Positions 1 to 64,000 of a stretch of 64,000 bases of DNA are shown one piece after another; position 1 is the first letter of the stretch, and the number at the start of each line of letters is the position of its first letter. Source of the stretch: Ostreococcus lucimarinus (Eukaryota). A program made the translations under genes and the position numbers. The notes under the pieces were generated by a model that was given only the letters and a program-made list of their open reading frames with translations, did no database searches and was not told where the DNA came from. Where the stretch lies: the NCBI GenBank assembly GCA_000092065.1, contig CP000581.1; one strand, 5' to 3'.

Positions 1-978
1 TTGAGCGAGAAGAACGTTGGGTTGGCGTCGACGTGCAACGCGATCGGGCAAATGGTCGGGTTTTTCGTGTGCTTCACGGGATTTTTGGTGCTGAACTCGT
101 ACGGGGTAGATCTCGGGGCGTTTATATCGTTCTGGGGGTATGTCTTCATCGCTTCGTCGGTGTTCGTGTACGCCACGAAGGAGGTGCGGTGCGAGACGCA
201 GATGAGCGTGAAGAAGGCGTACGCGCAAGCGTTTTCCATTCTGCGATTACCCGCGGTGCTCAAGTTGAGCGCCGTGTTACTCACGCGATTCGTGGCGTTT
301 AGCGCGTCCGAGACGCTGACGACGCTCAAGTTATTAGAGAAAGGCGTGCCGAAGACGCACATTGCCACCATGTCCGCGCTAATGACTCCGCTCAACTTGG
401 CCATGCCCATGCTGACTCGAAAATGGACCGCCGGGGCGCGGCCGTTGGACACCATCACCAAGACTTGGGTGTGGCGCGGCGTCGCGTGCGCGTTCGCGGC
501 GCTGCTCGTGTTTTACGCTCCCGATGTGACATCGAGCGGGACGATCCCGTACGGGTACTACGCTTTCTTATTCGCCTGGCTGTCCGTATACAGCGCATTC
601 AGCAACGCGCATTTCATTTCATTTATGGCGTTTTACAACCGCGTCTCCGATGCGGACATGGGCGGCACGTACATGACAATCTTAAACACCGTCAGCAATC
701 TCGGCGCCAAGTGGATGGAGAGCGTCACGTTGTTCACAATCGATCGAGTGAATACGAACGTGTGCGTCGCGAAAGGTACGCGCGAGATCATCGGCAGTTG
801 CGCCACGGATGCGTTGAAGGCGGCGTGTAAAGGTAAGTGCGCGACGACGGATACGCCGTACTACATCGTCGTGATGCTTTCGCCAGTCATCGCTTACGCG
901 TGGTTAAGGCTCACGCGTAAGACGATCGATTGGTTATCGCAGGCTCAGAAGTCGCACTGGCGCGTGAAGCAGGCGTAG
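1..978 (+). CDS. Acetyl-CoA transporter (SLC33A1/AT-1 family), C-terminal ~320 aa. Partial: the 5' end lies outside the window and the track's first 'M' is a TTG.
   Basis: Multi-TM ORF with AT-1-like motifs (..MGGTYMTILNTVSNLGAKW.., LMTPLNLAMPML). ORF runs from the window edge, stop at 976-978. Confidence 0.65.
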   Translation: MSEKNVGLASTCNAIGQMVGFFVCFTGFLVLNSYGVDLGAFISFWGYVFIASSVFVYATKEVRCETQMSVKKAYAQAFSILRLPAVLKLSAVLLTRFVAFSASETLTTLKLLEKGVPKTHIATMSALMTPLNLAMPMLTRKWTAGARPLDTITKTWVWRGVACAFAALLVFYAPDVTSSGTIPYGYYAFLFAWLSVYSAFSNAHFISFMAFYNRVSDADMGGTYMTILNTVSNLGAKWMESVTLFTIDRVNTNVCVAKGTREIIGSCATDALKAACKGKCATTDTPYYIVVMLSPVIAYAWLRLTRKTIDWLSQAQKSHWRVKQA

Positions 979-1010
979 CGAGTCTTTAACATCATTCCAA
1001 GCACTAGTCA

Positions 1011-1529
1011 TTACACATCGCCCAACGCTCGAGCGTCCGCCGCGAATAATTCTGGGTACTTCTCCCGCATCCCTCGCGCGCTCGTCGCCGCACCATCCGC
1101 TAGCAAAAACGCGGGTGGTGCGTTCCAATCCTCCCCACTCGGTTTCCACGCATCTTCCGCGTCGTCCTTCGTCTCCGCCGAAGCCTCGACGTCCTCTCGC
1201 AGCTCCGACACCAACCGCCTCAGGATCGCATCCGCCGCCCGCACGCGCGATGACGACGTCTCCACGCCGTCCCCATCGTCCGGCGCCGCGGACGCGAGCG
1301 GTCTCGAATGTTCGTCCGCGTCGCGCGTCGCCAGCGCGGCGCCACTCGACACATCGTATCCCAACATGCGCAGTTCCATGCGTCGTCGAACCATCGCGCG
1401 AAGCGCCGCGTCGTCGTCGCGCGCGTCGTCGCTCGCGTCGCTCGCGACGGTCAGAGCGGTGGCACGCGACGACGTCGAGGGATGACCGTCGAGGTAGGCC
1501 TCGAGACGCGCGCTGGCCTCGAGACGCAT
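1011..1529 (-). CDS. Hypothetical acidic (Asp/Ala-rich) protein
   Basis: 172-aa ORF with strongly GC-biased third codon positions in this frame. Same frame and strand as the upstream gene, 48 nt after its stop, so uncertain. Confidence 0.3.
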   Translation of the reverse strand: MRLEASARLEAYLDGHPSTSSRATALTVASDASDDARDDDAALRAMVRRRMELRMLGYDVSSGAALATRDADEHSRPLASAAPDDGDGVETSSSRVRAADAILRRLVSELREDVEASAETKDDAEDAWKPSGEDWNAPPAFLLADGAATSARGMREKYPELFAADARALGDV

Positions 1530-1577
1530 GCGCGCTGTAGAGTTGCTGAGTGACGCTCTGGTTGAAATTTAAGATTA

Positions 1578-2666
1578 CTACTCGCACTTTTCGCAATTCG
1601 AGGACGGCACGGCGATGACGAGGTCGCACTCGCCGACGTTTATCCAAACGTTTTCCATTTTGGTTTTGCTGTTCACGGTGACGTCTGCGTCGAGGTGGCT
1701 CTCGGTCGTCGGCGCATCGGCGTCCGGCGCGGAAACGTCGAATAAGTCCGTCGTCCAATCGATGAGCGTTCGAGCCGTCTTCGCGAGCTCGCGGCTCTCG
1801 CGATCGAGTCTCTTGAGATACCACGGCGGCGTTTCCGCGTGTGCGGTTTTCTCCGCGTGCGGTGGACTCGGAATCGGGCACTCCGGAGACGCCGGCGAAC
1901 TCGGCGTAACGCGGACGACGGGCGCGTCTCGCGAGAAGTCGAACCCGGTCCGACTTCGAGCGCCCGCCCAAAACGTGTTCGCTTTTGAAGAATCGATGAC
2001 TTTACCGGTCAACTTCAACGCCTTGGGAGGTGGTACGAAACTCACGGTGTTTGACTGAGGCAACGCGCCGTCGAGGGCGAGCGCTCTCGGGACGACCACG
2101 ACGCGATGCTCGTCCGTCCCGTGGTCGTCACCGTCCTCTTCATCAAACACGTAATCATTTTCATCGTACGACGTCGAAGCCTCGCACGGCGACAACGCGC
2201 ACCGCTCGAAATCTAAATTTAGCTCTTCGACGTCGGCGCTCGCGTCGATTACGTCTTCGCTCCCCGCGACCGAAGCGACTGAAGCCTCCGGTTCGCCGAC
2301 GTCTTCCGGCGTCGAAGTCGCCGCGCCGACACCATCACTCGATGACTCCACGACTGCCGTCGCGCGCTCGCGCTCCGCCGCCTCGAAAGCCGCGACTTCT
2401 TCCAAACGTTCCATGTGCTCGAACCACACGTCTGGCGGCGGGAACTGCTCGCGCAGCTCCAGCTTCACCCTCCGCACCACAGCCTTCGTCTTCGCCCGAA
2501 CCGCGATCTTCGCTCGCGACGCCTTCCCCGCGAGCCACGCCTTGGCCGCGCCCAGTCCCAGGCGCGCGCGCGCCCCGTTCGCCGTCGACGCGCCCTCTGC
2601 CGACTGTGACGATTCGCGTACTCGCGCGACATTTTCCGCCTCCACGCCGCCGTCGCGCGCCGTCAT
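1578..2666 (-). CDS. Hypothetical protein (acidic central region, Cys-containing C-terminus)
   Basis: 362-aa ORF, diverse composition, high GC3. AT-rich stop-codon-dense 3' flank (tag taa ... taa). Confidence 0.55.
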   Translation of the reverse strand: MTARDGGVEAENVARVRESSQSAEGASTANGARARLGLGAAKAWLAGKASRAKIAVRAKTKAVVRRVKLELREQFPPPDVWFEHMERLEEVAAFEAAERERATAVVESSSDGVGAATSTPEDVGEPEASVASVAGSEDVIDASADVEELNLDFERCALSPCEASTSYDENDYVFDEEDGDDHGTDEHRVVVVPRALALDGALPQSNTVSFVPPPKALKLTGKVIDSSKANTFWAGARSRTGFDFSRDAPVVRVTPSSPASPECPIPSPPHAEKTAHAETPPWYLKRLDRESRELAKTARTLIDWTTDLFDVSAPDADAPTTESHLDADVTVNSKTKMENVWINVGECDLVIAVPSSNCEKCE

Positions 2667-3000
2667 CGCGTCGCTCCGACGCGCGCGCGCGCGAATTAAT
2701 TATTACCCGCCGCGCGCGCGCGCTGCGGCGCCGCGCGATGTCGCCGCGCGCGTCGGAGCGACGCGATGTCGCCGTCGCGCGTCGTCCCCCTAACATTCGC
2801 GCGCGGTGCCATCGAAAAAATCGCGAAATCGCGATCGCGCCGCGCCGACGTCAAAAGCACGCGCGTCCTCGACGTCGCGTCGCGTTCGAGCGCATCGACG
2901 CGAGCGCACGATCGCGAGCGACGCTCGCGAGACGGTTCGCGGCGCTCGGCGCGCGCGCAGGGCTCGACGCGCGCGAAGATTCGCGTGAGGGACGGGAGAC

Positions 3001-3419
3001 ATGTGCGTTCGAAGCGACGCGGTGACGCGCGCGACGCGCGCGCGCGGCGCGGCGCGCGACGGACGACGCGACGAGGGCGCGCACAGCGCGCGAACTGGGG
3101 TGACTGACGACGGCGCGTCGCGAACGCTCGCGCTCGTAGGTTGTTTTACTCGTACTTTAAGACGCTCGTGGGGAAGCCGGTGACGGTGGAGCTGAAGAAC
3201 GATCTCGCCATCGCGGGCACGCTCGTGTCGGTGGATCAATACTTGAACATTAAGCTCGAAAACACGCGGGTGACGGATGAGGCGCGGTATCCGCACATGC
3301 GAAGCGTGAGGAATTGTTTCATTCGCGGGAGCGTCGTGCGATACGTGCAGTTGCCGGAAGCGGCGGTCGACGTGGACATTCTGCACGACGCCACGCGGCG
3401 CGAGGCGCGAGGGGCGTGA
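3001..3419 (+). CDS. LSM2: U6 snRNA-associated Sm-like protein LSm2. Model: ATG split by a phase-2 intron (exon 1 ends at A3001-T3002, intron 3003..3139, exon 2 from G3140).
   Basis: Exon 2 encodes LFYSYFKTLVGKPVTVELKNDLAIAGTLVSVDQYLNIKLENTRVTDEARYPHMRSVRNCFIRGSVVRYVQLP, near-identical to human LSm2 (MLFYSFFKSLVGKDVVVELKNDLSICGTLHSVDQYLNIKL...). No in-frame ATG immediately 5' of the track start (TTG at 3141). Upstream AT|GTGCGT at 3001-3008, CTGAC at 3094-3098, TAG|G at 3137-3140. Confidence 0.8.
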
Positions 3420-3674
3420 TATCATCGATAGCTTACCACTACCAACTTAGCGTTTTAATGTCTCCACGTCGTGGTGATTAGGTTCATCTACGCTTTGCCG
3501 TTTCAGACGCGATGTTGCTTGCGAACGACGCGCCGCGTCTGAGCAACTAAGACGACGCCGCGTTGATGTACACGATGTATGAATGATGCGTCGATATAAA
3601 TACAATGGCGCTTTACTGCGCGCCGCTAGCTAAAGATTGTTTCAATGCGATTTTCTAACCCGATTCGACCGCGA

Positions 3675-4631
3675 TCACCGCGCGATGCCGTACGGAAGCG
3701 CCGCGGCGAGGCGAGTGATTCGACGAATATCCACCGGCGGGTAGTTTTGCAACATCTTCATGCACGTCGCAAAATCGCCGTCGATAAGTTCTGAGCCGAT
3801 GTTCAGCACACACGCCACGCACAAGCGTAGCAGACACTCTTTGCGAGAACGCGGCGACGCGAGCATGACGTCCCACAGGCGCAAGACGTCCGCGAACTCA
3901 AAGTCCTGCGTGAACAGCAGCGTGATCCACCGAAATGCGTACATCGACGTCGTCAGGTTCAGATCTTCCAAGTGTCCGTGCACCTCTGGCCCGTGCACGG
4001 CCAGCATATCGCTCAACTCGTCCAACAACGCGCGGACGCCTTGATCCGTCGCGTCGAGCTCCATGACGAAGACGTCGCGAAACTCGCCGAATATCTCGGT
4101 AAAGCAATAAAATGCATCCGCCGCGGCGGCGTTCGGCGCGGCGTGCGCGTCCGCTGAATTCGCCAATACGTAATATATGCATCCATACATCTCGTGCATA
4201 CCCTGCACGTACCCGACGCCCGGATTCAACTTGGCGAACACGTACAGCGCGTTTCGCATCTCATCCTTCCTTCGCCCTCCCTCACCATCCTCACCCTCGT
4301 CGTTGAAGAAATGCATATCCGGATGCACGCGCGCGACGTCTCGATCGATCTGCTCCGCCAACTCATCCCCTCTGCGCGCGTCGATCCACGCGCCGCTCGT
4401 CGTCGTCGTCGTCGTCGACGCGCAAAACTCCTCCAAAAACCTCCCGTACTCCTCTCGTCTCGCCCGTTCCGTCGCCTCCCACCGCGCGCGCTCTTTCGGC
4501 AGGTACTCCAAGCACACCTTCCAAACCATCGCCCGCGCGCGTCCACCGTCGTCATCCGGCACGCCGCCGTCCGACGCCAACAGTTTCAACCGCCCCGCGT
4601 CCACCTCGTCGTCCCTTCCCAGCGCCTCCAT
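3675..4631 (-). CDS. TBC-domain Rab GTPase-activating protein
   Basis: Contains the RabGAP-TBC hallmarks (..IDRDVARVHPDMHFF.. Arg finger region; ..GYVQGMHE.. Gln finger). Confidence 0.8.
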   Translation of the reverse strand: MEALGRDDEVDAGRLKLLASDGGVPDDDGGRARAMVWKVCLEYLPKERARWEATERARREEYGRFLEEFCASTTTTTTSGAWIDARRGDELAEQIDRDVARVHPDMHFFNDEGEDGEGGRRKDEMRNALYVFAKLNPGVGYVQGMHEMYGCIYYVLANSADAHAAPNAAAADAFYCFTEIFGEFRDVFVMELDATDQGVRALLDELSDMLAVHGPEVHGHLEDLNLTTSMYAFRWITLLFTQDFEFADVLRLWDVMLASPRSRKECLLRLCVACVLNIGSELIDGDFATCMKMLQNYPPVDIRRITRLAAALPYGIAR

Positions 4632-4900
4632 CAGCGCCTCTCGTCGCGACGTCCCGCGCGCGCCGCTCGCGCCGAGCGCGTCCTTTTCGTCGCTTCGCGC
4701 GATCGCGCGCGCGACGCGCGCGGCGTGCGCGCGCGACTCCTCCTCGATCGTCGCCGCGCGTCGTCGCGCGCGCCGACGCTCGTTCGCGACGCGCGGCGCG
4801 CGGGACGATCGTCCGAGTCAGCGCGCGCGACGGCGACGGCGACGACGACGGCGCGCGCGCGACGACGCGACGCGCGACGCTGGCGACGCTCGCGTGCGCG

Positions 4901-5470
4901 GTGACGACGACGACGACGGCGCGCGCGCGCGCGGATTACGGCGACACGGTGTACATGAACGCGCTGCAGGGGGAGGGGAAGGATTACGGAAAGAAGGAGG
5001 TGCTGTATCCGGATTTCGAGCGCACGTCGAGCGGGCTGCAGTACAAGGACATGAAGCTCGGAAACGACGACGCGGCGACGTACGAGGGTAAATCTGGGAA
5101 AACGGCGGTGGTGGATTGGGATGGGTACACGATCGGGTACTACGGACGACCGTTCGAGGCGAGGAATAAATCCAAGGGCGGGGCGTTCACGGGGGACGAG
5201 AAGGACTTTTTTCGATTCAAGGCGGACGACGAGAAGGTGATCGGCGCGTTTCGAGAGGCGATCGAGGGAATGAAGGTGGGGAGCATTCGAAGGATTATCG
5301 TGCCCGCGAATAACGCAAAGTTGGGGTATCCCGATGGAAAGAAGTGGCGGACGATGCAGCCGCAACCGGCAAACTTTTCGGGCGAGCGGGCGTTGGGATT
5401 CGTGCTCGAAAATCAGGGCATGATTGACAAGACTCTATTGTTTGACATCGAACTCCTCGCGATTCGCTGA
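4901..5470 (+). CDS. FKBP-type peptidyl-prolyl cis-trans isomerase (thylakoid-lumen FKBP-like). The N-terminus may extend upstream.
   Basis: FKBP_C domain motifs (GLQYKDMKLG, VVDWDGYTIGYYGRPFEA, FRFKADDEKVIGAFREAIEGMKVGSIRRIIVP, LLFDIELLAI). Confidence 0.85.
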   Translation: MTTTTTARARADYGDTVYMNALQGEGKDYGKKEVLYPDFERTSSGLQYKDMKLGNDDAATYEGKSGKTAVVDWDGYTIGYYGRPFEARNKSKGGAFTGDEKDFFRFKADDEKVIGAFREAIEGMKVGSIRRIIVPANNAKLGYPDGKKWRTMQPQPANFSGERALGFVLENQGMIDKTLLFDIELLAIR

Positions 5471-5585
5471 GGAGCGCGCGCGTCGTCAACACGGGTTGGG
5501 GTCAACTTTTTGTACACCAAGCGCTTCGCGTCGGGCGCGAAGCGGGCAATTACCTTGTTTTAATAAACATCCATCCAGTTTGGCG

Positions 5586-6833
5586 TCAATTCGGCGGGTA
5601 CATCGGAGCGTACACGCCCGCGGCGAACATCGGATGCACCGCCGGCACCGCGCCGTTCGGCACGCCGGCGGCTGGCATTTCCCCCGCGGCGAAGGCGCGC
5701 ACCAGGCTCTTCGCCGCGGCGATATTGCTCTCGTGGGGACCCTTGAGCTCGACCGCGCTCGTATTCGTCTCGGGATCGGTTTCGATGAGGGACACTTGAC
5801 ATCCCGAAATTTGCGCGATGGTCGAAATGTTGTTCCCATGATCGCCCAACACGTTCGACACGGCCTCGCCCTCGACTTCGACCGTTTCGTGAATCATCGG
5901 CGGCGGCATCGCGGACGGTGGAACCGCGGGCATCATGTACATCGGAGGCATGGGCGGCGCCGCCATCATCGCCGGCGTGATGCCGACGATGGCGGGATCG
6001 GCGAACGCCATGGCCGCCGCCGCGTTCGCCGCGTACTCCGAGCGCATGTCCCTCGGCGCCGCGACGGTCGGCTGATAATACCCCAACACGCTCGAATCCA
6101 CCAAAAAGTCTCTGAGCAAATCAAACACGAGCTCCGCCGCCGCGCGCACGTCCTTCCTCGGCCCGTGAATCTCCACCACGCGGTCCTCGCTCGTGGCGCA
6201 CGGAGGCACCTGCCCGACTTCTTGCACCGCCACGTGCGCCCCGTTCGCGAGCAATCGAATTTTTCTAATATTTTCCCCACCCTTCCCGATGAGATGCCCC
6301 GCCTGACCCGCCGGCACGAGCAATCTCAGCGCCACGTGCGTCCTTCGCGGCGCCCCCGTCGTCTCGCCGTCGTTCAACCTCTTTTCCCCACCCTCGTCCC
6401 CCAAATCCGTCGATTCCCCGCCATCGCCGTCGCCGCTCGCATTTTCACACCCCCCCTCGTCCCCATCGCTCCTCTCCGCGTCCTCCGTCTCGTCGTCCGA
6501 CCCCTCGCCGCCTCGCCTCGCGTTCGACGTCAAGAATTTCACCACCATCATCGCCGCCGTCTTCGCCGCGCACGCCTCCTTCCGCGCTTCCCGCCCCCTG
6601 GGCGCGCTCACCAACACCGCCCGCTCCAACCCCTGCGTCGGCGATTCCAGCACCTTGACCGCCGCGCCCGTCTCGCCGACGATTCGTTTGACGTTCGCGC
6701 CCGATTTCCCGATCAATCCGCCCACGCGCGTCTCCGCGCACAGCACGCGGAACACCGCGTGCCCGAGCGTCGCGCGCGCGTCGTCGTCGCCGTCGCCGTC
6801 GCCGTCCGCCGTCGGCGTCGCCGCGGTCGTCAT
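5586..6833 (-). CDS. KH-domain RNA-binding protein (PCBP/hnRNP K-like, 3 KH domains)
   Basis: Three type-I KH motifs: IGKSGANVKRIVGETGAAV, IGKGGENIRKIRLLANGAHV, LGDHGNNISTIAQISGCQV. Acidic Gly/Asp linker between them. Confidence 0.8.
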   Translation of the reverse strand: MTTAATPTADGDGDGDDDARATLGHAVFRVLCAETRVGGLIGKSGANVKRIVGETGAAVKVLESPTQGLERAVLVSAPRGREARKEACAAKTAAMMVVKFLTSNARRGGEGSDDETEDAERSDGDEGGCENASGDGDGGESTDLGDEGGEKRLNDGETTGAPRRTHVALRLLVPAGQAGHLIGKGGENIRKIRLLANGAHVAVQEVGQVPPCATSEDRVVEIHGPRKDVRAAAELVFDLLRDFLVDSSVLGYYQPTVAAPRDMRSEYAANAAAAMAFADPAIVGITPAMMAAPPMPPMYMMPAVPPSAMPPPMIHETVEVEGEAVSNVLGDHGNNISTIAQISGCQVSLIETDPETNTSAVELKGPHESNIAAAKSLVRAFAAGEMPAAGVPNGAVPAVHPMFAAGVYAPMYPPN

Positions 6834-7252
6834 CGCGGCGGCGCGCGCGCGAGTGTCGCCTGGGGGGGACGGCGACCGTCCCGGTCGGTCGGTCGGTCGC
6901 CGCGCGCGTCGCGCGACGACGACGCGCGCGCGCCCGCGGCGACGCGACGCGACGCCGCGCGCGGGTCACCGAAGGCTCGATCGTCTCGGAGAATTTCGTC
7001 TCCATTTTCGCGCGTCGCGCCGCGGTCGGCGCGCGCGTCGCGGGCGTCGCGGTCGGTCGGTCGCCGCGCGCGCGACGACGACGCCGCGCGCGCGCGCGCG
7101 ACGACGGCACCGCGCGCGCCGCGGCGGGCGAGACGCCGGCGCGCCTCGCGCGCGGGCGACGGATTTTTCCCCGACGGTTTTTCGCGCGAATCCGCGCGTC
7201 GCGACGACGCGCGACGACTCGGCGCGTCACATCGCGACGACGCGAACGACCG

Positions 7253-9043
7253 ATGGCGCGACGAATGACGACGACGCGCGCGGCGACGACGACGCGCGCG
7301 GCGACGACGACGGCGGCGCGACGGCGCGCGCGAACGGCGACGCGATGTCGCGCGAACCGCGACGACGCGCCGTCGGCGCGGACGACGCGGTTGCTCGAAG
7401 ACGTCGCGACGACGAACGCGACGGCGACGACGCGCGACGCGCGAGGCGCGGGCGCGCAGACGACGCTGGACGGATTGCGCGCGCTGGACGCGGCGTGGGC
7501 GAAGATGCGCCGCGGTGACGCGACGGCGACGGCGACGGCGACGGCGGCGTTCGCGAAGCGACGGGAAGGCGCGAGCGACGCGCGCGGGGAGACGTACGAC
7601 GTCGCGGTGGCGGGCGGGACGCTGGGGGTGCTCGTCGCGGCGGCGCTGCAGAGACGAGGCGCGAGGGTGGTGGTGGTCGAGCGAGGGGAGCTGAGAGGAC
7701 GCGAACAGGAGTGGAACGTGTCGAGGGAGGAGTTGGAGCGGTTGGTGCGCGTCGGTGCGATCACGACGGAGGACGCGGACGCGTGCACGCGCATCGAGTT
7801 TAATCCGATTCGGTGCGGGTTTCACGGCGGAGGGAACGGGAACGGGAACGCGGGCGATTTGGTGACGAGGGACATTTTGAACACCGGGGTGTCGCCCGCG
7901 GCGCTCGTCGAGGCGTGTCGGAAGAGATTCGAAGAGGCGGGCGGCGCGGTGCTGGAACGAGCGTCGCTGCGCGGCGTCGAAGTGTACGACGACTGCGCGG
8001 TTCTCGACGTGGACGGCGTGCCCGTGCGCGCGCGGCTGGTTTTAGATTGCATGGGGTTTCAATCGCCCATCGTGCGTCAAATCAGAGACGATAGAAAACC
8101 GGACGGCGTGTGCGTCGTCGTCGGAAGTTGCGCCGAGGCGGACGCGTTCGACAACTCGTCGGCGGATTTGATTCGCACCGTCACGGACATCGAGGAAGAC
8201 TATAGAGGACAATACTTTTGGGAGGCGTTTCCCGCGAGCACCGGGCCGCGAGATCGCACGACTTACATGTTCACGTACATGGACGCCGATGAAAGTCGCC
8301 CGAGCATCGCGTCGATGCTCGACGATTACTGGGACCTCATGCCTTTGTATCAAGGCTTGGATTCAATCGAAGACGCCAAGCTCAAACGCGTTTTATTCGG
8401 GTTGTTTCCGACGTACAGAGACTCGCCGCTGAAGACGGAGTTCGATCGCGTGCTCGCGATCGGCGATGCGAGCGGCATCCAATCTCCGTTGTCCTTTGGC
8501 GGCCTCGCCGCGATTTTGCGCCACATCTCGCGAATCACGGGCGCGTGCGAAGAGGCGTTGGACGCCGACTGCCTCGACCGCGAAGCCCTGAGAACGGTGA
8601 ACGCGTACCAGCCGGCGTTATCGGCCGCGTGGTTGTTCCAAAAATGCATGAGCGTCGAGGTCGGATCGCGCCCGAAACGCGACTTCATCAACCGACTCAT
8701 GCGAATCAACTTCAACGTGATGAGCCGCCTCGGAGAAGACGTCTTGCGCCCCTTTCTCCAAGACGTCGTCACTTTCAAAGGCTTGGGCAAAACCTTAGTC
8801 TCCATGACCCTGACAGAACCGTTATTCGTCCCCGAGATCCTCATGAACGCCGGCGTGGGTCCCATTTTAGATTGGTTCAAGCACTTCGCCGCGCTCGGCG
8901 CGTACGATTTCTTGGCTTCGCCAGCCGCCGCTCTGGCCGATACGGTCAAAGACTTCAGCGCGGTTTCTCCGCGCCGTCGTTTCATCATTCGTCGTCAGTG
9001 CGAAGCCATCATTTACGGTGCCGGTCGCGACGTCATCCCTTAA
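7253..9043 (+). CDS. FAD/NAD(P)-binding oxidoreductase with organellar presequence (lycopene-cyclase/CruP-family-like; functional assignment tentative)
   Basis: Arg/Ala/Thr-rich N-terminus, then the Rossmann dinucleotide motif YDVAVAGGTLGVLVAAALQRRGARVVVVERG, then a long conserved-looking globular region. Confidence 0.7.
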   Translation: MARRMTTTRAATTTRAATTTAARRRARTATRCRANRDDAPSARTTRLLEDVATTNATATTRDARGAGAQTTLDGLRALDAAWAKMRRGDATATATATAAFAKRREGASDARGETYDVAVAGGTLGVLVAAALQRRGARVVVVERGELRGREQEWNVSREELERLVRVGAITTEDADACTRIEFNPIRCGFHGGGNGNGNAGDLVTRDILNTGVSPAALVEACRKRFEEAGGAVLERASLRGVEVYDDCAVLDVDGVPVRARLVLDCMGFQSPIVRQIRDDRKPDGVCVVVGSCAEADAFDNSSADLIRTVTDIEEDYRGQYFWEAFPASTGPRDRTTYMFTYMDADESRPSIASMLDDYWDLMPLYQGLDSIEDAKLKRVLFGLFPTYRDSPLKTEFDRVLAIGDASGIQSPLSFGGLAAILRHISRITGACEEALDADCLDREALRTVNAYQPALSAAWLFQKCMSVEVGSRPKRDFINRLMRINFNVMSRLGEDVLRPFLQDVVTFKGLGKTLVSMTLTEPLFVPEILMNAGVGPILDWFKHFAALGAYDFLASPAAALADTVKDFSAVSPRRRFIIRRQCEAIIYGAGRDVIP

Positions 9044-9158
9044 TTCGACTCGACTCGACCGTTCTCGTAGTCGTAGCGCTGTAAAACACGCGAGCCCGCG
9101 CGAGGCGTTTCCCGCAGCCAGCCCGCGCGGACGTCATTCGCGCGCACGCGGGATCACC

Positions 9159-12100
9159 ATGGGCGTCTACGACGACGACGACGCCATGCGCGTCGACTCC
9201 AGAGAAGACGACGAGGAAGAAGAGATCGGACAGGTGCGTTTGAACGCCCGCGCGCGACGCGCGAGCGCGCGAAGGCGACGCGAAGGCGCCGAGATCACCG
9301 AACGACGCCCGCGATCGACGCCGCATTCGTCGCGAATGCGTCGTCTTTCGCGACGCTCGCGCGGATTCGAGCGCGCGCGGACGGTCGCGTGGACGCGACG
9401 TCGCATCCGTGGTCGCGCGCGGTGACGAAACGCGCGCGGAGGAGGCGCGCGAGGACGAAGATCGCGGAAAAAGATCAGAGACTGACCGAATCTCACTCGT
9501 TTTCGGAGCGCGCAGGAAGACGCGTGGGTCGTCATCAGTTCCTTCTTCGAGGAGAAGGGTTTGGTGCGCCAACAACTCGACTCTTTCAATGAGTTCATCC
9601 AGCACACGATGCAAGAGATTGTCGGTGCGTGCGATCGAGCGAGACGCACGACGCGACGCGCGGGTAAAACGCGGGGTTTAGGGTAACGTATAAGATCGCG
9701 GAAACGAGAGACTGACGTGCTTTGGATTCGTTCGACGACGCAGATGAGATGCGGGAGATTGAGTTGACGCCAGAACATCAACACATGCCCGGACAGGATA
9801 TCGATTCGATGGAGAAGAAGACGTACAAGATTAGCTTTAACCAGATTTACCTCAGCAAGCCGATGGTGACCGAGGCGGATGGATACACCACAACGCTGTT
9901 CCCAAAGGAAGCGAGATTGCGTAATCTCACGTATTCGGCGCCGTTGTACGTCGATATGGTGAAGGAAGTCACGACGGTGCAACCGGACGGGGAAACGACG
10001 GTGGAGAAGGAGATTTTGAACAAAAACTTCATCGGCAAGGTTCCGATTATGCTGCGCTCTGATTACTGTTCGCTTCACGGACACACGGACAAGGAGTTGA
10101 CCGAGCTCGGGGAGTGCCCGTACGATGAGGGTGGTTATTTCGTCATCAACGGTAGCGAGAAGGTGCTCATCGCGCAGGAGCGTATGAGTACAAACCACGT
10201 GTACGTGTTCGAGAAGAAGCAACCGAGCAAGTTTATGTGGCAGGCTGAGTGCCGCAGTCAACCGGAGCGCGGGTCTCGCGGCGCGAGCTCGTGCGTGATG
10301 CGACAACTTCACGCCCCGGGGACTAAGGACGCGCCTGGTCCGATTCGATGTACGCTACCGTACATTCGAACGGATATTCCCATCTTCGTCGTGTTCCGCG
10401 CTCTCGGCTTCGTCGCAGACAAGGATATCTTGGAGCACATCGTGTACGATCTCGCGGACAATGAAATGATGGAGATGTTGAGGCCGTCTATCGAAGAGGC
10501 TTTCGTGATCCAATCGCAAGAAGTGGCGCTCGATTTCATCGGTAAGCGTGGATCCGCCGTCGGCGTTTCTCGCGAGAAGCGGATCAAGTACGCAAAGGAG
10601 ATTTTGCAAAAAGAGCTACTTCCCCACGTCGGCGTGCGTGAGGATTGCGAAACGAAGAAGGCGTACTTTTTGGGTTACATGATTCACCGTTTGTTGCTGT
10701 GCTCTCTCGGACGCCGTCCGGAAGACGATCGTGATCACTACGGCAATAAGCGTTTGGATCTCGGCGGTCCGTTGTTGGCACAATTGTTCCGACAATTGTT
10801 CCGCAAACTTACCAAGGACGTGCGTCTGTACTGCCAACGCTGCATTGACAGCGGCAAGGAAATTCAGCTCCAGCTCGCGATCAAGGCGAAAACGATCACT
10901 CAGGGCTTGAAGTATTCCCTCGCCACCGGTAACTGGGGATCGCAAGGAGCTGCAGATATTCGGGCAGGTGTCAGCCAAGTGCTAAACCGCCTTTCGTATT
11001 CGTCCACCTTGTCGCATCTTCGTCGCATCAACTCTCCGATCGGTCGTGAGGGTAAATTGGCCAAGCCTCGTCAGCTGCACAACTCATTGTGGGGTATGAT
11101 TTGTCCCGCGGAGACTCCCGAAGGCCAAGCTGTCGGTTTGGTGAAGAACCTCGCGCTCATGGCTCTCGTTTCCGTCGGTTCTCCCTCGGAGCCGATCTTG
11201 GAGTTCTTGGACGAGTGGACCATGGAAAACTTGGAAGAAATCTCTCCGTCGTTGATTGCTGAGTCGACGAAGATTTTCCTGAACGGCGTGTGGGTTGGCG
11301 TGCATCGGAACCCGGCGGATTTGGTCAGAACGCTGCGCAAGCTTCGCCGTCAGTGTGACATCGATTCTTCAGTGAGTGTCGTGCACGACATTCGGTTGAA
11401 AGAGCTTCGATTGTACACCGATTACGGTAGATGTACGCGTCCGCTCTTCATCGTCGAGGACGATCAAAAACTCAAGATCAAAAAGCAACACATCGAATTG
11501 TTGACGGAGAAGGACGTCACAGGGTACACCTGGAACGAACTCGTCACGTCGGGTTTTATCGAGTACGTCGACACTGAAGAAGAGGAAACGACCATGATTT
11601 CCATGACCATCGATGATCTTGTTGCCGGTCGCCACGCGGTCGAGCAAAACACCGGCGTTGCGATCAACTACACGCACTGCGAGATTCACCCGTCGATGAT
11701 TCTTGGCATCTGTGCCTCCATTATTCCCTTCCCCGACCACAACCAGTCGCCGCGTAACACTTATCAAAGTGCGATGGGTAAGCAAGCGATGGGGATGTAC
11801 GTGACGAACTACCAAATCCGCATGGATACCCTCGGTTACGTCATGTTTTACCCGCAAAAGCCACTTGTCACGACGCGCGCCATGGAATACTTGCACTTCC
11901 GCGAGCTTCCCGCTGGTTGCAACGCCGTTGTCGCCATCATGTGCTACACCGGTTACAACCAAGAAGATTCCGTGCTCATGAACCAAAGCGCCATCGATCG
12001 CGGCTTGTTCCGTTCTCTCTACTACAGATCGTTCAAAGACGAGGAGAAGAAGCAAGGCAGCTTGAGCCGAGAAGAGTTCGAGAGACCAGACAGAGACACG

Positions 12101-13111
12101 TGCTTGGGTATGCGTCACGGCACTTACGACAAACTCGATGACGATGGTTTGATTTGCCCGGGTACGCGCGTGAGTGGTGATGATATCATCATCGGTAAGA
12201 CGGCGCCGCTTCCCGAAGATGACACCGCCGTGCTGTCCAAGCGCTTCTCGAAGAAGGATTGCTCCACGGGCATGAAGCACGCGGAGACTGGCATCATCGA
12301 TCAAGTGCTGCTCACGACGAACGATCAAGGTTTACGTTTCGTCAAGCTTCGCGTCCGCTCGATGAGAACGCCGCAGGTTGGCGACAAGTTTTCTTCGCGT
12401 CACGGGCAGAAGGGTACCGTCGGCATGACGTACACGCAAGAAGACATGCCGTTCACGTGCGAGGGTATCACGCCCGATATCATCGTGAACCCTCACGCTA
12501 TTCCTTCGCGGATGACAATCGGTCAGCTCGTGGAGTGTATCATGGGCAAGGTTGCGGCGTGCATGGGCAAGGAAGGGGACGCTACGCCATTCACCCCGGT
12601 TACTGCAGAAGACATCTCTTCGATGCTGCACAAGTGTGGCTACCAAAAGCGTGGTAACGAAGTCATGTACAACGGTCACACGGGGCGCATGCTGGACGCG
12701 CAAATCTTCATCGGTCCGACGTATTACCAGCGCTTGAAGCACATGGTAGACGATAAGATTCACTCGCGCGGGCGCGGGCCGGTGCAAATCTTGACTCGTC
12801 AACCGATGGAGGGCCGCTCGAGAGATGGTGGTCTTCGTTTCGGGGAAATGGAACGAGATTGCATCATGAGTCATGGTGCTGCCTCTTTCCTCAAGGAACG
12901 ATTGATGGATCAATCCGACGCTTACAGAATCCACGTTTGCCAAAAGTGCGGGTTGATTGCCGTGGCCAACTTGAAGAACCAAACGTTTGAGTGCTGCAAG
13001 AACCCGAGCGAACGTACGTCGGTCGTCCAAGTCATGGTTCCGTACGCTTGCAAACTTCTGTTCCAAGAGCTCATGAGTATGGCGATCGCCCCGAGACTCA
13101 TCACCGGTTAA
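9159..13111 (+). CDS. RPB2: DNA-directed RNA polymerase II second-largest subunit RPB2. Exons 9159..9233, 9516..9624, 9744..13111.
   Basis: Exon 1 [25 protein letters not shown]|GTGCGT. Exon 2 [36 protein letters not shown] matches human [29 protein letters not shown]. Exon 3 is the 1129-aa track ORF, near-identical to RPB2 throughout ([29 protein letters not shown]...). Introns carry CTGAC branch and CAG acceptor. Confidence 0.95.
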
Positions 13112-13174
13112 CGCCGGAATATTAGAAAAACGCAAAAAAAAAATTGTTAGAAATCACGAACCGTTAGCCTTCAA

Positions 13175-13801
13175 CTACAACACTCTCGCCGCCTCTAAGT
13201 TCAGCGCGCACACACCACGCATGAACGCCCGCCGAACTTCCGACTCCGAATCATTGCGATCGCCGCTCGCGTTCGCACAAACGGCCGCAGGGTGTCGCTT
13301 TCGCGGCGCGAGTTTGGCCACGGCGTCGTCGCACCGTTCGCGGTAGAACGTCGTCTCGCGAGTCAACGTCTCTTCGCGCTTTGAAACTTTCACACGAGAT
13401 GCTCGCCGCAAAGCGCGCCACGCATCGAGCACCGATCGTTTCGTGCGTAAACGTGCTTCGCGCGCTCGCGCGCGTTCTTCTCGTCCCACGTGAACCGCTT
13501 CGCGCCATCGCCGAAGCAGTCTGCGCGCCTCGTCGCGTCGCGCGCGCCGGGCCAACGCCTCCGCGCACCGCGTCGTCTGCATCCTCGCCCGCGCGCACCA
13601 CGCTCGCCACCGCGTCGTCTCTTCATTCGCCGTCCGCAAGCTCTCGTCCCCCTGCGCGTCCCGCCGTCGCGCGTTCGTCTCCACCGCTCGCGCGCACTCG
13701 CGCACCGCCACCGCCAGCGCGCGCTCGAGCTCGCGAAACGTCGTCAGCAATCCCGCGTCGTTCGTCGCGCGCTCGTCCTTCCGCCGTCGACTCGACTCCA
13801 T
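13175..13801 (-). CDS. Hypothetical Arg-rich coiled-coil protein (C-terminal ..RRAFMRGVCALNLEA.. motif)
   Basis: 208-aa ORF. Competes with an in-frame 5' extension of the plus-strand TrmA-like ORF over 13381..13801, so uncertain. Confidence 0.4.
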   Translation of the reverse strand: MESSRRRKDERATNDAGLLTTFRELERALAVAVRECARAVETNARRRDAQGDESLRTANEETTRWRAWCARARMQTTRCAEALARRARRDEARRLLRRWREAVHVGREERARAREARLRTKRSVLDAWRALRRASRVKVSKREETLTRETTFYRERCDDAVAKLAPRKRHPAAVCANASGDRNDSESEVRRAFMRGVCALNLEAARVL

Positions 13802-13947
13802 CGCGCGCGGCGCCCGGACCGTTCGTCGGACCGCGGACCGTTCGGTCGTCGGATCGCTCGCGCCGTTCGCGCGCGACAGAGCGCCGCCGTCGCGCGTCGG
13901 TCAATGCCGACGCGTCGTTTCGTCTCCCGCCATTGACCGCCGCCGCG

Positions 13948-15090
13948 ATGGCGGCCTCGAGTCCGAGCTATCACGGCTCGCGCGCGCTCGACGCCGACGC
14001 GTACGAGCGCCAGCTCGAGGAGAAGGTTGCCGAAATCGCGCGCGCGTTCGCGCCGTTCGTCGACGCGTCGCGCGCGCGCGTCGCGCGCTCGGAAATCGTC
14101 GAGTTCCGCTCGAGGGTACGGTTTCAAGTCGTTCGCGACGTTGACGGCGCGTCGCGCTACGCGATGTGGGACAGAGGCGCGCCGACGGTGATGGTGGATG
14201 ATTTTCCCATGGCGCGACGGGCGATCCGAGACGTGATGGGGCGATTGCTGCGCGAGGCGAGCGCGGTGGCGGCGCTGCGGGACGGGCTCGAGGCGACGCA
14301 CTTTTTGTGCGGCGTCGCCGAAGGCAAGGTGTTGGCGACGCTCGTGTACTCGACACCGATCAACGTCGACGCGTGGACGCTCGCGGCGCGTCGTTTACTC
14401 GCGACGAAGTTCGACGACGTGTCGCTCGAACTCATGGGACGATGCAAGGGCGTCGTCGCGAAGACGGGGGATGATTTCGTGTGGGAAGAGTACGAGCTCG
14501 GCGACGGTTCGGTGTTGACTTACAAACACACCGAGGGCGCTTTTTCGAATCCTAATCGAACGATCACGATCGCCACGATGGAGTTCTTGCGCGATGCGGC
14601 GAAGAAGAAGTTCTCGAGGCGAAAGATGCTACTAGAGCTGTATTGCGGCAACGCGAATCATACGTGCGCGCTCGCGAATTTGTACGAGCGCGTTGTCGCG
14701 GTTGAAGTAAACCCCGTTTTAGTCGATGCCGCGCGAGAGAGTCTGGACATGAACTCGGTGTCGAACGTCGATATAATTTTGAGTCCGAGCGAGAGCGTCG
14801 CCAAAAGTTTGCTGCGCGGAAAGTTCAAAGACGCAGCCGGCGCTACGATTCGCGTCGAAGACTTTGACGCCGTCCTCGTCGATCCACCTCGAGCGGGTCT
14901 CGACGCCGACACGTTGGCGCTCGTGTCCCAGATCGATCACGTGCTGTACGTGTCGTGTGGACCTGAAAACTTGCTCGCCAACATCAGGGATGGACTGGAC
15001 GCAACACACGCGGTCGACGATTTCATAGTATTGGATCATTTCCCGTGGACGCGACACATCGAAGTCGCCGTATCCATGCGCAAGCGTTAG
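13948..15090 (+). CDS. tRNA (uracil-5)-methyltransferase, bacterial TrmA-type
   Basis: Collinear with E. coli TrmA from the ATG at 13948: YERQLEEKVAEIARAFAPF ~ YEAQLAEKVVRLQSMMAPF. ELYCGNANHTCALA ~ ELYCGNGNFSLALA. VDPPRAGLD. DHFPWTRHIEVAV ~ DQFPYTHHMECGV. Confidence 0.85.
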   Translation: MAASSPSYHGSRALDADAYERQLEEKVAEIARAFAPFVDASRARVARSEIVEFRSRVRFQVVRDVDGASRYAMWDRGAPTVMVDDFPMARRAIRDVMGRLLREASAVAALRDGLEATHFLCGVAEGKVLATLVYSTPINVDAWTLAARRLLATKFDDVSLELMGRCKGVVAKTGDDFVWEEYELGDGSVLTYKHTEGAFSNPNRTITIATMEFLRDAAKKKFSRRKMLLELYCGNANHTCALANLYERVVAVEVNPVLVDAARESLDMNSVSNVDIILSPSESVAKSLLRGKFKDAAGATIRVEDFDAVLVDPPRAGLDADTLALVSQIDHVLYVSCGPENLLANIRDGLDATHAVDDFIVLDHFPWTRHIEVAVSMRKR

Positions 15091-15252
15091 GTAGTTTAGA
15101 GAAATCCAATGTAGGTAGAACGGTAGTACAACATAAGCAATTCTTTTAGTAGTCACATCGAAGTCGCCGTATCCATGCGCAAGCGTTAGGTAGTTTAGAG
15201 AAATCCAATGTAGGTAGAACGGTAGTACAACATAAGCAATTCTTTTAGTAGT
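15055..15252. repeat. Perfect 99-bp direct tandem duplication (15055..15153 = 15154..15252) covering the last codons, stop codon and 3' flank of the TrmA-like gene
   Basis: The string cacatcgaagtcgccgtatccatgcgcaagcgttaggtagtttagagaaatccaatgtaggtagaacggtagtacaacataagcaattcttttagtagt occurs twice, back to back. Confidence 0.9.
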
Positions 15253-15262
15253 CTAGTTAGGG

Positions 15263-17089
15263 TCATCCCTGGTCCATATCGCCGAGCGCGGCGCCAGACT
15301 CGCTCGCGTAAGCGTTCGATTTGTGCTTTGGCTGAAATGCGAATCCTTCAGGCGGCGGGCCGAGGAGCATTGTGGAGATCTTCACCCAATCGCTACTCGC
15401 CTCGCTCGCCATGAGTGTCTCCAAATCGTCCCGTCCAACAAACGCCGGTGGGCGCTGTGTCATCGCGGCAGCGCCGTAACTGTGATCCAACAACCCGATG
15501 GGGGTGTAGCGATACGTAAACGACATCCACTCGAGCAAATATTTGCGCGTCGACTCCACGCCTCGCGTGTCGCTTCCCCAGTGTTCGAGCCCGAAAGAGG
15601 CGAATGATTTCAAAATATCGAATCGCTCACGCGACGAAATGTCCCAGTCGCGACGCTCTTTGATTTCGGTGAACAGCCACGGCTTGATGAGCGCGCCGCG
15701 AGCGAGCATGCACGTGTCCACGGAGTGTTCCTCCAGATGGGTGTAGTAATCCTTTTGCATGTATACATCGCCGTTACCTATCAAAGGTACCGAGCTCGAC
15801 TCTTTTGTTAATTTGGTGTACTCCCAATCCGCCACGCTCCGGTATCGCTGCGCGCGCGTGCGTCCGTGAAGCGTCATCGCCGCCGCGCCCCATTCGGCGA
15901 CTTTCGGCGCAAACGTGTGCGCGACTCGACTTTTATCGGTGTACGCCATGCGCGTTTTGAACGTTAGCGAACACTTGCCAAGCGCCGCGCTGGCAGCACG
16001 AATGACTGTTTCCATCTTCTTGGGTTTCTCGAGCATCATCGACCCGTATCCTTTCTGGCACACGGAGTCGATCGGGCACCCCATGTTGATGTCTATAAAG
16101 TCGACGTCTATCGTGTCTTCGAGTAATTGGCAGCACCTGGTGACTGAGTCTGGGTAACCACCACATATCTGCACCCCAAAAATGTCTTCGCTCTTATGAC
16201 GACGAAGAAGCGCCCACTCACTCGGGAGTCCTTGCAGTAAACTCGTACACAACGCCATCTCACCGCACGTGATGTCGGCGCCAAGCGTCTTGCAAACGCG
16301 ACGAAACGGTAAATTTCCGACCGTCGTCAAAGGAGCTAGGTACAGCTTGTCTTTGAAGTCGATTGTTCTCTTCTCTTCGACGCGCGCTTTCGTAAACGCA
16401 CCCGTATCCGTACGGTTTTCTTCGTCGACTTTTGCGCGTTTCGCCGCGCTCTCCTCGCCCGCTTTCGTCTGCTCATCCTTTTTCGTCTCCATCGCCCTCA
16501 ACACTTCCTTCACGATCGTATCCGCCCTAGAAAAATCATACTTCTTCTTGCGTAACCGCACCATCACGTCCTTGTCCACGAAATTCATCTCCTTCTCCAC
16601 CGTCTTCGGCGGCTCGAGCGTCGTCGTCGACTCGGCAACCGTCGCGCCGTCCCGACCCTCCCCCGTCGCGTGCGTTCCGTAATATCGACAACGCACCCCG
16701 TACGGGCACCCGCCCTCTTTATTCACGAACGTGCACGTCCCCGGCAAATCGGGAGGTTTCGTCTTCAAAAACGCGTCGACGTCGTGCGAATATTTACACG
16801 CGTCGCCAAAGGCGCACTTTCCCTCGCGCGTCAACTGATTGCACAGCCCGCGCTCGCGCGGCTTATCCGCGCGCGACTTTTCGGCGAACTTGGCGCGTTT
16901 GTTGAACGCGCCGAACGTGCCGCCGCCCGAGATCGGCGCGGCGTCGCCGGCGTCGGCGTGGGTCGCCGCATCGAGCGGCGGCGGTGGTCTGGGCTCGACG
17001 AGAAACTCGCGCTTGACGACGACGGTACCGCTCGCGAAGAGCTCCGCGGACGTGGGCGGAGTCCACGGCGCGCCGACGTCGCTCGACAT
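15263..17089 (-). CDS. tRNA-dihydrouridine synthase 3-like (DUS3) with two N-terminal CCCH zinc fingers
   Basis: CCCH fingers CNQLTREGKCAFGDACKYSHD and CTFVNKEGGCPYGVRCRYYGTH. Dus catalytic region LAPLTTVGNLPFRRVC..., DINMGCP, TLHGRTRAQRY. Confidence 0.9.
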   Translation of the reverse strand: MSSDVGAPWTPPTSAELFASGTVVVKREFLVEPRPPPPLDAATHADAGDAAPISGGGTFGAFNKRAKFAEKSRADKPRERGLCNQLTREGKCAFGDACKYSHDVDAFLKTKPPDLPGTCTFVNKEGGCPYGVRCRYYGTHATGEGRDGATVAESTTTLEPPKTVEKEMNFVDKDVMVRLRKKKYDFSRADTIVKEVLRAMETKKDEQTKAGEESAAKRAKVDEENRTDTGAFTKARVEEKRTIDFKDKLYLAPLTTVGNLPFRRVCKTLGADITCGEMALCTSLLQGLPSEWALLRRHKSEDIFGVQICGGYPDSVTRCCQLLEDTIDVDFIDINMGCPIDSVCQKGYGSMMLEKPKKMETVIRAASAALGKCSLTFKTRMAYTDKSRVAHTFAPKVAEWGAAAMTLHGRTRAQRYRSVADWEYTKLTKESSSVPLIGNGDVYMQKDYYTHLEEHSVDTCMLARGALIKPWLFTEIKERRDWDISSRERFDILKSFASFGLEHWGSDTRGVESTRKYLLEWMSFTYRYTPIGLLDHSYGAAAMTQRPPAFVGRDDLETLMASEASSDWVKISTMLLGPPPEGFAFQPKHKSNAYASESGAALGDMDQG

Positions 17090-17188
17090 GCGCGCGGAGA
17101 AGCGCCGCGGCGGCGCGCGCGGCGCTGTGTGTCGTAACCGACTCTCTACACCTAATCGCTACAAAGACGCCGCGCTAACCGCGCCAAT

Positions 17189-18067
17189 TTAATTTTTCCT
17201 ACGGCGTAATTTTCGCGCGCGCGCGCCGCTCGCGGCGCACCGATCGTCGTCGTTTTCTTCGTCTCGTCCATCGACGACGTCGTCGTCGTCGTCGAGATGG
17301 ACGCGAACGTCGGCGCGCGTCGCGACGCTCGATTCCGGCGCCGCGCGCTTTTTCGTCTTCGACTTGGCGTTCGCCGCCGCCGCGCGAGAGAATCGCGGTT
17401 TCGGCAACGCTTCGACGGACTCGCGTTCGACGTGTATCGTCGGTGTGTTCGGGTGCTCGTCGCCCGTCGCCGACGACGGACCGCGCGCGTTCGACACTCG
17501 CCCGCTACCGACGGTGAGCTCTTCGTCGAGCGCGTATCGCGTGTACTTGGCGGGATTCGCCACGTGATCCGGCACGCGGTCCACCGCGCTCGGCGCGCCC
17601 ACCGCGCGCGCGCGCTCGACCATCGACGTCACCCCGTTCATCGATCGACGCTCGCGCGCGTCGACGCCGAGCGCCAGGGCGTCGTCCTCGTCGAAATCCG
17701 CCTCGCCGTCCAGCGCGCGACACCGCCCGACGCTCGCCGCCAACCGCGTCATCTTCCGCGCGTCGTCGTCCCCCTCCTCGTCCGATTCCAGGCAATCCAA
17801 ATCGTCCCCGCATCTCTCGCTCGCGCTCTCGCTCGCGCTCTCGCCGTCGCCGCCGTCGCCGTCGCCGCCCCGTCGCGTCACCGCGTTCGATCGCGGTCGC
17901 CACCCGCCGCCGTCGCCGTCCCCGAACACCGCGCCGACGCGCGCGTGAAACGTCCCGTACTCGATCGTCTCCGTCGCGCCGCGCGACGTCGACGCGCGCG
18001 CCGATTCGCGATTCAAGCGATCCTTCGCGTCGCCCGCGTCGTCGTCCGCGCGCGCGCGCGTCGCCAT
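17189..18067 (-). CDS. Hypothetical acidic protein (Asp/Gly-rich; conserved-looking VPDHVANPAKYTRYALDEE motif, possibly TSSC4-like)
   Basis: 292-aa ORF, high GC3. Family assignment is a weak recollection only. Confidence 0.5.
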   Translation of the reverse strand: MATRARADDDAGDAKDRLNRESARASTSRGATETIEYGTFHARVGAVFGDGDGGGWRPRSNAVTRRGGDGDGGDGESASESASERCGDDLDCLESDEEGDDDARKMTRLAASVGRCRALDGEADFDEDDALALGVDARERRSMNGVTSMVERARAVGAPSAVDRVPDHVANPAKYTRYALDEELTVGSGRVSNARGPSSATGDEHPNTPTIHVERESVEALPKPRFSRAAAANAKSKTKKRAAPESSVATRADVRVHLDDDDDVVDGRDEENDDDRCAASGARARKLRRRKN

Positions 18068-18265
18068 CGCGTCGTCGTCGTCGTCCCGTTGTGTCCGCGC
18101 GACGCGTCGTCGTCGTCGTCGCGCGCGTCGACCGCGCCGCGCGTCGTCACCGCGCGTCGCGCGAACGCGCGCGCCGACGCGCGTGCGATTCGCCGGAAAC
18201 GTTCGCGCCCGTCACGCGCGCGCGCGTCCGCCGTCGCGCGTCGCCGCGATCGCGCGCGCGCGCGT

Positions 18266-18361
18266 CGATCGATCGATCGAACCCGATCGACGCGATCCGA
18301 ATCGATCGAATCGATCGAATCGATCGATTCGAGCATCGAATCGAATCGACCTCGAGGTCGA
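18266..18361. repeat. (GATC/GAATCGAT)n microsatellite tract ending in a 16-bp perfect palindrome TCGACCTCGAGGTCGA (18346..18361)
   Basis: Read directly from the sequence. Confidence 0.9.
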
Positions 18362-18480
18362 CCTCGCCCGCTCGACTCGGGGTGCTTGAATCCGGTATTG
18401 GGAATTTCCCGATGCGTATTGAAATCGGCGATTTTACACTGTTTGCCCATACGAAAAGCCTAATACGTCGATACGCCAAT

Positions 18481-18516
18481 ACGGTATCAGCTCGTATCGA
18501 TACGAGCTGATACCGT
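18481..18516. promoter_or_regulatory. Perfect 36-bp palindrome ACGGTATCAGCTCGTATCGATACGAGCTGATACCGT in the divergent promoter region
   Basis: The sequence is its own reverse complement. It sits in a locally AT-richer island between a minus-strand gene start (18067) and a plus-strand gene start (18583). Confidence 0.85.
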
Positions 18517-18582
18517 CGCGCGATCGCGAATCGCGATCGAACCGCGCGACGCACGACGACGCGCGCGATCCGACGCGCCGCG

Positions 18583-19161
18583 ATGACGCTCGCGACGACG
18601 ACGACGACGATGCCCCGCGCGCGCGCGATCGCGCCCCGACGCGCTCCGAAGACGACGCGCAAAATCGCGACGACGACGACGCGATCGACGGCGATCGACG
18701 CCGGCGATCGATTCGCGACGGCGACGCGGACGCTCGCGGCGGTGACGCTCGCGGCGACGCTCGCGATGCAACAACCGACGGACATCGCGCACGCGAAATC
18801 CGGCGCGGACGCGAACGTCGTCGAGAGATCGAGCGGGCTGTCGCCGATCAGCGATAAGGCGAAGTCGTACGGCGAAGAGATCGACGCGCGCGAGGCGGGC
18901 GATTACGAGAGCTCGAAGCGCGGGTCGTACAACGTGCGAGAAAAGTACGCGAAGAAGGCGCCGAAGGCGACGAAGAAGTTTGAACGACCGGTTCGGGAGG
19001 AAGCGGCGCCGAGGGCGAAGAAGGAATCCTCGGGCGGGGGGTTCGCGTTGCCGAGCTTTTCGTTGCCGAGCGTGTCGCTGCCGAGCCTGCCGAGCCTGCC
19101 GAGCTTCGGCGGCGACGCGGCGACGGAGGACGCGGCGCCGGCGGAGGCGGAGGCGTCGTGA
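18583..19161 (+). CDS. Hypothetical small protein with organellar-type (Ala/Thr/Arg-rich) presequence and a Lys-rich C-terminal half
   Basis: 192-aa ORF. AT-rich 3' flank (tttaataataaag). Confidence 0.5.
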   Translation: MTLATTTTTMPRARAIAPRRAPKTTRKIATTTTRSTAIDAGDRFATATRTLAAVTLAATLAMQQPTDIAHAKSGADANVVERSSGLSPISDKAKSYGEEIDAREAGDYESSKRGSYNVREKYAKKAPKATKKFERPVREEAAPRAKKESSGGGFALPSFSLPSVSLPSLPSLPSFGGDAATEDAAPAEAEAS

Positions 19162-19360
19162 GCGCGCGCGCGGCGAACGCGATGAAACGTCGCGAACGCG
19201 AACGCGATCGGCGCTCGACGCGACCGAACGCGTTTAATAATAAAGAAGCGCACACTTCGTCGACGCGTCGACGCTCGCCCCGCGCCGCGCGCTCGACGAA
19301 TGAGTGAAGACGACCGCGCGCGAGATTCCGCGACGCGCCGTCCGCGCGCGACGACGCGCG

Positions 19361-20146
19361 ATGGGCGGTCGCGGGCGCGGTGGACGCTCGAACGCGTGGA
19401 CGCGCGACGGCGGTCAGGGACGCGGCGGTCGCGGACACGCCGCCGTCGGCGTCCGAAGACGAGACCTGCTCCAGGAAGATTTGCTCGACGAGAAACCGAA
19501 CTGGGCGCTGTCGTGCTACGGCCCGAAGGGCGAGCAGCCGAACCTGCTCGGCGGTGACACGTCGTTCGAGGAGCTGCGGTGCGCGGCGTACGCGACGGTG
19601 CGCGCGGGAGGGGACGCGGGAGGCGCGCACGCGCGAGCGCGCGAGTACGCCGACGCCAAGGCGGGCGACGTCAAGGGAATACTGGCGTTCCCGGAACATC
19701 AGCTAAAGTTAGTTTTGGACCGCGTGGAGCGAGGGGAGATGGCGCCCGCGGGCGCGGATCGCGTGATGGACGGAACGGCGATCGTGGGGGGTGGGGGAGG
19801 GTTCTCGAGGACGCACGCGCCGGCGCTCGACGCGAGGGCGACGCCGTTCGCGCCGGCGGGTGGGATGGCGAGCGGGTTCACGGGGAATCAGCCTTCGTTG
19901 ACGCCGGTTGCGACGGGGTTCGTGGCGAGCGCGCAACCGACGAGTCCGTTCGGCGGCGGTCCCGGAGGCGGCGCGAGTCCGTTCGGCGGCGGTCCCGGAG
20001 GCGCGAGTCCGTTCGGCGGCGGTAACGCGCCGCGCGCGCCGTCGCTCACGCCGGATCCGAACGTCCCGAACTCAGAGGCGTGGTGCGCGCCTTCGTTCGA
20101 CATCGGAGGCGTGCCCGACGACCCGCCGCCCGCCGCGTACGTTTGA
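19361..20146 (+). CDS. FG-repeat nucleoporin NUP42/NUPL2 (hCG1)-like
   Basis: PNWALSCYGPKGEQPNLLGGDTSFEELRCAAY aligns with human NUPL2 [32 protein letters not shown]. C-terminal SPFGGGPGGG x3 (FG repeats). First in-frame ATG is at 19361 (the track start at 19304 is GTG). Confidence 0.6.
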   Translation: MGGRGRGGRSNAWTRDGGQGRGGRGHAAVGVRRRDLLQEDLLDEKPNWALSCYGPKGEQPNLLGGDTSFEELRCAAYATVRAGGDAGGAHARAREYADAKAGDVKGILAFPEHQLKLVLDRVERGEMAPAGADRVMDGTAIVGGGGGFSRTHAPALDARATPFAPAGGMASGFTGNQPSLTPVATGFVASAQPTSPFGGGPGGGASPFGGGPGGASPFGGGNAPRAPSLTPDPNVPNSEAWCAPSFDIGGVPDDPPPAAYV

Positions 20147-20193
20147 TTGGGCGCGCGCTTTCGTGTTGTTACATAGTCGATGTAGTTGTAGAA

Positions 20194-23061
20194 TCACTCG
20201 CGAATCGCGAATTCACTCACCGATCTCGTCATCGGTGTCTCATTTTCTGCCTCTGCGGCCTCGAGCGCTTTTTTGTCATGCGCTTCGCGCTTGCGTTGCC
20301 CGCGCGCCTCTCGAGCGATGACTTTTCGTTGCGAACGAATCATATTGTCAAACTCCGACGTCAGGCGATAATCAAACTGGTACGCCCACTGTACCTCGGT
20401 GTCTTGAAACACGAGCGCGCGAACGTCGCCTACGGCGCGAGCTGACGTCCACGCCGTGAGAGTTTCTTCTTCGCCGCTCGCTTCCAAGTTTTTCAATTCA
20501 CCGACGAAATTGCCCACTCGACGAACGCCGACGACGACGCCGTCGCGAGTCAGCGTGCACTCGCCTGCAGTTATTATGAAGAACTCCGTCGCCGGGTCAC
20601 CCTGCCGCGTGATGAGCTCGCCGCTTTTGAATCGACGTTCAGGTGGTTGATGAGAGATGGAAATCAACCCGTCGAGTCGGGTGTGCAGGTTATGCAGCGT
20701 GTCCGAAGTGTGCGAAGCCTGGCCAGTGAACCAGGCGTGTTCTAGTGCCTGAGTCGCGGTGAGCCTGCGCTTGGGATTGGGATCGAGTAAACCTTCTATC
20801 AAATCCTTCGCGACATCACTCACAGATTCCCACTCCTCCGTTTCGAAATCGAGATCACATTCAATGATTTGCTCGTAAAGTTCATCCTCATCGTCGTCAT
20901 CAAACGGCCACGTATTCGTGAGCAGGACGTGCATGGCGATTCCGAGCGCCCAAACATCCACGCCTTGACCGTACACGCCAGCAAGTAACGCCTCTGGGGC
21001 GATGTACGATAGTGTACCACACACGTGCTGCGCTTTTTGACGAGCGTTCAACGCCTTCGCCAAACCAAAATCGACAATGTTCAACGACTTCAAATCGCCC
21101 TTTTCAGCCAGAACAAAGTTCTCGAGCTTCAAATCTCTATGAATGACACCCTTGCCGTGCATGAACGCCACTGCATCGAGCATGGCAGACATTATTATCT
21201 TGACCTCTTCTTCGCTAAATGCCCCGCGCGCGTTCACCAAATCGTCGAGCTCCTCGCCTTGCAAGCAATCCATGACGACGTGCACGACTTCATCGTTTTG
21301 TTCAGTGAAAAACTCTCGTATGGTGACGATATGCGGGTGCGCTGAGAGCTGCTGCATCATGACGAGTTCGCGCTTGACTTCATGAAGCGTCATGGATTGA
21401 AGCTCATCCTCATCGTCGCTGTCTTCATCGCTCGATGACTCACTTCCACCTTCGTCGTCGCTGTCGCCGCCTAAACCTTCGACGCGAAGCGTCTTCACGG
21501 CGACGATTTCACCCGTGTTACGATGCTTCGCCTTGCGCACAACGGCAAAACCACCGGCACCAAGAGTTTCTAAAACGTCGTACTTGTCTAGGAAAGGCAT
21601 ATAATCGTGCACTAACCCGACTGGGCGAACAAAACGCGATGTGTCAAGATCGTCCAAACCGCCCGGCGCAGAATTCGTTCGTTTCAGCCCGAGCTTGTTT
21701 CGCGTTCGACCTTCGGGCTTATGTTCGATGCGTTTGGCGAACAAGTGCGCTAAACGATAGCTAGGCATGGCTTTAACCAGTAATCCTTTGGTGTCGAATC
21801 CCTGCGGTCGTTGCGAATTCTTCAAATTGTTTGGCATCGCTTGAGCGCGCAAGCCACTCCAACCAGTGTTGATTTGCCTCTTCGTCGCGCTCCCCATTCG
21901 AGTCAAACCGGCAGAGTTCTTGCGCTCCAAAGTCATGGCGTGCATACGGTCACTTATGAACGGTGCCGGAGACGCGCTTCGCGAGCCTCCTGGAGATTCA
22001 CCTGGAGACTTCGTCGCCTTCGCGAGCGCGGCGAGATCCGGCGCGCTGTCCAACCGAAGCAACTGCGCGTGACCACGCGCAGCTTTCCCTCCGTAAGATG
22101 CAGGTTTCACCGATGCCCAAGCACTCAGACCAACAGGTAGTAAACCTGCGCGTTTCGCTCGTTCAATAAGCTCGCCAAAGATTTCGGGTGCCTTGGGAAC
22201 GTCTATGGACACGTCCTTGAGCGCCGTGGCGGTGCGCGCGAAACCTTTCGCCATTTGACTTCCGTTCACCACAGAGCTCCGCCCGATGTATTTCAATAAA
22301 TCCACCACCTTTTCGATGACGTTAGGGGTCAAGATCGACTGCTCGATCGCCAGCGTCAGCGCTTTCTTGACGAGCTCGTGATGGTAAAAAGGCATGTTCA
22401 ACCGACGTAATCGCCGCTCCGCCTCGGCGCCGTCTCTCGACATCAAATACTCATCGATGATATCCCGCATCTCTATCTTGGCGTTATCCGCGCTGTATCC
22501 CTCGGGTCCGCCCCACGCCTTACGCACGCGCGACTCCCCACTCGCATCGGCCAGCGTCATTTTCGCCGACTTGGCCACGTCTCTTCCTTCGCCGTAACCG
22601 TCCCTCGAGCACGCCGTCTCCAGGTACGTCACCGACACCACATCATCCGCCACCGCGCGCGCCAAAAACGTCACGCACTCAGCCACGGCATCTGGGAAAT
22701 CGATTTTCAAATCCGCAACCTCCGCGAGCACGCGATCGAACCCACGTTCGAAATCCTCCGCGTCCAGCGTCCCGCTCGCCCTCGTCGCCGCGAGCGCCTG
22801 CGCGCACATCTCCCGCTCTCTCGCCCCTCTATCCAGCGCGCACGCGATCATGCGCTTCACGCAGTGCGCCTCCAGCCCACACTTCGCATCGCTCGCCCCC
22901 GCGCCCCCGCCCTGCGCCGCGATCGTCTCCGCGAGCGCGCGGTCGAACTCCTCCACGCTGCAGTGCGAAAAGAACTCTCGACAGCGCTTCTCCACGTCGC
23001 GCTTGAACGCCACCTCCTGTCCGACGTAATACTTGGACCGCGACGACCACGGCGCGGACAT
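20194..23061 (-). CDS. Multidomain protein: two PDCD4-like MA3 domains + CaMK-like Ser/Thr protein kinase + C-terminal cyclic-nucleotide-binding-like domain
   Basis: Start MSAPWSSRSKYYVGQEV (ATG complement at 23059-23061). MA3 motifs IIDEYLMSRDGAEAERRLRRLNMPFYHHELVKKALTLAIE. Kinase motifs LGAGGFAVV, AVKTL, HRDLKLENFVL, DFGLAK, SYIAPE. cNMP-binding motifs FKSGELITRQGDPATEFFIITAGEC ... GELKNLE. The upstream 205 codons of the track ORF (to 23676) are an Arg-rich artefact. Confidence 0.85.
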   Translation of the reverse strand: MSAPWSSRSKYYVGQEVAFKRDVEKRCREFFSHCSVEEFDRALAETIAAQGGGAGASDAKCGLEAHCVKRMIACALDRGAREREMCAQALAATRASGTLDAEDFERGFDRVLAEVADLKIDFPDAVAECVTFLARAVADDVVSVTYLETACSRDGYGEGRDVAKSAKMTLADASGESRVRKAWGGPEGYSADNAKIEMRDIIDEYLMSRDGAEAERRLRRLNMPFYHHELVKKALTLAIEQSILTPNVIEKVVDLLKYIGRSSVVNGSQMAKGFARTATALKDVSIDVPKAPEIFGELIERAKRAGLLPVGLSAWASVKPASYGGKAARGHAQLLRLDSAPDLAALAKATKSPGESPGGSRSASPAPFISDRMHAMTLERKNSAGLTRMGSATKRQINTGWSGLRAQAMPNNLKNSQRPQGFDTKGLLVKAMPSYRLAHLFAKRIEHKPEGRTRNKLGLKRTNSAPGGLDDLDTSRFVRPVGLVHDYMPFLDKYDVLETLGAGGFAVVRKAKHRNTGEIVAVKTLRVEGLGGDSDDEGGSESSSDEDSDDEDELQSMTLHEVKRELVMMQQLSAHPHIVTIREFFTEQNDEVVHVVMDCLQGEELDDLVNARGAFSEEEVKIIMSAMLDAVAFMHGKGVIHRDLKLENFVLAEKGDLKSLNIVDFGLAKALNARQKAQHVCGTLSYIAPEALLAGVYGQGVDVWALGIAMHVLLTNTWPFDDDDEDELYEQIIECDLDFETEEWESVSDVAKDLIEGLLDPNPKRRLTATQALEHAWFTGQASHTSDTLHNLHTRLDGLISISHQPPERRFKSGELITRQGDPATEFFIITAGECTLTRDGVVVGVRRVGNFVGELKNLEASGEEETLTAWTSARAVGDVRALVFQDTEVQWAYQFDYRLTSEFDNMIRSQRKVIAREARGQRKREAHDKKALEAAEAENETPMTRSVSEFAIRE

Positions 23062-23178
23062 CTCCGCGACGCGCTCGCCGCGACGCGACGCGCGCGCGCG
23101 ACGCCAGCGCGTCGAACGGCGCGATGTGATGCGCACCGAACGCGTCGCGCGCGACTTCGCGACGCGTCGCGCGTCGCC

Positions 23179-24525
23179 ATGGGCATCTTCGACGGCATCT
23201 TCGGCGGCGAGCCGCGCGCGTCGAGCGGCGCGTCCGCGCTGTTCGACGCGCGGTCGGCGTTTCACGCCGCGAGCGCGGCGGACGCGCCGGTGGTGCGCGC
23301 GCCGTTGTCGGCGTCGGCGAAGAAACGGGCGCGACGCGACGCGAGCGCGGACGCGACGGACGCGCGCGCGAAACGCGCGCGAGAAAAACCGAACGCGCGC
23401 GCGGCGAGCGCGGCGTCGTCGTCGTCGGACGCGGCGTCGAGCGAGGATGAGGGCGAAAGCGAGGACGATGCGCCGGCGGCGGCGGCGGTTTCGGACGAGA
23501 AACCGAACGGCGACAGCGACAGCGATGAGGGAGCGACGAAAGCGAAACCGTCGGGGTCGGGGTATCGCGATCGATCGGCGGAGGCGACGGCGGAGGAGCT
23601 GGCGCGGACGGTGTTCGTCGGGAACGTCCCGGCGAAGACGAAGCTGAAAAAGTTGAAGGCGAAATTCGGCGAACACGGCAAGGTGGTGAGCGTACGGTTG
23701 AGAAACGTGCCCGTGGAAGCGGATGGAAACGAACCTAGGAAAATTAAAGTGCTGAAGGGAAAATTAAACGCGGAGCGGGCGAACGCGACGGCGTTCGTGG
23801 TGTACGACGACGCGGCGTCGGCGCGCGCGGCGACGGCGGCGTTGAATATGAAGGAGTTCGAGGGACGGCACATTCGCGTTGATTTAGCGAGTAAACCATC
23901 GATCATACGAAGTGAGGTGGTGTATGATCACACGCGAAGTGTCTTCTTGGGCCATTTACCGTTTAATGTCGACGATGAGGACGTGATTCGGTTGTTCAAC
24001 AAGAATAAAGAGTATCCCGATTTGCGCAAGAGCGTCGAGGCCGTGCGCGTGGTGCGAGACAGAAAGACGACCATGGGTAAGGGCATCGGGTTCGTGTTGT
24101 TCAAAACGCCAGCGCAAGCGCGTACGGCGCTTTTGCTTGACGGGAGTAAGCTCGGCGATAGAGAGATTCGCGTGAGCAAAGCCGCTCGATCCAAGGCGCC
24201 GAAACCCGGCACGCCGAGCAAGGCGCGCGCCGAGCCGAAGGTCGCCACCGGTGCCGAACGACGGAATCCGAAGCTTCGTGACGAAGGTGGCGATGCGTCG
24301 ACGTCGCGTGGCACAAACGCGTGGGAAGGGTCGAGATCTCGTCCCGGTGGAAAATCGTCCAAGAGCGCGCACCGCGGCGGCGAGGCGCAGCGCGGCGCCC
24401 CAGGCGCGAGGCAAACTTCGAGTAAAGCCGGCATCGCGAAGGCGGCCAAACGATCGGGAAAGCGCCCCGCCGTGGCGGCGCGCAAGGCCAAAGCCAAGGC
24501 GTCCGCGGCGGCGGGACGTAACTAA
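23179..24525 (+). CDS. Nucleolar RNA-binding protein with two RRMs (Nop12/RBM34-like)
   Basis: RRM1 TVFVGNVPAKTK...ATAFVVYDDAASARAA. RRM2 SVFLGHLPFNVDDEDV...KGIGFVLFKTPAQARTAL. Lys/Ala-rich basic tail. Confidence 0.8.
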   Translation: MGIFDGIFGGEPRASSGASALFDARSAFHAASAADAPVVRAPLSASAKKRARRDASADATDARAKRAREKPNARAASAASSSSDAASSEDEGESEDDAPAAAAVSDEKPNGDSDSDEGATKAKPSGSGYRDRSAEATAEELARTVFVGNVPAKTKLKKLKAKFGEHGKVVSVRLRNVPVEADGNEPRKIKVLKGKLNAERANATAFVVYDDAASARAATAALNMKEFEGRHIRVDLASKPSIIRSEVVYDHTRSVFLGHLPFNVDDEDVIRLFNKNKEYPDLRKSVEAVRVVRDRKTTMGKGIGFVLFKTPAQARTALLLDGSKLGDREIRVSKAARSKAPKPGTPSKARAEPKVATGAERRNPKLRDEGGDASTSRGTNAWEGSRSRPGGKSSKSAHRGGEAQRGAPGARQTSSKAGIAKAAKRSGKRPAVAARKAKAKASAAAGRN

Positions 24526-24688
24526 CGTAGATTTTGTGGTCTTGATGCTGCGCAATACAACGTCTCAGCGATTCCTCGCGCCGTCTACTCCTCCTTCTTA
24601 TCGCCCTCGATCGCCTTCGTCTCGCCTTCTTCGGTCATTTCCTCTGTAAGTTCATCCTTAAACTCCTATTCGCGTCGCAAACCAACCG

Positions 24689-25195
24689 TCACGATTCGTC
24701 AGTCGTCGCGTTCGCTCGCCCTCGTCCCGCGTCGCCTTCGTTTGAGATACTCTTTGCCCTCGCGCGTCCGTCTCGCGCGCTCGCTCGATCAACGCCTTCG
24801 CCGCGCACCTTGGCCGCCTCTTGAAAACTCTTCACCGTCTTCCCGAGCGACTTTCCGAGCTCGGGAAGCTTGCTCGGGCCGAACAGCACCGCGGCGACGC
24901 CACCGATGACGACGATTTCAGGAAGCCCGAGCCCGAACAATCCGTTGGAAATCACGCGCGCGCGTCGTCGTTCGAGCGCCGCGCGACGCGGCGCCAGCGC
25001 GGACGATCGCTGTGCGTACGTTTGACGCGCCGCGACGCGCGTCGCGCGCGCCGGGGCGTGCACGGTAAACATCACGACGGATTCTGCGGTCGATCGCTCG
25101 CGCGCGGTCGCCGGCGTCGCCGCATTCGCGCGCGCGCGCGACGTCACGCGCGACCGTCGACGCTCGTGACGCGCTGAGATGACGTAACGCTGCAT
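24689..25195 (-). CDS. TATA: Twin-arginine translocase subunit TatA/Tha4 (plastid-type) with transit peptide
   Basis: GLFGLGLPEIVVIGGVAAVLFGPSKLPELGKSLGKTVKSFQEAAK is the canonical TatA TM + amphipathic helix. The exact start (25195 or the internal Met) is uncertain. Confidence 0.85.
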   Translation of the reverse strand: MQRYVISARHERRRSRVTSRARANAATPATARERSTAESVVMFTVHAPARATRVAARQTYAQRSSALAPRRAALERRRARVISNGLFGLGLPEIVVIGGVAAVLFGPSKLPELGKSLGKTVKSFQEAAKVRGEGVDRASARDGRARAKSISNEGDAGRGRANATTDES

Positions 25196-25257
25196 CGCGC
25201 GCGCACACGCACGAGATAGACGCGCGAGACGCGCGCGCGGCGACGCTGTTCGTCGTC

Positions 25258-27922
25258 ATGTCGACGCGATGCGCCGACGCGCAGTCGCTCAACCGCGCCG
25301 TCGTCGCCGCTCGCGCGCCGCGCGAGCTCGTCGCGCTCATCGACGGCAACGACGCGCTGCTGAACGCGATCAACTGCGCCGCGATCGCGGGCAAGGCGGC
25401 GAAGATGCACGCGCTGGCGGAGAAACGCGACGATGGCGCCGCCGCCGGGGAGGCGCGCGCGGTGGTGAAAACCATCGCGAACGTCGCGCGCGCGTCGCTG
25501 GAACGCGCGCCGCGCGAGTGGTGGCCGCGGCAGTGCGCGGCGATGCTTTGGGCGTGTGGACGCGCGAACGCGCGGGATGAGGCGATGGAACGCGCGATCG
25601 AGGCGATGGTGGAGGCGCGCGCGCGAATGTTCAAGCCGCAGGAACTGTCGAACGCGTTTTGGGGATTGGCCAAGGCGAAGAGCGATACCGTGGGATTGTG
25701 GTTGATATTGGGAGACTTGATACGAGCGTCGTTGATGGTGGATAAAGGGACGGATCATCAGAACGGATGGACGCCGCAAGGGGTGTCGAACGCGGCGTGG
25801 AGCTTGGGGGCGATGACGGAGACGACGCGACGAGGCGTGTTCGAGGAGAGCGCGCTGGGACGCGAGCTCGCACGTGGGATCGCGGTGGCGGTGGAAGAAC
25901 GAGTTGAGATGTTCAATCCGCAAGAATGTGCGAATACGATGTCTGGGTTCGCGAAGTGTGGGTCGAGCGTGCGAGAAGACGCCGAAGTAGGTGTCAAGGC
26001 GTTGTGCTCGCGATTGAAGCGAGAACGCGCGTGGTTCTCCGGCGGCGAGTTTCAGTGCCAGCACGTCTCCAACGTTATTTGGGCGTGCGCGAAGTTGAAC
26101 ATGAGCGATGATGCGGAATTGATCGCTATATTCGTCGACGCGGCAAACGAGTACGCGAACAAGTTCAACGCGCACGAACTCTCGATGGTTCTGTGGGCGC
26201 TCGCGAATCTCGCCGTCGACGATCACAAAGTCATGCACGCGCTCGCAAAGTCGATGGCGAGGAAAGCGGACGAATCATCGGCGCAGCAAATCGCGACGTC
26301 AGCGCACGCGATGGCAAAGCTCGGGATTTATAACTCACAGATAATGAAGGCTTACAAGGATCACGCCGCGGCGCGCAGAGATGAATTTCAGCCGCGCGAC
26401 ATCGCGTTCTTGGCGTGGTCGTTCGCAAAACTCGACATCAAGGCACCAGAACTGTTTGAAATGTTTAGCGCTGTGGTGTGTGAGATGTTGTTCGACGTCG
26501 AGTTTCAAACCTTTTCGCCACACCACTTGACGATGGTGTTGTGGTCGTTCGCCATGCTCAACGAAAATACGCAAGAGGTTTTACCATACATCGTGCGGGC
26601 GATGAAGTCCATGATCGACGAGTTCAATCCGCGAGATTTGACGAACACGGCGTGGGCGCTCGCCGCGCTCGGATGCGACGACAATGAATTAATCAAAGCA
26701 CTGGGCGCGTGCGCACAAATGAAGCTCAACGACTTTAATTCGCAGGAGCTTTTAAAGTTCCTCGGTTCGTACGAGCGACTCGGCGTTGAAGACGCTTCAC
26801 TCGCCAAAGCCGTGTCGGCGCGGCGTACGTTGTCGTACGAGTTTCCCTCAATGAACGCTACCATCGAGCTCACCGCGGCGACACCGCAGAGTTACAAAGG
26901 TACCGATCGTGTCCGCGTCGACGATAGCTGTGGGGGATGGGGAAGAGGAAACACGGGTGTGGCACTGTGGGAAGGAAGTTTTGTTTTAGCGGAGTGGTTA
27001 TCTCGACAGAAATCGCCGCTCGCGACGGAGGGCGTCGCTAAGGCGCTCGGTGGAGCTTGGGACGACGATTGGAAGGGTAAAGTATGCGTTGAACTCGGTG
27101 CTGGTTTAGGTTTACCGTCCGTAGTCGCTTCCAAACTTGGCGCGCACGTTGTCGCTACCGACGGTACGTTTCGCGCGTCTTCTTTCGACTTGTTCGTCCT
27201 TCGCCACTGTTAATCCCTTCATTGGACTTTCTGTGTCCTTGGAGTTTCAAATGTGGCACACATCAACTCGGGAGTTTCGCTGACAGCACTCGCACGTTTC
27301 GGCGGGCCATGAGTGTCATCTGATAGTAGCTCTCGCACATTCATCGCGCGTATCGCACATCGAACTGACGAGTTCCTTTTCATTCCACGCAGGCGACGAC
27401 GACGTCTTGACGCTACTGCGAGAGAACGTCGAAGCAAACGCGGCGAAGGACGCACGCGTAGAGAAACTTGTTTGGGGCAACGAAAAGCCGCTAAAAACTC
27501 TCGGGTTAAAAACGCAGCCGGATCTTGTCTTGGCGAGCGACGTCGTGTACGGTAACGACCCGGCCAAGTGGACGAATCTCGTGCGCACGATGCGCGACTT
27601 GGCTGGGCCGAACACGCTCATTTTGATCGCAAACGTCCAGCGGTACCCTGTACACCATCCGCTCGCGGAAACTAAGTTTTACACCGAGTCAACGGTAAAA
27701 GATTTTGAGCGAACGGAGCTACCAGTGACGGCATTACACTCCGATTTCCAACGCACTGGCGCCGGTAATTGCGTCATTCACGTGTTTCGTCCGCGCGGCG
27801 ACAAAAAGAGAAAGTCGGCGAGTAAAGATGCAAAAAAGGAGAAGAAGGCAAAAAAGGAGAAGAAGGAGAAGAAGGAGAAGAAGGAGAAGAAGGAGAAGAA
27901 AGAGAAGAAAGAGAAGTCCTAG
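25258..27922 (+). CDS. Repeat protein with ~10 OPR/FASTK-like 38-residue repeats fused to a METTL21-like (Methyltransf_16) protein-lysine methyltransferase domain and a (KEKKEK)n tail. Exons 25258..27166 and 27393..27922.
   Basis: Repeats of form F-N-P-Q/R-E/D-L-S-N-x-x-W-A-L-A-K-L-G (QELSNAFWGLAKA, HELSMVLWALANLA, RDLTNTAWALAALG...). Exon 1 ends ..ELGAGLGLPSVVASKLGAHVVATDG|GTACGT. CTGAC at 27365-27369, CAG| at 27390-27392. Exon 2 continues in frame with G-DDDVLTLLRENVEANAA..VWGNEKP..PDLVLASDVVY (MTase motif post-I/II). Confidence 0.75.
27820..27905 (+). repeat. Coding (GAGAAG/GAGAAA)n hexanucleotide repeat giving the KEKKEKKEKKEK C-terminal tail
   Basis: Read directly from the sequence. Confidence 0.9.
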
Positions 27923-28004
27923 CTGAGTATTAGATAGAGTTAGAGCGTAGCGCGTCACGACGAGACGAGTGTTGTGAATAATATTGCAAAGTCATCGTTC
28001 GTCT

Positions 28005-28976
28005 CTACGGCGGCAGGTCAGAGTTTGTGAGTGGTTTCGCGAGCAAAATGTGCCCAACCTCGACGAGACCGAGCTTCGCGAAGGGATTGTTCTTGCTCGA
28101 ACGTTGCGCGATTTGCGCCGAGGTGAGCTTCGCCTTGACCTCAGGCGGCTCCTCGTATCCGCACTTTTCAAAGAGAATCTGCGCAGCCTCGTTGTCAACC
28201 TTAGTGTGCGTGTACAATATGGTTTCGCCCATATTCGCCATCGCGCGCTCGGCCGCGAGCACGAGTTGTCGGCCGATCCCACGCCCGCGCTGCGTCGGGC
28301 TCACGCACACGTCTGACAAGTACGCCTTGTCCCTCGGCGCCCTCGGCTGCAGCTTGTCGGCCCCGTATCTATTGCCGTTCGGCAACGACACCTCCGAAAT
28401 CCCCACCAACACGTTCCCAACCTTGGCAGATATCAAAATACGATCCTCCGCCGTCTTCACGCCGTCCAAAAGTCCCATGCGCACGCGCTTCGCTTGTTCG
28501 CCTCGCAATCGGTTCTTCGCCAAGATATCCTGCGGCCTCACCTTGAAAAACAAGTCCATCACCAAATTCGTCGCATCGTCCACATCCTCCTCCTCCAGCA
28601 CCCCGATCACGACGTTCCCTTTCGTCTTCATCTCCACCGACACCCGCTTCACCGCCTGATCCTTCTTCGCCGTCGCCTGACTCTTCTGCCGCTTCGTCGG
28701 CGCGAACTTCACCGTCCCCGCCGCCAGGTCCACCATCAACATCGGCCGCGGTCCATCGCTCACCGCCTCTCCCGTCGTCGTCGTCACGCCGCGAATCGAC
28801 GCGCTCTTCCTTCCGTCCACCGCGGTCCCCGTCTCCGCGTCATCGCTCGCGTTCGCGCGCGTCGCGCGTCGCGTCGTCGACTTATCCGTCGGCATCCGCG
28901 TCCTCGCCTTCGCGCGACCGACGCGCGGGGCGCGCGCCGCGCCCACCACCGCGGTCGCGCGCGTCGTCGTCGACAT
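28005..28976 (-). CDS. GNAT-family N-acetyltransferase with organellar-type presequence
   Basis: Acetyl-CoA-binding motif VCVSPTQRGRGIGRQLVLAAERAM. Ser/Thr/Arg-rich N-terminus. Confidence 0.8.
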   Translation of the reverse strand: MSTTTRATAVVGAARAPRVGRAKARTRMPTDKSTTRRATRANASDDAETGTAVDGRKSASIRGVTTTTGEAVSDGPRPMLMVDLAAGTVKFAPTKRQKSQATAKKDQAVKRVSVEMKTKGNVVIGVLEEEDVDDATNLVMDLFFKVRPQDILAKNRLRGEQAKRVRMGLLDGVKTAEDRILISAKVGNVLVGISEVSLPNGNRYGADKLQPRAPRDKAYLSDVCVSPTQRGRGIGRQLVLAAERAMANMGETILYTHTKVDNEAAQILFEKCGYEEPPEVKAKLTSAQIAQRSSKNNPFAKLGLVEVGHILLAKPLTNSDLPP

Positions 28977-29258
28977 CGCGCGCGTCGTCGTCGCGCGCGT
29001 CGTCGCGCGTCGCCGTGTGTCGCGCCGCGACGCGCCGGCGCGCCCAACCTCTCAACCCTATTCGTCCGGCGGATCTCGATTGACCGCACGATCGCGCGCG
29101 CGACGAAGCGCGCACGATGGCGGCGCCCGCGGTGCCGGTCACGGTGAAAGAAGCGATACAGGTGCGTCCGCGACCCGCGGTCGCGCGGCGCGAAAGCGAC
29201 GCTCGAAGCGCGAAAAGACGACGGAACGCGACGGCAATGCCGAGGCGATCGCATCTCG

Positions 29259-32200
29259 TTGGGTCAATCGATGTCGAACGAAAACGCGCGGTGGACGCGT
29301 CGTCGCGCGAAAGGGCGCGGGATGGTGCGGACGGTGATGACTGACGAGATCCGCGCGGCTTTGAACGGTGCGCAGTTGAAAACGTGCGGAGTGAACCCGC
29401 AATGTATTTCGTTCACGAATCTCACCATGGAGAGCGAGAAGTACGTGTGCGCTCGGGAGAGCGGGACGACGAATAATGTGGTGATCGTCGAGGTGAATAA
29501 CCCGCTGCAGCCGATGAAGAAACCGATCACGGCGGATAGCGCGCTTATGAACCCGACGCAGAACGTGATTGCGCTCAAGGCGAGAGTGGAGAACGAGAAT
29601 GGCGTGGAGGATTCGTTGCAGATTTTCAACATTGATCAAAAGGCGAAAATCAAGGGGCACGACATGGAGCCGGTGGTGTTTTGGAAGTGGATCACGCCGA
29701 AAATGTTGGGGATCGTGACCAACACCGCGGTGTTTCACTGGTCGATCGATGACGCGAACGCGCCGGTGAAGGTGTTTGACAGAACTGCAAACCTGAACGG
29801 GAATCAGATCATCAGCTATAAAGCATCAGAGGACATGCAGTGGTTCACGCTGATCGGTATCGCGCAAGGCGACGCGTCGAGACCGGCGTTAGTGAAGGGT
29901 AACATGCAGCTGTACTCGGTGGCGCAACAACGCTCGCAGCCGCTCGAGGCGCACATGGCGGCGTTCACGACGCACCAAGTGCCGGGCAACGCGCAAAAGA
30001 GTCAGTTGGTATGTTTCGCTCAAAAGATGGTTCAAGCCGATGGATCGGTGGTTTCCAAGCTTCATGTGATTGAGCTCGGCGCGCCGGCAGGGCAAACGCC
30101 GTTCACGAAGCGCACGAGCGAGTTGTTTTTCCCGCCCGAGTTTGCCGACGACTTCCCGGTCGTCATGCAAGTGAGCGACAAATACGGCGTCATTTACATC
30201 GTCACCAAGAGCGGTCTGCTGTTCGTGTACGACGTGGAAACTGCGTCGCCGATCTACCGAAGCCGCATTTCGCAAGATCCGGTCTTCGTCGGCGCGTCCG
30301 CGACGAGCGTTGGCGGTTTGTACGTTGTTAACAGAGGCGGCCAAGTCTTGTTGATCACCCTGAACGAAGCCGCCGTTGTGCCGTTCATCAGCAGCACGCT
30401 CAATAACTTGGAGCTTGCGCTTTCGGTCGCGTCGAGAGGGAATCTTCCCGGCGCCGATGCGCTCGTGATGCCCAAGTTTGATATGCTCTTCAACTCTGCG
30501 GACTACAAGGGGGCGGCCGAACTCGCGGCGAGCATGAGCTCGTTGCGCACAGATCAGACCATCGCCCGATTTCGCGGCGTCCCGACTCAACCGGGCCAAA
30601 GTTCTCCTTTGTTACAGTACTTTGGCGCGTGCTTGCAGCGCGGAAAGTTGAACAAGCTGGAATCAGTTGAACTCGCAAAGCTCGTGCTTGCGCAAAACAA
30701 GAAGCAGCTTCTCGACACATGGCTGAGCGAGGACAAGCTCGAGGCGAGCGAAGAACTCGGCGACATGCTGGCGCCGACTGACTCCGATACTGCGCTTAAG
30801 ATTTACGTCAAAGCACGCGCGAGTCCGAAGGTAACCGCAGCGTTCGCGCAGCGTGGCGAATTCGACAAGATGGCGCAATACTGCTCCGCCGTCGATTACA
30901 AGCCAGACTATATGTACATGTTGCAAGCTCTTATGATGAAAGATCCCGCGAGCGCGGTGCAGTTGGCACAAAAGATCAGTCAGATGACACCGCCACCGTG
31001 CGACATGGGGGCCATCGCCGATCTCTTCTTGCAGCGCAACATGATTCGTGAGGCGACATCGATCTTGCTCGATTTGCTCAAGGGCGACGACGAGAGCCAA
31101 GCGGCGCTGCAAACCAAGGTTCTTGAGATCAACTTGGTGACATACCCGAACGTCGCTGATGCGATCTTGGCGCAAGGAAAGCTCACGCACTACGACCGCC
31201 CGCGCATCGCGCAGCTCTGCGAGAAGGCTGGTCTTTACATTCGAGCCATGGAGCACTACACGGAGCTCGCCGACTTGAAGCGTTGTGTCGTCAACACACA
31301 CTCGATAGACCCGCAAGCGCTCACTGAATTCTTCGGTACACTGAGCCGCGAGTGGGCTTTGGACTGCCTTAAGGAACTTCTCACGTTCAACATGCGTCAA
31401 AACCTTCAGATGGCGGTGAACATTGCTAAGGAGTACACGGAACAACTCGAGATTCACTCTGTCGTGAAGATGTTTGACAAGTTTGAATCTGCCGAAGGCC
31501 TCTTCTACTACCTCGGGTACTTCGTGAACACGTGTGAAGACAAGGACCTTGTGTACAAATTTATCGAAGCTGCTTCAAAGACTGGACAGATCAAGGAAGT
31601 CGAGCGAGTGACGCGCGAGAGCGATCATTACGATGCCGAACGCGTCAAGGTGTTCCTCATGGAAGCCAAGCTCTCAGATGCTCGTCCGCTTATCAATGTG
31701 TGCGACCGTTATGAGTTCGTTCCGGATTTGACGACATACCTTTACAACAACAACATGTTGCGCTACATCGAAGGCTACGTGCAAAAAGTCAACCCGAAGC
31801 AGGCGCCGAAGGTCGTTGGTACACTGTTGGATCTCGAGTGCCCGGACGATTTCATCAAGACTCTCATCTTGTCCGTGCGATCTCTCTTGCCCGTGGCGCC
31901 GCTCGTGGAAGAAGTGGAGAAACGTAACCGCTTGAAGATCCTCACGCAATTCCTCGAGCACCTCGTGAACGAAGGGAGCGTGGATCCGCAAGTACACAAC
32001 GCCATGGGTAAGATGCTCATCGATAGCAACCAGAACCCAGAGCACTTTTTGCTCACAAACGAGTACTACGAGTCCGCCATCGTCGGTCGCTACTGCGAGA
32101 AGCGCGATCCGTACTTGGCGTGCGTAGCGTACAAGCGTGGCAACTGCGACGCAGAGTTGGTGGATTGCACGAACAGAAACAGTATGTTCAAGGTTCAGGC

Positions 32201-34397
32201 GAGATATGTCGTCGAGCGTATGGACGCCGATCTCTGGGCATCTGTGTTGACGGAAGAAAACAAATACTGCCGCCAGCTTATCGACCAAGTCGTGTCTACC
32301 GCACTCCCAGAAAGCAAGAACCCTGAGCAAGTTTCTGTGACCGTGAAGGCGTTCATGACGGCAGAAATGCCGCATGAACTCATCGAGTTGTTGGAGAAGA
32401 TCGTGCTACAAAACAGCGCGTTCAGCAACAACCCGAACTTGCAAAACTTGCTCATCCTTACCGCCATCAAGGCGGACGCATCTCGCGTCATGGATTACGT
32501 CAACCGACTCGACTCTTTCAACGGTCCGGAGGTCGGTGAGATTGCCGCCGGTAACGAGTTGTACGAAGAAGCCTTTGCCATCTTCAAGAAGTTTGATCTG
32601 CATGTTGACGCGATGAAGATTCTTCTCGAGTCTCTCGAAGACCTCGATCGTGGCATCGAGTACGCGCGCAAGGTCGACTTACCCGAAGTTTGGGTCCAAA
32701 TCGGCAAGGCGCAGCTCAAGGTTGGCACTCCGGAGGCGGTTAAAGCGGCCATCAAGTCGTACATCAAGGCGCAAGATGGGAGTGATTTCGTCGACGTCAT
32801 TCACGCCGCGCGCCAAGCCGACATGTACGAAGACATGGTTCCATATTTGCTCATGGTGCGCAAGAACAAGAAAGAAGCTCGCGTCGATACTGAACTTGTG
32901 TACGCGTACGCCAAGATCAACGATTTGGCCAAGCTCGAAGACTTTTTGGCTACGCCGAACAGCGCGAATCAGCAGTCCGTCGCCGACAGATGCTTTGGCG
33001 AAGGTTTGTACGAGGCTGCTCGACTTTTGTACACCGCGCTCAGCAACTGGGGCTGCCTTGCGAGCACTTTGCTCAAACTTCGCATGTTCCAAGGTGCAGT
33101 CGACGCCGCGAAGAAGGCTAACTCCCCGCGTACGTGGAAGGAAGTGTGCTTTACGTGTCTCGAAGAAGGCGAAAACAAGCTCGCGCAGCTCGCCGGTCTC
33201 AACATCATTATCCAAGCTGATGAACTCGATTCCGTCAGTGAGTACTACCAAGCGAATGGTAAGTTCACCGAGCTTATCCAGCTTATGGAAGCCGGCGTCG
33301 GCGTTGACCGGGCGCACATGGGTATTTTCACCGAGCTCGGCATCTTGTACGCCAACCACATGGCCGACAAGCTCATGGAACACATTCGTTTGTTCAGCGC
33401 GCGCATCAATATTCCGCGACTCATAACCACGTGCAACCACGTGGCGTTGTGGCCCGAGCTCGCGTATCTTTACAGGTGCTACGACGAGTACGATAACGCT
33501 TGCGAGGTGATGATGAAGCACCCCGACGCTTGGGAGCACGTGGTCTTCAAGGATGTGTGCGTCAAGCTTGCCAACGCGGACTTGTACTACCAGGCGATCG
33601 AGTTTTACCTTCGCGAGCACCCAACAGAGATGACCAATCTTCTCGGTGTACTTCAGTCGAGACTTGATCACTCTCGCGTGGTGTCGCTCATGCGCAAGGA
33701 GGGTAAGTTGGCCATGGTGAAGGAGTACCTTTTAGCTGTGCAGGGTGCAAACTTGACGGCGGTGAACGACGCCGTGAACGAACTCGCGATCGAAGAAGAA
33801 GATCACGCGGCGTTGAAGACTTCGCTCGATATGTACGACAATTGCGATCAACTATCTCTTGCGGTACAATGCGAGAGCCACGAACTGATCGAGTTCCGAA
33901 GAATTTCTTCGTACATCTATCAGCGCAACGCGCGATGGCAGCAAGCCATCGATCTTAGCAAGCGGGATGGGTTACTTAAGGACGCCATGGAAATCGCCGC
34001 GAAGAGTGGAGACGCGACCATCGTGGACGAACTTCTCGACTACTTCATCGATCAAGGCAACAAGGAGTGCTTCTCCGCCGCCTTGTGCACGTGCTACGAC
34101 TTGTTGAAGCCCGACGAAGTCATGCAAAAGGCATGGTTGAAGGGTCTTAGCGACTGGGTCATGCCTTACATGATTCAAGTCATGCGTGATATGAACGGTA
34201 AGTTGGAGATTTTGATGAAGGATAAGGCGGACCGCAACGAAGAAAAGGTGAACGAGGAGAAAGAGCGCGTCGCGGCCGAGATGAATAGCAACCTCTACGC
34301 GCAACTCATGCCTGCGGCGCTTCCGGCTCCGCCGATGCCGGGCATGCCGGGGTACGAGCAACCGCAACCGGGATACGGGCAACCGCAGTATTACTGA
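29259..34397 (+). CDS. CHC: Clathrin heavy chain (single exon; the true start is probably the ATG at 29321 or 29336)
   Basis: 1712-aa ORF collinear with CLTC: [26 protein letters not shown].. ~ human [25 protein letters not shown]. Propeller, CHCR repeats, and the trimerisation C-terminus with Pro/Gln/Gly/Tyr-rich tail. Confidence 0.97.
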
Positions 34398-34453
34398 GGC
34401 ACATCATCTCAATAGCTCAGCGCGCGACTCGCGCGCGCACACTTAGTTCAGCA

Positions 34454-36262
34454 TTGAATAAAAGCGAAACTCAGACGCAAACGCAAACGTTCAGTGGTAT
34501 GGTAATCTCGGTCGCCGCGCGCGCCGCACAACGCGGCGCATCCCTGATCCGCTCGCCGTGCGCGCTCGAACGCGCCGCGCGCTCGAACAAAATGCCGCGC
34601 ATCGTGCGTGACGCGCCGCGCCTCGCCGCACCGCCCGCGTCGTCGCCACCCGTCGCCGTTCGCCGCCGACAGTTGCCACTCGGTCGACGTCACCGCGCCG
34701 CCGCGCTCTGCGTTTGCCGCGCGACGACGCCGCGGGAGATCGCGCGCGCGATCGAGGACGCTCCGTGGCGCGGTGGACTCGAACCAGCGGCGAACGCGCC
34801 GTGGACGGCGGCGGAAGTGGTGTCGGGACGGATACCGGCCGAGCTCGCGGGGACGCTCTATCGCGCGGGACCGGGACGGATTCGTCTGGGGGCGACCAAG
34901 TACGCGCATTGGTTCGATGGCGATGGGTACGTCACAGCGATCGAGATGGATGCCGATGCGAACACGGCGCGGTGCGCGGGGAAGTACGTGGAGACGGCGA
35001 GATGGACGAAGCAGCGGGCACGCGACGGCGGCGATGGGACAAACGACGACGCGGTCGGGAGCAGCGGCGTCGCGGTCCGAGGAGCGTGGACTCAAGCGAG
35101 CGGAATGATGGCAAATTTAGGACGGTTTCCGACGAACCCGTCGAACACGTCCATCATCGTGCACGCGGGGAAGGTTTTGGCGTGTTGCGAAGGCGGCGCG
35201 CCGGTGGCGATCGATCCGGCGTCGCTCGCGACGAGAGGTGAAGTCGTCTTCGGACCGAGTCTTCCGATGGGTTTCAGCGCGCACAGTAAGCAGGACCCGC
35301 GCGATGGAACGTTGTACACGTGGGGGTTGAAAAAGCCGCCGTTCATAGGTATTTCTGTCGGCAAGGTGAACGCCGCGGGCGAAGTGATGCAAGTCGCCGA
35401 CATGCCGTTTCCGCGAGCGGCGCCAGAATTTGCATTGTTACACGACTGCGCGATGAGCGAAAATTACTTGACGTTTTTCATGTGCCCGTGGGAGTTACCG
35501 AACGACGCCATCGTGGGTGCACTCAGCGGGATGAAGTCTTTCGGACACTCGTTCAAATGGAGCGACGAACGCGAGACGTGGATGGTCGTGCTGAGGAAAT
35601 CAGATTTAAGCGTCGTGCACGCGAAAAACGTGCCTTCGTTTTCGAGTTATCACACGTGCGACGCTTACGAAGAGAACGGAAAACTCAAGGTGCTTTACGG
35701 CAAGCTCAGAGGCGATCGCACCGGGCTCGAAAAGAATTTTGGCGACATGTACGCCGCCGTGTGGTCGTCGCGACATTACAACGATTTGCACGAGATGACG
35801 ATCGATATCGCCACCGGTAACGTCACAGACGCGCTCGCGATGCCGACGAACGCCGATGGCGAACGAGATATGACGAAAATGATCGGCATGGAGTTCCCTG
35901 TGGTTTCTCCGCGAACGATGAGCCGCCGCAAACCAAAGTACGTGTACACGCTCGCGAATTCGTGCGGCGAGCACGGCTACTTTGACTCCATTCAAAAACT
36001 CAATCTCGAGACGCAAAAGGCCGAGACGCGCTTGAGCGCCCTCGGTCACTACCCACACGAGTGCGAATTCATCCCCAAGACGAACGCCGACGACGAGGAC
36101 GCCGGATACCTCGCGTACGTCGAGTACGACGTCTCGCGCGACGCCGCAAACGTCGTCGTCCTCGACGCCCAGCGCTTCACCGAAGTCGACCCCGTGGCCG
36201 TCATCGCCCTCCCCATGCACGTTCCGTACACCTTTCACGGCACCTTCGCGCGACGCGCGTGA
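34454..36262 (+). CDS. Carotenoid cleavage dioxygenase (RPE65/CCD family) with plastid transit peptide
   Basis: AHWFDGDGYVTAIEM, FSAHSKQDP, HDCAMSENYLTFF, GMEFPVV. His-ligand spacing typical of carotenoid oxygenases. Confidence 0.9.
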   Translation: MNKSETQTQTQTFSGMVISVAARAAQRGASLIRSPCALERAARSNKMPRIVRDAPRLAAPPASSPPVAVRRRQLPLGRRHRAAALCVCRATTPREIARAIEDAPWRGGLEPAANAPWTAAEVVSGRIPAELAGTLYRAGPGRIRLGATKYAHWFDGDGYVTAIEMDADANTARCAGKYVETARWTKQRARDGGDGTNDDAVGSSGVAVRGAWTQASGMMANLGRFPTNPSNTSIIVHAGKVLACCEGGAPVAIDPASLATRGEVVFGPSLPMGFSAHSKQDPRDGTLYTWGLKKPPFIGISVGKVNAAGEVMQVADMPFPRAAPEFALLHDCAMSENYLTFFMCPWELPNDAIVGALSGMKSFGHSFKWSDERETWMVVLRKSDLSVVHAKNVPSFSSYHTCDAYEENGKLKVLYGKLRGDRTGLEKNFGDMYAAVWSSRHYNDLHEMTIDIATGNVTDALAMPTNADGERDMTKMIGMEFPVVSPRTMSRRKPKYVYTLANSCGEHGYFDSIQKLNLETQKAETRLSALGHYPHECEFIPKTNADDEDAGYLAYVEYDVSRDAANVVVLDAQRFTEVDPVAVIALPMHVPYTFHGTFARRA

Positions 36263-36464
36263 CGCGCGTCGTCTTCGTGTTGTAACTCTAGCGCCCGGAT
36301 CTTTCAGTCTTCGCGTCAACCGTCAGTCGTCGGTTGTTAGTTGGTCGTTAGTTCCGTCGCGTCGCGCGCCGCCGCGCGCCCGTAACATCGAGGCGCCGAA
36401 AGAATTCGAGCGCGCGAAAACAATCGTCGCGAACGTTCGTGCGTCGAGATCGCGGCTGGATACA

Positions 36465-38003
36465 GTGAAGATACGATTGCAATTTTTGTCCCGCGCGGTC
36501 GCCGCGCCAGAAATAGCCTCGCGGCGCATGCGCGCCGCGGTCGCGCGCGGCGTCGTCGCGCGGGCGGCGCGCGCGCGGCGCGCGACGCGCGAACCCGCGC
36601 GCGACGCGCGACGCGCGACGCGAGGAACCGCGGCGCGCGCGCGACGCGACGAACGCGCGAACGCCTCGGCGGCGGACGCGGTCGCGGTCGACGGGACGGT
36701 CGACGACGACGCGCGCGCGGTCGATAGCGCCGAGACGGCGGCGCGCGCGGTGAAAACGCCGCACAGTGGATACCATCGACAGCGCGGCGTCGCGCGGGCG
36801 TTCTTCGAGGGATGGTACTTTCGGTTCACGCTGCCGAGCGCGAAGGCGTCGGCGAGTCTGATTTATCACGTGTACGACCCGGATTTGCCCGAGTCCGCGC
36901 GGGGAGGGGCGGGCGCGCAGGTGTGCGCGCCGTGTGGGAAATATTTGTACTTTGAACAAGGCGCGGAGGAGGCGCGCGCGGGATTCGAGGGGGCGGCGCA
37001 CGCGTTGGAATTGAAATCGACGCGCGGCGACGATTTCTTCGAGGTGTCGCGCGAGGGCGCGAGACATCGAGGAAGGTTGACGAGCGAGGGAGAGAGCGAG
37101 GAAGGGCCGTGGGGCGGAGGACGCGCGGCGAAGAGCGTGCGATGGGACATCACGGTGACGCCGCTTCGAGGATGGGGGGGAGGACCGGGGGCGAAGATGG
37201 TGTCGCCCGCGGGCTGGATGACGGCGCTGCCGGTGTTCGAGCCGCATTGGCAAGTCACCATGGCGCACGGATTGGCGAGCGGATGGATCGAAACCGACGG
37301 CGAGCGCGTTGAGTTTAGCGATTGCCCGGCGTACAGCGAGAAGAATTGGGGCGGCGCTGGGTTTCCGTTGAAATGGTGGTGGGTGCAGTGCAACTCGTTC
37401 GCGGATTATCCCGATTTGAGCGTAACCGCGACTGGAGGGAACCGAGGCGTCGTCGTGCTCCCGAACGTTCGCGAAGACGTCGGTCTGGTAGGCGTGCACT
37501 TCGGCGATCGATTTTTTCAATTCGTTCCCGCGCAGCAAGTGGAGGTTGACTCGACGTCGGCGTACGGCGCCGAGTCGGCGTTGGAGGCGAGCGCCGTTCG
37601 ATGGGACGTCGAGTGGGGTCGGTGGAGCGTCACCGCCGTCGGTGAACGATACGAGTGCTCGATAGAAGGGACGTGCACGAACGACGACAAATCCACCGTC
37701 ATTCGCGCGCCTTCGGACAGCTTGGACGAGGGTATGGCGCCGTCGTGCCGCGAGACGTTCACGGGCGTCGTCGTCGTATCCCTTTGGCGTCTCAACGACC
37801 GCGGCGAGCGCGTCGAGACCATCATCGACGCCGCTACGAGCGATACCGCATGTCTAGAAATCGGCGGCGGACCTTGGATCGGACCCTGGCGCTCGGCTGC
37901 GGAGATCCGCTCGCCGCTCGGCCCGCTCATGGGTTTGCCCGTCGACGTGCGCGCCGTGGCGAGTTTGCTCTCACCCTTCGGCGACGTCCTTCCCGGGCTG
38001 TGA
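36465..38003 (+). CDS. VTE1: Tocopherol cyclase (VTE1/SXD1)
   Basis: TPHSGYHRQRGVARAFFEGWYFRFTLP and EKNWGGAGFPLKWWWVQCN match conserved VTE1 blocks. Organellar presequence. Confidence 0.85.
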   Translation: MKIRLQFLSRAVAAPEIASRRMRAAVARGVVARAARARRATREPARDARRATRGTAARARRDERANASAADAVAVDGTVDDDARAVDSAETAARAVKTPHSGYHRQRGVARAFFEGWYFRFTLPSAKASASLIYHVYDPDLPESARGGAGAQVCAPCGKYLYFEQGAEEARAGFEGAAHALELKSTRGDDFFEVSREGARHRGRLTSEGESEEGPWGGGRAAKSVRWDITVTPLRGWGGGPGAKMVSPAGWMTALPVFEPHWQVTMAHGLASGWIETDGERVEFSDCPAYSEKNWGGAGFPLKWWWVQCNSFADYPDLSVTATGGNRGVVVLPNVREDVGLVGVHFGDRFFQFVPAQQVEVDSTSAYGAESALEASAVRWDVEWGRWSVTAVGERYECSIEGTCTNDDKSTVIRAPSDSLDEGMAPSCRETFTGVVVVSLWRLNDRGERVETIIDAATSDTACLEIGGGPWIGPWRSAAEIRSPLGPLMGLPVDVRAVASLLSPFGDVLPGL

Positions 38004-38051
38004 CCCTCGCTCGCGTCGCGCGTCATTGTAACCATTCTTTTTGCGCGCGAT

Positions 38052-39806
38052 GTGCGGTCTCACGCGCCCCGCGCGCGCCGCCCCGCTCCCGCGCGTCCAA
38101 CCGTCGCCGCCGCGCGCCGCACACGCCGTCGCGCCATGCCGCGCGCGTTCGCCCGCGTCGTCCTCGCGCGCGCGCTCGCCGCCGCGCGCGCCCCCGTCGC
38201 GCACGCCGCGCGTCGTCTCGCCGTCGCGCGTCCGCCCTGCGCCGCGAAATCCACCGCCGCCGCCGCCGCGTCCGACCGCGGCGACGTTCGCGTCGGCGAC
38301 GAAGTCTCCGTGGAGTGCGTCGATTTCGCCACGTCGGGCGAGGGCGTGTGCAAGCTCGCGAATGGGATGGTTTTGCTCTGCGACGGCGCGACGCCCGGAG
38401 AGGTGGTGCGCGCGCGGGTGACGAAGCTGCGGAAGAAGCTGGCGCACGGCGCGAAGACGGCGACGGAACGCGCGGCGCCGAACGCGGTGACGGCGCCGTG
38501 CCCGCACCACGAACAGTGCGGAGGGTGCGCGTGGCAGCACGTGAATTACGACGCGCAGGTGGGGCATAAGCGGAATCGGGTGGTGGACGTGCTGGCGAGA
38601 ATATATAAAGCGGGCGAGGACGCCGAGGCGAAAGTCGGCGCGTGCGTCGGCGCGGACGAGACGTCGAGGTATAGGAATAAAATGGAGTTCGCGTTCGCGA
38701 GTGGAACGAGAGGAAAGACGGTCGTCGGGTTGCGACCGCGAGGGGCGAACGATTCGGTGGTGGATTTAAGCGGTGGATGTCTGTTGCAGAGCGAGGAGGC
38801 GGATCGCGTGTTGGCGGCGATTCGGGAGACGCTGGAACGCGCGGACGGGCGCTTGGAGGCGTTCGATCGCACGAGCGGCGAAGGCACCCTTAGAAGCGTG
38901 ACGATTCGCACGGCTGGTGGCGAGCGCGGCGGTGAGAAGGCTGTGATGGTCGATTTAGCGACGACGGCTTCGCCGAACGAACTGAAAACGGGACCGCTCG
39001 CGGGACTCATCGACGTCGTCTCGAAGGTACCGGGCGTGGTGTCCGTGGTGCACACTTCCGTGCCGAGCGAAGCCGAACTCCGACGCGCGGGCGGTGGACG
39101 CTCGTCAAAGTTCGTCAAGGGTGGCACGACGACGAAGGCTGGGTCAACTAAGAAAGTCGAGGCGGTGTTCGGCGAGAACAAATTAGTCGAAACGCTCAAC
39201 GGCATCGACTTTGAACTTTCTTCGGCGTCCTTCTTTCAGACCAACACTGAGCAGGCTGCGAGATTGGTGCGACAGGTTCGCGAGGCGTGCGCTTTCAGCG
39301 GCGATAAGTCTGAGATCGTGCTCGACCTGTTTTGCGGTGTCGGTACGATGGGACTCAGCGTCGCGAGCGACTGCTCGCGAGTGATGGGATGGGAAGTCGT
39401 TCCAGAGGCGGTGAAAGACGCGAAACGCAACGCCGAGCTGAACAACATCACGAACGCCAAATTCTATCGCGTTGATTTGGCGAGATTAAATCCGTCCAAA
39501 GGCCCGAAAGGTCTTCTCACGACGCCGAAAGGCAAAGAGCTTCCCATGCCGGACATCGTCATCACGGACCCGGCGAGGCCTGGTATGGACTCCGCACTCA
39601 TCGCGATCCTGCGCACAATCGGTGCTCGGCGTATCGTCTACGTGTCGTGTAATCCCGCGACGCAAGCGCGAGACTTGCTACTTCTCACGGCGCCGTCGGA
39701 GGGCGCGGACGACGTCGCGTACGAGCTCAAAACCGTCACGCCCGTCGATATGTTTCCTCACACGACGCACGTCGAGTCCGTCGCCGTGCTCGAACGCAAA
39801 GCTTAG
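38052..39806 (+). CDS. 23S rRNA (uracil-5)-methyltransferase RlmD/RumA-type with TRAM domain and 4Fe-4S cysteines, organellar presequence
   Basis: TRAM: VGDEVSVECVDFATSGEGVCKLANGMVLLCDGATPGEVVRARV. Cys cluster CPHHEQCGGCAWQH. FFQTN, LDLFCGVGTMG, DPARPGMD, YVSCNPAT. The first ATG of the track ORF is 49 nt after the VTE1 stop; the real start may be the internal Met (about 38135). Confidence 0.9.
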   Translation: MRSHAPRARRPAPARPTVAAARRTRRRAMPRAFARVVLARALAAARAPVAHAARRLAVARPPCAAKSTAAAAASDRGDVRVGDEVSVECVDFATSGEGVCKLANGMVLLCDGATPGEVVRARVTKLRKKLAHGAKTATERAAPNAVTAPCPHHEQCGGCAWQHVNYDAQVGHKRNRVVDVLARIYKAGEDAEAKVGACVGADETSRYRNKMEFAFASGTRGKTVVGLRPRGANDSVVDLSGGCLLQSEEADRVLAAIRETLERADGRLEAFDRTSGEGTLRSVTIRTAGGERGGEKAVMVDLATTASPNELKTGPLAGLIDVVSKVPGVVSVVHTSVPSEAELRRAGGGRSSKFVKGGTTTKAGSTKKVEAVFGENKLVETLNGIDFELSSASFFQTNTEQAARLVRQVREACAFSGDKSEIVLDLFCGVGTMGLSVASDCSRVMGWEVVPEAVKDAKRNAELNNITNAKFYRVDLARLNPSKGPKGLLTTPKGKELPMPDIVITDPARPGMDSALIAILRTIGARRIVYVSCNPATQARDLLLLTAPSEGADDVAYELKTVTPVDMFPHTTHVESVAVLERKA

Positions 39807-39858
39807 TATCGCTAAACAAATTCGTCTGTTGTTACATTATTCTTAGTCGCACAAGTTC

Positions 39859-40566
39859 TCACCGTCGCACATCCGTCGCCGCCGCCGCCGCCGCCGCGCG
39901 CGCGCCGAAATCGGCGCTCTTCCGAAACGCGACGCTCTCCCCAGTCTTCACGTTCCGATACACGACGCCTTTCCCCGCCATCACGCTCGTCTCCATTCGA
40001 CCGAGCATCAACAAGTACCCCCACTCGCTCGCGATTCTCTGCGTGAAGACGCGATGCCAGCCCACCTCGCCCGCCGCCCAGTCTCGCAGCGGTCGCTCGC
40101 AATCCGCCAGCGTCCCTTCGCGCGCGCCCACGCGCCAGAGCAAGTGCGCGAACGCCGGCGCGCACTCCGCGCACAGCCGTTCGAGCTGTTCGGCGCCGCC
40201 CAGGGCGTTCGCCGCGCGTTCGATCGCCGCGCGCGTCGCCGACGTGTCCAGCGTCAGCAGCCCCGGGCGCTCGACGGCGAGCTCGAACGCGTGGCGCGCG
40301 CACGCGCGCGGCAGCGCCGAGCTCAGGGCGTACACGCGCTCGGTGAGCACGCTGAGCGGAACGTCGTCGCGCACGGCGCGCCCTTCCACCGTGTGATCGA
40401 GCTGCTGAAGCGCGCGGTCGTCGAGGCCTAAAATCGCTCGAAGCGACGCGACGCGCGCGGCGGAGGACGGCGCGTCGGCGGAGGACGCGCGGACGCGAGC
40501 GCTCGCGCGTCGCGCGCGAACGGAGACGACGCGCGCGACGCGGACGCGCGGGGCGAGGCGGGACAT
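39859..40566 (-). CDS. Hypothetical protein with organellar-type presequence
   Basis: 235-aa ORF with diverse composition (W, Y, H, F, M present). Convergent with the RlmD-like gene, only 53 nt between stops. Confidence 0.5.
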   Translation of the reverse strand: MSRLAPRVRVARVVSVRARRASARVRASSADAPSSAARVASLRAILGLDDRALQQLDHTVEGRAVRDDVPLSVLTERVYALSSALPRACARHAFELAVERPGLLTLDTSATRAAIERAANALGGAEQLERLCAECAPAFAHLLWRVGAREGTLADCERPLRDWAAGEVGWHRVFTQRIASEWGYLLMLGRMETSVMAGKGVVYRNVKTGESVAFRKSADFGARAAAAAAATDVRR

Positions 40567-40674
40567 GCGTCGGCTTGTGCCGCGGGAGCGGGCGTGGCGC
40601 GCTGCGCCGCTACGTTACAAATGTCTCGCTACTGTGTGATGATGCGGTTCCGGTGGCACCGTCGCGCTGTCTAT

Positions 40675-41442
40675 TTACCTACGACTGTTGCTTCGCGTCG
40701 CGCGCCCAGCGGACGCGCGCGGACTCGCGAGCGCGCCGACGCCGTCGTCGCCGTTCGCGAGTTCGACGAACGCCTTGCGCGCGTCCCGCACAAACTTCCC
40801 GAAATCATTCGAACGGTTACACTCCGCGAGCAACGCGTCGATCGACGCTAACATCGGCGCGCACTCCATCACCTCGTACGCCGTCCCGCGCAATCGCACC
40901 GCGAACGTAAACTCTCGCTCCGGCGCGCGCGCGTCGACGTATTTAAACACCAACCGCAACCGCTCCGCCTCGCCGTATTCAAATCTCAATCCCAATCGTT
41001 CCGCGTACATCGCGCTCGCCCCCCTCAGCGCGTCCAATTTTGCCATCGCGCTCGTTCCCGTCGCTTTATTTTTCGCGTGTTCGATCGCCGTCCGTTCCTC
41101 CCCGACGCGTTCGCGCAGCGCCGCCAACTGCTCGGGCAGTCCTTCCGCCAGTTCTCTCGCCGCGTTCGTCTCTTCGAGCGCCTGTTCCGCCTCCATCTCG
41201 TACCGCTCCGCTTCGCGCGCGTTATCAGCCGCGCGTTCGCTCAGCTCTCGCTCGCGATTGATCAGCGCGTCGTACTCGCGCTCGAGCTTTAAGATTTGTC
41301 GGTCGTGCGCATCCTTCAAACGTCTTTCGCGCGCGACGTTTTCGCCGACCCAGCCGTCGATGATGTCGCGGAACTCGGCGAGCTCGCGCTCGAGATCGGC
41401 GACGTCGACGTCGCGGTGGCGCGCGGCGCGGTTGGGGGGCAT
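40675..41442 (-). CDS. SPC25: Kinetochore protein Spc25 (NDC80 complex)
   Basis: N-terminal coiled coil. C-terminal RWD-like region LGLRFEYGEAERLRLVFKYVDARAPEREFTFAVRL..YEVMECAPML..NDFGKFVRDARKAF aligns with human SPC25 (..LGLEIRKIYGEKLQFIFTNID..FMFSLHL..YEVSDSAPHL..NNFSAFLANVRKAF). Confidence 0.75.
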   Translation of the reverse strand: MPPNRAARHRDVDVADLERELAEFRDIIDGWVGENVARERRLKDAHDRQILKLEREYDALINRERELSERAADNAREAERYEMEAEQALEETNAARELAEGLPEQLAALRERVGEERTAIEHAKNKATGTSAMAKLDALRGASAMYAERLGLRFEYGEAERLRLVFKYVDARAPEREFTFAVRLRGTAYEVMECAPMLASIDALLAECNRSNDFGKFVRDARKAFVELANGDDGVGALASPRASAGRATRSNSRR

Positions 41443-41654
41443 GACGACCGCGCGCGGTGGTGCGACGCGTCCGTGAATGCCGATTCGAGACGGACGACGT
41501 TTGAAAATTTGGATCTTCGAGCGGCGCGAGGACGCGCGCGAACGAGGGCTCGAATTCGCGCGCGGAGTCGACGCCGCGAGCGATGCGCGAAATAATGGGT
41601 TCGATAAACAAAGGATACGCGTCGAGAATGGGTTCGATCGCGAGAGAACGCGCG

Positions 41655-43898
41655 TCAGTAGCCGAGCTTTTTGTTGAGCGCGCTCGCGCCGTCGCCGGAT
41701 TGGTTCGCCGGGGCGGTCCAGTCGGAATCGTCGGCGGCGGCTTCGGCGTCGAATCTCGCGCCCGAGGAGGCATCAAGAAGGCGCTGGATGTCTGACATGA
41801 CGGTATCCTCCGCGGATGGTGCGGCCGCGTGTGATGGCGCGGCTTTGGTTGGGGGTTTGCGAATTTCCAAGCCGGCGCGCACTTGATGCGGCATCAAGAA
41901 ACCGTCATCGTCGTCGCGCACCACGGGTTCAGTCTCAGCGGCGGTATGTGCTTCAATCTCGCGCTCGGTCGGTGTGACTCGTTGTTCGACGTCTTCGACG
42001 ATCACTGGGCCTTCGTCATCGGCGTTATCGGCGTTATCGGCGTCATCTTCGACGACGGCGGCTTTCGCTTTCGCCGGCGCCGACGTTGAGGCGGGATCGA
42101 CGCCTCCCGTGAACTTTCGCTTCTCTTGCAAGTTACCTTGCTCTTCCCATTCCGCTTGCCGTCGCATCTCTGCGTCACGTTTCTTGCGCGCTTCGAGTTC
42201 TTCCGCTCGCTTCGCTTCGGCGATTTCGGCGCGTCGTTTTGCCTCCTCGGCGCGTTTCGCCTCCGCCTCCTCGGCGTGTTTCCGCATGGCGTCTCCTTTG
42301 GCCGATCCAGGACGGAATTCCTCGGTTGGGTCGGCGTACTTCAACAGTCGAGACACTCGCTCGAGTTCAGACACTTTTTCGGAGAGCGTCACGCGTAATC
42401 TCTCGACTTGAGACGTGAATTTCGACGCGCCAATTTCGTCCATGTACGCATCCAACGCGTCGCCGTCTGCCGAAAGTCCCGCCGTGCGCTGACGTTCGGC
42501 GAGCGCGGCTTCTTCGGTGACTTTGATGAGTTCTTCCGTTTCCGTGATCGACGTCTCAATCGCTGTGCGCTTGTCCCACAACGTAGCCGCCGTCTCTAGC
42601 GTTTTCGGTGCCGCCGCGCCTTGCGTGGATTCTTTCTTCGACTCTTTTCGACGCTTACGACTCGCGCTCGTCCGCGAACGGTCGTAAAAGTCGTCTTCAT
42701 CTCCACTCTGACCGTCTTCGTCGTCCGAGTTCGCTCGCGTGCCCCGACGTCGCTTGGACACCGCAGCTTGCAAACCCAAACTCACGCGCAACGATTCGTT
42801 GAGCGTCTCATCGGCGTCCTCGATCTCTTCTTGCAACGTCTCGATCGCGCGCTCGACCGCAGATATTCGCGTCGATTGCCCGGACGATAGCCCACCGTCT
42901 TGCTGCGACTCCTTGGCTCGAATTCGATCGACTTCTAGGCGCATGTTTGAGATCTTTTCCTCCTTGCGCCGAATGTTTTGCTTTTGCTTTTCCTGTTTAT
43001 CGCTAAATTTCCCATCGTGCGTGCGCCAATCCAGCTCTTCGATCGCGCGTTGACGCTCGTTGATTTCGTCATCGGCATCCATCATCCCCCAAGACGACCC
43101 AGCCTTTGCCGCAGCCTCTTGTTCGCGCGCCGCCGCGCGTTCCGCCTTCAACGCCGCCAGTTCGCGCTGCATCTCAGCCTCCGCCGCGGCTTCCAACGCC
43201 GCTAACGCCTTCATCTCTGCCGCACTCAGCCCTTCCTCTGGCATCAAGCTCTCATCGCCGTCTAAAATATACAATCTACTCGACTCGCCGAGCTTGATCT
43301 GATCGCCGACTCGAATCGGCGCGTGCACGCCCGGCTTGACGCGTCGCTTATTCACAAACGTCCCGTGCGCGCTCTCGCAATCGTACACGTACGCCTCTGT
43401 CCCGTTCGCCTTGAACTGAATCACGCAATGCAAACGTGACGTCGACGGGTGTTCGACGACGACGTCGCACGCCGGATGCCTTCCGAACGTCACGTGTCCT
43501 CGCGGCGCGTCTTCGCCTTCGCCTCGGTCCAGTCGCGTCCTCGACGCCAACGCGCCGCCCTTGACGCAATCGAGATAAAACTCGCGCGCGGGCGCCCCGC
43601 CCCACGCGGGCGCGTCGTACGTCTTCCCGAGCGGCGGCGCGGACGCGCGATCGCGCGCGTCCGCGCTCGGCGCGGCGGGCTCGACGTCCGGGGCCGCCCC
43701 ACCGGCGGCGTCCTTCGTCGGCTTCGCGCGCGGCGCCGGCGGTCGCATCATCGCGCGCGACCGCGCGAGGACGACGCTGAACGCTCGCGCGCGCTTCGCG
43801 CCGAACCGCGCGGCGAGCGACGGCGCGAACGATCGCGCGTCGGCGTGTCCCGCTCGCGCGCGGGCGAAAACATTCCAAATTCGCATTCGGGCCGTCAC
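41655..43898 (-). CDS. FHA-domain protein with long C-terminal coiled coil (kanadaptin/SLC4A1AP-like)
   Basis: FHA: HVTFGRHPACDVVVEHPSTSRLHCVIQF...YVYDCESAHGTFVNKRRV...IRVGDQIKLGESSRLYIL. Extended Glu/Arg/Ala/Lys heptad-rich tail. The real start is probably the internal Met (MMRPPAPRAKP). Confidence 0.75.
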   Translation of the reverse strand: MTARMRIWNVFARARAGHADARSFAPSLAARFGAKRARAFSVVLARSRAMMRPPAPRAKPTKDAAGGAAPDVEPAAPSADARDRASAPPLGKTYDAPAWGGAPAREFYLDCVKGGALASRTRLDRGEGEDAPRGHVTFGRHPACDVVVEHPSTSRLHCVIQFKANGTEAYVYDCESAHGTFVNKRRVKPGVHAPIRVGDQIKLGESSRLYILDGDESLMPEEGLSAAEMKALAALEAAAEAEMQRELAALKAERAAAREQEAAAKAGSSWGMMDADDEINERQRAIEELDWRTHDGKFSDKQEKQKQNIRRKEEKISNMRLEVDRIRAKESQQDGGLSSGQSTRISAVERAIETLQEEIEDADETLNESLRVSLGLQAAVSKRRRGTRANSDDEDGQSGDEDDFYDRSRTSASRKRRKESKKESTQGAAAPKTLETAATLWDKRTAIETSITETEELIKVTEEAALAERQRTAGLSADGDALDAYMDEIGASKFTSQVERLRVTLSEKVSELERVSRLLKYADPTEEFRPGSAKGDAMRKHAEEAEAKRAEEAKRRAEIAEAKRAEELEARKKRDAEMRRQAEWEEQGNLQEKRKFTGGVDPASTSAPAKAKAAVVEDDADNADNADDEGPVIVEDVEQRVTPTEREIEAHTAAETEPVVRDDDDGFLMPHQVRAGLEIRKPPTKAAPSHAAAPSAEDTVMSDIQRLLDASSGARFDAEAAADDSDWTAPANQSGDGASALNKKLGY

Positions 43899-43917
43899 AC
43901 GCGCGCGCGCGCCGGCG

Positions 43918-44643
43918 ATGCCCGTGGCGAGAAAGCTGTTCGATCAGAGCGACGCGTCGGCGCCGGCGCGAGCGCTCGAGCGCGCCGGATCGTCCGCGAC
44001 GCCGATCGCAGACGGCGAAAAGTCGGTACAGTTTAAAAAGATGACTTTGAACGGTGACGAGAGCGGCGACGACGCGGAAGGGACTCGACGGGTGTCGTTC
44101 GACGCGTCGTCGGAGATTTTAAGCCCGATCGCGAAGCGCGCGGGAGTTGAGGCGGCGGAAGCGGAGGAGACGACGCCGGCGTCGCCCCCGCTGCGACCGG
44201 CGGGCGCCGGGACGAGCGAGACGTCGTTTCGATTCGACGACGCCGCGAGCGATGAGTCGAAAGAGAACGCGGGCGCGAGCGATGACGATGCGATGAGTTT
44301 TGAGAGCGCAGACGCGAGCATGGCGGTGAACATGACGAGGGACAGCGAGAATATGACGTTTCAGAGCGCGGGATATCGTTCGGCGCTGCTCGATTTCTCT
44401 AGCGACGACGAGTTTTCGGCGAGCTCGAAACGGCGCAAGTTCAGGATAGGCGCCCTGCTTCGACCGATGTTGGCGTTCGCGGCCGGATTCGCGGTCGTGG
44501 CCGTGATCGCGATCGAGGTGGCCTCGTCGAGCGGCGCGAAGGAGGGCGACGCCAAGCGCGGCGCGAGGCGAAAGCAGACGTTTCGCGAACTGTTCACCGC
44601 CTCCAAGGGCAGCCAGTCGTCGAAGGACGCCGCCGCCGTGTAA
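43918..44643 (+). CDS. Hypothetical acidic protein with C-terminal transmembrane anchor
   Basis: 241-aa ORF. C-terminal hydrophobic segment LLRPMLAFAAGFAVVAVIAIEV. Confidence 0.45.
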   Translation: MPVARKLFDQSDASAPARALERAGSSATPIADGEKSVQFKKMTLNGDESGDDAEGTRRVSFDASSEILSPIAKRAGVEAAEAEETTPASPPLRPAGAGTSETSFRFDDAASDESKENAGASDDDAMSFESADASMAVNMTRDSENMTFQSAGYRSALLDFSSDDEFSASSKRRKFRIGALLRPMLAFAAGFAVVAVIAIEVASSSGAKEGDAKRGARRKQTFRELFTASKGSQSSKDAAAV

Positions 44644-44723
44644 CAAAGATACCGAGAGTAATATACATTACATCACAGACGCCGGCCGATCGCGATCGTC
44701 GCCGCGCGGCGCTGTCTGCGCGT

Positions 44724-44966
44724 CTACGCGTCTACGCGTTCGCCCCGCTCGCTCGCCTCCAGAGCCCGCGCGAGCTCCTTCAGCGCCTCGACGCGCTCGA
44801 TGACGCGCTCGACCGTCGCGTCGACGCGCGCGATGTCCCGCTCGCACGTCGCGATCGCGTCGCGCTCCGCGCGCGACCGCGCGCGCTCGAGCGCGTCGCA
44901 CAACTCGCGTCGTCGTCGCACCAACCGATGGCCGCGCTGAAGTTCGCGCGACGCGCGTCGCCCGAC

Positions 44967-44998
<32 letters not shown>

Positions 44999-45020
44999 CG
45001 AACGTCACCGTCGCCATCGT
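44724..45020 (-). CDS. Hypothetical small coiled-coil protein (low confidence)
   Basis: MATVTFASSSSSSS..ELCDALERARSRAERDAIATCERDIARVDATVERVIERVEALKELARALEA. Part of a longer Arg-rich track ORF (44724..45467) that looks artefactual upstream. Confidence 0.25.
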
Positions 45021-45130
45021 CGCGCGCGCCGCGCGCCGCGTGCCGCCGCGCGTCGGCGCCTGGCGTTCGGCTCGCGGAACGCCACAGACAACACCCAACC
45101 GCCGCACGCGCCGCACGCGGCGACGCGCGC

Positions 45131-45590
45131 CATGGACGACGACGACGTCGAGCGCGGGACGAAATCCGCGACGATCGCGGCGTCGGCGTCGTCGCCGCGC
45201 GCGGAGCGGCGCGCGCTGTTGCGCGAGGACGACGGTCGCGGTCGGGTCCAGGGTGTTGGACGACGCGCGGGGTGGCGACTCGCGGCGGTGTGCGCGCTCG
45301 CCCTGATCGGCGCGGGCGCGGCGGGATACGCGCTGGGGGCGTCGCATCGCGGGCACGGATTGCTCGCGTGGCGCGGGGGGCGACACGGGCATCACCACCA
45401 CCGGTCGTCGTCGTCGTCGGGGCGTCGGCACCGCAGTCGGCGCGGCGACGGCGAGCGGCGAGGACACCGCGACGCGGCGACGGCGGTGACGAGCGCGGAG
45501 GCGAGGGACGCGGCGAGAATCGGTGTGAAAGGGGCGTCGCGCTCGCGCGCCGCGGCGCTGGCGGCGGCGCCGGAATTCGAGCGCGCGTGA
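45131..45590 (+). CDS. Hypothetical small single-TM protein with His-run (low confidence)
   Basis: MDDDDVERGTK... with TM WRLAAVCALALIGAGAAGYALGA and HGHHHH. High GC3 in this frame. Confidence 0.3.
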
Positions 45591-45677
45591 AACGCGCGAA
45601 AACGCGTTGCGAACGATGGCGGCGCGAGTCGTCTAGTCTAGTTTTGTTAATCTTCAATGCCTATCGCGTGTTGCGTT

Positions 45678-47576
45678 TTACGTGTCGTCGCTCTTTGGCT
45701 TGGGTAGTGCCGGCTCGAACGTCACTTCTTGCTTCGTTCGCGGGTCTACGATTCGCACTCTGCTCGAGCTCGACGGCGTCGCGACGGTCGGCGGCGGAGC
45801 CTCGGCGACGTCGGATCCTTCGTTCTCGGGCTCGACGACCGCGGACACCGGTGGCTCCTCGTCCGCGGGTGTTTCGACCACGGTTGTTTCGTCGACGTCG
45901 TCGATGTAGTCTTCGAGATCAGACGGGACTTCGACGCGGCCGTCGTCTTCGATAAATTCCTCCTCACCCGAGTCGTATTCTTCTGCGCCGTCGTCGTCCG
46001 CCGCGGTCGAGGGTTCGTCATCATTCATGACGTCCTGCATTTCGATCTCTCGCGGCGCCGCATCGTCGGGCGGGGAGGTCGCCGGCGCAGCGCTCTCCTG
46101 CTGCGCCGTCTCTTCGACGCTCGGCGACGCCGTCGCGCCTGCGCCCTCCTCCTCCGACGACGACGACGACACATGCGTCGATCCATCTTCGGCAACCTTA
46201 CCTTCCTTGGCTTCCTTCCTCTTTTTCTTCGCACCCTTATCCTTCTTTTTCTTCTCCTTTTCCTTACCCTGCTCCGCGGGCGTCTTCTTTTGTGCACCGA
46301 ATCTTGATCGAGCCTCGATGAACGACTCGGACGTGAGCTTGGAAAACAAGCTTTGCTCTTCGTCTTGCACGAGCTCTTTGGCGACGTCGGAGCCGAACCA
46401 ACGGTGTAGAGTGCCGTACATGAGCAAGCACGTGAGACCGAACGACACCGCGGTGACCATCTGCATCCCCAACATCACCTCGTCGCACACCTGCGCCGTG
46501 GCGAGCTCTATCGTGTCGCTCATCGGCTGGCAGCTCCCCAAGCCTTCGTCGATGATGCCAAAGTCTGCTCCAAAGGATGTCATCGCCGCGTTCAACGCCG
46601 TCATGTACTGCGACGACGCGTACGCGCCTCCCAGATCTTGGACGTTGCCGATCGTCTCCTTCAGCTTGACGTTATCTGCGTGCAAATCTTGCAAATACTC
46701 TCCGAGCTCGTACCCAAAGCGCGGACACACGAAGTACAGCTGCACGTTTTCCGGCACCACGAACTCCACCATGGCTTCGTAGGAGTAGCACACCTCGGCG
46801 CCGATCACGCTCACGGGCCAATACACCGAAGTCATCAAGAAGCAATAGATGAGCGTGAACAACGGAAGCGCGCGAACGAAATACTCTGGCGTGACTCGTC
46901 CCGGCGCTCGCTTCCACCACTGCGACACGGGCGTCTTGCCGTGATGGGCGATGATGGGCACCACCGACGTCGTGAGCAACGAGATCAGCAGCAGCATCAA
47001 CAACGTCATCGACGTCACGTAAATCACCACGAACGTCTTCACCCACTTCAGCGACTCTAAATCCTGAATAAACTCGATCGAACCGCTGTGATGCAGCATC
47101 GCCTCCGTCACCGCCGTCAGCGCCGTCGCGATCGTCGCCGTCGCCCCGACATCGTTCGCCGTCACCGCTTCCCGGCGCAGCATCGTCAACGAATCATCCA
47201 TCGCCATGATCGGCGCCCCGATCGCCCGCATTCCGCTCTGTCCATTCTCCGCCCACGCCTCGATCGTCTTCAGCGTCTGCAGCCCGCCTCGAAATCCTTC
47301 AATCAATCCAATCAGCGCCGCCGGTATGAACGCCAGGATCACCCCGATCGTGATGATCGCGCGCGTCTTCGCCTCTTTTATGTTTGTGTTCTCGAATATC
47401 GTCCGGTTTTGCGCCGTGTACGTGCGATAGTACATCAAACATATTCCCGCCGCGACGACCCCGGGCGAGGCGTAGGTGACCGCGATGAGGACGCAGGACG
47501 TGCGCAAGCCGTACGCGGTGAAGTGATGGAACGGGAGCTTGTGCACGAGCTCGCGCATGTCGAGCACGTACGACAT
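45678..47576 (-). CDS. Five-TM integral membrane protein with long acidic C-terminal tail (topology resembles tweety/prominin-type channels; family tentative)
   Basis: TM pairs near the N-terminus and mid-protein, separated by large loops, with a fifth TM before a Glu/Asp-rich tail. Confidence 0.7.
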   Translation of the reverse strand: MSYVLDMRELVHKLPFHHFTAYGLRTSCVLIAVTYASPGVVAAGICLMYYRTYTAQNRTIFENTNIKEAKTRAIITIGVILAFIPAALIGLIEGFRGGLQTLKTIEAWAENGQSGMRAIGAPIMAMDDSLTMLRREAVTANDVGATATIATALTAVTEAMLHHSGSIEFIQDLESLKWVKTFVVIYVTSMTLLMLLLISLLTTSVVPIIAHHGKTPVSQWWKRAPGRVTPEYFVRALPLFTLIYCFLMTSVYWPVSVIGAEVCYSYEAMVEFVVPENVQLYFVCPRFGYELGEYLQDLHADNVKLKETIGNVQDLGGAYASSQYMTALNAAMTSFGADFGIIDEGLGSCQPMSDTIELATAQVCDEVMLGMQMVTAVSFGLTCLLMYGTLHRWFGSDVAKELVQDEEQSLFSKLTSESFIEARSRFGAQKKTPAEQGKEKEKKKKDKGAKKKRKEAKEGKVAEDGSTHVSSSSSEEEGAGATASPSVEETAQQESAAPATSPPDDAAPREIEMQDVMNDDEPSTAADDDGAEEYDSGEEEFIEDDGRVEVPSDLEDYIDDVDETTVVETPADEEPPVSAVVEPENEGSDVAEAPPPTVATPSSSSRVRIVDPRTKQEVTFEPALPKPKSDDT

Positions 47577-47673
47577 GGCGGCAGACGGCGGCGCTCCGCG
47601 ACGCGCACTGGGGATGGATGCAGGAGTGTTTTTTTAGTGTTACAGCGGCGCGAGGTGTTACCGCGAACCATGA

Positions 47674-48786
47674 CTACCCGCGGGTCGGCCTGCCTACGCG
47701 CCCGGACGATCGATCCGGCGCGCGGCGCAAAAACTCGTCCATCGCGAGCACGCGCATGTTCGTGTCGTCGACGCGCATCAGAACGTACGGTTTGGGCGAG
47801 CCCGGGACGACGCGCGCGACGCCGCTGGCGTCTCGCGTCTCGACGGCGTCGCCGCGCTCGGAACGAATCTCTAACAAGCGCACGCTCGGCCTGTGAACGT
47901 ACAGCGCGCCCGTGTCGGCGTCGAACGCGAACGTGGCGTCGCGACACCCCTTGATGATCGCTTTCAGTCTCAGCTTGCCGTGACTCAGGATGCGAAAGAG
48001 CAATACCCTGCGCGTCTCGTCGCCGACGGCGAAGCAGTCGCGCTCGGCGCAAATCTCAAATCTCGTGTACCGTCGCGGCGCGTCCACGAACGCGCAGTTC
48101 CACGTCGGCTTCTCTCGTTTCAGCGCGCTCACCTCATCCATATCCACGCCCTCGTACTCCCCCACCGCGTCCTCGCTCACGTCGGCGTCTCGGTCCACGA
48201 ATGTCTTCGCCACGCTCAGCGCCGTCGACGAAAACTTTCGTAACATCGCGAGTCCACCGCCGAGCGCCGTCTCGCGCTTCCCCGCGTCGTCGCTCGTCGC
48301 CGACGTCGACGCGATCGCCGCCCCTCCCACCGCGATCAGCGTCGTCGTCCCATCGTTCGCTCGCGCCGCGCCCGCGCACGCCGTCATCGGCGCCAGCCGC
48401 GGGAGCGTCCACCGCCGCGTCGCGCGTCCCGTCCTCGCGTCCCATCGCACGCACCGCTCGACGCTCGACGCGTACTCCCCGCACGCGCGAACGACGCGCG
48501 CGACGTCCACGCGCGTCTCCACGCCTCGAGTCGTCGCGACGTAGCCCGCGTCGTCGCCGACGACGACGCCCGTCGCCGTCGCGGCGCAGCACGCGATGGG
48601 GACGTCGCGCGCGAGCGCCGCCTCGCGCGCGTCCGACCGGCGCAGCGCGCGCGGGTCGCGACGCGAGCGGTAATACAGCGCGCCGTCGCGATACGCGACG
48701 CACTCGACGTCGACGTCGGCGCCGTCGAACGCGGCGGACATCGCGGTCTGGCGGTTCGCGTCGGCGTCGCGCGCGACCCGTAACAA
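47674..48786 (-). CDS. Hypothetical protein
   Basis: 370-aa ORF with diverse composition. The start may be an internal Met because a U6 gene begins 55 nt beyond the annotated ATG. Confidence 0.5.
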   Translation of the reverse strand: MLRVARDADANRQTAMSAAFDGADVDVECVAYRDGALYYRSRRDPRALRRSDAREAALARDVPIACCAATATGVVVGDDAGYVATTRGVETRVDVARVVRACGEYASSVERCVRWDARTGRATRRWTLPRLAPMTACAGAARANDGTTTLIAVGGAAIASTSATSDDAGKRETALGGGLAMLRKFSSTALSVAKTFVDRDADVSEDAVGEYEGVDMDEVSALKREKPTWNCAFVDAPRRYTRFEICAERDCFAVGDETRRVLLFRILSHGKLRLKAIIKGCRDATFAFDADTGALYVHRPSVRLLEIRSERGDAVETRDASGVARVVPGSPKPYVLMRVDDTNMRVLAMDEFLRRAPDRSSGRVGRPTRG

Positions 48787-48840
48787 CGCGCGCGCGCGCG
48801 CGCGCGACGCGTGACCTCCGAAAACGGTCCCATATATTAC

Positions 48841-49051
48841 GTCTTATCTTCGGATATGACACCTGATAAACTGGAAAAAAATACAGAGAAGATTAGCATG
48901 GCCCCTGCGCAAGGATGTGAGTGTTCGCTCGGACGCTCGCGCCGCGCACGCTCGGACTCGAGCGACGACGCCTATGCGCGGCGACTGACGGTCGCGTCGC
49001 GCGCGAATCGCAGGACACACAATAACTCAAGAAAAGTTACACGTTTTTTTT
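48841..49051 (+). ncRNA. U6: U6 spliceosomal snRNA gene interrupted by a 97-nt mRNA-type intron (exon 1 48841..48916, intron 48917..49013, exon 2 49014..~49051)
   Basis: Exon 1 GTCTTATCTTCGGATATGACACCTGATAAACTGGAAAAAAATACAGAGAAGATTAGCATGGCCCCTGCGCAAGGAT has the 5' stem-loop with TTCG loop, the ACAGAGA box and the AGC triad. Intron GTGAGT...CTGAC(48985-48989)...CAG. Exon 2 GACACACAATAACTCAAGAAAAGTTACACG + T8 terminator. The spliced RNA matches plant and human U6 (..GCAAGGAU|GACACGCA..). Confidence 0.8.
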
Positions 49052-49083
49052 GATTCGATTCGATTCGATTCGACGCGATTCGC
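49052..49083. repeat. (GATTC)n microsatellite immediately after the U6 T-run
   Basis: gattcgattcgattcgattcgacgcgattcg. Confidence 0.9.
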
Positions 49084-49394
49084 GTCCGACGACCCGCAGA
49101 CGACGACGGACGTCCGGCACCACGACGCGCACGCTCGGATCGTTCGTGCGCGCGGCCGCCGCGCGCGCGCTCGTGCGAAGCGCGCTTCGCGTCGCGCGAG
49201 GCGCGCCGGACGAGGGCGCGCGACGCGCGATTCGCGACGAAATCCGTCGGCACGCCGAGTCGAACGCGTCGGCGGCGTCGCGCGGCGGCGCGTCGGAGGC
49301 GTCGCGCGCCGCGCACGCGATGAGCGAGGGACGGCGACGGTTGAAGGAGCTCGAGGAGATGATGCTGATGGTGAGGTAGGGGACGCGCGCGACG

Positions 49395-50378
49395 ATGGGG
49401 GCGGCGGCGGCGGCGCGCGGACGCGTCGCGGCGCTGGCGCGACACGCGGGCGCGACGTTCGAGCTCCCGACGCGCGCGATCGAGATCGCGGCGACGGCGG
49501 GCGAGGGCGGGGGTAACGTGACGCTGTTCGCGAACGCGCGCGTGGGTCGAAACGCGCGCGTCGTGGAGACGCCGTTCGCGTCGTGGGCGACGAGGAGCGC
49601 GACGTTCGCCGAACGCGCGGGACCTCGAGACTTTTTAGCGGCGTTTGAACCGGGCACCGTGCGCGAGACCGTGGCGCTGATGATGCACACGCTGAGCGAA
49701 AAGAAAGCGGACGAGTCAGCGTCGTCGTACGCCGCGAGTTGTCTGCCGGAATCGTTTCGGTTCGTCGACGCGTGCCTGAACGAAGCCGACGTTCAGGCGT
49801 TGGCTGGTACGGAGACGGAGTCGCGCGCGCGTTCGCGCGGTGAATTCGTGAGAAAGCTATCGGCGATGTCGAAGATCCCTGTCGCCGACATCGCGTGGGC
49901 GCTCGGCGCGGTGTCGTCGCGCGCGATGAAATCGGCGGCGGTGCCAGAATTCGCGCTCGTGCCCGGATGCGATTTATTAGACCATCACCCGCAACCGAAC
50001 TGCGAGGTGCGCCGAGACGGCGGGTCGACGCCGGACGTGTACGTTGCGACGACGAGAGACATCGCACCGGGCGAAGCGCTCACCATAAGCTATGGCAATC
50101 TCGGAAACGATCGCGCGTTGCGAATGTACGGCTTTAGCGACGCGGCGTTCTTTAAGAACGACACGCGACGAAGCGGTGTCCATCCGTCGAACGAGTCGGC
50201 GTTCGCGAAAACGCTCGACGCGCAATCTCTAGATGAATGGCTCGCGGACCGATCGTCGTGGTGTCGCGACGTTCCGGGACAAAAGGGCGAGGACGACGAG
50301 TGGTTTCGACACGTCTCGATTTTGCGCCGCGGGCAAACGGAAATCATAGACGCGTACGTGCGAGCGCTAGATTGCTAG
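49395..50378 (+). CDS. SET-domain protein-lysine methyltransferase (Rubisco LSMT/SETD3/SETD6-like)
   Basis: ALVPGCDLLDHHPQPNCEV...GEALTISYGNLGNDRALRMYGF is the SET core with the C-terminal YGF motif. Confidence 0.8.
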   Translation: MGAAAAARGRVAALARHAGATFELPTRAIEIAATAGEGGGNVTLFANARVGRNARVVETPFASWATRSATFAERAGPRDFLAAFEPGTVRETVALMMHTLSEKKADESASSYAASCLPESFRFVDACLNEADVQALAGTETESRARSRGEFVRKLSAMSKIPVADIAWALGAVSSRAMKSAAVPEFALVPGCDLLDHHPQPNCEVRRDGGSTPDVYVATTRDIAPGEALTISYGNLGNDRALRMYGFSDAAFFKNDTRRSGVHPSNESAFAKTLDAQSLDEWLADRSSWCRDVPGQKGEDDEWFRHVSILRRGQTEIIDAYVRALDC

Positions 50379-50408
50379 GTGTATCAATTAGTAGAAATTT
50401 TGCTGGTG

Positions 50409-51584
50409 CTACGTCTCGTGCGGTTTCGGTTCCTCCCCGTCGTCCTCGTCGTCGTCGTAATCCGCTGGGTCGAACGAAATCTCGGAAACTTTCGCCTTCT
50501 TTGCCGCCGCGTCGCCGGCGTCGTCGTCGATCCCCAGTTCTCGCTTCGCCTCACGCATCAGCGCTTGAGCCTTCTCGCTGCGCAAAAACATGTCGCGAAC
50601 CTTTTCATCGTTTTCATTCGCCACGCGCACGATGGCGATCGGGTTCGGGTCATCGTTCGCCCATCGAACGTTGAGCGGCTCGGCGTCGTCGCTCGTCCAC
50701 AGCGTCTGCCCCGCCATGGCTTCCTTCGCGAACTCCGCCGAGGCGCGAAATTTATACCGAACGAACGCGAATCGCCGCTCAAACTTCACCGTCACGTCTT
50801 CGATCGGACCGAACTCGCTGAACTGCGCCATCACCTCGTCGTACACCTTCTTCGCGCCCCACTTTGGATCCACGGCGCCGCCGAAGAACATGTACAGCGT
50901 TCGCCCGACGCGCATGTACGACCCCGTCCCTCCGTTATCGTCCCGCTCCGTGTGATGCTTCGGCCGCCCAAATATATCAAACATCATGTGATTCTTCGCG
51001 TCGTCGAACGCCGTGGGCAACCGATGCAAGTACTCGCACGCCTCGCCGCTCGTGCAGCACCCGCGCGCAAAGTGATAGCACACCGCCGTCGTCCCCGCGC
51101 CGTCTCCTTTCGTCACCCCAGCGTCCAAAATCGGCGCGCACCGCGTCACCGCTTTCACTGCCGAGTTAAAATCTCGCGCCGTCGTCCCCGATGACGTCGC
51201 GTGTTTCCCCCACCACACGTTAAAATCTCCCTTCGCCGCGTCGCTGCGGTGCCGAATCCTCGGCCCCGTCTCGGGGTCGTACTGCACTCGCGCCTTTCGC
51301 GACCGACTCACGCGTTCGCCCTCCTTGGTCCACATCTTCATCGAGAAATCGACGCCCGCGTCCGCGTCCGGGAGTTCGAACGCCGCGCGCGCCTCCGTCG
51401 CGTCGTCGTCGCCGTCGCCGTCGGCGGTGCCTCGCGCGTCGTCGTCGTCGTCGCGGCGTCCCGACGCGCGCGCGTCGCTCGCCTCGCGCGTCGCTCGCTT
51501 CGGCGGCGGCGGTCTCGCGCCTCTGTACACCTCCACCATCGCGCGCGGCGCGCGTCGCGGTGTGCGACGCCGCGCGCGACGCAC
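50409..51584 (-). CDS. Pre-mRNA splicing factor Cwc2/RBM22-like (torus domain + CCCH zinc finger + RRM)
   Basis: VQYDPETGPR..NVWWGKH. CCCH CYHFARGCCTSGEACEYLH. RRM TLYMFFGG...FAFVRYKFRASAEFAKEAMAGQTL. Confidence 0.8.
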   Translation of the reverse strand: MRRARRRTPRRAPRAMVEVYRGARPPPPKRATREASDARASGRRDDDDDARGTADGDGDDDATEARAAFELPDADAGVDFSMKMWTKEGERVSRSRKARVQYDPETGPRIRHRSDAAKGDFNVWWGKHATSSGTTARDFNSAVKAVTRCAPILDAGVTKGDGAGTTAVCYHFARGCCTSGEACEYLHRLPTAFDDAKNHMMFDIFGRPKHHTERDDNGGTGSYMRVGRTLYMFFGGAVDPKWGAKKVYDEVMAQFSEFGPIEDVTVKFERRFAFVRYKFRASAEFAKEAMAGQTLWTSDDAEPLNVRWANDDPNPIAIVRVANENDEKVRDMFLRSEKAQALMREAKRELGIDDDAGDAAAKKAKVSEISFDPADYDDDEDDGEEPKPHET

Positions 51585-51635
51585 GACGCGGCGTCACATT
51601 TCGCCGCGCATTCGCGCGCGCCGATCGACGACGAA

Positions 51636-53405
51636 ATGCTCACGCTGCTGCGCGCGTCCAAGTCGCCCGAGGCGCGCGCGCCGCGCGGACGCGCGAACGA
51701 AGCGCAATCCACGCCCGGACCGTCCGGGAACGACGACGCGATCGACGACGACGACGGGAGCGACGCGAACGATGCGGACGCGGCGACGAAAGATGACCGT
51801 TTGGCGGGAAAACGAAACGACGGCGCCGAGGACGACGCGCGACGCACGGCGCACGTCATCGACGGCGATGGAAGGTCGTGGTCGAGACAGAACGTGCGCA
51901 CGGCGACGCTGGTGTACGATGGGGCGTGCGCGGTGCGGGTGCGGGAGGGCGAAGACGGCGCGCGAGGACGAGCGAGCGAACGGCGCGTCGACGCGCGGGT
52001 GCGCGTGATGGTCGGCCCGGGATCGGCGTCGATCGGGGAATCGGACGCGGGACGGGAGGAAGAGACGTCGAGTCAGGCGTCGAGGATGCTGCGCGTGCAC
52101 GTGTCGAGCGATGAGGATCCGTTTTTTTATCACGCGATGGAAGTGCGGGAGGAGGATTACGGGCGGTTGCGCGCGGAGCAGCGCTTGGTGGTGAACTTTG
52201 ATGAGTTCCCGCGCGCGTTGGTGCGGTTGATTCGCGCGTGCGACGGCGCGAGTGGGGTTGGGAAGAAGAAGGATGTGTATTGCGTGCTGGAGACGCCGTC
52301 TGAGTCGTCGGCGTCGACGCTTTCGATCGTGGAGACGAATGAGTTTAATCAGTTTACGCACGTGGCGCTCAAGTTTAAGCCGGCGTCGGATCGAGCGGCG
52401 AAACGTATCCTCGCGGGGCTTTTGCTGGATGCCAAGGATCGCGAGAGAGAGTTGAAACGATTTGAAACGCTCTATCGCGAGTCGCAAGACGCCCTCGAGA
52501 TCGCGCGCGCGAAATCTCTCGAGGCGCAGATGAAGTACGCCGAGTCGTCGGCGAACGGCAAGCGAGAAATCTTGGACGAACTCGAACGCTCGAGGGAGCG
52601 TTACGAGGCCGACAAGCGCGAGCTGCGCAAGCGCATCGATGATATTTCTAGCGAAAAGTCCGAGACGGAGCGCGAGAAGTTTGCGGCGCAAAATAAAGTG
52701 AGCGAGTTGGCGACCAAGCTCGGTTTGATCGAGGGCGAACTCGCGATCACCAAGCGCGAGTTGCAACGCGTGCGAGAAGAAAACGCCGCGCTCGACGCCG
52801 AAGTTCACGAGCGCGACAAGGCGCACAGCTCGCGCGCTTTGCGCGTCGAGTGGCTCGAGAAACAGCTCGAAGATAAGGAGGAAGTGATCGAATTATTAAA
52901 GTCCAGACTCGACGCGAGCGAAGAGCACAAAGTCGCCCTCGCGAGTTCGTGGGAGCAAGCGCGTCGCGCGCTCGGCAAGGCGGAGGAGCGCGTCGCGGCG
53001 AGCGCGGCGGAGATCAACAAAGGCAACGGTATCATCGAGGATTTACAAAAAGAGGTGCGCGCGGCGAAGAGCAAGACGAAGATTCAAACCGCCGTCATCA
53101 AAAGACAAGAAGCCTTGCTCGAGGAGCGTCTGTCCAGCGTCAACGTCGCCGCGGGCGAGCGCGCCGAGGCCTCCCTCGAGCAACGCGAACTCGCCGCCGC
53201 CAACGCCGCTCTGCGCGACGAAAAAGCCGCGCTCTCCCAAAAGCTCGCCGAATCCCACGCTCTGTTACAGAGCAATCAACAAGTCATCGAATGGCTCAAC
53301 GCCGAGCTCACCGACGCGACCGCGGGTCGTCCCGTCGCCGCCTTCGCGTCGTCCGCCGCCCCGCGTTCGCCCCTCATCGATCTCTCCTCCCCGAGCCCGG
53401 CCTAG
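51636..53405 (+). CDS. SAS6: Centriole cartwheel protein SAS-6 (Bld12-like)
   Basis: PISA-motif region SDEDPFFYHAMEVREEDYGRLRAEQRLVVNFDEFPRALVRLIRAC aligns with human SAS-6 [45 protein letters not shown]. A roughly 350-aa coiled coil follows. Confidence 0.8.
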   Translation: MLTLLRASKSPEARAPRGRANEAQSTPGPSGNDDAIDDDDGSDANDADAATKDDRLAGKRNDGAEDDARRTAHVIDGDGRSWSRQNVRTATLVYDGACAVRVREGEDGARGRASERRVDARVRVMVGPGSASIGESDAGREEETSSQASRMLRVHVSSDEDPFFYHAMEVREEDYGRLRAEQRLVVNFDEFPRALVRLIRACDGASGVGKKKDVYCVLETPSESSASTLSIVETNEFNQFTHVALKFKPASDRAAKRILAGLLLDAKDRERELKRFETLYRESQDALEIARAKSLEAQMKYAESSANGKREILDELERSRERYEADKRELRKRIDDISSEKSETEREKFAAQNKVSELATKLGLIEGELAITKRELQRVREENAALDAEVHERDKAHSSRALRVEWLEKQLEDKEEVIELLKSRLDASEEHKVALASSWEQARRALGKAEERVAASAAEINKGNGIIEDLQKEVRAAKSKTKIQTAVIKRQEALLEERLSSVNVAAGERAEASLEQRELAAANAALRDEKAALSQKLAESHALLQSNQQVIEWLNAELTDATAGRPVAAFASSAAPRSPLIDLSSPSPA

Positions 53406-53525
53406 GCGCCGCACCGTCGCGCGTGTATTAATCCATCTGACCCTCCTCTCCCATTTCGCGCGACTCGATCGCGTCCGCGCCTCTCCGCGCCTCGCGCGCC
53501 TCTCCCCGCGCGTCCGCGTTCGGCT

Positions 53526-53665
53526 CGATCGATCGATCGATCGATCGATTCGAACCCGCTCGTTTTGTTTCCCCTCGCCGCGCGCGCCCCACTCACGAAC
53601 GCTCGACGCGCACGCGCACCCGGTGCGTCCGTCGCGGCGACGCGACGCGACGATCGCGCGCGTCT

Positions 53666-53710
<45 letters not shown>

Positions 53711-53769
53711 AAAGGCGGCGCATCGCGAACGCGCGCGGACGCGTCGAATGCGAATGCGAATGCGAATGC
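53526..53769. repeat. Cluster of microsatellites: (CGAT)n 53526..53549, (GCGAC)7 53671..53706, (GAATGC)4 53746..53769
   Basis: Read directly from the sequence in the 700-bp spacer after SAS-6. Confidence 0.9.
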
Positions 53770-54128
53770 GCGCGCGACGACGCGCGACGGTGGAGCCGAC
53801 GCGCGGGAACGCGCGAACGCGAAGAAGCGAGGACGGTGGAGACGCGCGCGACGCGCGGGCGAGGGAGGCGCGGACGCGCGCGCGCGGGACGACATCGATG
53901 GGCGATGATGGGGGAAATTTGAATTCGAGGGCGCAAACGGCTTGTTTTTGACGGGCGACGGGGGGCGGAGGCGCGCGCGCCGCGGAACGGCGCGATCGCG
54001 GACTCGGGGAGGGGCGCGAGACGAAGGGGGGGGAGCGCGAGGCGCGGACGCGGGATTACGACTGACGGTGCTCGCGCGGACGTCCTCGGACGTCGCGACG
54101 CGTTCGTCTCGCGCAGTTTAAACCAGAC

Positions 54129-54560
54129 ATGAAACACGCCGCCAAGGTCGCCGCGAAGAAGGCGCTCACGAAGATGGATTCCCCGCTCGCGCTCGTCGCG
54201 GGCGTGACCGTCGGGATTCTTGCGCTCGGTATCGTCGTGCAAGTGTTGCTGATCGTCGCGTCCTTGTTCACGGGCAAGAGCGCTGCGGGCGAGCGACCGA
54301 AGCGCGACCGCAAGCCGACGCCGAAGGCGCTCGAAGCCGCCCCGGCGGCGCGCGCCGCCAAGAAGGCGGCCCCGGCGAAGAAGGCGTCCTCTAAGAAGGC
54401 GACTCCCACCAAGCCGTCTCCCGCCAAGAAGGCGGCCCCGGCGAAGAAGTCCTCGTCCAAGAAGTCTGCGGCCAAGCGGACGCCGGCGAAGAAGTCCTCG
54501 TCCAAGGGCCTCGCGAGCCCGCGGCGATCGTCTCGCACGCCCACCAGAAAGACCCGATAA
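54129..54560 (+). CDS. Small single-pass membrane protein with a histone-H1-like Lys/Ala/Pro-rich (AKKAAPAKK) C-terminal tail
   Basis: MKHAAKVAAKKALTKMDSPLALVAGVTVGILALGIVVQVLLIVASLF (TM), then KKAAPAKKASSKKATPTKPSPAKKAAPAKKSSSKKSAAKRTPAKK. High GC3. AT-richer 3' flank with TGTAA. Confidence 0.6.
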   Translation: MKHAAKVAAKKALTKMDSPLALVAGVTVGILALGIVVQVLLIVASLFTGKSAAGERPKRDRKPTPKALEAAPAARAAKKAAPAKKASSKKATPTKPSPAKKAAPAKKSSSKKSAAKRTPAKKSSSKGLASPRRSSRTPTRKTR

Positions 54561-54947
54561 ACGCGCATTTGTATTCCGAGGTTGGGTCCGTCTTGGTCCA
54601 TGAAATAGGACAGCGATGGGAGTTGGTTGCGCTCTTACGCGTGTAAGAGTCGAGGCGAGATTTTAAGTGGTGTAGGAGGAGTTCAAATGACGACGCGCGT
54701 TCGGGGAAAGTCGAACGCGCGTCGTCGCTGTCTGTAAATTCACCGTCGTCGTGACGCGTAGGTATCTAGAAACTTACCGCGTTTAGAATATTCACTGTTA
54801 TATCACTCACATGTTGGCGTGCACGGAGTACTCGACGAGAACGCGACGAACGAATGAGCGCGCGCGCGACGGCGCGGGGTGACACGATTTCTAAGCGTTG
54901 GATTGCAAGTGAAATTCTCGACAAGAAATGTAGTGACCGCGCCCCGT

Positions 54948-56042
54948 TTACATCACCTTGAGGTGCTCGTACTTGGTGGCGTCGAGGCCGAGGTTAGCCA
55001 TCAGCGCGTTCCAACGGGGCGGTTCCTCGTCGAAGACGTAGGTGAGCGGGAACGTCAAAACGCCGCTGCCGCCCATTCCTCGCAACTTCTTGACGGTTTC
55101 ATAAATACGAGACTTTGGCACGGCCACGGAGACCGCGTAGTACTCGCCCGCCTTTCCAGAACCGTCCGGTTGCGGCGTGTACACCGGCGCAATCGTGGGA
55201 CCTTGTAAACCGCGCAACGTCGCCGCGCTGTTGAGCTTAGCCGCCACGGCTTCCGGAGAATCGCCGCGGACGTTCGCCGTCACCATGAACAAACTCTCGG
55301 CGCGCAAGTGAGCCTCAAGACGCTCGAGAAGTTCGTGAACGATCTCTAACAAACCTTCGCGTTTCAGCAAAGCCTCCCTGGACGCGACCAAAACCCCTTG
55401 ACTGTCGAGCACGCGCCCGCCCTCGATCTCCTTCAAGTTGTTCTCTCGAAGCGTCGTCCCGCTGCTAACCAAATCGAGAATGCAGTCGGCGGCGCCCATC
55501 GCCGGCGCCGCCTCCAACGCACCGTCCGCGGTGGTAATTTCCACGTGTTCGAACCCGATATCCTCGAAGAATTGCTTCGCCACGCTCGGGTACGCGGTGA
55601 CCACGCGCAACGGACGCGCCGGTCCCCACTTCGGGAGCGCCATCAACTCTCGCATGCTGTTAATCTCGTCCCACGCCTGCGGGATCGCCACGGCGAGGTG
55701 GCATCCACCGAACCCGAGCGCATCGTGCACGATGACAATGTCATCGTCACCGTACGCGATCTCGGCGAGCATATCGTACCCGACGATGCCGACGTCGATG
55801 TCGCCCGAAACAATCTTGCGCACCACGTCCGTGGCGCGTTGAAACCAAACCTCCATTCCCGGCACGCTCGGGATCTCCGCCGCGTACTGTCGCGGGTTCA
55901 ACTTTTTCACCGGTAACTGACACGTCTTCAACAACGCCTGCGTGTCTTCAGCCATGCGACCCTTGGAAGGAATGCCCATCCGGATCGACGACCGCGACTC
56001 CACGGGTTTGCGAAACGCTGCGCGCGAACCCACGCGCTCCAT
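54948..56042 (-). CDS. HISG: ATP phosphoribosyltransferase, long (plant/bacterial HisG-L) form
   Basis: Collinear with HisG: MGIPSKGRM, DIDVGIVGYDML, RVVTAYPSVAKQFF, LDLVSSGTTLRENNL, and the C-terminal regulatory domain. Confidence 0.92.
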   Translation of the reverse strand: MERVGSRAAFRKPVESRSSIRMGIPSKGRMAEDTQALLKTCQLPVKKLNPRQYAAEIPSVPGMEVWFQRATDVVRKIVSGDIDVGIVGYDMLAEIAYGDDDIVIVHDALGFGGCHLAVAIPQAWDEINSMRELMALPKWGPARPLRVVTAYPSVAKQFFEDIGFEHVEITTADGALEAAPAMGAADCILDLVSSGTTLRENNLKEIEGGRVLDSQGVLVASREALLKREGLLEIVHELLERLEAHLRAESLFMVTANVRGDSPEAVAAKLNSAATLRGLQGPTIAPVYTPQPDGSGKAGEYYAVSVAVPKSRIYETVKKLRGMGGSGVLTFPLTYVFDEEPPRWNALMANLGLDATKYEHLKVM

Positions 56043-56449
56043 CGGCGCACTTTTCGTCAGTCTCCGCGCTCGCGCGTCGTCACCGCCCCACCCTCACCCC
56101 GCGTCCGCCCTTCCCATCGCCGGAATCCGCGCGAACCACCCCATCGACCTCCCGCGCGCCGTCGCCGATCCGTCCTATCCACTCCCGCGTCGTCTCGAAT
56201 CGATCCCTCCCCCCCCCGCGCCTCCTTCTCGCCTCGTCCTCGCGATCGCGCGTCGCCTCGCCATCGATTCGCCTCGCCTCGACGCACCCTTCCCGTTCGC
56301 CTTCTCCGTGCTCTTGATGCTCGCCGTCGTCGCGCGTCGTCGCGCCGTCGCCGCCGTCCATCGCGTCCCGCATCGCATCGCGCGTCGCGTCGTCGTCGTC
56401 GCGCATCCGTACGACGTCCTCGCGCCGAGCGTCGCCGTCGCCGTCGCCA

Positions 56450-56487
<38 letters not shown>
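56450..56487. repeat. (GTC)n trinucleotide repeat in the HisG/nucleoside-hydrolase divergent promoter
   Basis: About 12 uninterrupted GTC units. Confidence 0.9.
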
Positions 56488-56773
56488 CCGCGCGCGCGCC
56501 GTCGTCGCGGTGTGTCGCCGTCGCGCGTCGGCGAGGCCCCTTCGCGCGCGGGTTTCCCGCGCGCGCGCGTCTCGTATTCCACGCGCGCCGAGCCCATGTA
56601 GCGCGCGCGCGTCACATACCGTGAACGATCACCCGAAGGCGACGAACCGCGCCGATAAATGATAAATACGCTGCGCATAAAATAAAACACACCGCGCGCG
56701 GCGCTGACGGTCCGCCGTCGCGACGCTTTTTCGTCGCGGCGTCGGACGACGGCGCGCGACGCCCCTTCGCGCG

Positions 56774-58033
56774 ATGGCGCGCGCGCGCGACGCGCGACGG
56801 CGCGAGGCGATGGCGACGATCGCGCGCGCGACGACGACGCGACGCGACGGCGACGACGGACGGTCGATGTGGGTGGATTGCGACCCGGGACACGACGACG
56901 CGTTCGCGCTGTACCTCGCGCTGCACGGGACGGCGGAGCGCGCGCGCGTCTTGGTCGGCGCGTCCGCGACGCACGGGAACGCGAGCGCGGGAAAGACGAC
57001 GGTGAACGCGCTGCGCGCGCTGGCGTGGATCGGCGCGCGGGCGTCGCGAGACGGGGGGGAAGAAGGGGGGCGCGGGACGCGGGACGCGCGACGCGTGGCG
57101 TTCGCGGCGGGCGCCGAGAGGCCGTTGCTTCGCGCGTCGAGCGCGTGCGAGGAGATTCACGGCGAGAGCGGGTTGGATTCGGCGAGCGCGACGGATGCGC
57201 TGGAGGAGTACGCGTGGGGAGAGGACGAGAGAGATTGGATGGGGGCGGGCGGGATCGAGGCGCTGTTTCATCCGCGCGCGAAGACGGCGGCGGAGGCGAT
57301 GTACGACGCGTTCGTGCGGCACGTCGAAACTTCGGGAAGAGGACGGCCGTTCGTCGTCGTCGCCACGGGGCCGTTGACGAACGTGGCGACGATGATTCTC
57401 GCCAAGCGTTCGCAGATTGATTTATTTCCCGACGAATGTCGACCCGTAATTTTTTGCATGGGCGGCGCCGTCGGCGACGGCAACACCGGCGCTCGAGCGG
57501 AGTTCAACATTCAGTGCGATCCCGAAGCGGCGAAAATAGTCTTCGAGAGCGGTTTGCGAGTCTACATGATACCGCTCGAGGTGACGCACACGGCGATCGT
57601 CACCCCGAGCGTTCTCGACAGCTTGACCACCGGTGGTCATTTCGACTCCGGCAAAGCGGGCGCGAGCGCGCACGCCAAGCAAATCAGATCGCTCTTGACA
57701 TTCTTCAAGGACACGTACGAGAACGTCTTCGATTTCAAGACGGGACCGCCTTTACACGACCCCTGCGCCGTGTGGGCTGCGATTAATTTTATCGAGGGCG
57801 CCACGTACGATGAATCCGAAACGGACGATAGATTTCGAGACTTGTTCGAATTCACGCACGAACGCGTCGACGTCGAGTGCGAGTCGCGACTGACGTACGG
57901 CCAAACCGTCATCGACCGCTGGGGGACGAGCGCCGAGCCGAAGAACGTGTACGTCGCGAGAAGCATGAACGTCGATCGCTTTTGGGAAGCCATGCGCGAC
58001 GCGATTCAGCACCGTTTGAGCTGGATGTCTTAG
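56774..58033 (+). CDS. Inosine-uridine preferring nucleoside hydrolase (IUNH family)
   Basis: N-terminal Ca-binding signature MWVDCDPGHDDAFAL, catalytic region, and C-terminal ..TGPPLHDPCAV.. Confidence 0.85.
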   Translation: MARARDARRREAMATIARATTTRRDGDDGRSMWVDCDPGHDDAFALYLALHGTAERARVLVGASATHGNASAGKTTVNALRALAWIGARASRDGGEEGGRGTRDARRVAFAAGAERPLLRASSACEEIHGESGLDSASATDALEEYAWGEDERDWMGAGGIEALFHPRAKTAAEAMYDAFVRHVETSGRGRPFVVVATGPLTNVATMILAKRSQIDLFPDECRPVIFCMGGAVGDGNTGARAEFNIQCDPEAAKIVFESGLRVYMIPLEVTHTAIVTPSVLDSLTTGGHFDSGKAGASAHAKQIRSLLTFFKDTYENVFDFKTGPPLHDPCAVWAAINFIEGATYDESETDDRFRDLFEFTHERVDVECESRLTYGQTVIDRWGTSAEPKNVYVARSMNVDRFWEAMRDAIQHRLSWMS

Positions 58034-58354
58034 CGAGCGCGCGTCCGCGCGCGCGCTCGATAGCGCCGCGCCATCCGACCCGATTCGCGAGTTGCGCGCG
58101 GAACACAGGAAAGGCAAGAATAGGTCGTGGTAAAACGAATGTAGCACATATTTTTTTTTACAAAAAGTGCGTCTGTGGCTCCTGCTCCCGCAGAGCCCAC
58201 CGCTGTGGACAGCTGTGGACGACGTCGTCGCGAGCCCGCGCGCGCGCCGCACACTCGCGCGACGACGACCGCCATTCGCGCGCGAACTCGACCCGAACTC
58301 TCGCGCGCGAGCGTCGCCGCGCGTCCGCGGCGCGCGCGGCGCGAGGCGCGCGCG

Positions 58355-59362
58355 ATGACGCGCGCGGGCGACGACGACGTCGACGCGCGCGACTCGGCGC
58401 GCGAAGAGACGACGAGCGCCGGCCGCGCGCCGAGTCGCGTGCTCGTCGTCGGCGGTGGACGCGTCGGCGCGTACCTCGCGCGCGCGTTTCGACGAGGCGA
58501 GGTCGAGCGCGTGGCGCTGAAGACGTCGAACAGGGCGGCGCGGGCGGGGGACGAGACGCGGGAAGCGGCGCGCGTCATAGCGAGCGACGCGGGCGCGATC
58601 GTCATGTCCACCTACGATGGACTGACGACGGAGGAGGAGAGACATTTTGATTTTATTTTCATCGCGGTGAAGACGTACGCGCTTGAGGCGGTGAAGCGAG
58701 AGCTCTCGGAAGCCGGGATTACGTTTGATAACGTCGTGTTGGCGCACAACGGCATCGTGGCGCCGATGTTCGATGAGAATAAATCGACGCGGGCGGTGAT
58801 GCCGCAGTCGTGGGACATCGTCGAGACCCCTGGAGTTGGGTGCGGGTACGACATACACGTGAAGAATGAAGACAAGCCGTGGGTGATGCCGAACACGGCG
58901 GGAGGACGCGCCACGCGCGCGTTGTTGCAAAAGTGCGGCGTACTGAGCGACGCCACCGATGAGTTCGAGTACTTACTCCTTCGTAAATATTTCATCAATG
59001 GCGTCGCGAACTTACTCGCGATCGTGGGCGATTGCAACTGCGATGGCTTGCTGCAGCATCATCGCGAGACGATGGAGACGCTGTACGACGAAATGTTGGA
59101 AATTTTACGAGTCCCGCACGCCGACGGCTTCGCCCTCGCCCCAGAGAATTTCCGCGACGTCGTCTTCGCGGGTTTAGCGACGTACCGAGACCACTTTCCA
59201 TCGACCAAGCTCGATTTCGACGCGGGCGCGAAGCTCGAGATCGATAGTCTCAACGGATACGTCGTCCAGCGCGCCAAGGAGCAGGGCCTTCCGTGCGCCG
59301 CGCACGAACGTCTCATCGAGCAAGTCAACGCCCTCGTCGCCGCGCGCGACGGTAAATCGTAA
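58355..59362 (+). CDS. 2-dehydropantoate 2-reductase (ketopantoate reductase, ApbA/PanE) family protein
   Basis: Rossmann VLVVGGGRVGAYLARAF. FIFIAVKTYALEAV. C-terminal domain ..DSLNGYVVQRAKEQGLPCAAHERLIEQVNALV. First ATG at 58355 (the track start 58175 is upstream in-frame non-ATG). Confidence 0.8.
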   Translation: MTRAGDDDVDARDSAREETTSAGRAPSRVLVVGGGRVGAYLARAFRRGEVERVALKTSNRAARAGDETREAARVIASDAGAIVMSTYDGLTTEEERHFDFIFIAVKTYALEAVKRELSEAGITFDNVVLAHNGIVAPMFDENKSTRAVMPQSWDIVETPGVGCGYDIHVKNEDKPWVMPNTAGGRATRALLQKCGVLSDATDEFEYLLLRKYFINGVANLLAIVGDCNCDGLLQHHRETMETLYDEMLEILRVPHADGFALAPENFRDVVFAGLATYRDHFPSTKLDFDAGAKLEIDSLNGYVVQRAKEQGLPCAAHERLIEQVNALVAARDGKS

Positions 59363-59513
59363 TCGTCATATTCATGTAGCTAAGTCCACCGTTTGTTCAC
59401 GCGCGCGCGCGCGCATCGCGACTTCACCGCTCGATTCTAGCGTCGCTCGGCGCGACAGCCGCGCTTCAAACGCGGCGCGACCGCACTTCGAGCCTCGCGA
59501 CGACCGCCGGCGC

Positions 59514-59681
59514 ATGCCGAACCCGTCGCAGCCTCCATCCGTTTTCCGCATCGCCGCTTTCACGCTCATCGGCGCCGCGATCGGGTTCTACGCGCAGAAC
59601 GAGATCGAACGCGACTACAAAGACAAACAGTTGGCTGCGTACGAAGAATATCTCGAGCGTCGCGCGAAAGCGAAGAAATAA
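59514..59681 (+). CDS. Small (55-aa) single-TM protein ORF not present in the supplied ORF track
   Basis: atg..taa in frame: MPNPSQPPSVFRIAAFTLIGAAIGFYAQNEIERDYKDKQLAAYEEYLERRAKAKK. High GC3. It ends 57 nt before the PP2C start codon. Confidence 0.4.
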   Translation: MPNPSQPPSVFRIAAFTLIGAAIGFYAQNEIERDYKDKQLAAYEEYLERRAKAKK

Positions 59682-59738
59682 TCGCGCCGTCGTTCGCGCG
59701 CGCCGCGTCGACGCGTCCCGACGTCGAAGCGCGTCGAC

Positions 59739-60941
59739 ATGGACGCGAGTCGCCGCCGGAGCGGGTCGTTGGAGTTCGGCGTGGTGGAGAACTGCGCGCC
59801 GAATGAAGCGTTTAATTTGAATGGCTTTGGGTTCGCGTTCGACGCGTGCGCGATACGAGGCGAACGGCCGTACATGGAGGATCGATGGTGCGCGGTGTTG
59901 GATGAGGAGATAGGAGCGTTTGTGCTTGCGGTGTACGATGGACACGGCGGCGCGGCGGTGAGTTCGCACTTGAGCGCGCACCTGGCGCGGGAGGTGCTGG
60001 GGGAGGCGACGCTGCGGAGTGATCCAGAGACGGCGCTGAAACGGGCGTTTAAGCGTGTGAATGACGTCGTGTGCGATCGGAATCCAGGTGATATGCGAGG
60101 GATGTATGGGAGACCAGGGGCGGGTTCGACGGCGATCATGGCGCTGATTATTCCGCCTAAAATGTACGTAGCGAACGTGGGCGATTCGCGCGCCACGGCG
60201 TTGGACAATCGAGGGCAGGTGACGTTTGAGTCGAAGGATCAGCGCCCGTGCGTGGCTGAGGAGAAGGAAAGAATAGTTAGAGATGGTGGGTTCGTCAAGC
60301 GCGGTAGAGATGGGACGTTGCGAACGTGTGGTATATTAGCGGTGTCGCGCGCTTTCGGCAACGCGGGCATCAAGCAGTTTTTATCCGTCGAACCGGAGGT
60401 GTACGCTGTAGATTTGGAGACCGTTGATTCGTTGATTTTATGCTCAGACGGGTTGACTGATGTCATGGGGAGTAAGTTGGCGAGTGAAACGATGCGCGCG
60501 GCGCCAGTCGGCGTAGTGGCCTCTTCGCCCTCGCCCGTACGGACGAGACGCGTCGCCAACTCGCTCGTCACTCTCGCGCGCGTTCGGCAAAGTAGAGACA
60601 ATATCAGCGCTGTCGTGCTCCAGGCGCGAAAGTTATCGTCCATTACGTTTCCTTCTCTAGATACTCCGGTCTCTGATGTGCAAGCCACGTTTGGAACGCC
60701 AGAGACGGTGCAGTATAATCCGGCGCCCGCCGACGTGAAGGACGGCCAAGACGCTGCGTCACGAGCGGCGCTAGATTTCGACGCGAACAAAGAGGGCGTG
60801 ACTGTAGACGAGAAGGTGAGCGCGCAAGAGCACGATGACGATGCGCAGGCTTCTGATGACGATGGACTCTCGTCGCCTGTTCCGAGTGTCATGAGAGAAT
60901 CGACACAAGCAATCACGCCAATCATTCACGCGAGCGGTTGA
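59739..60941 (+). CDS. Protein phosphatase 2C (PPM family)
   Basis: FGFAFDACAIRGERPYMEDRW, VYDGHGG, GSTAIMAL, GDSRA, LAVSRAFGN, ILCSDGLTDV. Confidence 0.9.
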   Translation: MDASRRRSGSLEFGVVENCAPNEAFNLNGFGFAFDACAIRGERPYMEDRWCAVLDEEIGAFVLAVYDGHGGAAVSSHLSAHLAREVLGEATLRSDPETALKRAFKRVNDVVCDRNPGDMRGMYGRPGAGSTAIMALIIPPKMYVANVGDSRATALDNRGQVTFESKDQRPCVAEEKERIVRDGGFVKRGRDGTLRTCGILAVSRAFGNAGIKQFLSVEPEVYAVDLETVDSLILCSDGLTDVMGSKLASETMRAAPVGVVASSPSPVRTRRVANSLVTLARVRQSRDNISAVVLQARKLSSITFPSLDTPVSDVQATFGTPETVQYNPAPADVKDGQDAASRAALDFDANKEGVTVDEKVSAQEHDDDAQASDDDGLSSPVPSVMRESTQAITPIIHASG

Positions 60942-61015
60942 AATTGCAAGTTGATAGCAGCGCGCGCGTCTAGTGGGGATTACAAAGTGTATGTTTAATA
61001 CGAAGGACAACAGTA

Positions 61016-63166
61016 TTACGGCGTTGTCGTCGTTGCTTGGGGTTTATTTCGCATCTTCGTAGCGAGTTTCGCCGCTTTCTCGTCCGTCAACACTCCGATG
61101 GCGGACCAGTACGAAAAACCCGCCAAGACGTAAAACGCGGGAGCCAGGAGCAAGGCGTGTTGCAAGTCGTACTTCGAGGCCAGGGATGCCACTAAAAGCG
61201 GTCCAATTCCTGCGACCATGTTTCTCACTGCGAGGTGCGCTGCCGCGGCGACGCTCGGCGTCTCTGGTAGGGCATCTCGCGTCATCACCGCCGTCGGCGC
61301 TCGGAATATTTCCGAAGCTACGATGCCCGGGAACAAGTACATGAGGGACGTTTTATAGTCATCGGCGAGAAGAGACGCAGCGAGTAACGGACCAGCTGCG
61401 ATCGTCATGATGGATATAAACCACCTCTGCCCATTCGGTCCGCGGGATTGGAGTCTATCACAAATCCAACCCCCGCCGAGACCACCGGTGACGCCCGCGA
61501 TTGGGATGACCATCGCCAGGAGCGGGTCGTACTCTTGCGGCGTGAGCGAAAATACGCGCTCGTAAAACGCCGCTTGAAAGGCAATCATGGACCATCCGGC
61601 GACGTCAGATAATGTCGCCGCCGTCGTGACTTGTCTAAACGCTTCGCTATCGAAACATCTGGTCAAGGAGTCGAACATGTCGTTCTTCTCCGTCGGCTTG
61701 ATGGGGACGGAGGTGTACTGGCCAGCCATGTTGCTTTGCGCCGCGGCCGCTCGCGCGGCGGTTCTCACTCGCTGCTCCTCCGTCGTGAGATCGTCTTCGT
61801 CGATCGTCGAGCCCACGAGAGCGACCAACCCACCGTTGTCGATCGCGGGCAGAGATTTGTACATCTTCTCTTTGAGTTTGCGTCGCTCCCGCTGCGCCTT
61901 TCGCTCTTGCGCGCGCTTGCGCCGCTTCACCGCGCGCGATCCCGTGGACGTGCGCCCGGGATCACCTATCGTGAACAAAATCAGCGGTACTATGATCAAA
62001 CCCGGAAGCGCGACGATGTCGTAAATTTGATGCCACGACATCCCCGAAGACAGCATGGCGTCGCCGACTGTGTTCTCCAAGACGGTGCCGACGTTTGGCG
62101 TCAGCACGACGGCGTCCGCGGTGGTGTACAAAATCGTGTGCGCGCCCAAGGCGCCGATCTCCGTCAAGTACGTCAACGGAAGCGTGATTGGCTCGTTGGA
62201 GAATATGGGATCCTCCGCTCCCGGAGGCAGCGGCGTGCGCCCGACGAAAGCACCGCTCGCGAAACTCACCGCGCGCCCGGCGTGAATGGCCAAATTATAC
62301 ACGCTCAGCGCGAGCGCCTTGTTCCTCGGGAACATCTCCGGAATCATGCTAAACGCCACCGGGTTCTGCGCCCCGTTTCCGACCGCGAACAATCCACGAG
62401 AAATCAACAACGCGGTAAAATTCTCCGAGTGCGCCGTCATGAACGACGCCGCCGTCCACGTCGCCGCCCCCAACGCGAGCAAATTTTTTCGATCCACCGT
62501 ATCCGCCAACACCCCCACGAACGGCAACAGCAACGAATACGTCACCGTGAACAGCGTCGTCAGCACCGCGCCTTGCCCATCGTCCAGCTTCAAATCCGCG
62601 CTCATCGCCGGGAGCAAACTCGGCAACAGAAACCCCGTCGCCGACGCGTGACAGTACGCGCACGTCAGCAACCCCAGCGCCCACGCCGCGCGTCGCTCCC
62701 CTTCCGTTCGAAACCTCCCGCCTCGCCCGCCCGCGTCCGCGTCCGCGCCGCGCCGATCATCGCGTTCGCCCTCGTCGTCCTCGCTCGCGTCGTCGAACGC
62801 GTCCGGGAACGCGTCGAGCGTCGCGCCGTCGACCGACCGCGTCCCGTCCGCGTCAGCATCGTCGACGTCGTCGCGCCGCGCCGTCCCCGTTTCGCGCGCG
62901 CGCACCGCCTCGGCGCGCGTCGCCGCGCGCGCGCGACGTCGCGCGGCGTCCGCGCCGTCGCGCGTCGCGCCGCGCGTCGCCGCGTCGCGCGACGCGCGCG
63001 TCGTCGTCGACGCCGCGGATACGATTCGACGTCGCGGACGTTCGCGCGTCGTCGCGACGCGCGCGATCGCGATCGATCGCGACGGCGCGGACGTCGACGC
63101 CGCGCGCGTCGACGCCGCGCGCATCGAGCGAGCCCGCGTCGCGCGCGCGTCGCGCAGTCCCGGCAC
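61016..63166 (-). CDS. Major facilitator superfamily transporter with long low-complexity N-terminal extension and large central loop
   Basis: 12-TM-like arrangement. MFS signature-like ..GVLADTVDRKNLLALGAATWTAASF.. The N-terminal ~170 aa is Arg/Ala/Thr/Asp-rich. Confidence 0.8.
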   Translation of the reverse strand: MPGLRDARATRARSMRAASTRAASTSAPSRSIAIARVATTRERPRRRIVSAASTTTRASRDAATRGATRDGADAARRRARAATRAEAVRARETGTARRDDVDDADADGTRSVDGATLDAFPDAFDDASEDDEGERDDRRGADADAGGRGGRFRTEGERRAAWALGLLTCAYCHASATGFLLPSLLPAMSADLKLDDGQGAVLTTLFTVTYSLLLPFVGVLADTVDRKNLLALGAATWTAASFMTAHSENFTALLISRGLFAVGNGAQNPVAFSMIPEMFPRNKALALSVYNLAIHAGRAVSFASGAFVGRTPLPPGAEDPIFSNEPITLPLTYLTEIGALGAHTILYTTADAVVLTPNVGTVLENTVGDAMLSSGMSWHQIYDIVALPGLIIVPLILFTIGDPGRTSTGSRAVKRRKRAQERKAQRERRKLKEKMYKSLPAIDNGGLVALVGSTIDEDDLTTEEQRVRTAARAAAAQSNMAGQYTSVPIKPTEKNDMFDSLTRCFDSEAFRQVTTAATLSDVAGWSMIAFQAAFYERVFSLTPQEYDPLLAMVIPIAGVTGGLGGGWICDRLQSRGPNGQRWFISIMTIAAGPLLAASLLADDYKTSLMYLFPGIVASEIFRAPTAVMTRDALPETPSVAAAAHLAVRNMVAGIGPLLVASLASKYDLQHALLLAPAFYVLAGFSYWSAIGVLTDEKAAKLATKMRNKPQATTTTP

Positions 63167-63174
63167 CGCGCGAC

Positions 63175-63204
63175 GATTTGATTTGATTTGATTTGATTTG
63201 ATTT
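63175..63204. repeat. (GATTT)5-6 microsatellite in the MFS/ERGIC3 divergent spacer
   Basis: gatttgatttgatttgatttgatttcac. Confidence 0.9.
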
Positions 63205-63249
63205 CACTTCGCGAGACATCGCGACGCGGTGACGCGCGAAGAAGGCGCC

Positions 63250-64000
63250 ATGCGCCGCGACGACGCGTTCCGCGACCGCTTCGACCTGTTCCCGAAGATA
63301 TCCGACGACTTCGCGCGGCGCACGGCGACGGGCGGCGCGATCGCGACGATCGGGCTGGCGCTCATGGTGATTTTGTTTCTTCAGCAGACGGCGGAACTGA
63401 TGCGAACGACGACGGCGTACGACCTGCGCGTGGACGACGGCGTCGCGGGAGCGACGAAGAAGATCGTGATCAACGTGGACCTGACGCTGCGGGCGATGCA
63501 CTGCGCGCAGGTGAGCCTGGACGCGATGGACGTGACGGGGGAGACGCGGCTGGACGTGTCGAGGAGCGAGGTGCGGACGACGCGAGTGGACGCGCGAGGG
63601 CGGGCGATCGCGATGACGAGCGAACGGACGGCGGTGAACGCGAAAACGGAGGCGGGGGAGCGCGAGAGGGAAGCGACGGGAGGGAGGTCGGCGTGCGGGG
63701 ATTGTTACGGCGCGGCGGAGGCGGGGACGTGCTGCGACGACTGCGACTCTGTGCGAGAGGCGTATCGCGTCAAGGGATGGGCGCTGCCGGATCTGCGACG
63801 GGTGACGCAGTGCACGAAGGAGTACGATGTGGTGGCGATGCGCAACGAACACAAGGAGGGGTGCCACTTTTCGGGACACTTTGAGGTGAACAAGGTGGCG
63901 GGGAACTTTCACATCGCGCCGGGGAAGAGTTATAACAATCTGGGACAGCACGTGCACGATTTATCCCCGTTCGCGGGCGTGGAGAGCTTCAATTTTTCGC
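63250..64000 (+). CDS. ERGIC3/Erv46-family ER-Golgi intermediate compartment protein, N-terminal 250 aa (runs off the window end; absent from the ORF track)
   Basis: ATG at 63250. MRRDDAFRDRFDLFPKISDDFARRTATGGAIATIGLALMVILF..CAQVSLDAMDVTGE..CGDCYGAAEAGTCCDDCDSVREAYRVKGWA..HFEVNKVAGNFHIAPGKS aligns block-for-block with human ERGIC3 (..CAYLSIDAMDVAGE..CESCYGAEAEDIKCCNTCEDVREAYRRRGWA..FLEVNKVAGNFHFAPGKS). Confidence 0.8.
   Translation, partial: MRRDDAFRDRFDLFPKISDDFARRTATGGAIATIGLALMVILFLQQTAELMRTTTAYDLRVDDGVAGATKKIVINVDLTLRAMHCAQVSLDAMDVTGETRLDVSRSEVRTTRVDARGRAIAMTSERTAVNAKTEAGEREREATGGRSACGDCYGAAEAGTCCDDCDSVREAYRVKGWALPDLRRVTQCTKEYDVVAMRNEHKEGCHFSGHFEVNKVAGNFHIAPGKSYNNLGQHVHDLSPFAGVESFNFS

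Follow-up and report, generated by a model that had tools for sequence, protein, structure and literature searches.

A single-exon gene of Ostreococcus lucimarinus encodes a PDCD4-like MA3 pair, a CaMK-like kinase and a cyclic-nucleotide-binding fold in one protein

The window analysed here is a stretch of 64,000 nucleotides from Ostreococcus lucimarinus (contig CP000581.1, assembly GCA_000092065.1). One of its reading frames appears to join a pair of PDCD4-like MA3 domains, a Ser/Thr protein kinase and a domain resembling cyclic-nucleotide-binding (CNB) domains. Is this fusion one genuine gene, and what could its product do? The coding sequence occupies positions 20194..23061 on the minus strand as a single exon of 955 amino acids plus the stop codon. 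It runs from an ATG at 23061 to a stop codon at 20194-20196 with no internal stop over its 955 codons, confirming the uninterrupted frame described in a sequence-only reading of the window. The same frame is open upstream of the ATG to 23676. Because this extension contains no ATG and is the Arg-rich antisense of a divergent RRM gene, position 23061 is a sensible start. The 117 bp between the fusion gene and the RRM-protein gene (23062..23178; ATG of the latter at 23179, plus strand) are probably a bidirectional promoter region.

A Pfam scan of the translated frame identified two MA3 domains, Pkinase and cNMP_binding, all above the curated cut-offs and with scores far beyond chance, and the order and identity of domains proposed from the sequence alone are thereby borne out. 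From N to C terminus the protein consists of the two MA3 domains, a disordered linker, the CaMK-like kinase, the CNB-fold domain and a C-terminal helix. AF2 models were of modest confidence, with mean pLDDT values of 61.5 and 72.7 from shallow alignments. In public collections the exact protein is present as P0380, with 99.6% identity to P0001. The family set used for comparison comprises 21 colinear protein clusters that share the linker motifs; beyond it are two deeper colinear homologues, P0176 (36% identity) and P0178 (32% identity). These two, and the stand-alone kinase-CNB proteins discussed below, were found only by an exhaustive search of representatives; a profile search of a word-indexed database yielded no further family members. 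P0025-P0027 were considered as kinase-less 'MA3-only' relatives and rejected, being frameshifted or truncated copies of the same fusion family.

MA3 domain 1 (22606..23007, minus strand; residues ~19-152) was delimited by Pfam, alignment with PDCD4 and AF2 helices with pLDDT values of 80-90. The Pfam match covers residues 62-142 at 47 bits (cut-off 23.2), and a loop insertion is located at residues 50-63. MA3 domain 2 (22135..22470, minus strand; residues 198-309) scored 77 bits against the same cut-off of 23.2 and matched PDCD4 C-terminal MA3 domains in the PDB with E ~1e-16. Over both domains the human PDCD4 tandem structures 3eij and 2zu6 were matched with E ~1e-31. The alignments to PDB entries of PDCD4 span the MA3 region only, and the N-terminal RNA/40S-binding region of PDCD4 with its S6K phospho-degron is absent from the protein, which has only ~18 residues before MA3 domain 1.

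PDCD4 uses the acidic patches E249/D253 and D414/D418 for eIF4A binding (PMC3089569). In our alignment D117/D121 of MA3 domain 1 correspond to E249/D253 and D283/D287 of MA3 domain 2 correspond to D414/D418, and the window protein keeps all four acidic contact positions. D121, P123, D287 and P289 are invariant in 21 of 21 family members, and position 283 is Asp or Glu in every one. Position 117, the match to E249, is Asp in nine of the 21 and Ser in the other 12, where an acidic residue is found at 116. The acidic LD(V/F/T)P loops are the most conserved MA3 features across the fusion family. It is reasonable to propose from these similarities that the fusion couples an eIF4A-binding-type module to a kinase.

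The same data bear on the possibility that the MA3 pair has been repurposed and is unconnected with eIF4A, so that the protein would not be a translation regulator. The pair might instead bind another DEAD-box helicase or another partner, or might regulate or scaffold the kinase within the same molecule. In favor of this, a canonical 2xMA3 PDCD4 homologue exists separately in the lineage, which leaves the fusion paralogue free to diverge; the residue matching E249 also varies within the family, and the PDCD4 N-terminal region is missing. However, the features that the family has conserved best in its MA3 domains are the eIF4A-contact loops, and similarity to PDCD4 is high over both domains, which makes repurposing doubtful in our judgment. 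The canonical homologue, a Micromonas RCC299 sequence, is given in supplement 5 of Cheng et al. 2013 (PMC3850090). The identification of the fusion with this Mamiellales PDCD4 homologue was considered and rejected, the RCC299 sequence being a different protein (PMC3850090).

The MA3 pair is followed by a linker of ~170 residues (21601..22110, minus strand; residues 318-487) that is predicted to be disordered, with AF2 pLDDT values below 50 over residues 311-487, and that matched no Pfam family. It contains several conserved short motifs. The first, RLDSAP (22039..22056, minus strand; residues 336-341), has the pattern R-x-x-S-x-P and is followed by a short helix; R336, L337, D338, S339 and A340 are invariant and P341 is present in 20 of 21 members. 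By its sequence it is a candidate basophilic-kinase or 14-3-3 site. A W(S/N)GLRA motif (21844..21861, minus strand; residues 401-406) is conserved in the alignment. The pre-kinase segment R-x-x-S-A-P-G-G-L...LD(T/N)...VHxxxPF (21592..21681, minus strand; residues 461-490) has R461, S464, P466, G468, L469, V484, H485, P489 and F490 invariant. A similar version of this segment is found in P0332 and P0178, and it is present also in relatives that have no MA3 domains. The linker region accordingly holds two near-invariant R-x-x-S-A-P motifs, which could serve roles other than phosphorylation or 14-3-3 binding.

The kinase domain (20728..21582, minus strand; residues 494-778) is of the CAMK-group-like Ser/Thr type and matched Pfam Pkinase with 230 bits and E 3.4e-68. 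It is complete, with VAVK at residues 520-523, HRDLKLEN at 641-648, DFG at 664-666 and APE at 688-690, all as previously read from the sequence. The strict GxGxxG loop of that reading was not found, the glycine loop being GAGGFA, that is GxGxxA. The loop GAGGFAVV, K523, E565, HRDLKLEN and DFG are invariant in 21 of 21 members, and APE, which reads SPE in two of them, is found in every sequence other than the truncated P0021. On these motifs the kinase is apparently catalytically competent. The best PDB matches were CaMKII and CaMKI (~1e-47), and the best 60 listed were essentially all from the CaMK group or related kinases, with CaMKIV, DAPK, PhK, CDPK, STK33, MELK and the CaMK-like C-terminal domain of RSK also represented. 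Between strand beta3 (K523) and helix C (E565) the N-lobe carries an acidic Ser/Asp-rich insert (21397..21477, minus strand; residues 529-555), which is present in all members at variable length and was modeled with pLDDT below 50. Pfam detected no EF-hands or other regulatory match downstream of the kinase, where the CNB-fold domain is situated instead. JGI labels fragments of the gene 'protein serine kinase H'.

Between the kinase and the C-terminal beta-barrel both AF2 models contain a junction helix (20656..20706, minus strand; residues 786-802) with conserved H793, R795, L796 and L799. It stands at the place of the CaMK autoinhibitory helix and may, by this position, be autoinhibitory. 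The beta-barrel itself (20380..20640, minus strand; residues 808-894) was identified both by Pfam and by Foldseek. The Pfam cNMP_binding match covers residues 808-890 at 39.5-42.8 bits against a cut-off of 27.5, and a match at E 0.01 was obtained for 16 of the 21 members. Foldseek returned 582 PDB matches at E <=1e-3, headed by PKG I CNB-B, PKA-R, Vfr/CRP and CNG channels at E ~1e-7. On these matches the C-terminal domain has a genuine CNB fold. Beyond the barrel are a long charged helix (20242..20358, minus strand; residues 902-940) modeled by AF2 and an R-x-x-S-E motif (20212..20226, minus strand; residues 946-950) that is conserved in the alignment.

The phosphate-binding cassette of the CNB-fold domain is degenerate (20434..20502, minus strand; residues 854-876) and was modeled with low pLDDT. 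G854-E855 is invariant across the family, and Lys, Arg or Pro stands in place of the Ala that follows Gly-Glu-x. The position of the canonical Arg falls on L868 in pairwise alignments to PfPKG and Vfr and on A870 in a MAFFT alignment with the stand-alone relatives. The two registers differ, but neither residue is Arg and the conclusion that the Arg is lost therefore stands; the R-[ST]-A triplet and the canonical phosphate-binding Arg are missing from every fusion member in both alignments. The cassette loop varies in length from ~10 to >40 residues across the family, with low model confidence.

An alternative is that the domain is a working cAMP or cGMP sensor, which would make the protein a cyclic-nucleotide-dependent kinase with its domains in the opposite order and the translation machinery as its target. 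The above-threshold Pfam score, a fold like those of PKG, PKA and CRP and the invariant Gly-Glu are what such a sensor would have. Among the closest MA3-less relatives are proteins with a canonical RTAS cassette, so nucleotides probably regulated the ancestral module. Against this, the Arg is gone from every fusion member, the Ala is replaced, the loop is variable and poorly modeled, and five members fall short of the Pfam match at E 0.01. Some CNB-like folds with a non-canonical cassette, such as the Popeye proteins, still bind nucleotide, so the loss of the Arg is suggestive and is not proof. Since the Arg is absent throughout and the loop is so variable in length, classical cAMP/cGMP control is doubtful, and we regard a working sensor as unlikely. 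Of the CNB-like domain claimed from the sequence alone, the fold is thus upheld by Pfam and Foldseek, but the cyclic-nucleotide control that it implied is weak.

The architecture is colinear from end to end in at least 23 protein clusters at identities down to 32%. One relative is represented by a full-length MMETSP transcript (P0094, 1153 amino acids) that encodes the same fusion. The fusion also occurs elsewhere in the Mamiellophyceae, where the sequence-only reading had suggested that it be sought: the Bathycoccus orthologue P0016 shares with the window the gene order RRM/fusion/Amo1_N/Dus3L. That two adjacent genes were joined by read-through ORF calling or misassembly might be argued from the many long spurious ORFs in the local high-GC DNA and from some database entries in which 'PDCD4' and 'kinase' appear as separate pieces of the gene. 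This is extremely improbable and already essentially refuted: the separate entries are copies of one colinear sequence with a frameshift or truncation, motifs in the linker are invariant, and independent assemblies, Bathycoccus, the 32-36% identity homologues and the MMETSP transcript all show the same order. The MA3-kinase-CNB fusion is genuine and is one gene, in agreement with the single-gene reading. The neighboring Dus3L gene has its closest named matches in Bathycoccus prasinos (48%) and Pyramimonas (49%), that is, among chlorophytes.

The explanation that we favor combines PDCD4-type MA3 docking, a CAMK-type kinase and a regulatory CNB fold, and taken as a whole we give it about an even chance of being correct. 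Most likely the protein would be either an eIF4A-docked kinase of the CaMK type or an inhibitor of eIF4A that is controlled by its own kinase. To judge from its similarity to PDCD4, the MA3 pair would attach the protein to the RNA helicase eIF4A, whether the helicase is free or part of eIF4F. The tethered kinase may then phosphorylate neighboring initiation factors, comparable to animal Mnk recruited to eIF4G. It may also, or instead, act on the RxxSAP sites of its own linker, and their phosphorylation could switch the binding of the MA3 pair to eIF4A; this would be what S6K does to PDCD4/MRF, but in cis, and 14-3-3 might gate it. Regulation of the kinase would fall to the CNB-fold domain and the junction helix. 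As the phosphate-binding cassette is degenerate and variable, this regulatory domain probably has no classical cAMP/cGMP response; it may be a pseudo-receptor with a structural or autoinhibitory role, or have some other ligand.

A more specific scheme is put forward only tentatively, as possible rather than probable. A translation switch may have become hard-wired in the Mamiellophyceae and in at least two deeper lineages, with a PDCD4-like eIF4A clamp that carries its own CaMK-type kinase. Phosphorylation of the two conserved RxxSAP sites, possibly read by a 14-3-3 dimer, would toggle sequestration of eIF4A, the tether could bring the kinase to eIF4F as the functional counterpart of Mnk in the plant lineage, and the former cNMP sensor would now be ligand-independent or differently liganded.

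The searchable literature, including the O. tauri kinome paper and its supplements, contained no description of an MA3-kinase-CNB fusion, a search that bears on what is searchable and does not prove the fusion unpublished. The protein is a new combination of known modules. PDCD4 and MRF are kinase-regulated eIF4A binders and act as central kinase-controlled brakes on eIF4A, and Mnk-type eIF4F kinases are, to our knowledge, absent from the green lineage. That an eIF4A brake is naturally fused to a kinase is evidence, of the 'Rosetta-stone' kind, that a CaMK-type kinase and the control of eIF4A are directly linked in this lineage. The gene is conserved in ecologically dominant picoalgae, for example Bathycoccus and Micromonas-like taxa. 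Ostreococcus and Micromonas are genetically tractable, and the hypothesis is therefore testable. The CNB domain offers a clean case, useful for the study of pseudo-receptor domains, in which the domain is retained while its nucleotide-binding signature is lost.

With PDCD4 and the plant MRF/PDCD4-like proteins the fusion shares the tandem MA3 domains and the equivalents of the acidic eIF4A-contact residues. It differs from PDCD4 in having neither the N-terminal RNA/40S region nor the S6K/beta-TrCP degron and in carrying instead a kinase of its own together with a CNB-fold domain. The canonical 2xMA3 PDCD4 homologue of the Mamiellales (PMC3850090) is its paralogue.

The kinase resembles those of the CaMK group (CaMKI/II, CDPK, PSKH, STK33), and in both cases a regulatory module directly follows the catalytic domain. 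In the fusion, however, this module is a CNB-fold domain rather than the calmodulin-binding helix or EF-hands of CaMK and CDPK, and the acidic Ser/Asp insert of the kinase N-lobe and the N-terminal MA3 pair are additions. The same order of kinase, junction helix and CNB domain is found in the stand-alone prasinophyte proteins P0241 (from Pterosperma sp. CCMP1384), P0200, P0226, P0245, P0264 and P0332. The kinase-CNB module of the fusion is 34-45% identical to those of these relatives and grouped with them in a crude NJ tree, and P0332 also has the pre-kinase RxxSxP...PF motif. The stand-alone proteins have no MA3 domains, and P0241, P0200 and P0226 keep the R-T-A-S cassette, whereas the fusion proteins have lost it. 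The C-terminal position of the CNB domain, earlier singled out as the reverse of the PKG arrangement, is correct as to order but is not peculiar to this gene, being shared by the stand-alone family; what is new is that an MA3 pair has been added.

PKG and PKA likewise combine a CNB-fold domain with a Ser/Thr kinase, and PKG I CNB-B and PKA-R were the best Foldseek matches. The kinase of the fusion is nevertheless CAMK-like and not AGC, and its CNB domain is single, C-terminal and without the cassette Arg. Animal Mnk1/2 and eIF4G offer a possible functional analogy, in which a CAMK-group kinase is brought to eIF4F via a HEAT/MA3-type interaction (PMC3850090); plants are without the eIF4G HEAT-3/Mnk arrangement (PMC3850090). 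Homology with Mnk1/2 extends to the kinase group only, and in the fusion the putative recruitment module is covalently attached to the kinase and would target eIF4A rather than eIF4G.

Translation of the minus strand of the window at 20194-23061 gave, as the sequence-only reading had proposed, a frame of 955 codons without interruption; it runs from an ATG at 23061 to a stop codon at 20194-20196. Upstream of this ATG the frame is open to 23676, but the open stretch lacks an ATG and is the Arg-rich antisense of a divergent RRM-protein gene (23179-24525, plus strand, ATG at 23179), making 23061 a sensible start. The locus is very compact, with a head-to-head spacer of 117 bp (23062-23178) between the fusion and RRM-protein genes; on its other side, the fusion gene faces a convergent Amo1_N-domain gene (19304-20146, plus strand), with only 47 bp from one stop codon to the other. 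The GC content of the fusion gene is 0.568 (GC3 0.65), lower than the window average of 0.624; other 2-kb blocks of the window range from 0.54 to 0.72 (6001-8000, for example, has 0.72). Both strands of 17000-26000 carry numerous long ORFs (100-550 aa) that overlap one another, have Arg/Ala-rich translations and lie antisense to real genes. Such ORFs are typical of high-GC DNA and call for caution with ORF-based calls in the window. A U6 spliceosomal snRNA gene at 48841-48917 (plus strand; Rfam RF00026, 60.2 bits, E 1e-12) confirms that the DNA is eukaryotic nuclear. No tRNA genes were found anywhere in the 64-kb window.

Pfam detected two MA3 domains at aa 62-142 (47 bits) and aa 198-309 (77 bits; cut-off 23.2), a Pkinase domain at aa 494-778 (230 bits, E 3.4e-68) and a cNMP_binding domain at aa 808-890 (39.5 bits in the full-length sequence, 42.8 bits by itself; cut-off 27.5). 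Every domain originally named from the sequence thus scores above its curated cut-off. The fusion was also sought in orthologues. A database of 5.8 billion proteins, clustered at 90% identity, contained the exact window protein (P0380) and 21 clusters with the same colinear architecture and 38-100% identity to it, including the orthologue P0016 on a Bathycoccus-like contig. When 1.84 billion representatives were searched exhaustively with a profile, two much more distant homologues of full length emerged: P0176 (883 aa, 36% identity end to end) and P0178 (1070 aa, 32% identity).

The MA3 region aligned over both domains to crystal structures of human PDCD4 (3eij, 2zu6, and 8xxl; E ~1e-31) and was modeled by AlphaFold2 with a pLDDT of 80-90. 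In the alignment D117/D121 lie opposite PDCD4 E249/D253, and D283/D287 lie opposite D414/D418. These acidic patches of PDCD4 are the sites mutated to probe eIF4A binding, and the E249A/D253A substitution abolishes binding in vivo (PMC3089569). Within the family D121, P123, D287, and P289 are invariant and position 283 is always Asp or Glu. At position 117, 9 of the 21 sequences have Asp; the other 12 have Ser there, with Glu or Asp one position earlier. Cheng et al. 2013 (PMC3850090) list a canonical 2xMA3 "PDCD4 homologue" for both Micromonas and Ostreococcus. The fusion was rejected as a candidate for that homologue; the RCC299 supplement sequence is a different protein, and the fusion gene is therefore its paralogue. 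The O. tauri gene ostta05g02330 (PMC12216367) may be either an orthologue of the MA3-kinase fusion or the canonical PDCD4 paralogue. A canonical paralogue in the lineage would leave the MA3 copy in the fusion free to diverge, and the pair might have been repurposed to a role unrelated to eIF4A. However, the eIF4A-contact loops are its best-conserved features, and we consider such repurposing rather unlikely.

The linker (aa 318-487) has no Pfam match and a pLDDT below 50. Nevertheless, the 21-member alignment reveals four conserved motifs within or at the end of this region: LLRLDSAPDLxxLA (aa 336-347), W(S/N)GLRA (aa 401-406), L(K/R)RxxSAPGGLxxLD(T/N) (aa 459-473), and VHxxxPF (aa 484-490). 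R-x-x-S-A-P sites occur in two of them; their Arg and Ser are invariant, and their Pro is present in 20/21 and 21/21 sequences. We take this pattern to fit both the consensus for phosphorylation by basophilic CaMK/AGC kinases and the core of the mode-I motif bound by 14-3-3, and the sites are thus putative phosphorylation or 14-3-3 sites.

The kinase domain had been described as complete with its catalytic motifs, and this holds across the family: all 21 fusion sequences have an unchanged glycine loop GAGGFAVV, K523, E565, HRDLKLEN, and DFG. APE is kept except in the truncated P0021 and in two sequences with SPE. The best solved relatives of the domain are CaMKII, CaMKI, DAPK, PhK-gamma, CDPKs, and STK33, and the kinase is apparently an active member of the CaMK group. 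Between β3 and helix C of the N-lobe lies an acidic Ser/Asp-rich insert, SDDEGGSESSSDEDSDDEDE (aa 529-555, minus strand, window 21397-21477), which is present in all family members with variable length, longer in some, and resembles clustered acidophilic (CK2-type) phosphorylation sites.

Directly after the kinase come a conserved helix (aa 786-802) and a β-barrel (aa 808-894), and the protein ends with a long charged helix (aa 902-940) and a conserved RxxSE motif. The AlphaFold2 model of this C-terminal part (pLDDT 72.7) best matched PKG I CNB-B, PKA-R, Vfr/CRP, and CNG channels in the PDB (top E 7e-8, 582 matches below 1e-3), and as modeled the CNB fold is real. In the phosphate-binding cassette, the Gly-Glu pair (G854-E855) is invariant in the fusion family. 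Opposite the canonical Arg-Ser/Thr are L868-T869 in pairwise alignments to PfPKG and Pseudomonas Vfr, or A870-W871 in a multiple alignment that includes the nearest relatives without MA3 domains; neither register has Arg, and an R-[ST]-A triplet was not found in any fusion member. The cassette loop varies in length between ~10 and more than 40 residues, and confidence in the model is lowest there. Judged by sequence, the cassette of the fusion proteins is degenerate.

The profile search also returned proteins of 470-640 aa consisting only of a CaMK-like kinase and a C-terminal CNB domain (P0186/P0332, P0200, P0226, P0241, P0245, P0264, and P0275). The textbook cassette R-T-A-S-V is present in P0200, P0226, and P0241, the last a transcript of the prasinophyte Pterosperma sp. 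CCMP1384. These relatives and the above-threshold Pfam score would favor a domain that still senses cAMP or cGMP, but the missing Arg and the variable cassette make this doubtful. In a crude neighbor-joining tree without support values, proteins with the kinase-CNB module group apart from other CAMK-like kinases, and the MA3 fusions fall into a single sub-group that also contains P0332, which has no MA3 domains. The simplest history would be addition of the MA3 pair to an older, probably nucleotide-regulated kinase-CNB protein, followed by decay of the cassette.

The contig of P0016 encodes a Dus3L 98% identical to an NCBI Bathycoccus prasinos protein; the closest named proteins to the window Dus3L are from Pyramimonas obovata (49%) and B. 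prasinos (48%), which places the window in a Mamiellophyceae-type chlorophyte. That contig and the window share the gene order acetyltransferase, head-to-head RRM gene, fusion gene, convergent Amo1_N gene, and Dus3L, an arrangement kept in Bathycoccus (locus L006) although protein identity is only ~46%. The sequence of fusion member P0094 (1153 aa) comes from an MMETSP transcript, as a complete ORF. An annotation or assembly artefact is extremely improbable and essentially excluded, and we are highly confident that the fusion architecture is genuine. Apparently separate MA3-only metagenome proteins (P0025, P0026, and P0027; "programmed cell death protein 4" or "hypothetical protein") were rejected as frameshifted or truncated fusion copies; the split-looking "programmed cell death protein 4" entries have 588-702 aa, and two of the three end in Arg-rich out-of-frame tails.

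No description of an MA3-kinase fusion was found among the 8 million full-text papers and preprints searched, and MA3 is absent from the O. tauri kinome paper and its supplements. Nor was a description found of the stand-alone kinase-then-CNB architecture. Public annotation labels fragments "serine/threonine protein kinase," "protein serine kinase H," "programmed cell death protein 4," or "CRP-like cAMP-binding protein." All the modules are individually known and the kinase-then-CNB order already exists in the relatives, which may deserve their own study; what is new is the added MA3 pair, together with a CNB cassette that has decayed.

A conserved single polypeptide thus unites an MA3 clamp of the eIF4A type with a CaMK-group kinase that appears active and a CNB fold without the canonical nucleotide-binding signature. 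The MA3 pair would dock on eIF4A, and the kinase could phosphorylate nearby initiation factors, the RxxSAP sites of its own linker so as to control the clamp, or both. The kinase is probably gated by the junction helix and CNB domain, and cAMP or cGMP is probably not the signal. We judge this functional picture as a whole to be evenly poised between right and wrong. The fusion is a concrete lead for a putative role in translation control in abundant marine picoalgae.

Tandem MA3 domains and acidic eIF4A-contact positions are common to the fusion protein and human PDCD4, whereas the N-terminal region of PDCD4 is missing. The kinase-then-CNB order is shared with the stand-alone family, which lacks the MA3 pair. 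The junction helix and CNB domain hold the place of the autoregulatory module of CaMKs and CDPKs. In animals, Mnk bound to the HEAT-3 domain of eIF4G fills the role of initiation-factor kinase, an arrangement that plants lack (PMC3850090). Linker autophosphorylation, as proposed here, would be a cis version of the relationship between S6K and PDCD4/MRF.

Follow-up and report, generated by a model that had tools for sequence, protein, structure and literature searches.

The OPR/HPR/FASTK superfamily (Tbc2-type OPR proteins of Chlamydomonas, apicomplexan HPR proteins, human FASTK and FASTKD1-5, RESC6/RESC8 of trypanosomes and the mitoribosomal mL115/mL123) is characterized by degenerate tandem repeats of about 37 amino acids with a ..PQ(E/D)L(S/A)N..WA.AKLG.. 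core, which build up an alpha-solenoid of helix pairs. To our knowledge, work on these arrays has been confined to organellar proteins that handle RNA, most of which end in a RAP domain. The METTL21-type lysine methyltransferases (METTL21D/VCP-KMT, METTL21A, METTL21C and METTL21B; PDB 8hl6, 4lg1, 4lec, 4mtl, 4qpn and 7oas) are small stand-alone, single-domain enzymes with poorly understood substrate choice, METTL21A and METTL21D being methyltransferases of chaperones or AAA ATPases. In the literature HPR is placed within OPR (PMC13126933). The H/ACA box snoRNA Ot-HAsno1 is located in an intron of the Ostreococcus tauri gene ostta01g01810; it is expressed at about 74 TPM and uncapped, and its pseudouridylation targets predicted by snoGPS are U2157 and U2194 of the 25S rRNA (PMC7671301).

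The window, i.e. the whole stretch of 64,000 nucleotides that was analysed, contains a locus on chromosome 1 of Ostreococcus lucimarinus which, judged from its sequence, is one spliced protein-coding gene with an intron doubling as a snoRNA gene. Its features are the following:

25258..27163, + strand: exon 1 (from the ORF and the spliced model), encoding an N-terminal cap, 11 helical repeats, a beta-hairpin linker and the first part of the methyltransferase (MTase) domain
25471..26793, + strand: 11 HPR/OPR-type helical repeats, aa 72-512, modal period 37 aa
26950..27811, + strand: Methyltransf_16 (seven-beta-strand lysine methyltransferase) domain, aa 565-775, split between the two exons
27164..27392, + strand: the sole intron, 229 nt, phase 1, GTACGT donor, CAG acceptor
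27198..27342, + strand: H/ACA box snoRNA predicted within the intron, 145 nt, orthologue of Ot-HAsno1
27203-27257, 27260-27265, ~27269-27335 and 27337-27339, + strand: 5' hairpin, H box (ACAUCA), 3' hairpin and ACA box of the snoRNA
27393..27922, + strand: exon 2, encoding the remaining MTase part (motif II LVWG, post-II DVVY, motif III and the C-terminal LHxDFxRTGxGxCVIH strand), the basic tail and the stop codon
27812..27919, + strand: basic C-terminal tail, GDKKRKSASKDAKKEKKAKKEKKEKK..., net charge +16, with KKRK at aa 773 and a (KEK)n stretch

Taken as a whole, the locus is probably best explained as a spliced solenoid-MTase gene with a snoRNA in its intron, the product of which would carry out solenoid-targeted lysine methylation outside the organelles. 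The solenoid would be a substrate-selecting platform that holds one specific partner (an RNA-protein particle or a protein), and the MTase domain would use S-adenosylmethionine to methylate a lysine on a protein of this bound partner. The protein would work most likely in the nucleus, in the nucleolus or on a cytosolic ribonucleoprotein such as (pre-)ribosomes, its basic tail might give nuclear import and/or non-specific RNA affinity, and the excised intron would release the H/ACA snoRNA.

The repeat array could be recognized at the level of sequence as well as structure, and in both the likeness to the OPR/HPR/FASTK superfamily is significant. Eleven anchors of the FxPQELSNxxWAxAKLG type are present between aa 88 and 493, spaced in order by 37, 46, 48, 46, 38, 37, 37, 42, 37 and 37 residues. 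When each unit was scored by a leave-one-out HMM, 10 of the 11 reached 11.9-34.6 bits, the last unit being marginal, and shuffled sequences (200 per unit) did not exceed 8.2 bits. The array announced in the preliminary description as about ten 38-residue repeats is real, its number of units and modal period being corrected to 11 and 37. FAST_1 (PF06743) matched in two stretches with 44.1 bits against a Pfam cut-off of 27.4, and DUF6832 and, weakly, DUF1601 also matched in the array. Among the solved proteins its sequence matched RESC6 (E 6.5e-17), mL123 (7.9e-7), mL115 (2.1e-6), RESC8 and ASA2, and in Foldseek the target-normalised TM score with RESC6 was 0.65-0.72. The family profile matches proteins named Tbc2 and RAP-domain proteins with E-values of 1e-48 or better. 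The AF2 model of the exon-1 product (pLDDT 88.1, pTM 0.80) shows a solenoid of about 27 helices extending to about aa 520.

The protein differs from the superfamily in several respects. In Pfam there was no match to FAST_2 or to a C-terminal RAP at E <= 1, no PPPEW-like motif (the classical Chlamydomonas OPR signature) occurs anywhere in the protein, no N-terminal extension for organelle targeting is seen, the array lacks a basic character, and a lysine methyltransferase takes the C-terminal place of the RAP nuclease-like domain. The OPR/FASTK-type assignment made previously is thus supported by FAST_1, RESC6 and the OPR/HPR relatives, whereas membership of the FASTK family in the strict sense was rejected, since FAST_1 is accompanied by neither FAST_2 nor RAP and Methyltransf_16 occupies the C-terminus. 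The 37-aa period together with the weak DUF1601 match suggests that the array suits the HPR subtype better than classical OPR.

The enzymatic part is a METTL21-type seven-beta-strand methyltransferase that looks catalytically intact by its motifs, in agreement with the preliminary description. Methyltransf_16 (PF10294) scored 70.3 bits (E 2.2e-19; cut-off 21) over aa 565-720, covering profile positions 16-161 of 174; both domains for which a Pfam search had been recommended are above their cut-offs. The part encoded by exon 1 comprises the substrate-side helices, motif I (VELGAGLGLPS, aa 611) and post-I (VVATDG, aa 631), both found in the family consensus, and ends with ...ATD and the first base of the following Gly codon. 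As had been claimed, exon 2 continues in frame with further Methyltransf_16 motifs; those identified are motif II LVWG at aa 661, post-II LASDVVY at aa 682 (ASDVVY lying within 682-688) and TLILIANV at aa 710. The D and Y of DVVY are kept in all seven spliced models, and the catalytic motifs are complete and form the best-conserved part of the protein. Pfam family, fold, motif I, post-I, motif II (LxWG) and post-II (DxxY) are shared with the METTL21 group end to end over the catalytic core, but the Ostreococcus protein adds an N-terminal solenoid of about 520 aa and the basic tail to what are otherwise single-domain enzymes. Matches to PDB sequences were obtained with 7oas and METTL21D/A/C/B; METTL21D, A and C score almost alike (45-49 bits, ~20-28% identity), and sequence scores give no orthology to any named enzyme (METTL21A, B, C, D, CaM-KMT or eEF2-KMT). 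The evidence for the full-length fold comes from the homologue P0020, which is 32% identical to the O. lucimarinus protein, the latter having been modelled as the exon-1 product only. In the P0020 model (pLDDT 86.6) the MTase fold gave target-normalised TM scores of 0.83 with METTL21A, 0.80 with VCP-KMT and 0.77 with 7oas in Foldseek. CaM-KMT and FAM86A match by fold only, and the UniRef label 'calmodulin-lysine N-methyltransferase' carried by homologues is unsupported, CaM-KMT (4pwy) reaching a target-normalised TM of 0.65 and no sequence match at E <= 0.01.

The repeat-encoded lysine/glutamate tail noticed earlier was recovered by TRF as a 9-nt tandem repeat, (AAGGAGAAG) x 9, at 27836-27916 with 90% matches, which encodes (KEK)n. 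All 7 spliced orthologue models end in a basic tail, the sequence of which varies, and so do P0020, P0209, P0247, P0280 and P0284; the tails have net charges of +9 to +16 and KKRK/KRKR motifs, and they are NLS-like in most of the full-length homologues. The K/E-rich tail is of low complexity and is not a proof of nucleolar targeting.

The array is acidic to neutral (pI 5.4-8.8, net charge -12 to +6), which suggests that it would suit a protein ligand no less than RNA. The solenoid might accordingly be a purely protein-protein adaptor that handles no RNA, the whole being a lysine methyltransferase of soluble proteins like METTL21A/D with a docking domain and the tail an unrelated low-complexity appendage. 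Such an adaptor would find a parallel in ASA2 of the Polytomella ATP synthase, which has the same fold in an RNA-free complex, and the nearest solved enzymes are indeed VCP-KMT (METTL21D) and METTL21A. We consider it unlikely nevertheless, since most of the characterised array relatives associate with RNA, different phyla share the strongly basic tail, and the identity to METTL21A-D is just ~20-28% with no clear orthology.

The kinship of the array with RESC6/RESC8, with mitoribosomal proteins of T. gondii, Chlamydomonas and Polytomella and with Tbc2-named proteins, and the fact that all solved array relatives belong to mitochondrial complexes, would also fit an organellar factor, in which the array binds a chloroplast or mitochondrial transcript or rRNA and the MTase modifies an organellar ribosomal or RNA-associated protein; the first 22 residues, rich in Ala, Arg and Ser with a net charge of +3, point the same way. 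This is a doubtful reading in view of the N-termini. In the O. lucimarinus protein, P0010, P0019, P0020, P0022, P0026 and P0280 just 3-9 residues precede the conserved LN..L...FN.VNC helix, which would be too few for a transit or signal peptide, and no full-length homologue has an N-terminal extension beyond the conserved fold. In the alignment the first 22 residues fall on the first helix conserved in homologues from secondary-plastid algae, which would need a signal peptide and a transit peptide for plastid import. Moreover, this helix is confidently folded from residue 8 in the AF2 model of the exon-1 product, and the basic NLS-like C-tails are conserved. The previous label of 'organellar RNA-binding repeat proteins' is not supported: there appears to be no space for a presequence, most homologues have NLS-like basic tails, and the array is not basic. 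Returning to the non-organellar solenoid-MTase, we propose tentatively that it may represent the first non-organellar branch of OPR/HPR/FASTK, i.e. a nuclear/nucleolar (or cytosolic-ribosome-associated) solenoid reading RNA or RNP and delivering a METTL21-type enzyme; in green picoalgae its gene would be kept in physical linkage with a guide for rRNA pseudouridylation.

Modification of RNA instead of protein by the MTase domain, guided by the repeat array, has a parallel in related arrays that carry an RNA-modifying enzyme (PF00849 in Polarella and Alexandrium), and generic methyltransferase models of Pfam gave weak matches too. It is highly improbable, however: Methyltransf_16 is by far the best model, the domain keeps the post-II motif D-x-x-Y, which is typical of protein lysine methyltransferases of family 16, and all the close solved relatives are protein methyltransferases. 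Assignment as an RNA methyltransferase was rejected on these grounds.

The structure of the gene was established from the splice sites and from comparison with orthologues. The spliced coding sequence is 2436 nt long, corresponding to 811 aa and a stop codon, and the unspliced ORF covers 25258-27213. The divergent upstream gene begins only 62 nt away, too close for a 5' exon to fit between, and this too counts for the non-organellar reading. The intron splits the Gly codon of ...VVATDG after its first base (G|GTACGT). The in-frame splice, the GTACGT donor in the first SAM-binding region, the CTGAC and the CAG acceptor of the preliminary description were all confirmed, but the boundary was 3 nt off: exon 1 ends at 27163 and not at 27166, and the intron has 229 nt and not 226. 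The branch-type CTGAC is at 27365-27369, 24-28 nt 5' of the CAG acceptor; a second CTGAC (27280-27284) falls inside the snoRNA.

The orthologue comparison that had been suggested revealed an intron at the same codon position in seven other loci (L003-L008 and L010), with G|GTRCGT donors and YAG|G acceptors, where splicing restores G-D-[DES]-[DE]-V-L. In the intron-free homologues P0020, P0022, P0026, P0209, P0210 and P0213 the ATDGD... sequence is contiguous. Exon 2 evolves as coding sequence: in the comparison with six orthologues the codon-position differences are 54-61% for third and 11-28% for second positions, and its identity across the orthologues is 55-79%, against 39-73% in the aligned region, which is mostly exon 1. 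The read-through tails, by contrast, vary in length and in sequence among the orthologues. Exon 2 offers no start codon 5' of motif II, and in the AF2 model the exon-1 product alone has only strands beta1-beta2 of the Rossmann core, so that splicing is needed to make the enzyme. The conservation of exon 2, the shared intron site and the contiguous intron-free homologues led us to reject two separate genes. P0141, P0143 and P0144 were rejected as spliced models, as they are upstream-extended ORF calls reading into the intron.

That the ORF stays unspliced and ends at 27213 as a 651-aa repeat protein, with the downstream ORF as a separate gene or a relic, can hardly be maintained: prokaryote-style gene callers do report exactly this 651-aa ORF in metagenomes (P0001), and neither the spliced 811-aa protein nor the exon-2 ORF was found by exact look-up in the protein collection, but the divergent tails, the missing start codon, the Rossmann core cut after beta2 and the homologues contiguous across the junction all stand against it, as do the annotation of the O. 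tauri orthologue ostta01g01810 with the same intron and its uncapped snoRNA, which is expected if the RNA is processed from an excised intron. The spliced gene model corrects the automated calls that split this gene in metagenome catalogues.

The intron itself encodes a conserved H/ACA snoRNA, a predicted rRNA guide. It is identical to Ot-HAsno1 of O. tauri at 133 of 145 positions (92%), and host gene, intron and boxes are the same, the guide pockets being near-invariant; the expression evidence belongs to the O. tauri RNA, the O. lucimarinus one being known from sequence. The ACA box is located 3 nt from the end of the snoRNA (27342). In the four helices 97.1% of the cells are paired and 10 of the 26 pairs show compensatory changes; none of the 500 shuffles equalled these values, and slid controls paired at 32-48%. 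Although the minimum free energy fold returns the same two hairpins, thermodynamic stability alone is not significant (z = -1.34), and the case for the snoRNA rests on covariation and orthology. More distant likenesses are snoR83 (RF01227) and SNORA62 (RF00091) of Rfam. In E-value mode over the full model length they gave 31 bits (gathering 40, E 4.6e-4) and 29 bits (gathering 80, E 8.6e-4), respectively, and in gathering mode nothing in the intron matched. Routine annotation would miss this snoRNA, since its scores are below the Rfam gathering thresholds; the preliminary description of the locus did not include it.

The snoRNA accompanies the gene in six of the loci (L003-L008). L010 has the intron at the same site with no Rfam match and no pocket motifs, and in the Diacronema gene the introns are elsewhere and the pocket motifs are absent. 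The snoRNA is a plausible reason for the persistence of the intron in a very intron-poor genome, at least in Ostreococcus-type lineages. In O. tauri 33% of the intronic snoRNAs are in ribosome-biogenesis hosts and 18% in RNA-processing hosts (PMC7671301). The link of the present protein to ribosome biogenesis is drawn from these host-gene statistics and from the rRNA-guide snoRNA in its intron; snoRNA hosting may give only a statistical hint at the function of the host gene.

The preliminary description considered the architecture unusual; it is uncommon, yet recurrent and not unique. Fusions of a repeat array with Methyltransf_16 were also detected in a haptophyte, a dinoflagellate, a pelagophyte-labelled sequence and other marine sequences. 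The name given to ostta01g01810, the orthologue in O. tauri, is simply "lysine methyltransferase", and the literature yielded nothing relevant on repeat-array/Methyltransf_16 fusions, on ostta01g01810 or on METTL21 with helical repeats. Both building blocks are already well known and current ideas are not overturned, but the family provides a natural example of a methyltransferase that carries its own specificity domain. Its occurrence in two green picoalgae, a haptophyte and a dinoflagellate, together with the apparent lack of signals for organelle targeting, suggests that the arrays could be general, swappable targeting modules, some of them acting outside organelles. By analogy, the fusion of related arrays to various enzymes likewise suggests modular targeting modules: besides RAP, the partners are pseudouridine synthase (Polarella/Alexandrium), Methyltransf_3 (Durusdinium), MTS and FAD-monooxygenase domains. 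In these other algal fusions the solenoid is N-terminal to the catalytic domain, as in the O. lucimarinus protein, and the catalytic partners differ.

The open reading frame at 25258-27213 passes through ...ELGAGLGLPSVVASKLGAHVVATDG and reaches a stop 16 codons further on, and a second, frame-compatible ORF (27407-27922) lies downstream of it. The sole junction that restores the methyltransferase splits a Gly codon after its first base, and the spliced product has 811 aa:

25258-27163, + strand, exon 1 of the spliced model
27164-27392, + strand, intron, 229 nt (donor G/GTACGT, branch CTGAC at 27365-27369, acceptor CAG/GC)
27393-27922, + strand, exon 2 of the spliced model

The donor, branch and acceptor and the rest of the intron had been correctly described in the preliminary description, but its exon end (27166) and intron length (226 nt) were off by 3 nt.

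The case for splicing is comparative. It draws on seven homologous loci (L003-L008, L010), taken from metagenomes of marine origin and from an NCBI assembly; the products of their first exons share 36-73% identity with the window protein. The intron was found at the identical codon position and phase in all seven, with donors G/GTRCGT, acceptors YAG/G and a spliced frame that gives ATDG-D-[DES]-[DE]-V-L. Read-through tails past exon 1 vary among the homologues in length and sequence, while exon 2 is kept as coding DNA: against six orthologues, 54-61% of its third codon positions differ, compared with 11-28% of its second positions. Homologues without the intron are contiguous at this site (P0020, ATDGDQDV; P0022, ATDGDDAV; P0026 of Diacronema lutheri, ATDGDGPT), and the fragments P0209 and P0210 and the catalogue sequence P0213 ('merc' source) are likewise uninterrupted. 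AlphaFold models the exon-1 product (pLDDT 88.1, pTM 0.80) with a Rossmann core that stops after strands beta1 and beta2; without splicing the enzyme would be incomplete. The O. tauri orthologue, ostta01g01810, is annotated with the same intron (PMC7671301, Table S3). The proposed joining of the two exons was borne out by these lines of evidence; judged from sequence comparison the locus is one spliced gene, and an unspliced gene, or two separate genes, is extremely improbable.

The first part of the protein carries 11 anchors of the type F-x-P-Q-E-L-S-N-x-x-W-A-x-A-K-L-G across aa 88-493, spaced by 37, 46, 48, 46, 38, 37, 37, 42, 37 and 37 residues. In leave-one-out HMM scoring, ten of the units reached 11.9-34.6 bits, and 200 shuffles of each gave at most 8.2; the eleventh unit, which caps the array, was marginal. 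Pfam matches of the array were FAST_1 (44.1 bits, cut-off 27.4), DUF6832 (26.6, cut-off 26) and, weakly, DUF1601, and the newer RESC6 and RESC8 families were among the precomputed matches. By sequence the nearest solved chain is trypanosome RESC6 (E 6.5e-17), followed by Polytomella mL123, Chlamydomonas mL115, RESC8 and the ATP-synthase subunit ASA2. By fold the exon-1 model matches RESC6 (target-normalised TM 0.65-0.72), RESC8 and many mitoribosomal repeat proteins of T. gondii, Polytomella and Chlamydomonas. The family profile reaches many RAP-domain proteins and proteins that bear the name of the OPR prototype, Tbc2, at E 1e-48 or better. The array does belong to the OPR/HPR/FASTK superfamily, and its 37-residue period, together with the absence of a PPPEW motif from the window protein, fits the HPR subtype. 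Strict FASTK-family membership (FAST_1-FAST_2-RAP) was rejected, since neither FAST_2 nor RAP had a Pfam match in the window protein.

The METHYLTRANSFERASE half of the protein is its best-conserved portion and matches Methyltransf_16 strongly (70.3 bits, Pfam cut-off 21). All motifs were found: motif I VELGAGLGLPS, post-I VVATD, motif II LVWG, post-II ASDVVY and motif III TLILIANV. The closest solved sequences are a PDB 7oas chain and METTL21D, A, C and B (E 3e-12 to 4e-7). Fold comparison was done on the full-length homologue P0020 (32% identical, pLDDT 86.6, pTM 0.75), with target-normalised TM of 0.83 to METTL21A, 0.80 to VCP-KMT, 0.78 to METTL21C and 0.77 to 7oas, and poorer matches to FAM86A and CaM-KMT. 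The label "METTL21-type" is correct; one-to-one orthology was not evident in the sequence and fold comparisons. Two homologues bear the UniRef name "calmodulin-lysine N-methyltransferase", which their closeness to CaM-KMT does not back. Both domain assignments first made for this gene, OPR/FASTK-type repeats and a METTL21-type lysine methyltransferase, have held.

The protein ends in a basic tail, GDKKRKSASKDAKKEKKAKKEKKEKK..., of net charge +16, in which the motif KKRK stands at aa 773; part of the tail is encoded by nine copies of (AAGGAGAAG) at 27836-27916. All seven spliced orthologue models have such a tail (net +9 to +16), although its sequence drifts, and it recurs in the distant homologues P0020, P0209, P0247, P0280 and P0284; that of P0020 is predicted to be a single long helix. 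The KKE/D type of tail is characteristic of nucleolar proteins, Nop56, Nop58 and dyskerin among them; for the window protein this likeness serves as a lead only.

Peptide stretches common to the read-through "tails" of different homologues indicated conserved DNA within the intron, which proved to hold an RNA gene overlooked in the preliminary description:

27198-27342, + strand, H/ACA snoRNA, orthologue of O. tauri Ot-HAsno1, inside the only intron of the fusion gene

Its Rfam matches, snoR83 (31 bits, E 4.6e-4) and SNORA62 (29 bits, E 8.6e-4), cover the full model length but are below the gathering score, so standard annotation would miss it. It is identical to Ot-HAsno1 at 133 of 145 positions. 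Ot-HAsno1, hosted by the intron of ostta01g01810, is an uncapped H/ACA snoRNA of 144 nt that was detected in O. tauri at ~74 TPM; its predicted targets are 25S U2157 (5' hairpin) and 25S U2194 (3' hairpin) (PMC7671301 supplements). The window copy was aligned with Ot-HAsno1 and six orthologues from metagenomes. Of the cells in the hairpin-hinge-hairpin-tail structure 97.1% are paired, and compensatory changes occur in 10 of 26 pairs; none of 500 shuffles reached the observed value, and slid controls paired 32-48% of cells. The presumed guide pockets are near-invariant and the intron flanks unalignable. The H box ACAUCA lies at 27260-27265, and the ACA box (27337-27339) is 3 nt from the 3' end. 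The snoRNA offers a plausible explanation for why this intron has been kept in a genome that is poor in introns, at least among Ostreococcus-type lineages. Intron and snoRNA are not strictly tied: in L010, with the same intron position, the snoRNA was not detectable, and the Diacronema gene has introns at other positions.

To our knowledge all characterised relatives of the repeat array are organellar, and an organellar role had been implied for this protein too. The conserved first helix, LN..L...FN.VNC, is modelled confidently from residue 8 of the exon-1 product, and the window protein, P0010, P0019, P0020, P0022, P0026 (haptophyte) and P0280 (dinoflagellate) start 3-9 residues before it, which leaves no space for a signal or transit peptide. 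A missed 5' exon is unlikely, since a divergent TatA-like gene has its start codon 62 nt from that of the fusion gene. The array is acidic to neutral (pI 5.4-8.8), the tail strongly basic. The family does not look organellar, and we infer a nucleo-cytoplasmic, possibly nucleolar, location. The preliminary description was sound on domains and splicing, but its organellar implication is wrong or unproven, the presequence space being absent from the window protein and its full-length homologues alike.

A single spliced gene thus encodes a solenoid joined to what looks like an intact lysine-methyltransferase core and ending in a basic tail, and its intron carries an H/ACA snoRNA. In the proposed mechanism, the solenoid would select the substrate, a ribonucleoprotein or a protein, in which the enzyme would methylate a lysine; the protein would act outside organelles, and the tail may aid nuclear or nucleolar targeting or RNA contact. 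Hosting a snoRNA of the rRNA-guide kind fits a link to ribosome biogenesis without proving it; of the snoRNAs found in O. tauri introns, 33% are hosted by ribosome-biogenesis genes (PMC7671301). That the solenoid is an adaptor for proteins only is unlikely. An organellar role, as in the relatives of the array, is unlikely: secondary-plastid algae require a signal peptide plus a transit peptide for organelle import, and their homologues lack the space for either. Methylation of RNA by the enzyme is very unlikely.

Array and Methyltransf_16 occur together in O. lucimarinus, the picoeukaryote loci L003-L008 and NCBI assembly GCA_014466335.1 (L010), and, by annotation and the shared intronic snoRNA, in O. 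tauri. Complete fusions were also found in the haptophyte Diacronema lutheri (P0026), the dinoflagellate Durusdinium trenchii (P0280) and P0020, P0022, P0282, P0284 and P0285. The L010 homologue (36% identity, locus GC 47%) has its phase-1 intron at 5111-5330, at the same ATDG/G site. In P0019 (EukProt, labelled Pelagococcus subviridis) the array is followed by the enzyme's first half, and the sequence breaks off at the intron site; its end, just past ATDG, looks like intron read-through. This entry bears a pelagophyte label and shares the Mamiellophyceae-type motif RVDDSCxGWGRG, so the label, or the possibility that the intron is ancient, calls for a check.

Related arrays are joined to RAP, pseudouridine synthase, Methyltransf_3, MTS and FAD-monooxygenase domains; the array thus behaves as a portable module, which suggests a general family of repeat arrays attached to enzymes. 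Enzyme-fused RESC6/FAST-type arrays include P0028-P0030 and P0301 (Polarella, Alexandrium), P0347/P0362 (Durusdinium), P0364 and P0032/P0322, the partners in dinoflagellates and other protists being pseudouridine synthase (PF00849), Methyltransf_3 (PF01596), MTS (PF05175) and FAD-monooxygenase. Our literature search found no description of the array-methyltransferase fusion, and the O. tauri gene is listed solely as "Lysine methyltransferase (IPR019410)". The gene is a new, uncharacterised architectural variant of two known families. Prokaryote-style gene callers split it into a 'hypothetical protein' of 650-830 aa running into the intron and a separate 'Methyltransf_16' ORF of 150-200 aa (P0001, P0003, P0005, P0010, P0027, P0141-P0144, P0197), which hides the fusion in public catalogues; one cluster member is labelled 'transposase-like protein'.

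The window (GC ~63%), part of chromosome 1 of the green picoalga O. lucimarinus, is intron-poor, and the following neighbours were recognized:

15263-17089, - strand, tRNA-dihydrouridine synthase Dus3, identical to XP_001415794 (O. lucimarinus CCE9901)
22864-24525, + strand, possible RRM-type RNA-binding protein (RRM_1 match on the correspondingly placed L008 gene)
24689-25195, - strand, TatA/Tha4-like ORF (GLFGLGLPEIVVIGGVAAVLFGPSKLPELGKSLGK...), head-to-head with the fusion gene
28005-28976, - strand, GNAT acetyltransferase, identical to XP_001415798 (O. lucimarinus CCE9901)
29259-34397, + strand, clathrin heavy chain, a single uninterrupted ORF of 1712 codons
48841-48917, + strand, U6 spliceosomal RNA match (RF00026, 60.2 bits, gathering score 44, model positions 1-73 of 105)

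The head-to-head arrangement suggests a bidirectional promoter shared by the TatA/Tha4-like ORF and the fusion gene. L003 and L004 likewise have a TatA gene on the upstream side, the downstream side of L004 and L005 holds GNAT and clathrin genes, and in L008 it holds an ORF of GNAT size. U6 is the only Rfam match at gathering score within the whole window. In the fusion gene, GC at third codon positions falls from 0.80 over the opening 900 nt of exon 1 (25258-26157) to 0.66 over the remainder (26158-27162), and the overall GC of exon 2 and of the intron is ~0.51-0.52.

Follow-up and report, generated by a model that had tools for sequence, protein, structure and literature searches.

Positions 54,129 to 54,560 (+ strand) of the window, a 64,000-nucleotide stretch of 62% GC nuclear DNA from the marine picoalga Ostreococcus lucimarinus (Mamiellophyceae), contain a real, transcribed and conserved small gene. 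Its 143-amino acid product consists of a single predicted transmembrane (TM) helix near the N-terminus followed by a disordered, strongly basic tail. Alignments across genera indicate that the conserved core of the protein is the TM helix together with short basic S/T-P motifs, not the array of linker histone H1-like repeats within the tail. Judged by its architecture, the best single guess at its function, offered tentatively, is a nuclear-envelope/ER tether between chromatin and membrane, with putative nucleic-acid binding and phospho-regulation.

The ORF list and the sequence show a complete CDS with an ATG start, 143 codons and a TAA stop. Exact-sequence look-up showed that the product is identical to XP_001415460.1 / ABO93752.1 / UniProt A4RQW6 from O. 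lucimarinus CCE9901, which carries only the database labels "predicted protein" or "uncharacterized protein", and no published description of the gene was found in the literature. Identical copies of the sequence occur on 146 contigs (the largest 1,152,508 bp), and the protein is indexed in 314 assembly-collection blocks, Tara Oceans metagenomes among them. The gene and its neighbours are arranged as follows:

Upstream, same strand: gene for the SAS-6 centriole protein
54129..54560, + strand: the 143-amino acid gene
Downstream, convergent: gene for HisG (ATP phosphoribosyltransferase)
Past HisG: gene for an inosine-uridine nucleoside hydrolase

Its location between SAS-6 and HisG was seen on six contigs, and the contigs of orthologues P0003-P0010 (57-82% identity to the 143-amino acid protein) have in common the gene order SET - Torus/RRM - SAS-6 - gene - HisG(-), with the SAS-6 > gene < HisG synteny being kept in four Ostreococcus lineages. 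The window contains no paralogue, as tblastn matches were compositional only and located in Arg/Ala-rich frames.

The good coding statistics ascribed to the ORF by the sequence-only reading were borne out by its codon usage and its pattern of substitution. GC3 is 0.88 compared to 0.77-0.81 in three neighbouring genes, and 26 of the 27 lysine codons are AAG. Analysis of dN and dS by the Nei-Gojobori method between the four Ostreococcus lineages gave a dS of 0.5-0.9 and a dN of 0.10-0.22 for the whole gene (dN/dS ~0.2), showing that the gene is under purifying selection. The dN/dS ratio is 0.07-0.2 in the TM region and the C-terminal motif and reaches 0.5-0.8 in the juxtamembrane and repeat regions for some lineage pairs; for every pair, dN of the TM region and C-terminal motif (0.04-0.18) was equal to or lower than dN of the repeat region (0.16-0.38). 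The stop position is identical in all Ostreococcus lineages, and indels are whole codons. The entire ORF is covered by P0025, a cluster member from the MERC catalogue, which is an assembly from 775 Tara eukaryotic metatranscriptomes (bioRxiv 10.1101/386110); since it derives from a metatranscriptome assembly, P0025 provides transcript evidence for the whole ORF in natural populations. A lack of any transcript over the ORF, named at the outset as grounds for dismissing it, can therefore be set aside. Upstream E2F-type motifs occurred at background frequency and differed between lineages, indicating that a conserved E2F-type cell-cycle promoter motif is absent. Family peptides were not found in the supplements of O. 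tauri proteome and phosphoproteome papers, which is a weak negative result due to trypsin cutting the tail very short.

It is hardly credible that there is no gene at this site, whether because the ORF arose by chance in GC-rich DNA or because the antisense ORF at 54056..54601 (- strand, 181 amino acids) is the real one. Long shadow ORFs are frequent at such GC content, but a dN/dS of ~0.2, the conserved motifs, whole-codon indels, shared stop position, synteny, outgroup orthologues and metatranscriptome coverage all oppose this explanation, and we regard it as already refuted. The third codon positions of the antisense ORF are in register with the sense third positions, and it was rejected as a true gene on the basis of this phase, as the usual high-GC shadow ORF.

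The protein was divided into the following parts, with the evidence used to delimit each given in brackets:

54129..54182, + strand: N-terminal flank, residues 1-18, MKHAAKVAAKKALTKMDS, net charge +4 (alignment of Ostreococcus sequences)
54183..54272, + strand: transmembrane helix, residues 19-48, PLALVAGVTVGILALGIVVQVLLIVASLFT (hydropathy, AlphaFold2, invariant columns, hhalign)
54273..54353, + strand: juxtamembrane basic segment, residues 49-75, containing RPKRDRKPTPKALEAAPA (Ostreococcus and cross-genus alignments)
54354..54488, + strand: repeat region, residues 76-120, of (A/S)PAKK / SSKK units (Tandem Repeats Finder, variant P0002, outgroup)
54489..54557, + strand: conserved C-terminal motif, residues 121-143, KKSSSKGLASPRRSSRTPTRKTR (alignment, dN)

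The single N-proximal TM helix proposed from the sequence was confirmed by two predictions. Kyte-Doolittle values in 19-residue windows were >1.6 over residues 16-53, with a maximum of 2.76, and AlphaFold2, using the family alignment, returned a single continuous helix at residues 18-48. Block means of pLDDT were 67-87 over residues 21-50, and the remainder of the protein was coil with pLDDT ~50. Nearly the entire helix is invariant within Ostreococcus, with a dN of 0.08-0.11 versus 0.16-0.38 in the repeats, and residues A24, G29, L31, G34 and Q38 are invariant with the outgroup included. A conserved helix containing two Gly and a Gln suggests helix-helix packing, and hence oligomerisation or a partner protein. 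Before the helix, the sequence AAK.AL(T)K-MDSP is invariant within Ostreococcus. Lineage differences 5′ of the invariant Met16 lie mostly at third codon positions and each lineage has an in-frame ATG there, indicating that the basic N-terminal extension is translated.

The tail (residues 49-143, 95 residues) is composed of 23% K, 23% A, 15% S, 13% P, 10.5% R and 7% T, amounting to 34% K+R and 22% Ser+Thr with three acidic residues, a net charge of +29 and a pI of 12.0; it contains five S/T-P-x-K/R sites and four PAKK motifs. Its two best-conserved parts are non-repeat motifs that flank the repeated DNA, residues 56-73 (RPKRDRKP..KALEAAPA) and residues 121-143. The first is located just after the helix, where the Ostreococcus consensus is RPKR[DE]RKP..KA.EAAPA. 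Within this juxtamembrane segment R59, R61, K62 and P63 are invariant across genera, and the KRDR sequence may be read as NLS-like. The C-terminal motif, with the Ostreococcus consensus KK[ST]SSK...SPRRS[ST]RTP..K, is invariant in all Ostreococcus lineages and has the lowest dN in the tail. It contains two full CDK-type sites (SPRR and TPTR) either side of an RRSS basophilic-kinase-type site, the putative kinases being assigned from consensus motifs.

Orthologues outside Ostreococcus were found by synteny, using HisG proteins (P0040, P0057, P0041 and P0060) on long contigs with SAS-6 nearby. These contigs (L013-L016), which serve as the outgroup, are high-GC (68-70%) and Mamiellophyceae-like, and their HisG is 68-75% identical to the HisG of the window. 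Each has a small ORF that is convergent to HisG and on the SAS-6 strand, the same position and orientation as in Ostreococcus:

L013, 7642..7941, - strand: outgroup orthologue of 99 amino acids, MPINLDMTDPKIVAACIAIGVLLVGMIVQLVFLAGTFLKSDAPTPRKSTRARKPSSKAEDAAAVKKSPRTPKAKAPAAAADIVSPTRRSARISKTPAKK
L015: outgroup orthologue of 104 amino acids, a related protein

The copies on L014 and L016 are frameshifted, probably due to long-read assembly errors. Comparison of the Ostreococcus alignment with the outgroup sequences alone by hhalign gave a probability of 96.3% (E 1.8e-9), with an aligned block that covers MDSP, the TM helix and the juxtamembrane segment and ends at residue 71. The genera have in common M-[DT]-[SD]-P ahead of the helix, the juxtamembrane motif R.RKP after it, and [ILV]-[AV]-S-P-x-R-R-S-x-R-(x0-2)-T-P-x-[KR] at the C-terminus, where the outgroup proteins end in IVSPTRRSARISKTPAKK or IVSPTRRSTRARTPAKR. 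The outgroup tails are 61-63 residues long, S/T-P-rich and have a net charge of +14 to +16, without the AKKAAPAKK array, and the outgroup N-flank is 10-12 residues long with a net charge of -2. Judged by these alignments, this is a taxonomically restricted family comprising Ostreococcus and at least two related lineages. A search for homologues had been suggested with the initial reading of the sequence; orthologues do exist and keep the basic tail, but the AKKAAPAKK repeats are absent outside Ostreococcus. SAS-6/HisG synteny is not kept in a lower-GC relative (L017 and L018), possibly Bathycoccus-like, in which the positions covered, those beside HisG, contain no candidate small TM/basic ORF.

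A word-indexed protein search with the 143-amino acid protein returned family members only. Searching 1.84 billion representative proteins with a HMMER family profile gave the family and two bacterial compositional matches to the repeats (P0034 and P0035), and a second profile search with the outgroup sequences included added only the outgroup lineages; no metazoan match was found in the word-indexed search or in either profile search. There was no Pfam H1 match (Linker_histone/H15) at E<=1 in 7 family members, a phmmer search of PDB sequences with the tail gave no H1 match and no matching solved structure, and viral contigs gave no match. A match to DUF6479 (PF20087; 20.9 bits, E 5e-4) was rejected, as it lies below the gathering threshold of 25.4 bits and consists of the TM helix and the low-complexity tail. 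The automatic JGI names OadG, cytochrome oxidase subunit 1 and HU-beta were also rejected, as none of these Pfam families was matched at E<=1; the names differ among near-identical cluster members, and can therefore be attributed to annotation noise. Since there is no family, domain or structure match, function can be argued from architecture only. The literature yielded no characterised protein in which an N-terminal TM helix leads straight into an H1-CTD-like array of repeats. By analogy the gene is best described as a variant among membrane-anchored polybasic tethers; through its anchor and polybasic disordered domain it resembles H1, p180 and LBR/LEM-type tethers functionally, without membership in any of these groups or in a Pfam family.

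The likeness of the tail to a linker-histone C-terminal domain (CTD), as first proposed, holds for composition and S/T-P-x-K sites and fails for homology, with no H1, Pfam or PDB H1 match. As in the H1/H5 CTD, the tail is disordered, rich in K, A, P, S and T, and carries (A/S)PAKK units, S/T-P-x-K/R sites and few acidic residues. Unlike H1, the protein has no globular H15 winged helix (Pfam in 7 members; AlphaFold2 gives a TM helix plus coil) and has a transmembrane helix, which H1 never has; its repeats are genus-specific, its tail is without detectable sequence homology, and K+R make up 34% of the tail, against a K content of roughly 40% in the CTDs of animal H1.

The orientation of the protein was predicted from the charges flanking the helix. 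Under the positive-inside rule, an outgroup N-flank of -2 and C-tail of +14 to +16 indicate that the N-terminus is out and the tail cytosolic (type III). The Ostreococcus N-flank is basic (+2 to +4), and topology is ambiguous from the Ostreococcus sequence alone because both TM flanks are basic there; however, it is much less plausible for a +29 tail to cross the membrane than for an 18-residue flank to do so, and the tail is predicted to face the cytosol or nucleoplasm. A hairpin (monotopic) topology is conceivable in Ostreococcus, with its two basic flanks; AlphaFold2 predicts one continuous helix. At 28-30 residues, the hydrophobic stretch is too long for a cleavable signal peptide, and that option was rejected. 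With only 10-18 residues before the TM helix, and these acidic in the outgroup, there is no room for a transit peptide or presequence, which argues against location inside the plastid or mitochondrion. The option of a plastid envelope or nucleoid anchor, raised in the sequence-only reading, is disfavoured by this short N-flank and by its net charge of -2 in the outgroup. An anchor joining plastid or mitochondrial nucleoids to a membrane is accordingly very improbable; SPKK-type tails prefer AT-rich DNA, and organelle genomes exceed the 62% GC nuclear window in AT content, but the N-flank is incompatible with a transit peptide or presequence, and with an anchor in the outer membrane the tail would not face the inside of the organelle, where it would be needed.

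A chromatin tether at the nuclear envelope, tentative as it is, draws on the S/T-P-x-K sites and composition of the tail, which are those of DNA-binding H1/SPKK tails, and on the expectation that a membrane-anchored, acid-free, disordered polycation would bind polyanions. The protein would be a small single-pass signal-anchor protein whose short N-terminus lies on the lumenal or far side, with the disordered polycationic tail extending into the cytosol or nucleoplasm. It would insert into the ER/nuclear-envelope membrane system, its tail would bind nucleic acid electrostatically, and diffusion-retention would gather it at points of contact between DNA and membrane on the inner side of the nuclear envelope, so that chromatin would be held there. 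Phosphorylation at the invariant proline-directed and RRxS sites would lower the charge and release the tail in division; two CDK consensus sites plus RRxS at the invariant end have the look of a cell-cycle release switch. The analysis establishes that the gene is real, expressed and conserved, along with the TM helix, the disorder and charge of the tail, the repeat expansion and the flank-charge topology; which membrane it occupies, its binding of DNA in preference to RNA and its control by phosphorylation are inferred from this architecture.

Similar arrangements are known among inner-nuclear-membrane (INM) proteins. Like the LBR N-terminus, LAP2beta, MAN1 and POM121, the protein combines a membrane anchor with a long, very basic domain that is predicted to be extralumenal, and in POM121 an N-terminal single TM helix is followed by a basic NLS region (PMC4569319). 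Unlike these proteins it is devoid of LEM, Tudor, RS and FG domains, and it shows no homology to them. In vertebrates, long and very basic extralumenal domains are ~12-fold enriched among INM proteins, being present in 46-50% of INM membrane proteins versus 4% of ER/Golgi proteins; they are direct DNA binders, and the affinity between membrane and chromatin is tuned by mitotic phosphorylation (PMC2063857). The class was defined by an extralumenal domain of >100 residues with pI >8.5 (Ulbert et al. 2006; PMC2063857), against which the tail has a pI of 12.0 and is 95 residues long in this protein, with tails of 90-95 residues in other Ostreococcus and of 61-63 in the outgroup. In yeast, a TM - disordered linker - NLS arrangement is enough for INM accumulation, and in proteins of the Heh1/Heh2/Pom121 type a long disordered linker lies between the TM helix and a high-affinity NLS, a length of 53 residues being insufficient (PMC4569319); the distance from the distal basic motif to the TM helix is about 80 residues in the 143-amino acid protein and about 45 in the outgroup. 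O. tauri has been reported to lack linker histone or any H15-domain protein (PMC6080658; PMC9871001), and in O. lucimarinus the winged helix that marks canonical H1 is missing (PMC5728721). For most of its cell cycle O. tauri has an open nuclear envelope (PMC1939878), which could allow a protein of the ER membrane to diffuse laterally to chromatin without pore passage.

Several observations count against chromatin tethering. RNA, ribosomes, acidic lipids and tubulin tails are bound just as well by disordered polycations, the tail resembles H1 in composition only with no homology tying it to DNA, and the AKKAAPAKK-type repeats are not conserved outside Ostreococcus. The outgroup tails of 61-63 residues are well under the 100-residue size of the vertebrate INM class, and their linker is shorter than active INM import in yeast needs (53 residues failed, PMC4569319). 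The basic flanks on both sides of the Ostreococcus helix, the lack of a conserved E2F-type motif and the absence of family peptides from the O. tauri proteome supplements also count on this side. The proposal of a DNA- or chromatin-to-membrane tether therefore keeps its anchor, basic tail and predicted topology, and loses the support of the H1-like repeats. A more elaborate form of the proposal, somewhat more doubtful, is a minimal chromatin-to-membrane tether of ~15 kDa, a membrane-anchored mimic of the H1 tail that would keep the genome pressed to the envelope, would be freed by CDK-/Aurora-type phosphorylation of the invariant SP-RRSS-R-TP end and that would have evolved independently as a substitute for LBR-/LEM-type tethers. 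The setting for such a mimic is a cell with no canonical H1, a minimal set of nuclear-envelope proteins and a mostly open envelope. Ostreococcus, a model for the minimal cell, is the smallest of the free-living eukaryotes, with published descriptions of a lack of H15 linker histone, chromatin in the form of a disordered nucleosome assemblage and a mostly open envelope. A conserved, ocean-abundant membrane protein with an H1-CTD-mimic tail is a concrete candidate for keeping its chromosomes in place. If the chromatin-envelope tether is true, it would have been found in an H1-less, lamina-poor eukaryote.

Other roles for an anchored polycation were considered alongside chromatin tethering. An ER/outer-nuclear-membrane receptor for ribosomes or mRNA, in which a type III anchor carries an RNA- or ribosome-binding, Lys-rich disordered region as in p180/RRBP1, is unlikely but would fit the anchor-plus-basic-tail architecture equally well. 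The layout of p180, with a single TM near the lumenal N-terminus and then a cytosolic Lys-rich region, matches the predicted layout of the 143-amino acid protein; p180/RRBP1 has been implicated in ribosome or mRNA binding, and its Lys-rich region may bind mRNA (PMC8230838). The likeness extends to the adjacency of helix and lysine-rich tail and would include the type III orientation, which the outgroup flank charges support and the Ostreococcus flanks leave ambiguous, and the charge and disorder of the tail suit an RNA/ribosome binding region. However, there is no sequence relationship: the protein has 143 amino acids compared to a p180 mass of about 180 kDa, and it has neither the 54 decapeptide repeats nor the coiled coil of p180. 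The A/P/S/T-rich, near acid-free tail with S/T-P-x-K sites also appears closer to DNA-binding H1/SPKK tails than to the mixed-charge lysine-rich region of p180. Chromatin tethering is favoured over the ribosome/mRNA role, although localisation to the nuclear envelope alone would fit both. A ribosome or mRNA binder would give the green lineage a counterpart to receptors that have until now been regarded as restricted to metazoans.

The conserved helix is compatible with chromatin or RNA binding and also suggests a rather improbable role as a small accessory subunit in a membrane assembly such as a translocon, a transporter or the division machinery, with the tail acting as a regulatory phospho-tail that binds no nucleic acid and the Ostreococcus repeats being a neutral expansion. 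The TM helix is the most conserved part of the protein (five invariant residues across genera, dN 0.08-0.11), plain membrane anchors usually drift more, and repeat number varies within natural populations (P0002). Yet the tail is almost acid-free with a net charge of +14 to +30 in every lineage and dN/dS in the repeats is below 1, so the charge itself appears to be under selection, and Pfam identifies no partner or family. Less probable again is an electrostatic tether, either to acidic phospholipids in an apposed membrane or to the cytoskeleton, by way of the acidic tails on the cell's one or two microtubules; the polybasic ends of Ist2 and STIM, and MAPs, are analogues. The tail is long, disordered and polybasic, as such a tether would require, but it has no amphipathic or hydrophobic lipid-inserting element, and the analogy is one of charge alone, with nothing specific. 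In O. tauri the organelles are tightly pressed together and a single microtubule touches the nuclear envelope (PMC1939878), which is in favour of contacts of this kind.

The repeat array that gives the tail its H1-like appearance is a recent addition to the protein. Tandem Repeats Finder identified a 33 bp unit (x3.2) at 54358-54464 and a 15 bp unit (x4.5) at 54439-54506, which encode 11-residue and 5-residue AKK units. The repeated DNA as a whole (54358-54506) spans about 45-50 residues, approximately residues 77-126, and the AKK-type repeats do not extend over about 90 residues as had been stated. The number of (A/S)PAKK/SSKK units varies among Ostreococcus, and the natural variant P0002 lacks 22 residues there. 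The AKKAAPAKK repeats are missing from the positional orthologues outside Ostreococcus, indicating that the H1-like array is an Ostreococcus-specific expansion of an older basic S/T-P-rich tail. The ancestral protein would have had a TM helix with a G-x4-G-x3-Q packing face, then a basic S/T-P-rich tail of ~60 residues ending in the SP.RRS.R..TP..K motif still seen in the related Mamiellophyceae-like lineages. Tandem duplication of the 33-bp and 15-bp units would have lengthened the Ostreococcus tail to 90-95 residues and produced (A/S)PAKK repeats that mimic the linker-histone CTD, making the family a clear example of a short basic tail turned into a histone-like repeat array. Bacterial AKKA/PAKK-tailed nucleoid proteins (P0034 and P0035; Pfam HC2), which were the only non-family matches in the profile search, also contain the AKKAAPAKK low-complexity unit; these match in composition (E 2e-4 to 5e-4), over the repeat region only, and are of unrelated domains and kingdom.

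The repeat tail of the 143-aa protein differs in length among natural sequences. Relative to the protein encoded in the window, P0002, an O. lucimarinus-type variant that occurs in nature (ENA metagenome contigs), lacks 22 residues, a AKKASSKKATPTKPSPAKKAAP-type block corresponding to window 54375..54440, with an identical AAPAKK unit on either side of the gap. Marine populations are thus polymorphic for the number of repeat copies.

The following features lie 5′ of the gene or overlap it:

53474..53890, simple-repeat region within the 724-bp intergenic stretch 5′ of the gene
54114..54123, short block CAGTTTAAAC immediately 5′ of the ATG
54056..54601 (−), antisense ORF of 181 aa that covers the gene entirely and exceeds it in length

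The intergenic stretch has a GC content of 72%, and Tandem Repeats Finder identified (GCGAC)x14.6, (TCGA)x6.2, (CGAATG)x4.3 and a 23-bp unit present twice. These simple repeats give rise to numerous spurious Arg-rich ORFs on either strand. DNA alignment showed that the short block is recognisable in three of the four Ostreococcus lineages, where it also takes the forms CAGTTTGAAC and CATTTCAAAC, and that the upstream DNA outside it does not align between lineages. The block may be a core-promoter, initiator or 5′-UTR element. The antisense ORF was rejected as coding, being a typical high-GC shadow ORF whose third codon positions are the third positions of the sense frame. It could misdirect gene callers. 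In four O. lucimarinus-type contigs (L001-L003 and L005), a 37-aa product is called on the minus strand that overlaps the gene's 5′ end.

Two outgroup orthologues, both in pilon-polished long-read assemblies, are frameshifted:

L014 7630..8091 (−), frameshifted orthologue
L016 6791..8347 (−), frameshifted orthologue

The frameshifts fall inside the TM helix or just past its end, the copies in L013 and L015 are intact, and the frameshifted products are present in the database as P0253 and P0254. The frameshifts probably stem from errors in assembly rather than from pseudogenisation. In the lower-GC relative (L017/L018, contigs of ~50% GC with a HisG 74% identical), HisG has a mitochondrial-carrier gene and a SAM-domain gene as its neighbours in place of SAS-6, and no small TM/basic ORF was seen adjoining HisG; the gene family may be absent or relocated in this relative.

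Two further genes lie in the neighbourhood:

56774..58033 (+), inosine-uridine nucleoside hydrolase gene
51201..53405 (+), SAS-6, mechanical ORF of 734 aa with a GTG start

Every O. lucimarinus-type contig (L001-L006) carries the hydrolase gene between HisG and an ApbA/ketopantoate-reductase gene. Two other Ostreococcus lineages (L007/L008 and L009) lack it at this position, and their HisG-ApbA interval contains short unannotated ORFs only, a distribution that points to lineage-specific gain or loss. For SAS-6, the product called on identical contigs is 589 aa long, with the equivalent start near window 51635; the initial ~145 codons of the 734-aa ORF are rich in Arg and Ala and are probably not translated. 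The SAS-6 gene persists despite only one or two microtubules having been described in O. tauri (PMC1939878).

Follow-up and report, generated by a model that had tools for sequence, protein, structure and literature searches.

A short ORF upstream of a PP2C phosphatase gene as a candidate bicistronic nuclear locus conserved in Mamiellophyceae

We find that a 55-codon ORF (ORF1) and the gene for a PP2C-family phosphatase immediately downstream of it (ORF2) probably make up a bicistronic nuclear locus that is conserved in Mamiellophyceae and would be expressed from one mRNA, on which the second ORF would be reached by leaky scanning. The pair was studied in a 64,000-nt stretch of the Ostreococcus lucimarinus genome (GenBank assembly GCA_000092065.1, contig CP000581.1), hereafter the window, and in related lineages. 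A preliminary description of this DNA had proposed that the two ORFs share a dicistronic transcript. The proposal is supported by comparative tests, that is, the presence of the pair in 13 lineages, the ATG-free interval before the PP2C start, codon choice within ORF1 and the asymmetry between the two start contexts, and not by the spacing of the ORFs. From these sequence comparisons we infer a single transcript, translation of both ORFs, and leaky scanning over reinitiation.

ORF1 occupies 59514..59681 of the plus strand (168 nt, 55 aa), from the ATG at 59514 to a TAA stop at 59679-59681, and holds no internal ATG in any frame; its translation is identical to the sequence first reported for it. 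An open frame of 55 codons is uninformative on its own, since this DNA is GC-rich and 39 ORFs of 40 aa or longer overlap the surrounding 6 kb. The strong GC3 bias attributed to ORF1 was reproduced (0.75, against a mean of 0.78 for the 42 gene models of the window). Its codon-usage score is 6.7, compared with 10.7 +/- 5.5 for real 55-codon windows and -7.0 +/- 7.1 for frames that are open but wrong; a score this high is attained by just 1.6% of such windows. The dN/dS ratio of ORF1 is 0.13 in the comparison with the closest relative; most pairs give 0.2-0.5 and values reach 0.92, all to be read with dS mostly above 0.9 or saturated. The preliminary description had suggested looking for the small protein in related genomes, and an ORF of 52-64 aa is indeed kept in 13 Mamiellophyceae lineages. 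Judged by codon usage, substitution rates and conservation, ORF1 codes for a protein and evolves under purifying selection. The label 'unannotated' formerly given to it is doubtful, as a protein identical to ORF1 is present in a public collection, with NCBI among the sources, under the name 'hypothetical protein'.

The ORF1 product is predicted to be a single-helix protein that is probably inserted in a membrane. Hydropathy, invariant alignment columns and an AlphaFold2 model place a hydrophobic Gly/Ala-rich helix, SVFRIAAFTLIGAAIGFYA, at codons 9-27 (59538..59594, plus strand), and the alignment columns place within it an invariant GxxxG motif (G20-G24; 59571..59585, plus strand). The single transmembrane helix of the preliminary description thus survives in part: the hydrophobic segment is real but borderline, with a best 19-residue Kyte-Doolittle mean of 1.62 (residues 9-27) and a best 15-residue mean of 1.94. 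AlphaFold2 returns one continuous helix over residues 10-54 (pLDDT 88). Invariant positions in the family alignment are F16, L18, G20, G24, F25, Q28 and E32, and conservation is centred on the hydrophobic GxxxG helix and the Q..E..Y segment that follows; the C-terminal 5-10 residues beside the stop are variable, Lys-rich and of unequal length among lineages. Tryptic peptides derived from the sequence include IAAFTLIGAAIGFYAQNEIER and QLAAYEEYLER. A HMMER scan run exhaustively on 1.84 billion representatives, together with a profile search, recovered an ORF1 family of 23 clusters in which every protein is 48-102 aa long, and matches of the scan were confined to this family. A word-indexed protein search with ORF1 alone returned its own 90% cluster and nothing further, and the ORF1 profile had no significant match in Pfam or the PDB. 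On the basis of these searches the family appears restricted to Mamiellophyceae.

The downstream cistron (59739..60941, plus strand; 1203 nt, 400 aa) encodes a PP2C-family Ser/Thr phosphatase, matched by Pfam PF00481 over residues 34-289 (E=1.5e-35; 123.5 bits against a 20.3-bit cut-off). As initially described, its ATG lies at 59739 on the same strand, 57 nt past the ORF1 stop, and the frames of the two ORFs are equal. Orthologues show 37-83% identity, and an N-terminal motif (RRxSxS..FGVVENCAPNE) starts a few residues past the ATG in all Ostreococcus-type lineages. For one Bathycoccus-like lineage, ORF2 shares 92% identity with an NCBI Bathycoccus prasinos protein; the B. prasinos protein begins with residues identical to those of the ORF whose ATG lies 6 nt past the ORF1 stop in lineage member L055.

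ORF1 lies directly upstream of the orthologous PP2C gene in 13/13 lineages (Ostreococcus-, Bathycoccus- and Mamiellaceae-like), at distances of 6, 16, 17, 20, 21, 34, 54, 56, 57, 57, 64, 69 and 70 nt. In GC-rich Mamiellaceae-like loci the pair is kept although the neighbouring genes differ. Across the lineages compared, both the pairing and the short spacing are conserved. The two ORFs might encode one polypeptide, a membrane-anchored PP2C made by readthrough, frameshifting or splicing: four lineages, that of the window among them (57 nt after TAA), have a spacer whose length is divisible by 3 and in which no second stop lies in frame. In animals, PPM1L (protein phosphatase 1L) combines a PP2C with a membrane anchor at the N-terminus, and the PP2C of the window is labelled 'protein phosphatase 1L' by one source. 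We give a joint polypeptide a practically negligible probability, as the frame offset between ORF1 and PP2C is not constant among lineages, taking values of 0, 1 and 2 (the gaps include 56, 64, 70, 20, 16, 17 and 34 nt), and every lineage keeps its own ORF1 stop codon and its own PP2C ATG; in L014 the ORF1 stop, TAG, is immediately followed by TAA. Furthermore, an N-terminal hydrophobic segment was seen in 0/17 divergent PP2C homologues whose N-termini were inspected, and no similarity was found between ORF1 and any of these N-termini. Readthrough or fusion was rejected on the unconserved frame relation, and gene fission from a transmembrane-anchored PP2C on the inspected homologues. Compared with the PPM1L-type animal enzymes, a PP2C domain and a single membrane helix occur in both cases, but at the present locus the helix is encoded apart from the phosphatase and ends at a stop codon of its own in every lineage.

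The initial argument for a shared mRNA had been that 57 nt is too short for a terminator plus a promoter. Taken alone this argument is weak: the window contains two other tandem pairs whose coding sequences are 37 and 48 nt apart, and tight spacing need not mean a shared mRNA because these pairs exist without ATG depletion, their upstream ORFs holding 6 and 8 internal ATGs. Together with the convergent gaps of 30-52 nt in the window, and with transcription units that routinely overlap or abut, such packing speaks for two separate monocistronic genes, with a PP2C promoter or transcription start inside ORF1 or the spacer and a short mRNA for ORF1 itself. We consider this arrangement unlikely. 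An mRNA for ORF1 alone would need a poly(A) site, which the spacers of 6-21 nt in five lineages would put inside the PP2C coding region, and the spacer of the window lacks the AT-rich or TGTA-containing patch typical of sequence past stop codons. This spacer (59682..59738, plus strand; 57 nt) is 77% GC, the second highest among 43 stop-codon flanks, and contains no ATG, TGTA or AT-rich patch. An AT-rich 15-mer (GC <= 0.40) occurs within 57 nt past the stop in 37 of the 42 genes, compared with a minimum 15-mer GC of 0.67 in the ORF1 spacer, and TGTA and TGTAA, both enriched past stop codons in the window, are both absent from it. The ORF1-PP2C spacer of the window is without 3'-end-type sequence.

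The flanks of the pair differ from this spacer. Upstream, the PanE/ApbA-like ORF ends at 59362 with an AT-rich patch containing TGTAG immediately past its stop, and the intergenic region that follows (59363..59513, plus strand) presumably comprises the PanE 3' end, a promoter and a short 5' leader; the sole ATG within 150 nt 5' of ORF1 is at -140. The PanE-to-ORF1 gap is about 143-216 nt at the four loci read (Ostreococcus-type and Bathycoccus-like), versus 6-70 nt between ORF1 and PP2C in all lineages. Downstream, 60942..61015 (plus strand) is the putative 3' end region of the message, where an AT-rich patch occurs and a TGTA lies at 60988, 47 nt past the PP2C stop; it is common to the 3' sides of PP2C and of a convergent MFS-transporter gene (61016..63124, minus strand, an ATG-based gene model). 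The Logan contigs over the locus (L020-L025) were inspected and contain no poly(A) tail or transcript ends; they are genomic-like and run into neighbouring genes. An imperfect inverted repeat in the spacer ends at the PP2C ATG. The fold of the spacer is no better than that of shuffled sequence (z = -0.74) and an Rfam search of the spacer gave no match; with spacers that cannot be aligned between lineages and are as short as 6 nt, an IRES or structured RNA in the spacer was rejected.

Between the ORF1 start and the PP2C start, no ATG occurs in any frame at 81/81 loci (79 loci with 21 distinct ORF1 proteins, plus two Mamiellaceae-like loci). For the window alone such an ATG desert was dropped as a significant feature, as an ATG is equally lacking from 12% of sense-strand CDS windows of 222 nt and from about 19% of windows placed at random. 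Per lineage, the chance of an ATG-free interval is 0.04-0.19 (random windows from the same locus). With the proteins held fixed, the joint probability of an ATG-free ORF1 is 10^-2.7 when its own codons are shuffled and 10^-9.3 under PP2C codon usage, and the spacers contribute a further 10^-2.5; these joint probabilities are overstated because the 13 lineages share ancestry. The depletion extends to codon choice. Among NAY codons that precede a G-initial codon, where a T ending risks creating an ATG, 0/36 in ORF1 end in T, compared with 17/59 of the other ORF1 NAY codons (Fisher p=1.6e-4) and 133/368 of the equivalent risk sites in PP2C ORFs (p=3e-7). According to these counts, synonymous codon choice in ORF1 avoids creating ATGs. 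Every ATG-risk codon pair in ORF1 lies at codon 26 or later, so a PP2C-only transcript starting in the first third of ORF1 would explain the codon result equally well: in the case of two separate genes, a PP2C 5' UTR covering the 3' two-thirds of ORF1, with selection on upstream AUGs, would account for the bias.

What two separate genes leave unexplained is the start of ORF1, where a pyrimidine stands at -3 in 11/13 lineages, against a purine at about 64% of the gene starts in the window. In the window the ORF1 start context is cggcgcATGc (59508..59517, plus strand), with C at -3 and C at +4, and is only weakly Kozak-like; that of PP2C is gtcgacATGg, with G at both positions. Scored with a Kozak matrix built on the 42 first-ATG gene models of the window, the ORF1 start obtains 0.12 (low but not extreme, at the 24th percentile among the 42 gene starts) and the PP2C start 1.81 (50th percentile). 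A purine is found at -3 in 2/13 ORF1 starts versus 11/13 PP2C starts (p=0.0012). By this comparison, the start context of ORF1 is consistently weaker than that of PP2C.

The shared message that we favour would work as follows. One capped mRNA would start in the region of about 150 nt past the PanE-like gene and end beyond the PP2C stop. The first AUG reached by scanning ribosomes would be that of ORF1, whose context is weak, with a pyrimidine at -3, and part of them would initiate there to make the 55-aa, single-helix and probably membrane-inserted protein. The remaining ribosomes would scan past ORF1 and the spacer, both kept AUG-free in all frames, and would initiate at the PP2C AUG in its better context with a purine at -3.

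A shared transcript could also deliver PP2C by reinitiation, after ORF1 has been translated and terminated; short ATG-free spacers, as seen here, are needed in this case too, and published work leaves room for some contribution of reinitiation (PMC11892635). At the present locus it strikes us as improbable. Reinitiation needs neither a weak ORF1 start nor, because translating ribosomes ignore such ATGs, the avoidance of out-of-frame ATGs inside ORF1, and both are seen. In eukaryotes, moreover, reinitiation works poorly once an ORF of 52-64 codons, the length of ORF1, has been translated, and when the spacer is as short as 6 nt, like the shortest one here.

ORF1 might instead be a regulatory uORF whose conserved peptide tunes PP2C translation in cis and has no independent protein function. 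It resembles the plant CPuORFs in being conserved at the peptide level, in its size of a few dozen codons and in its position in the leader of a regulatory gene, here PP2C. Stalling peptides of CPuORFs are usually conserved most strongly near the C-terminus; in ORF1, by contrast, the conserved part is the hydrophobic GxxxG helix with the Q..E..Y segment, the C-terminal tail varies in sequence and length, and such a helix is more typical of a membrane protein. In addition, ATG avoidance and a weak ORF1 start suggest ribosomes that bypass ORF1 rather than stall there. A purely regulatory role is rated as highly improbable, and leaky scanning over a protein-coding ORF1 is retained as the preferred reading.

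As for function, our working guess is that ORF1 encodes a small membrane protein, made in a dosage tied to that of the phosphatase and possibly acting as its partner; a physical association of the two products is pure speculation. ORF1 also bears some resemblance to ATP synthase subunit e (PF05680), which is likewise small, with an N-terminal hydrophobic helix, a GxxxG motif followed by an aromatic residue, and then a long charged helix. The best matches, all sub-threshold, come from one ORF1-family member (Pfam E=0.011; PDB chain 9b0x_T, E=0.024), and the best member scores 16.3 bits, under the 22-bit cut-off. The ORF1 protein of the window itself has no match to PF05680, no subunit e was found when the family profile was searched against the PDB, and hhalign between the ORF1 family and subunit e gives a probability of only 21%. 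When the sequences are read by eye, the spacing from a conserved Arg to the GxxxG differs by one residue between the two families. An N-terminal GxxxG helix followed by a charged helix is present in ORF1 (G20 and G24 invariant; AlphaFold2), an architecture that is not specific to subunit e. No assignment is made on this resemblance, which is kept only as a lead.

More specifically, ORF1 could be a dedicated membrane partner of PP2C, as an anchor or regulator, or the missing, highly divergent subunit e of Mamiellophyceae, two suggestions to which together we attach rather little probability. As a membrane partner, ORF1 would have its ratio to PP2C and its place of synthesis fixed by the bicistron; as subunit e, it would mean that a signalling phosphatase and a subunit of a respiratory complex are linked in their translation. 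In either case there would be a functional rationale for keeping the bicistron across Ostreococcus-, Bathycoccus- and Mamiellaceae-like lineages. Whatever its function, with ORF1 the Mamiellophyceae gene set gains a family of small, uncharacterised proteins, and annotation and expression analysis of this PP2C must consider the upstream cistron. The pair may also offer a compact natural two-gene expression cassette for the genetically tractable Ostreococcus.

The existence of polycistronic nuclear mRNAs is established for chlorophycean and trebouxiophycean algae, and bicistronic nuclear loci with leaky scanning are described in Chlamydomonas reinhardtii, Chromochloris zofingiensis and Auxenochlorella protothecoides (PMC7896298, PMC11892635). 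These published loci bear out the earlier remark that pairs of a small and a large ORF on one message are known in green algae. For the picoplanktonic Mamiellophyceae, reports so far are limited to colinearity among orthologues of Chlamydomonas loci and include neither Iso-Seq nor EST evidence (PMC7896298, PMC11892635). We found no entry for PP2C in the searchable supplementary lists of published green-algal bicistrons, and our literature search gave no mention of the ORF1-PP2C locus or of any PP2C bicistron. ORF1-PP2C is thus a lineage-specific candidate in which the marks of leaky scanning would be left in sequence evolution itself, as an AUG-free ORF1, a codon bias and a conserved weak start, and with a spacer that reaches an extreme of 6 nt in Bathycoccus. 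The comparison indicates that green algae gain another example of a two-gene message, though not an unprecedented one, and that leaky-scanning bicistrons may be recognisable from genomes and metagenomes alone.

[quoted passage not shown] The present locus is similar in that an ORF1 of 168 nt is much shorter than its ORF2 of 1203 nt, the spacer is 57 nt (6-70 nt in the 13 lineages), the ORF1 context is the weaker one, AUGs are depleted before ORF2 and the pair is colinear across species, all of this known here from genomic DNA. It differs from the published loci in its ORF1 family, which is apparently found in Mamiellophyceae only. A deeply conserved counterpart from land plants and green algae is the CDC26-TTM3 bicistronic locus (cited in PMC11892635). 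Its proteins are unrelated to those studied here: TTM3 is a triphosphate-tunnel enzyme instead of a PP2C, and in place of a hydrophobic helix there is CDC26, a soluble subunit of the APC/C. Going by the description in that paper, the two loci nevertheless share the order of a small protein ORF followed by a phosphatase ORF on what is, or in our case would be, one mRNA.

ORF1, a small open reading frame that encodes MPNPSQPPSVFRIAAFTLIGAAIGFYAQNEIERDYKDKQLAAYEEYLERRAKAKK, begins with ATG 59514 and closes with TAA 59681 on the + strand. A 57-nt spacer on the same strand separates its stop from the ATG at 59739 of the PP2C ORF (59739..60941, + strand), which encodes 400 amino acids and matches the Pfam PP2C domain with E=1.5e-35. 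ORF coordinates, encoded sequence, gap and domain agree with the preliminary description of this locus; its labelling of ORF1 as 'unannotated' is doubtful. The locus is flanked upstream by a PanE/ApbA-like reductase gene ending at 59362 (+ strand) and downstream by an MFS-transporter gene ending at 61016 (- strand), which converges on the PP2C gene. Genes are densely packed in the window (about 62% GC), with 42 gene models in 64 kb; these were called with a codon-usage model whose training set was the genes with Pfam support. The genes present, such as those for SAS-6, an ERGIC/COPII-coated-vesicle protein and SET, are eukaryotic. GC content by 2-kb windows is markedly uneven, from 0.54 (10-12 kb, 26-28 kb and 32-34 kb) up to 0.72 (6-8 kb). 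The PanE-ORF1 intergenic region contains a (GC)7 alternating run at 59404..59417, and the short elements GACTTCACCGCTCGATTC and CGCACTTCGAG upstream of ORF1 are common to the window and the related locus L001, with CGCACTTCG also present ahead of ORF1 in L015; these conserved elements may be promoter or TSS elements.

The preliminary description took the 57-nt spacing to mean that the two ORFs probably share a transcript. This argument is insufficient by itself, because similar tandem gaps of 37 and 48 nt also occur in the window and carry upstream ORFs with internal ATGs (6 and 8, respectively). Tandem CDS-to-CDS gaps measure 37, 48, 57, 97, 99, 101, 108 nt and up, and the smallest convergent and divergent gaps are 30 and 31 nt. 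In the 48-nt pair (1578..2666 then 1011..1529, - strand), both ORFs (362 and 172 aa) look ordinary and the spacer is AT-rich; the pair shows that genes in the window can abut at this distance without bicistron signatures. In the 37-nt pair, HisG (54948..56042) is preceded by a 108-aa ORF of low complexity with many Asp, Arg and Gly residues (56080..56406, - strand). Several gene finders predict this ORF in related contigs and its codon score is positive; it may be a questionable gene, or the product of wrong modelling of the 5' region or transit peptide of HisG. Stops of convergent genes are 30-52 nt apart, so their 3' UTRs must run into one another or into the adjacent gene; the pair 13111/13175 shares an A10/T10 tract.

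A 55-codon open frame is no evidence for a gene in this DNA, since 39 ORFs of 40 aa or longer overlap the 6 kb around ORF1. The codon-usage score of ORF1 is 6.7, compared with 10.7 +/- 5.5 for real 55-codon windows and -7.0 +/- 7.1 for open wrong-frame windows, only 1.6% of which reach it, and its GC3 is 0.75 (gene mean 0.78). Orthologous PP2C genes were taken from a protein collection and their contigs fetched, an exhaustive HMMER scan together with a profile search identified ORF1 homologues, and a metagenome scan with the ORF1-family alignment gave 56 additional loci. An intact ORF1 of 52-64 aa is found in 79 loci (21 distinct ORF1 proteins) and in two GC-rich Mamiellaceae-like loci (L082 and L083), all with the core R..F.L[IVL]G[AG]..GF[YHE].Q...E. 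The closest pair has a dN/dS of 0.13, and most other pairs fall at 0.2-0.5, with a maximum of 0.92 (dS mostly >0.9 or saturated). Codon usage, conservation and selection together show that ORF1 is a real protein-coding gene under purifying selection. Related proteins include some named Bathycoccus prasinos and Mamiellaceae sp. RCC2288, which, with the eukaryotic gene content, assign the window to an Ostreococcus-type alga of the Mamiellophyceae. This alga is abundant, as contigs encoding the identical ORF1 protein occur in 1571 blocks of the metagenome collections.

In every locus, an orthologous PP2C lies directly downstream of ORF1 on the same strand. Among 13 lineages defined at the 85% amino-acid level, the stop-to-ATG gaps are 57, 64, 57, 54, 56, 16, 34, 20, 70, 17, 6, 21 and 69 nt. 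The 6-nt gap belongs to Bathycoccus. NCBI Bathycoccus prasinos proteins share 92% identity with the ORF2 of this lineage, and their N-terminus (MILNGILFGLP…) is also that of the ORF opening at the ATG 6 nt past the ORF1 stop in L055, a member of the lineage. PanE and ORF1 are about 143-216 nt apart in the four loci, Ostreococcus-type and Bathycoccus-like, in which this distance was read; L082 and L083 have different flanking genes, with an extra minus-strand gene between PanE and ORF1 and a glutaredoxin downstream, and retain the ORF1-PP2C pair with a gap of 69-70 nt. Fusion of ORF1 to PP2C by readthrough, frameshift or splicing was rejected: the frame offset varies among lineages, L014 has TAG followed immediately by TAA, and the divergent PP2C homologues inspected have no N-terminal hydrophobic segment, which also counts against fusion. 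Two PP2C motifs are conserved outside the Pfam catalytic domain, the N-terminal RRxSxS…FGVVENCAPNE in the window and orthologues and the extreme C-terminal (R/D)ESTQAITPI in Ostreococcus-type lineages. Bathycoccus-like loci (L018, L019, L043-L076) carry variable-length Thr, Gln, Asn or Asp codon runs directly after the PP2C start, within the first ~25 codons, and in L018 a frameshift within a GAC repeat reflects a polymorphism or else a fault of the assembly.

Downstream of the ORF1 ATG, the next ATG of any frame is the PP2C start in all 81 loci (the 79, of which 74 are clean and 5 involve a codon-repeat frameshift or the end of a contig, plus L082 and L083). For the window taken alone, the ATG-free stretch is unremarkable, as no ATG occurs in 12% of sense-strand CDS windows of 222 nt or in 19% of random windows. 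The chance per lineage is 0.04-0.19, with a product over the 13 lineages of ~10^-13 if independent; this value is inflated because lineages share ancestry, and probabilities were therefore conditioned on the protein sequences. The joint probability of no ATG is then 10^-2.7 with synonymous codons shuffled within each ORF1 and 10^-9.3 with ORF1 codons drawn from the same-locus PP2C ORF, and the unalignable spacers add a further 10^-2.5 by shuffling. An Asn, Asp, His or Tyr codon before a G-initial codon creates an out-of-frame ATG if it ends in T. At such ATG-risk sites in ORF1, T-ending codons number 0/36 across the 13 lineages, versus 17/59 at other ORF1 NAY codons (Fisher p=1.6e-4) and 133/368 at the same site type in PP2C ORFs (p=3e-7). 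Because all risk sites lie at codon 26 or later, the codon result also fits a PP2C-only transcript: if the two ORFs had separate transcripts, a PP2C-only start in the first third of ORF1 would likewise select against ATGs in the remainder.

Separate transcripts leave the conserved weak ORF1 start unexplained. Position -3 reads CCCCCTGCCTTTG at ORF1 starts and GCGAGAAGGTGAG at PP2C starts in the 13 lineages, a purine in 2/13 versus 11/13 (p=0.0012); 27/42 gene starts of the window have a purine there, and ORF1 and PP2C rank at the 24th and 50th percentiles of start context in the window. Moreover, with spacers of 6-21 nt, separate transcripts would require the poly(A) site of ORF1 to lie within PP2C coding sequence, and we consider them unlikely. 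An AT-rich patch occurs within 57 nt past the stop codon in 37/42 window genes, and TGTAA within 100 nt in 9/41 (median offset 29 nt; random windows 3%), which suggests that window genes use a UGUAA-type polyadenylation signal like Chlamydomonas. Both TGTA and TGTAA show strong enrichment over the 100 nt that follow stop codons, for example at 39807..39858, 36263..36320 and 20147..20193. The 57-nt ORF1-PP2C spacer of the window contains no TGTA and is 77% GC (lowest 15-mer GC 0.67), ranking 2/43 among flanks for GC. An imperfect inverted repeat, GTCGACGCGT … GCGCGTCGAC (59699..59738), ends exactly at the PP2C ATG; its predicted fold is no stabler than shuffled sequence (z = -0.74), and it is not conserved in L001. 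An IRES-type element is unlikely: the spacers cannot be aligned and shrink to 6 nt in one lineage, there is no Rfam match, and the spacer of the window folds no better than shuffles.

ATG desert, codon choice, start contexts and 3'-end signals indicate that ribosomes would have to reach the PP2C AUG by scanning from upstream of the ORF1 AUG, which would place both AUGs on one mRNA. Reinitiation at PP2C after ORF1 translation would need neither a weak ORF1 start nor ATG avoidance inside ORF1, and appears very improbable. ORF1 as a cis-acting conserved-peptide uORF is hard to credit, with its conservation in the hydrophobic helix and its C-terminal tail variable in sequence and length; we give this very little weight. 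The dicistronic reading is thus probable from indirect but convergent evolutionary evidence, with spacer composition rather than spacing among its supports.

ORF1 matched no named family among Pfam and PDB sequences. AlphaFold2, given the family alignment, predicted one helix over residues 10-54 at pLDDT 88; residues 9-27 are moderately hydrophobic (Kyte-Doolittle mean 1.6-1.9), and an invariant GxxxG motif comprises G20 and G24. The matches of one family member, P0089, to mitochondrial ATP synthase subunit e stayed below threshold (PF05680, E=0.011, 16.3 bits versus a 22-bit cut-off; PDB chain 9b0x_T, E=0.024). For calibration, an approximate yeast subunit e query reached no better than E ~0.08 against mammalian subunit e. 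The ORF1-family profile found no subunit e in PDB, and hhalign gave the two families a probability of 21%; a subunit e identity is a lead only. One source names the window PP2C 'protein phosphatase 1L', after an animal PP2C that carries a membrane anchor itself, which makes ORF1 as a putative membrane partner of PP2C an attractive guess.

[quoted passage not shown] All sequence-testable features of this class are found at the ORF1-PP2C locus. The pair is not in the published bicistron supplementary lists searched, and published evidence for Mamiellophyceae is colinearity of Chlamydomonas orthologues only (PMC11892635). Added interest lies in ORF1 as an uncharacterised, apparently Mamiellophyceae-restricted small-protein family and in what may be a codon-level footprint of leaky scanning within it. 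In its sequence features the locus resembles the bicistronic loci of Chlamydomonas, Chromochloris and Auxenochlorella.
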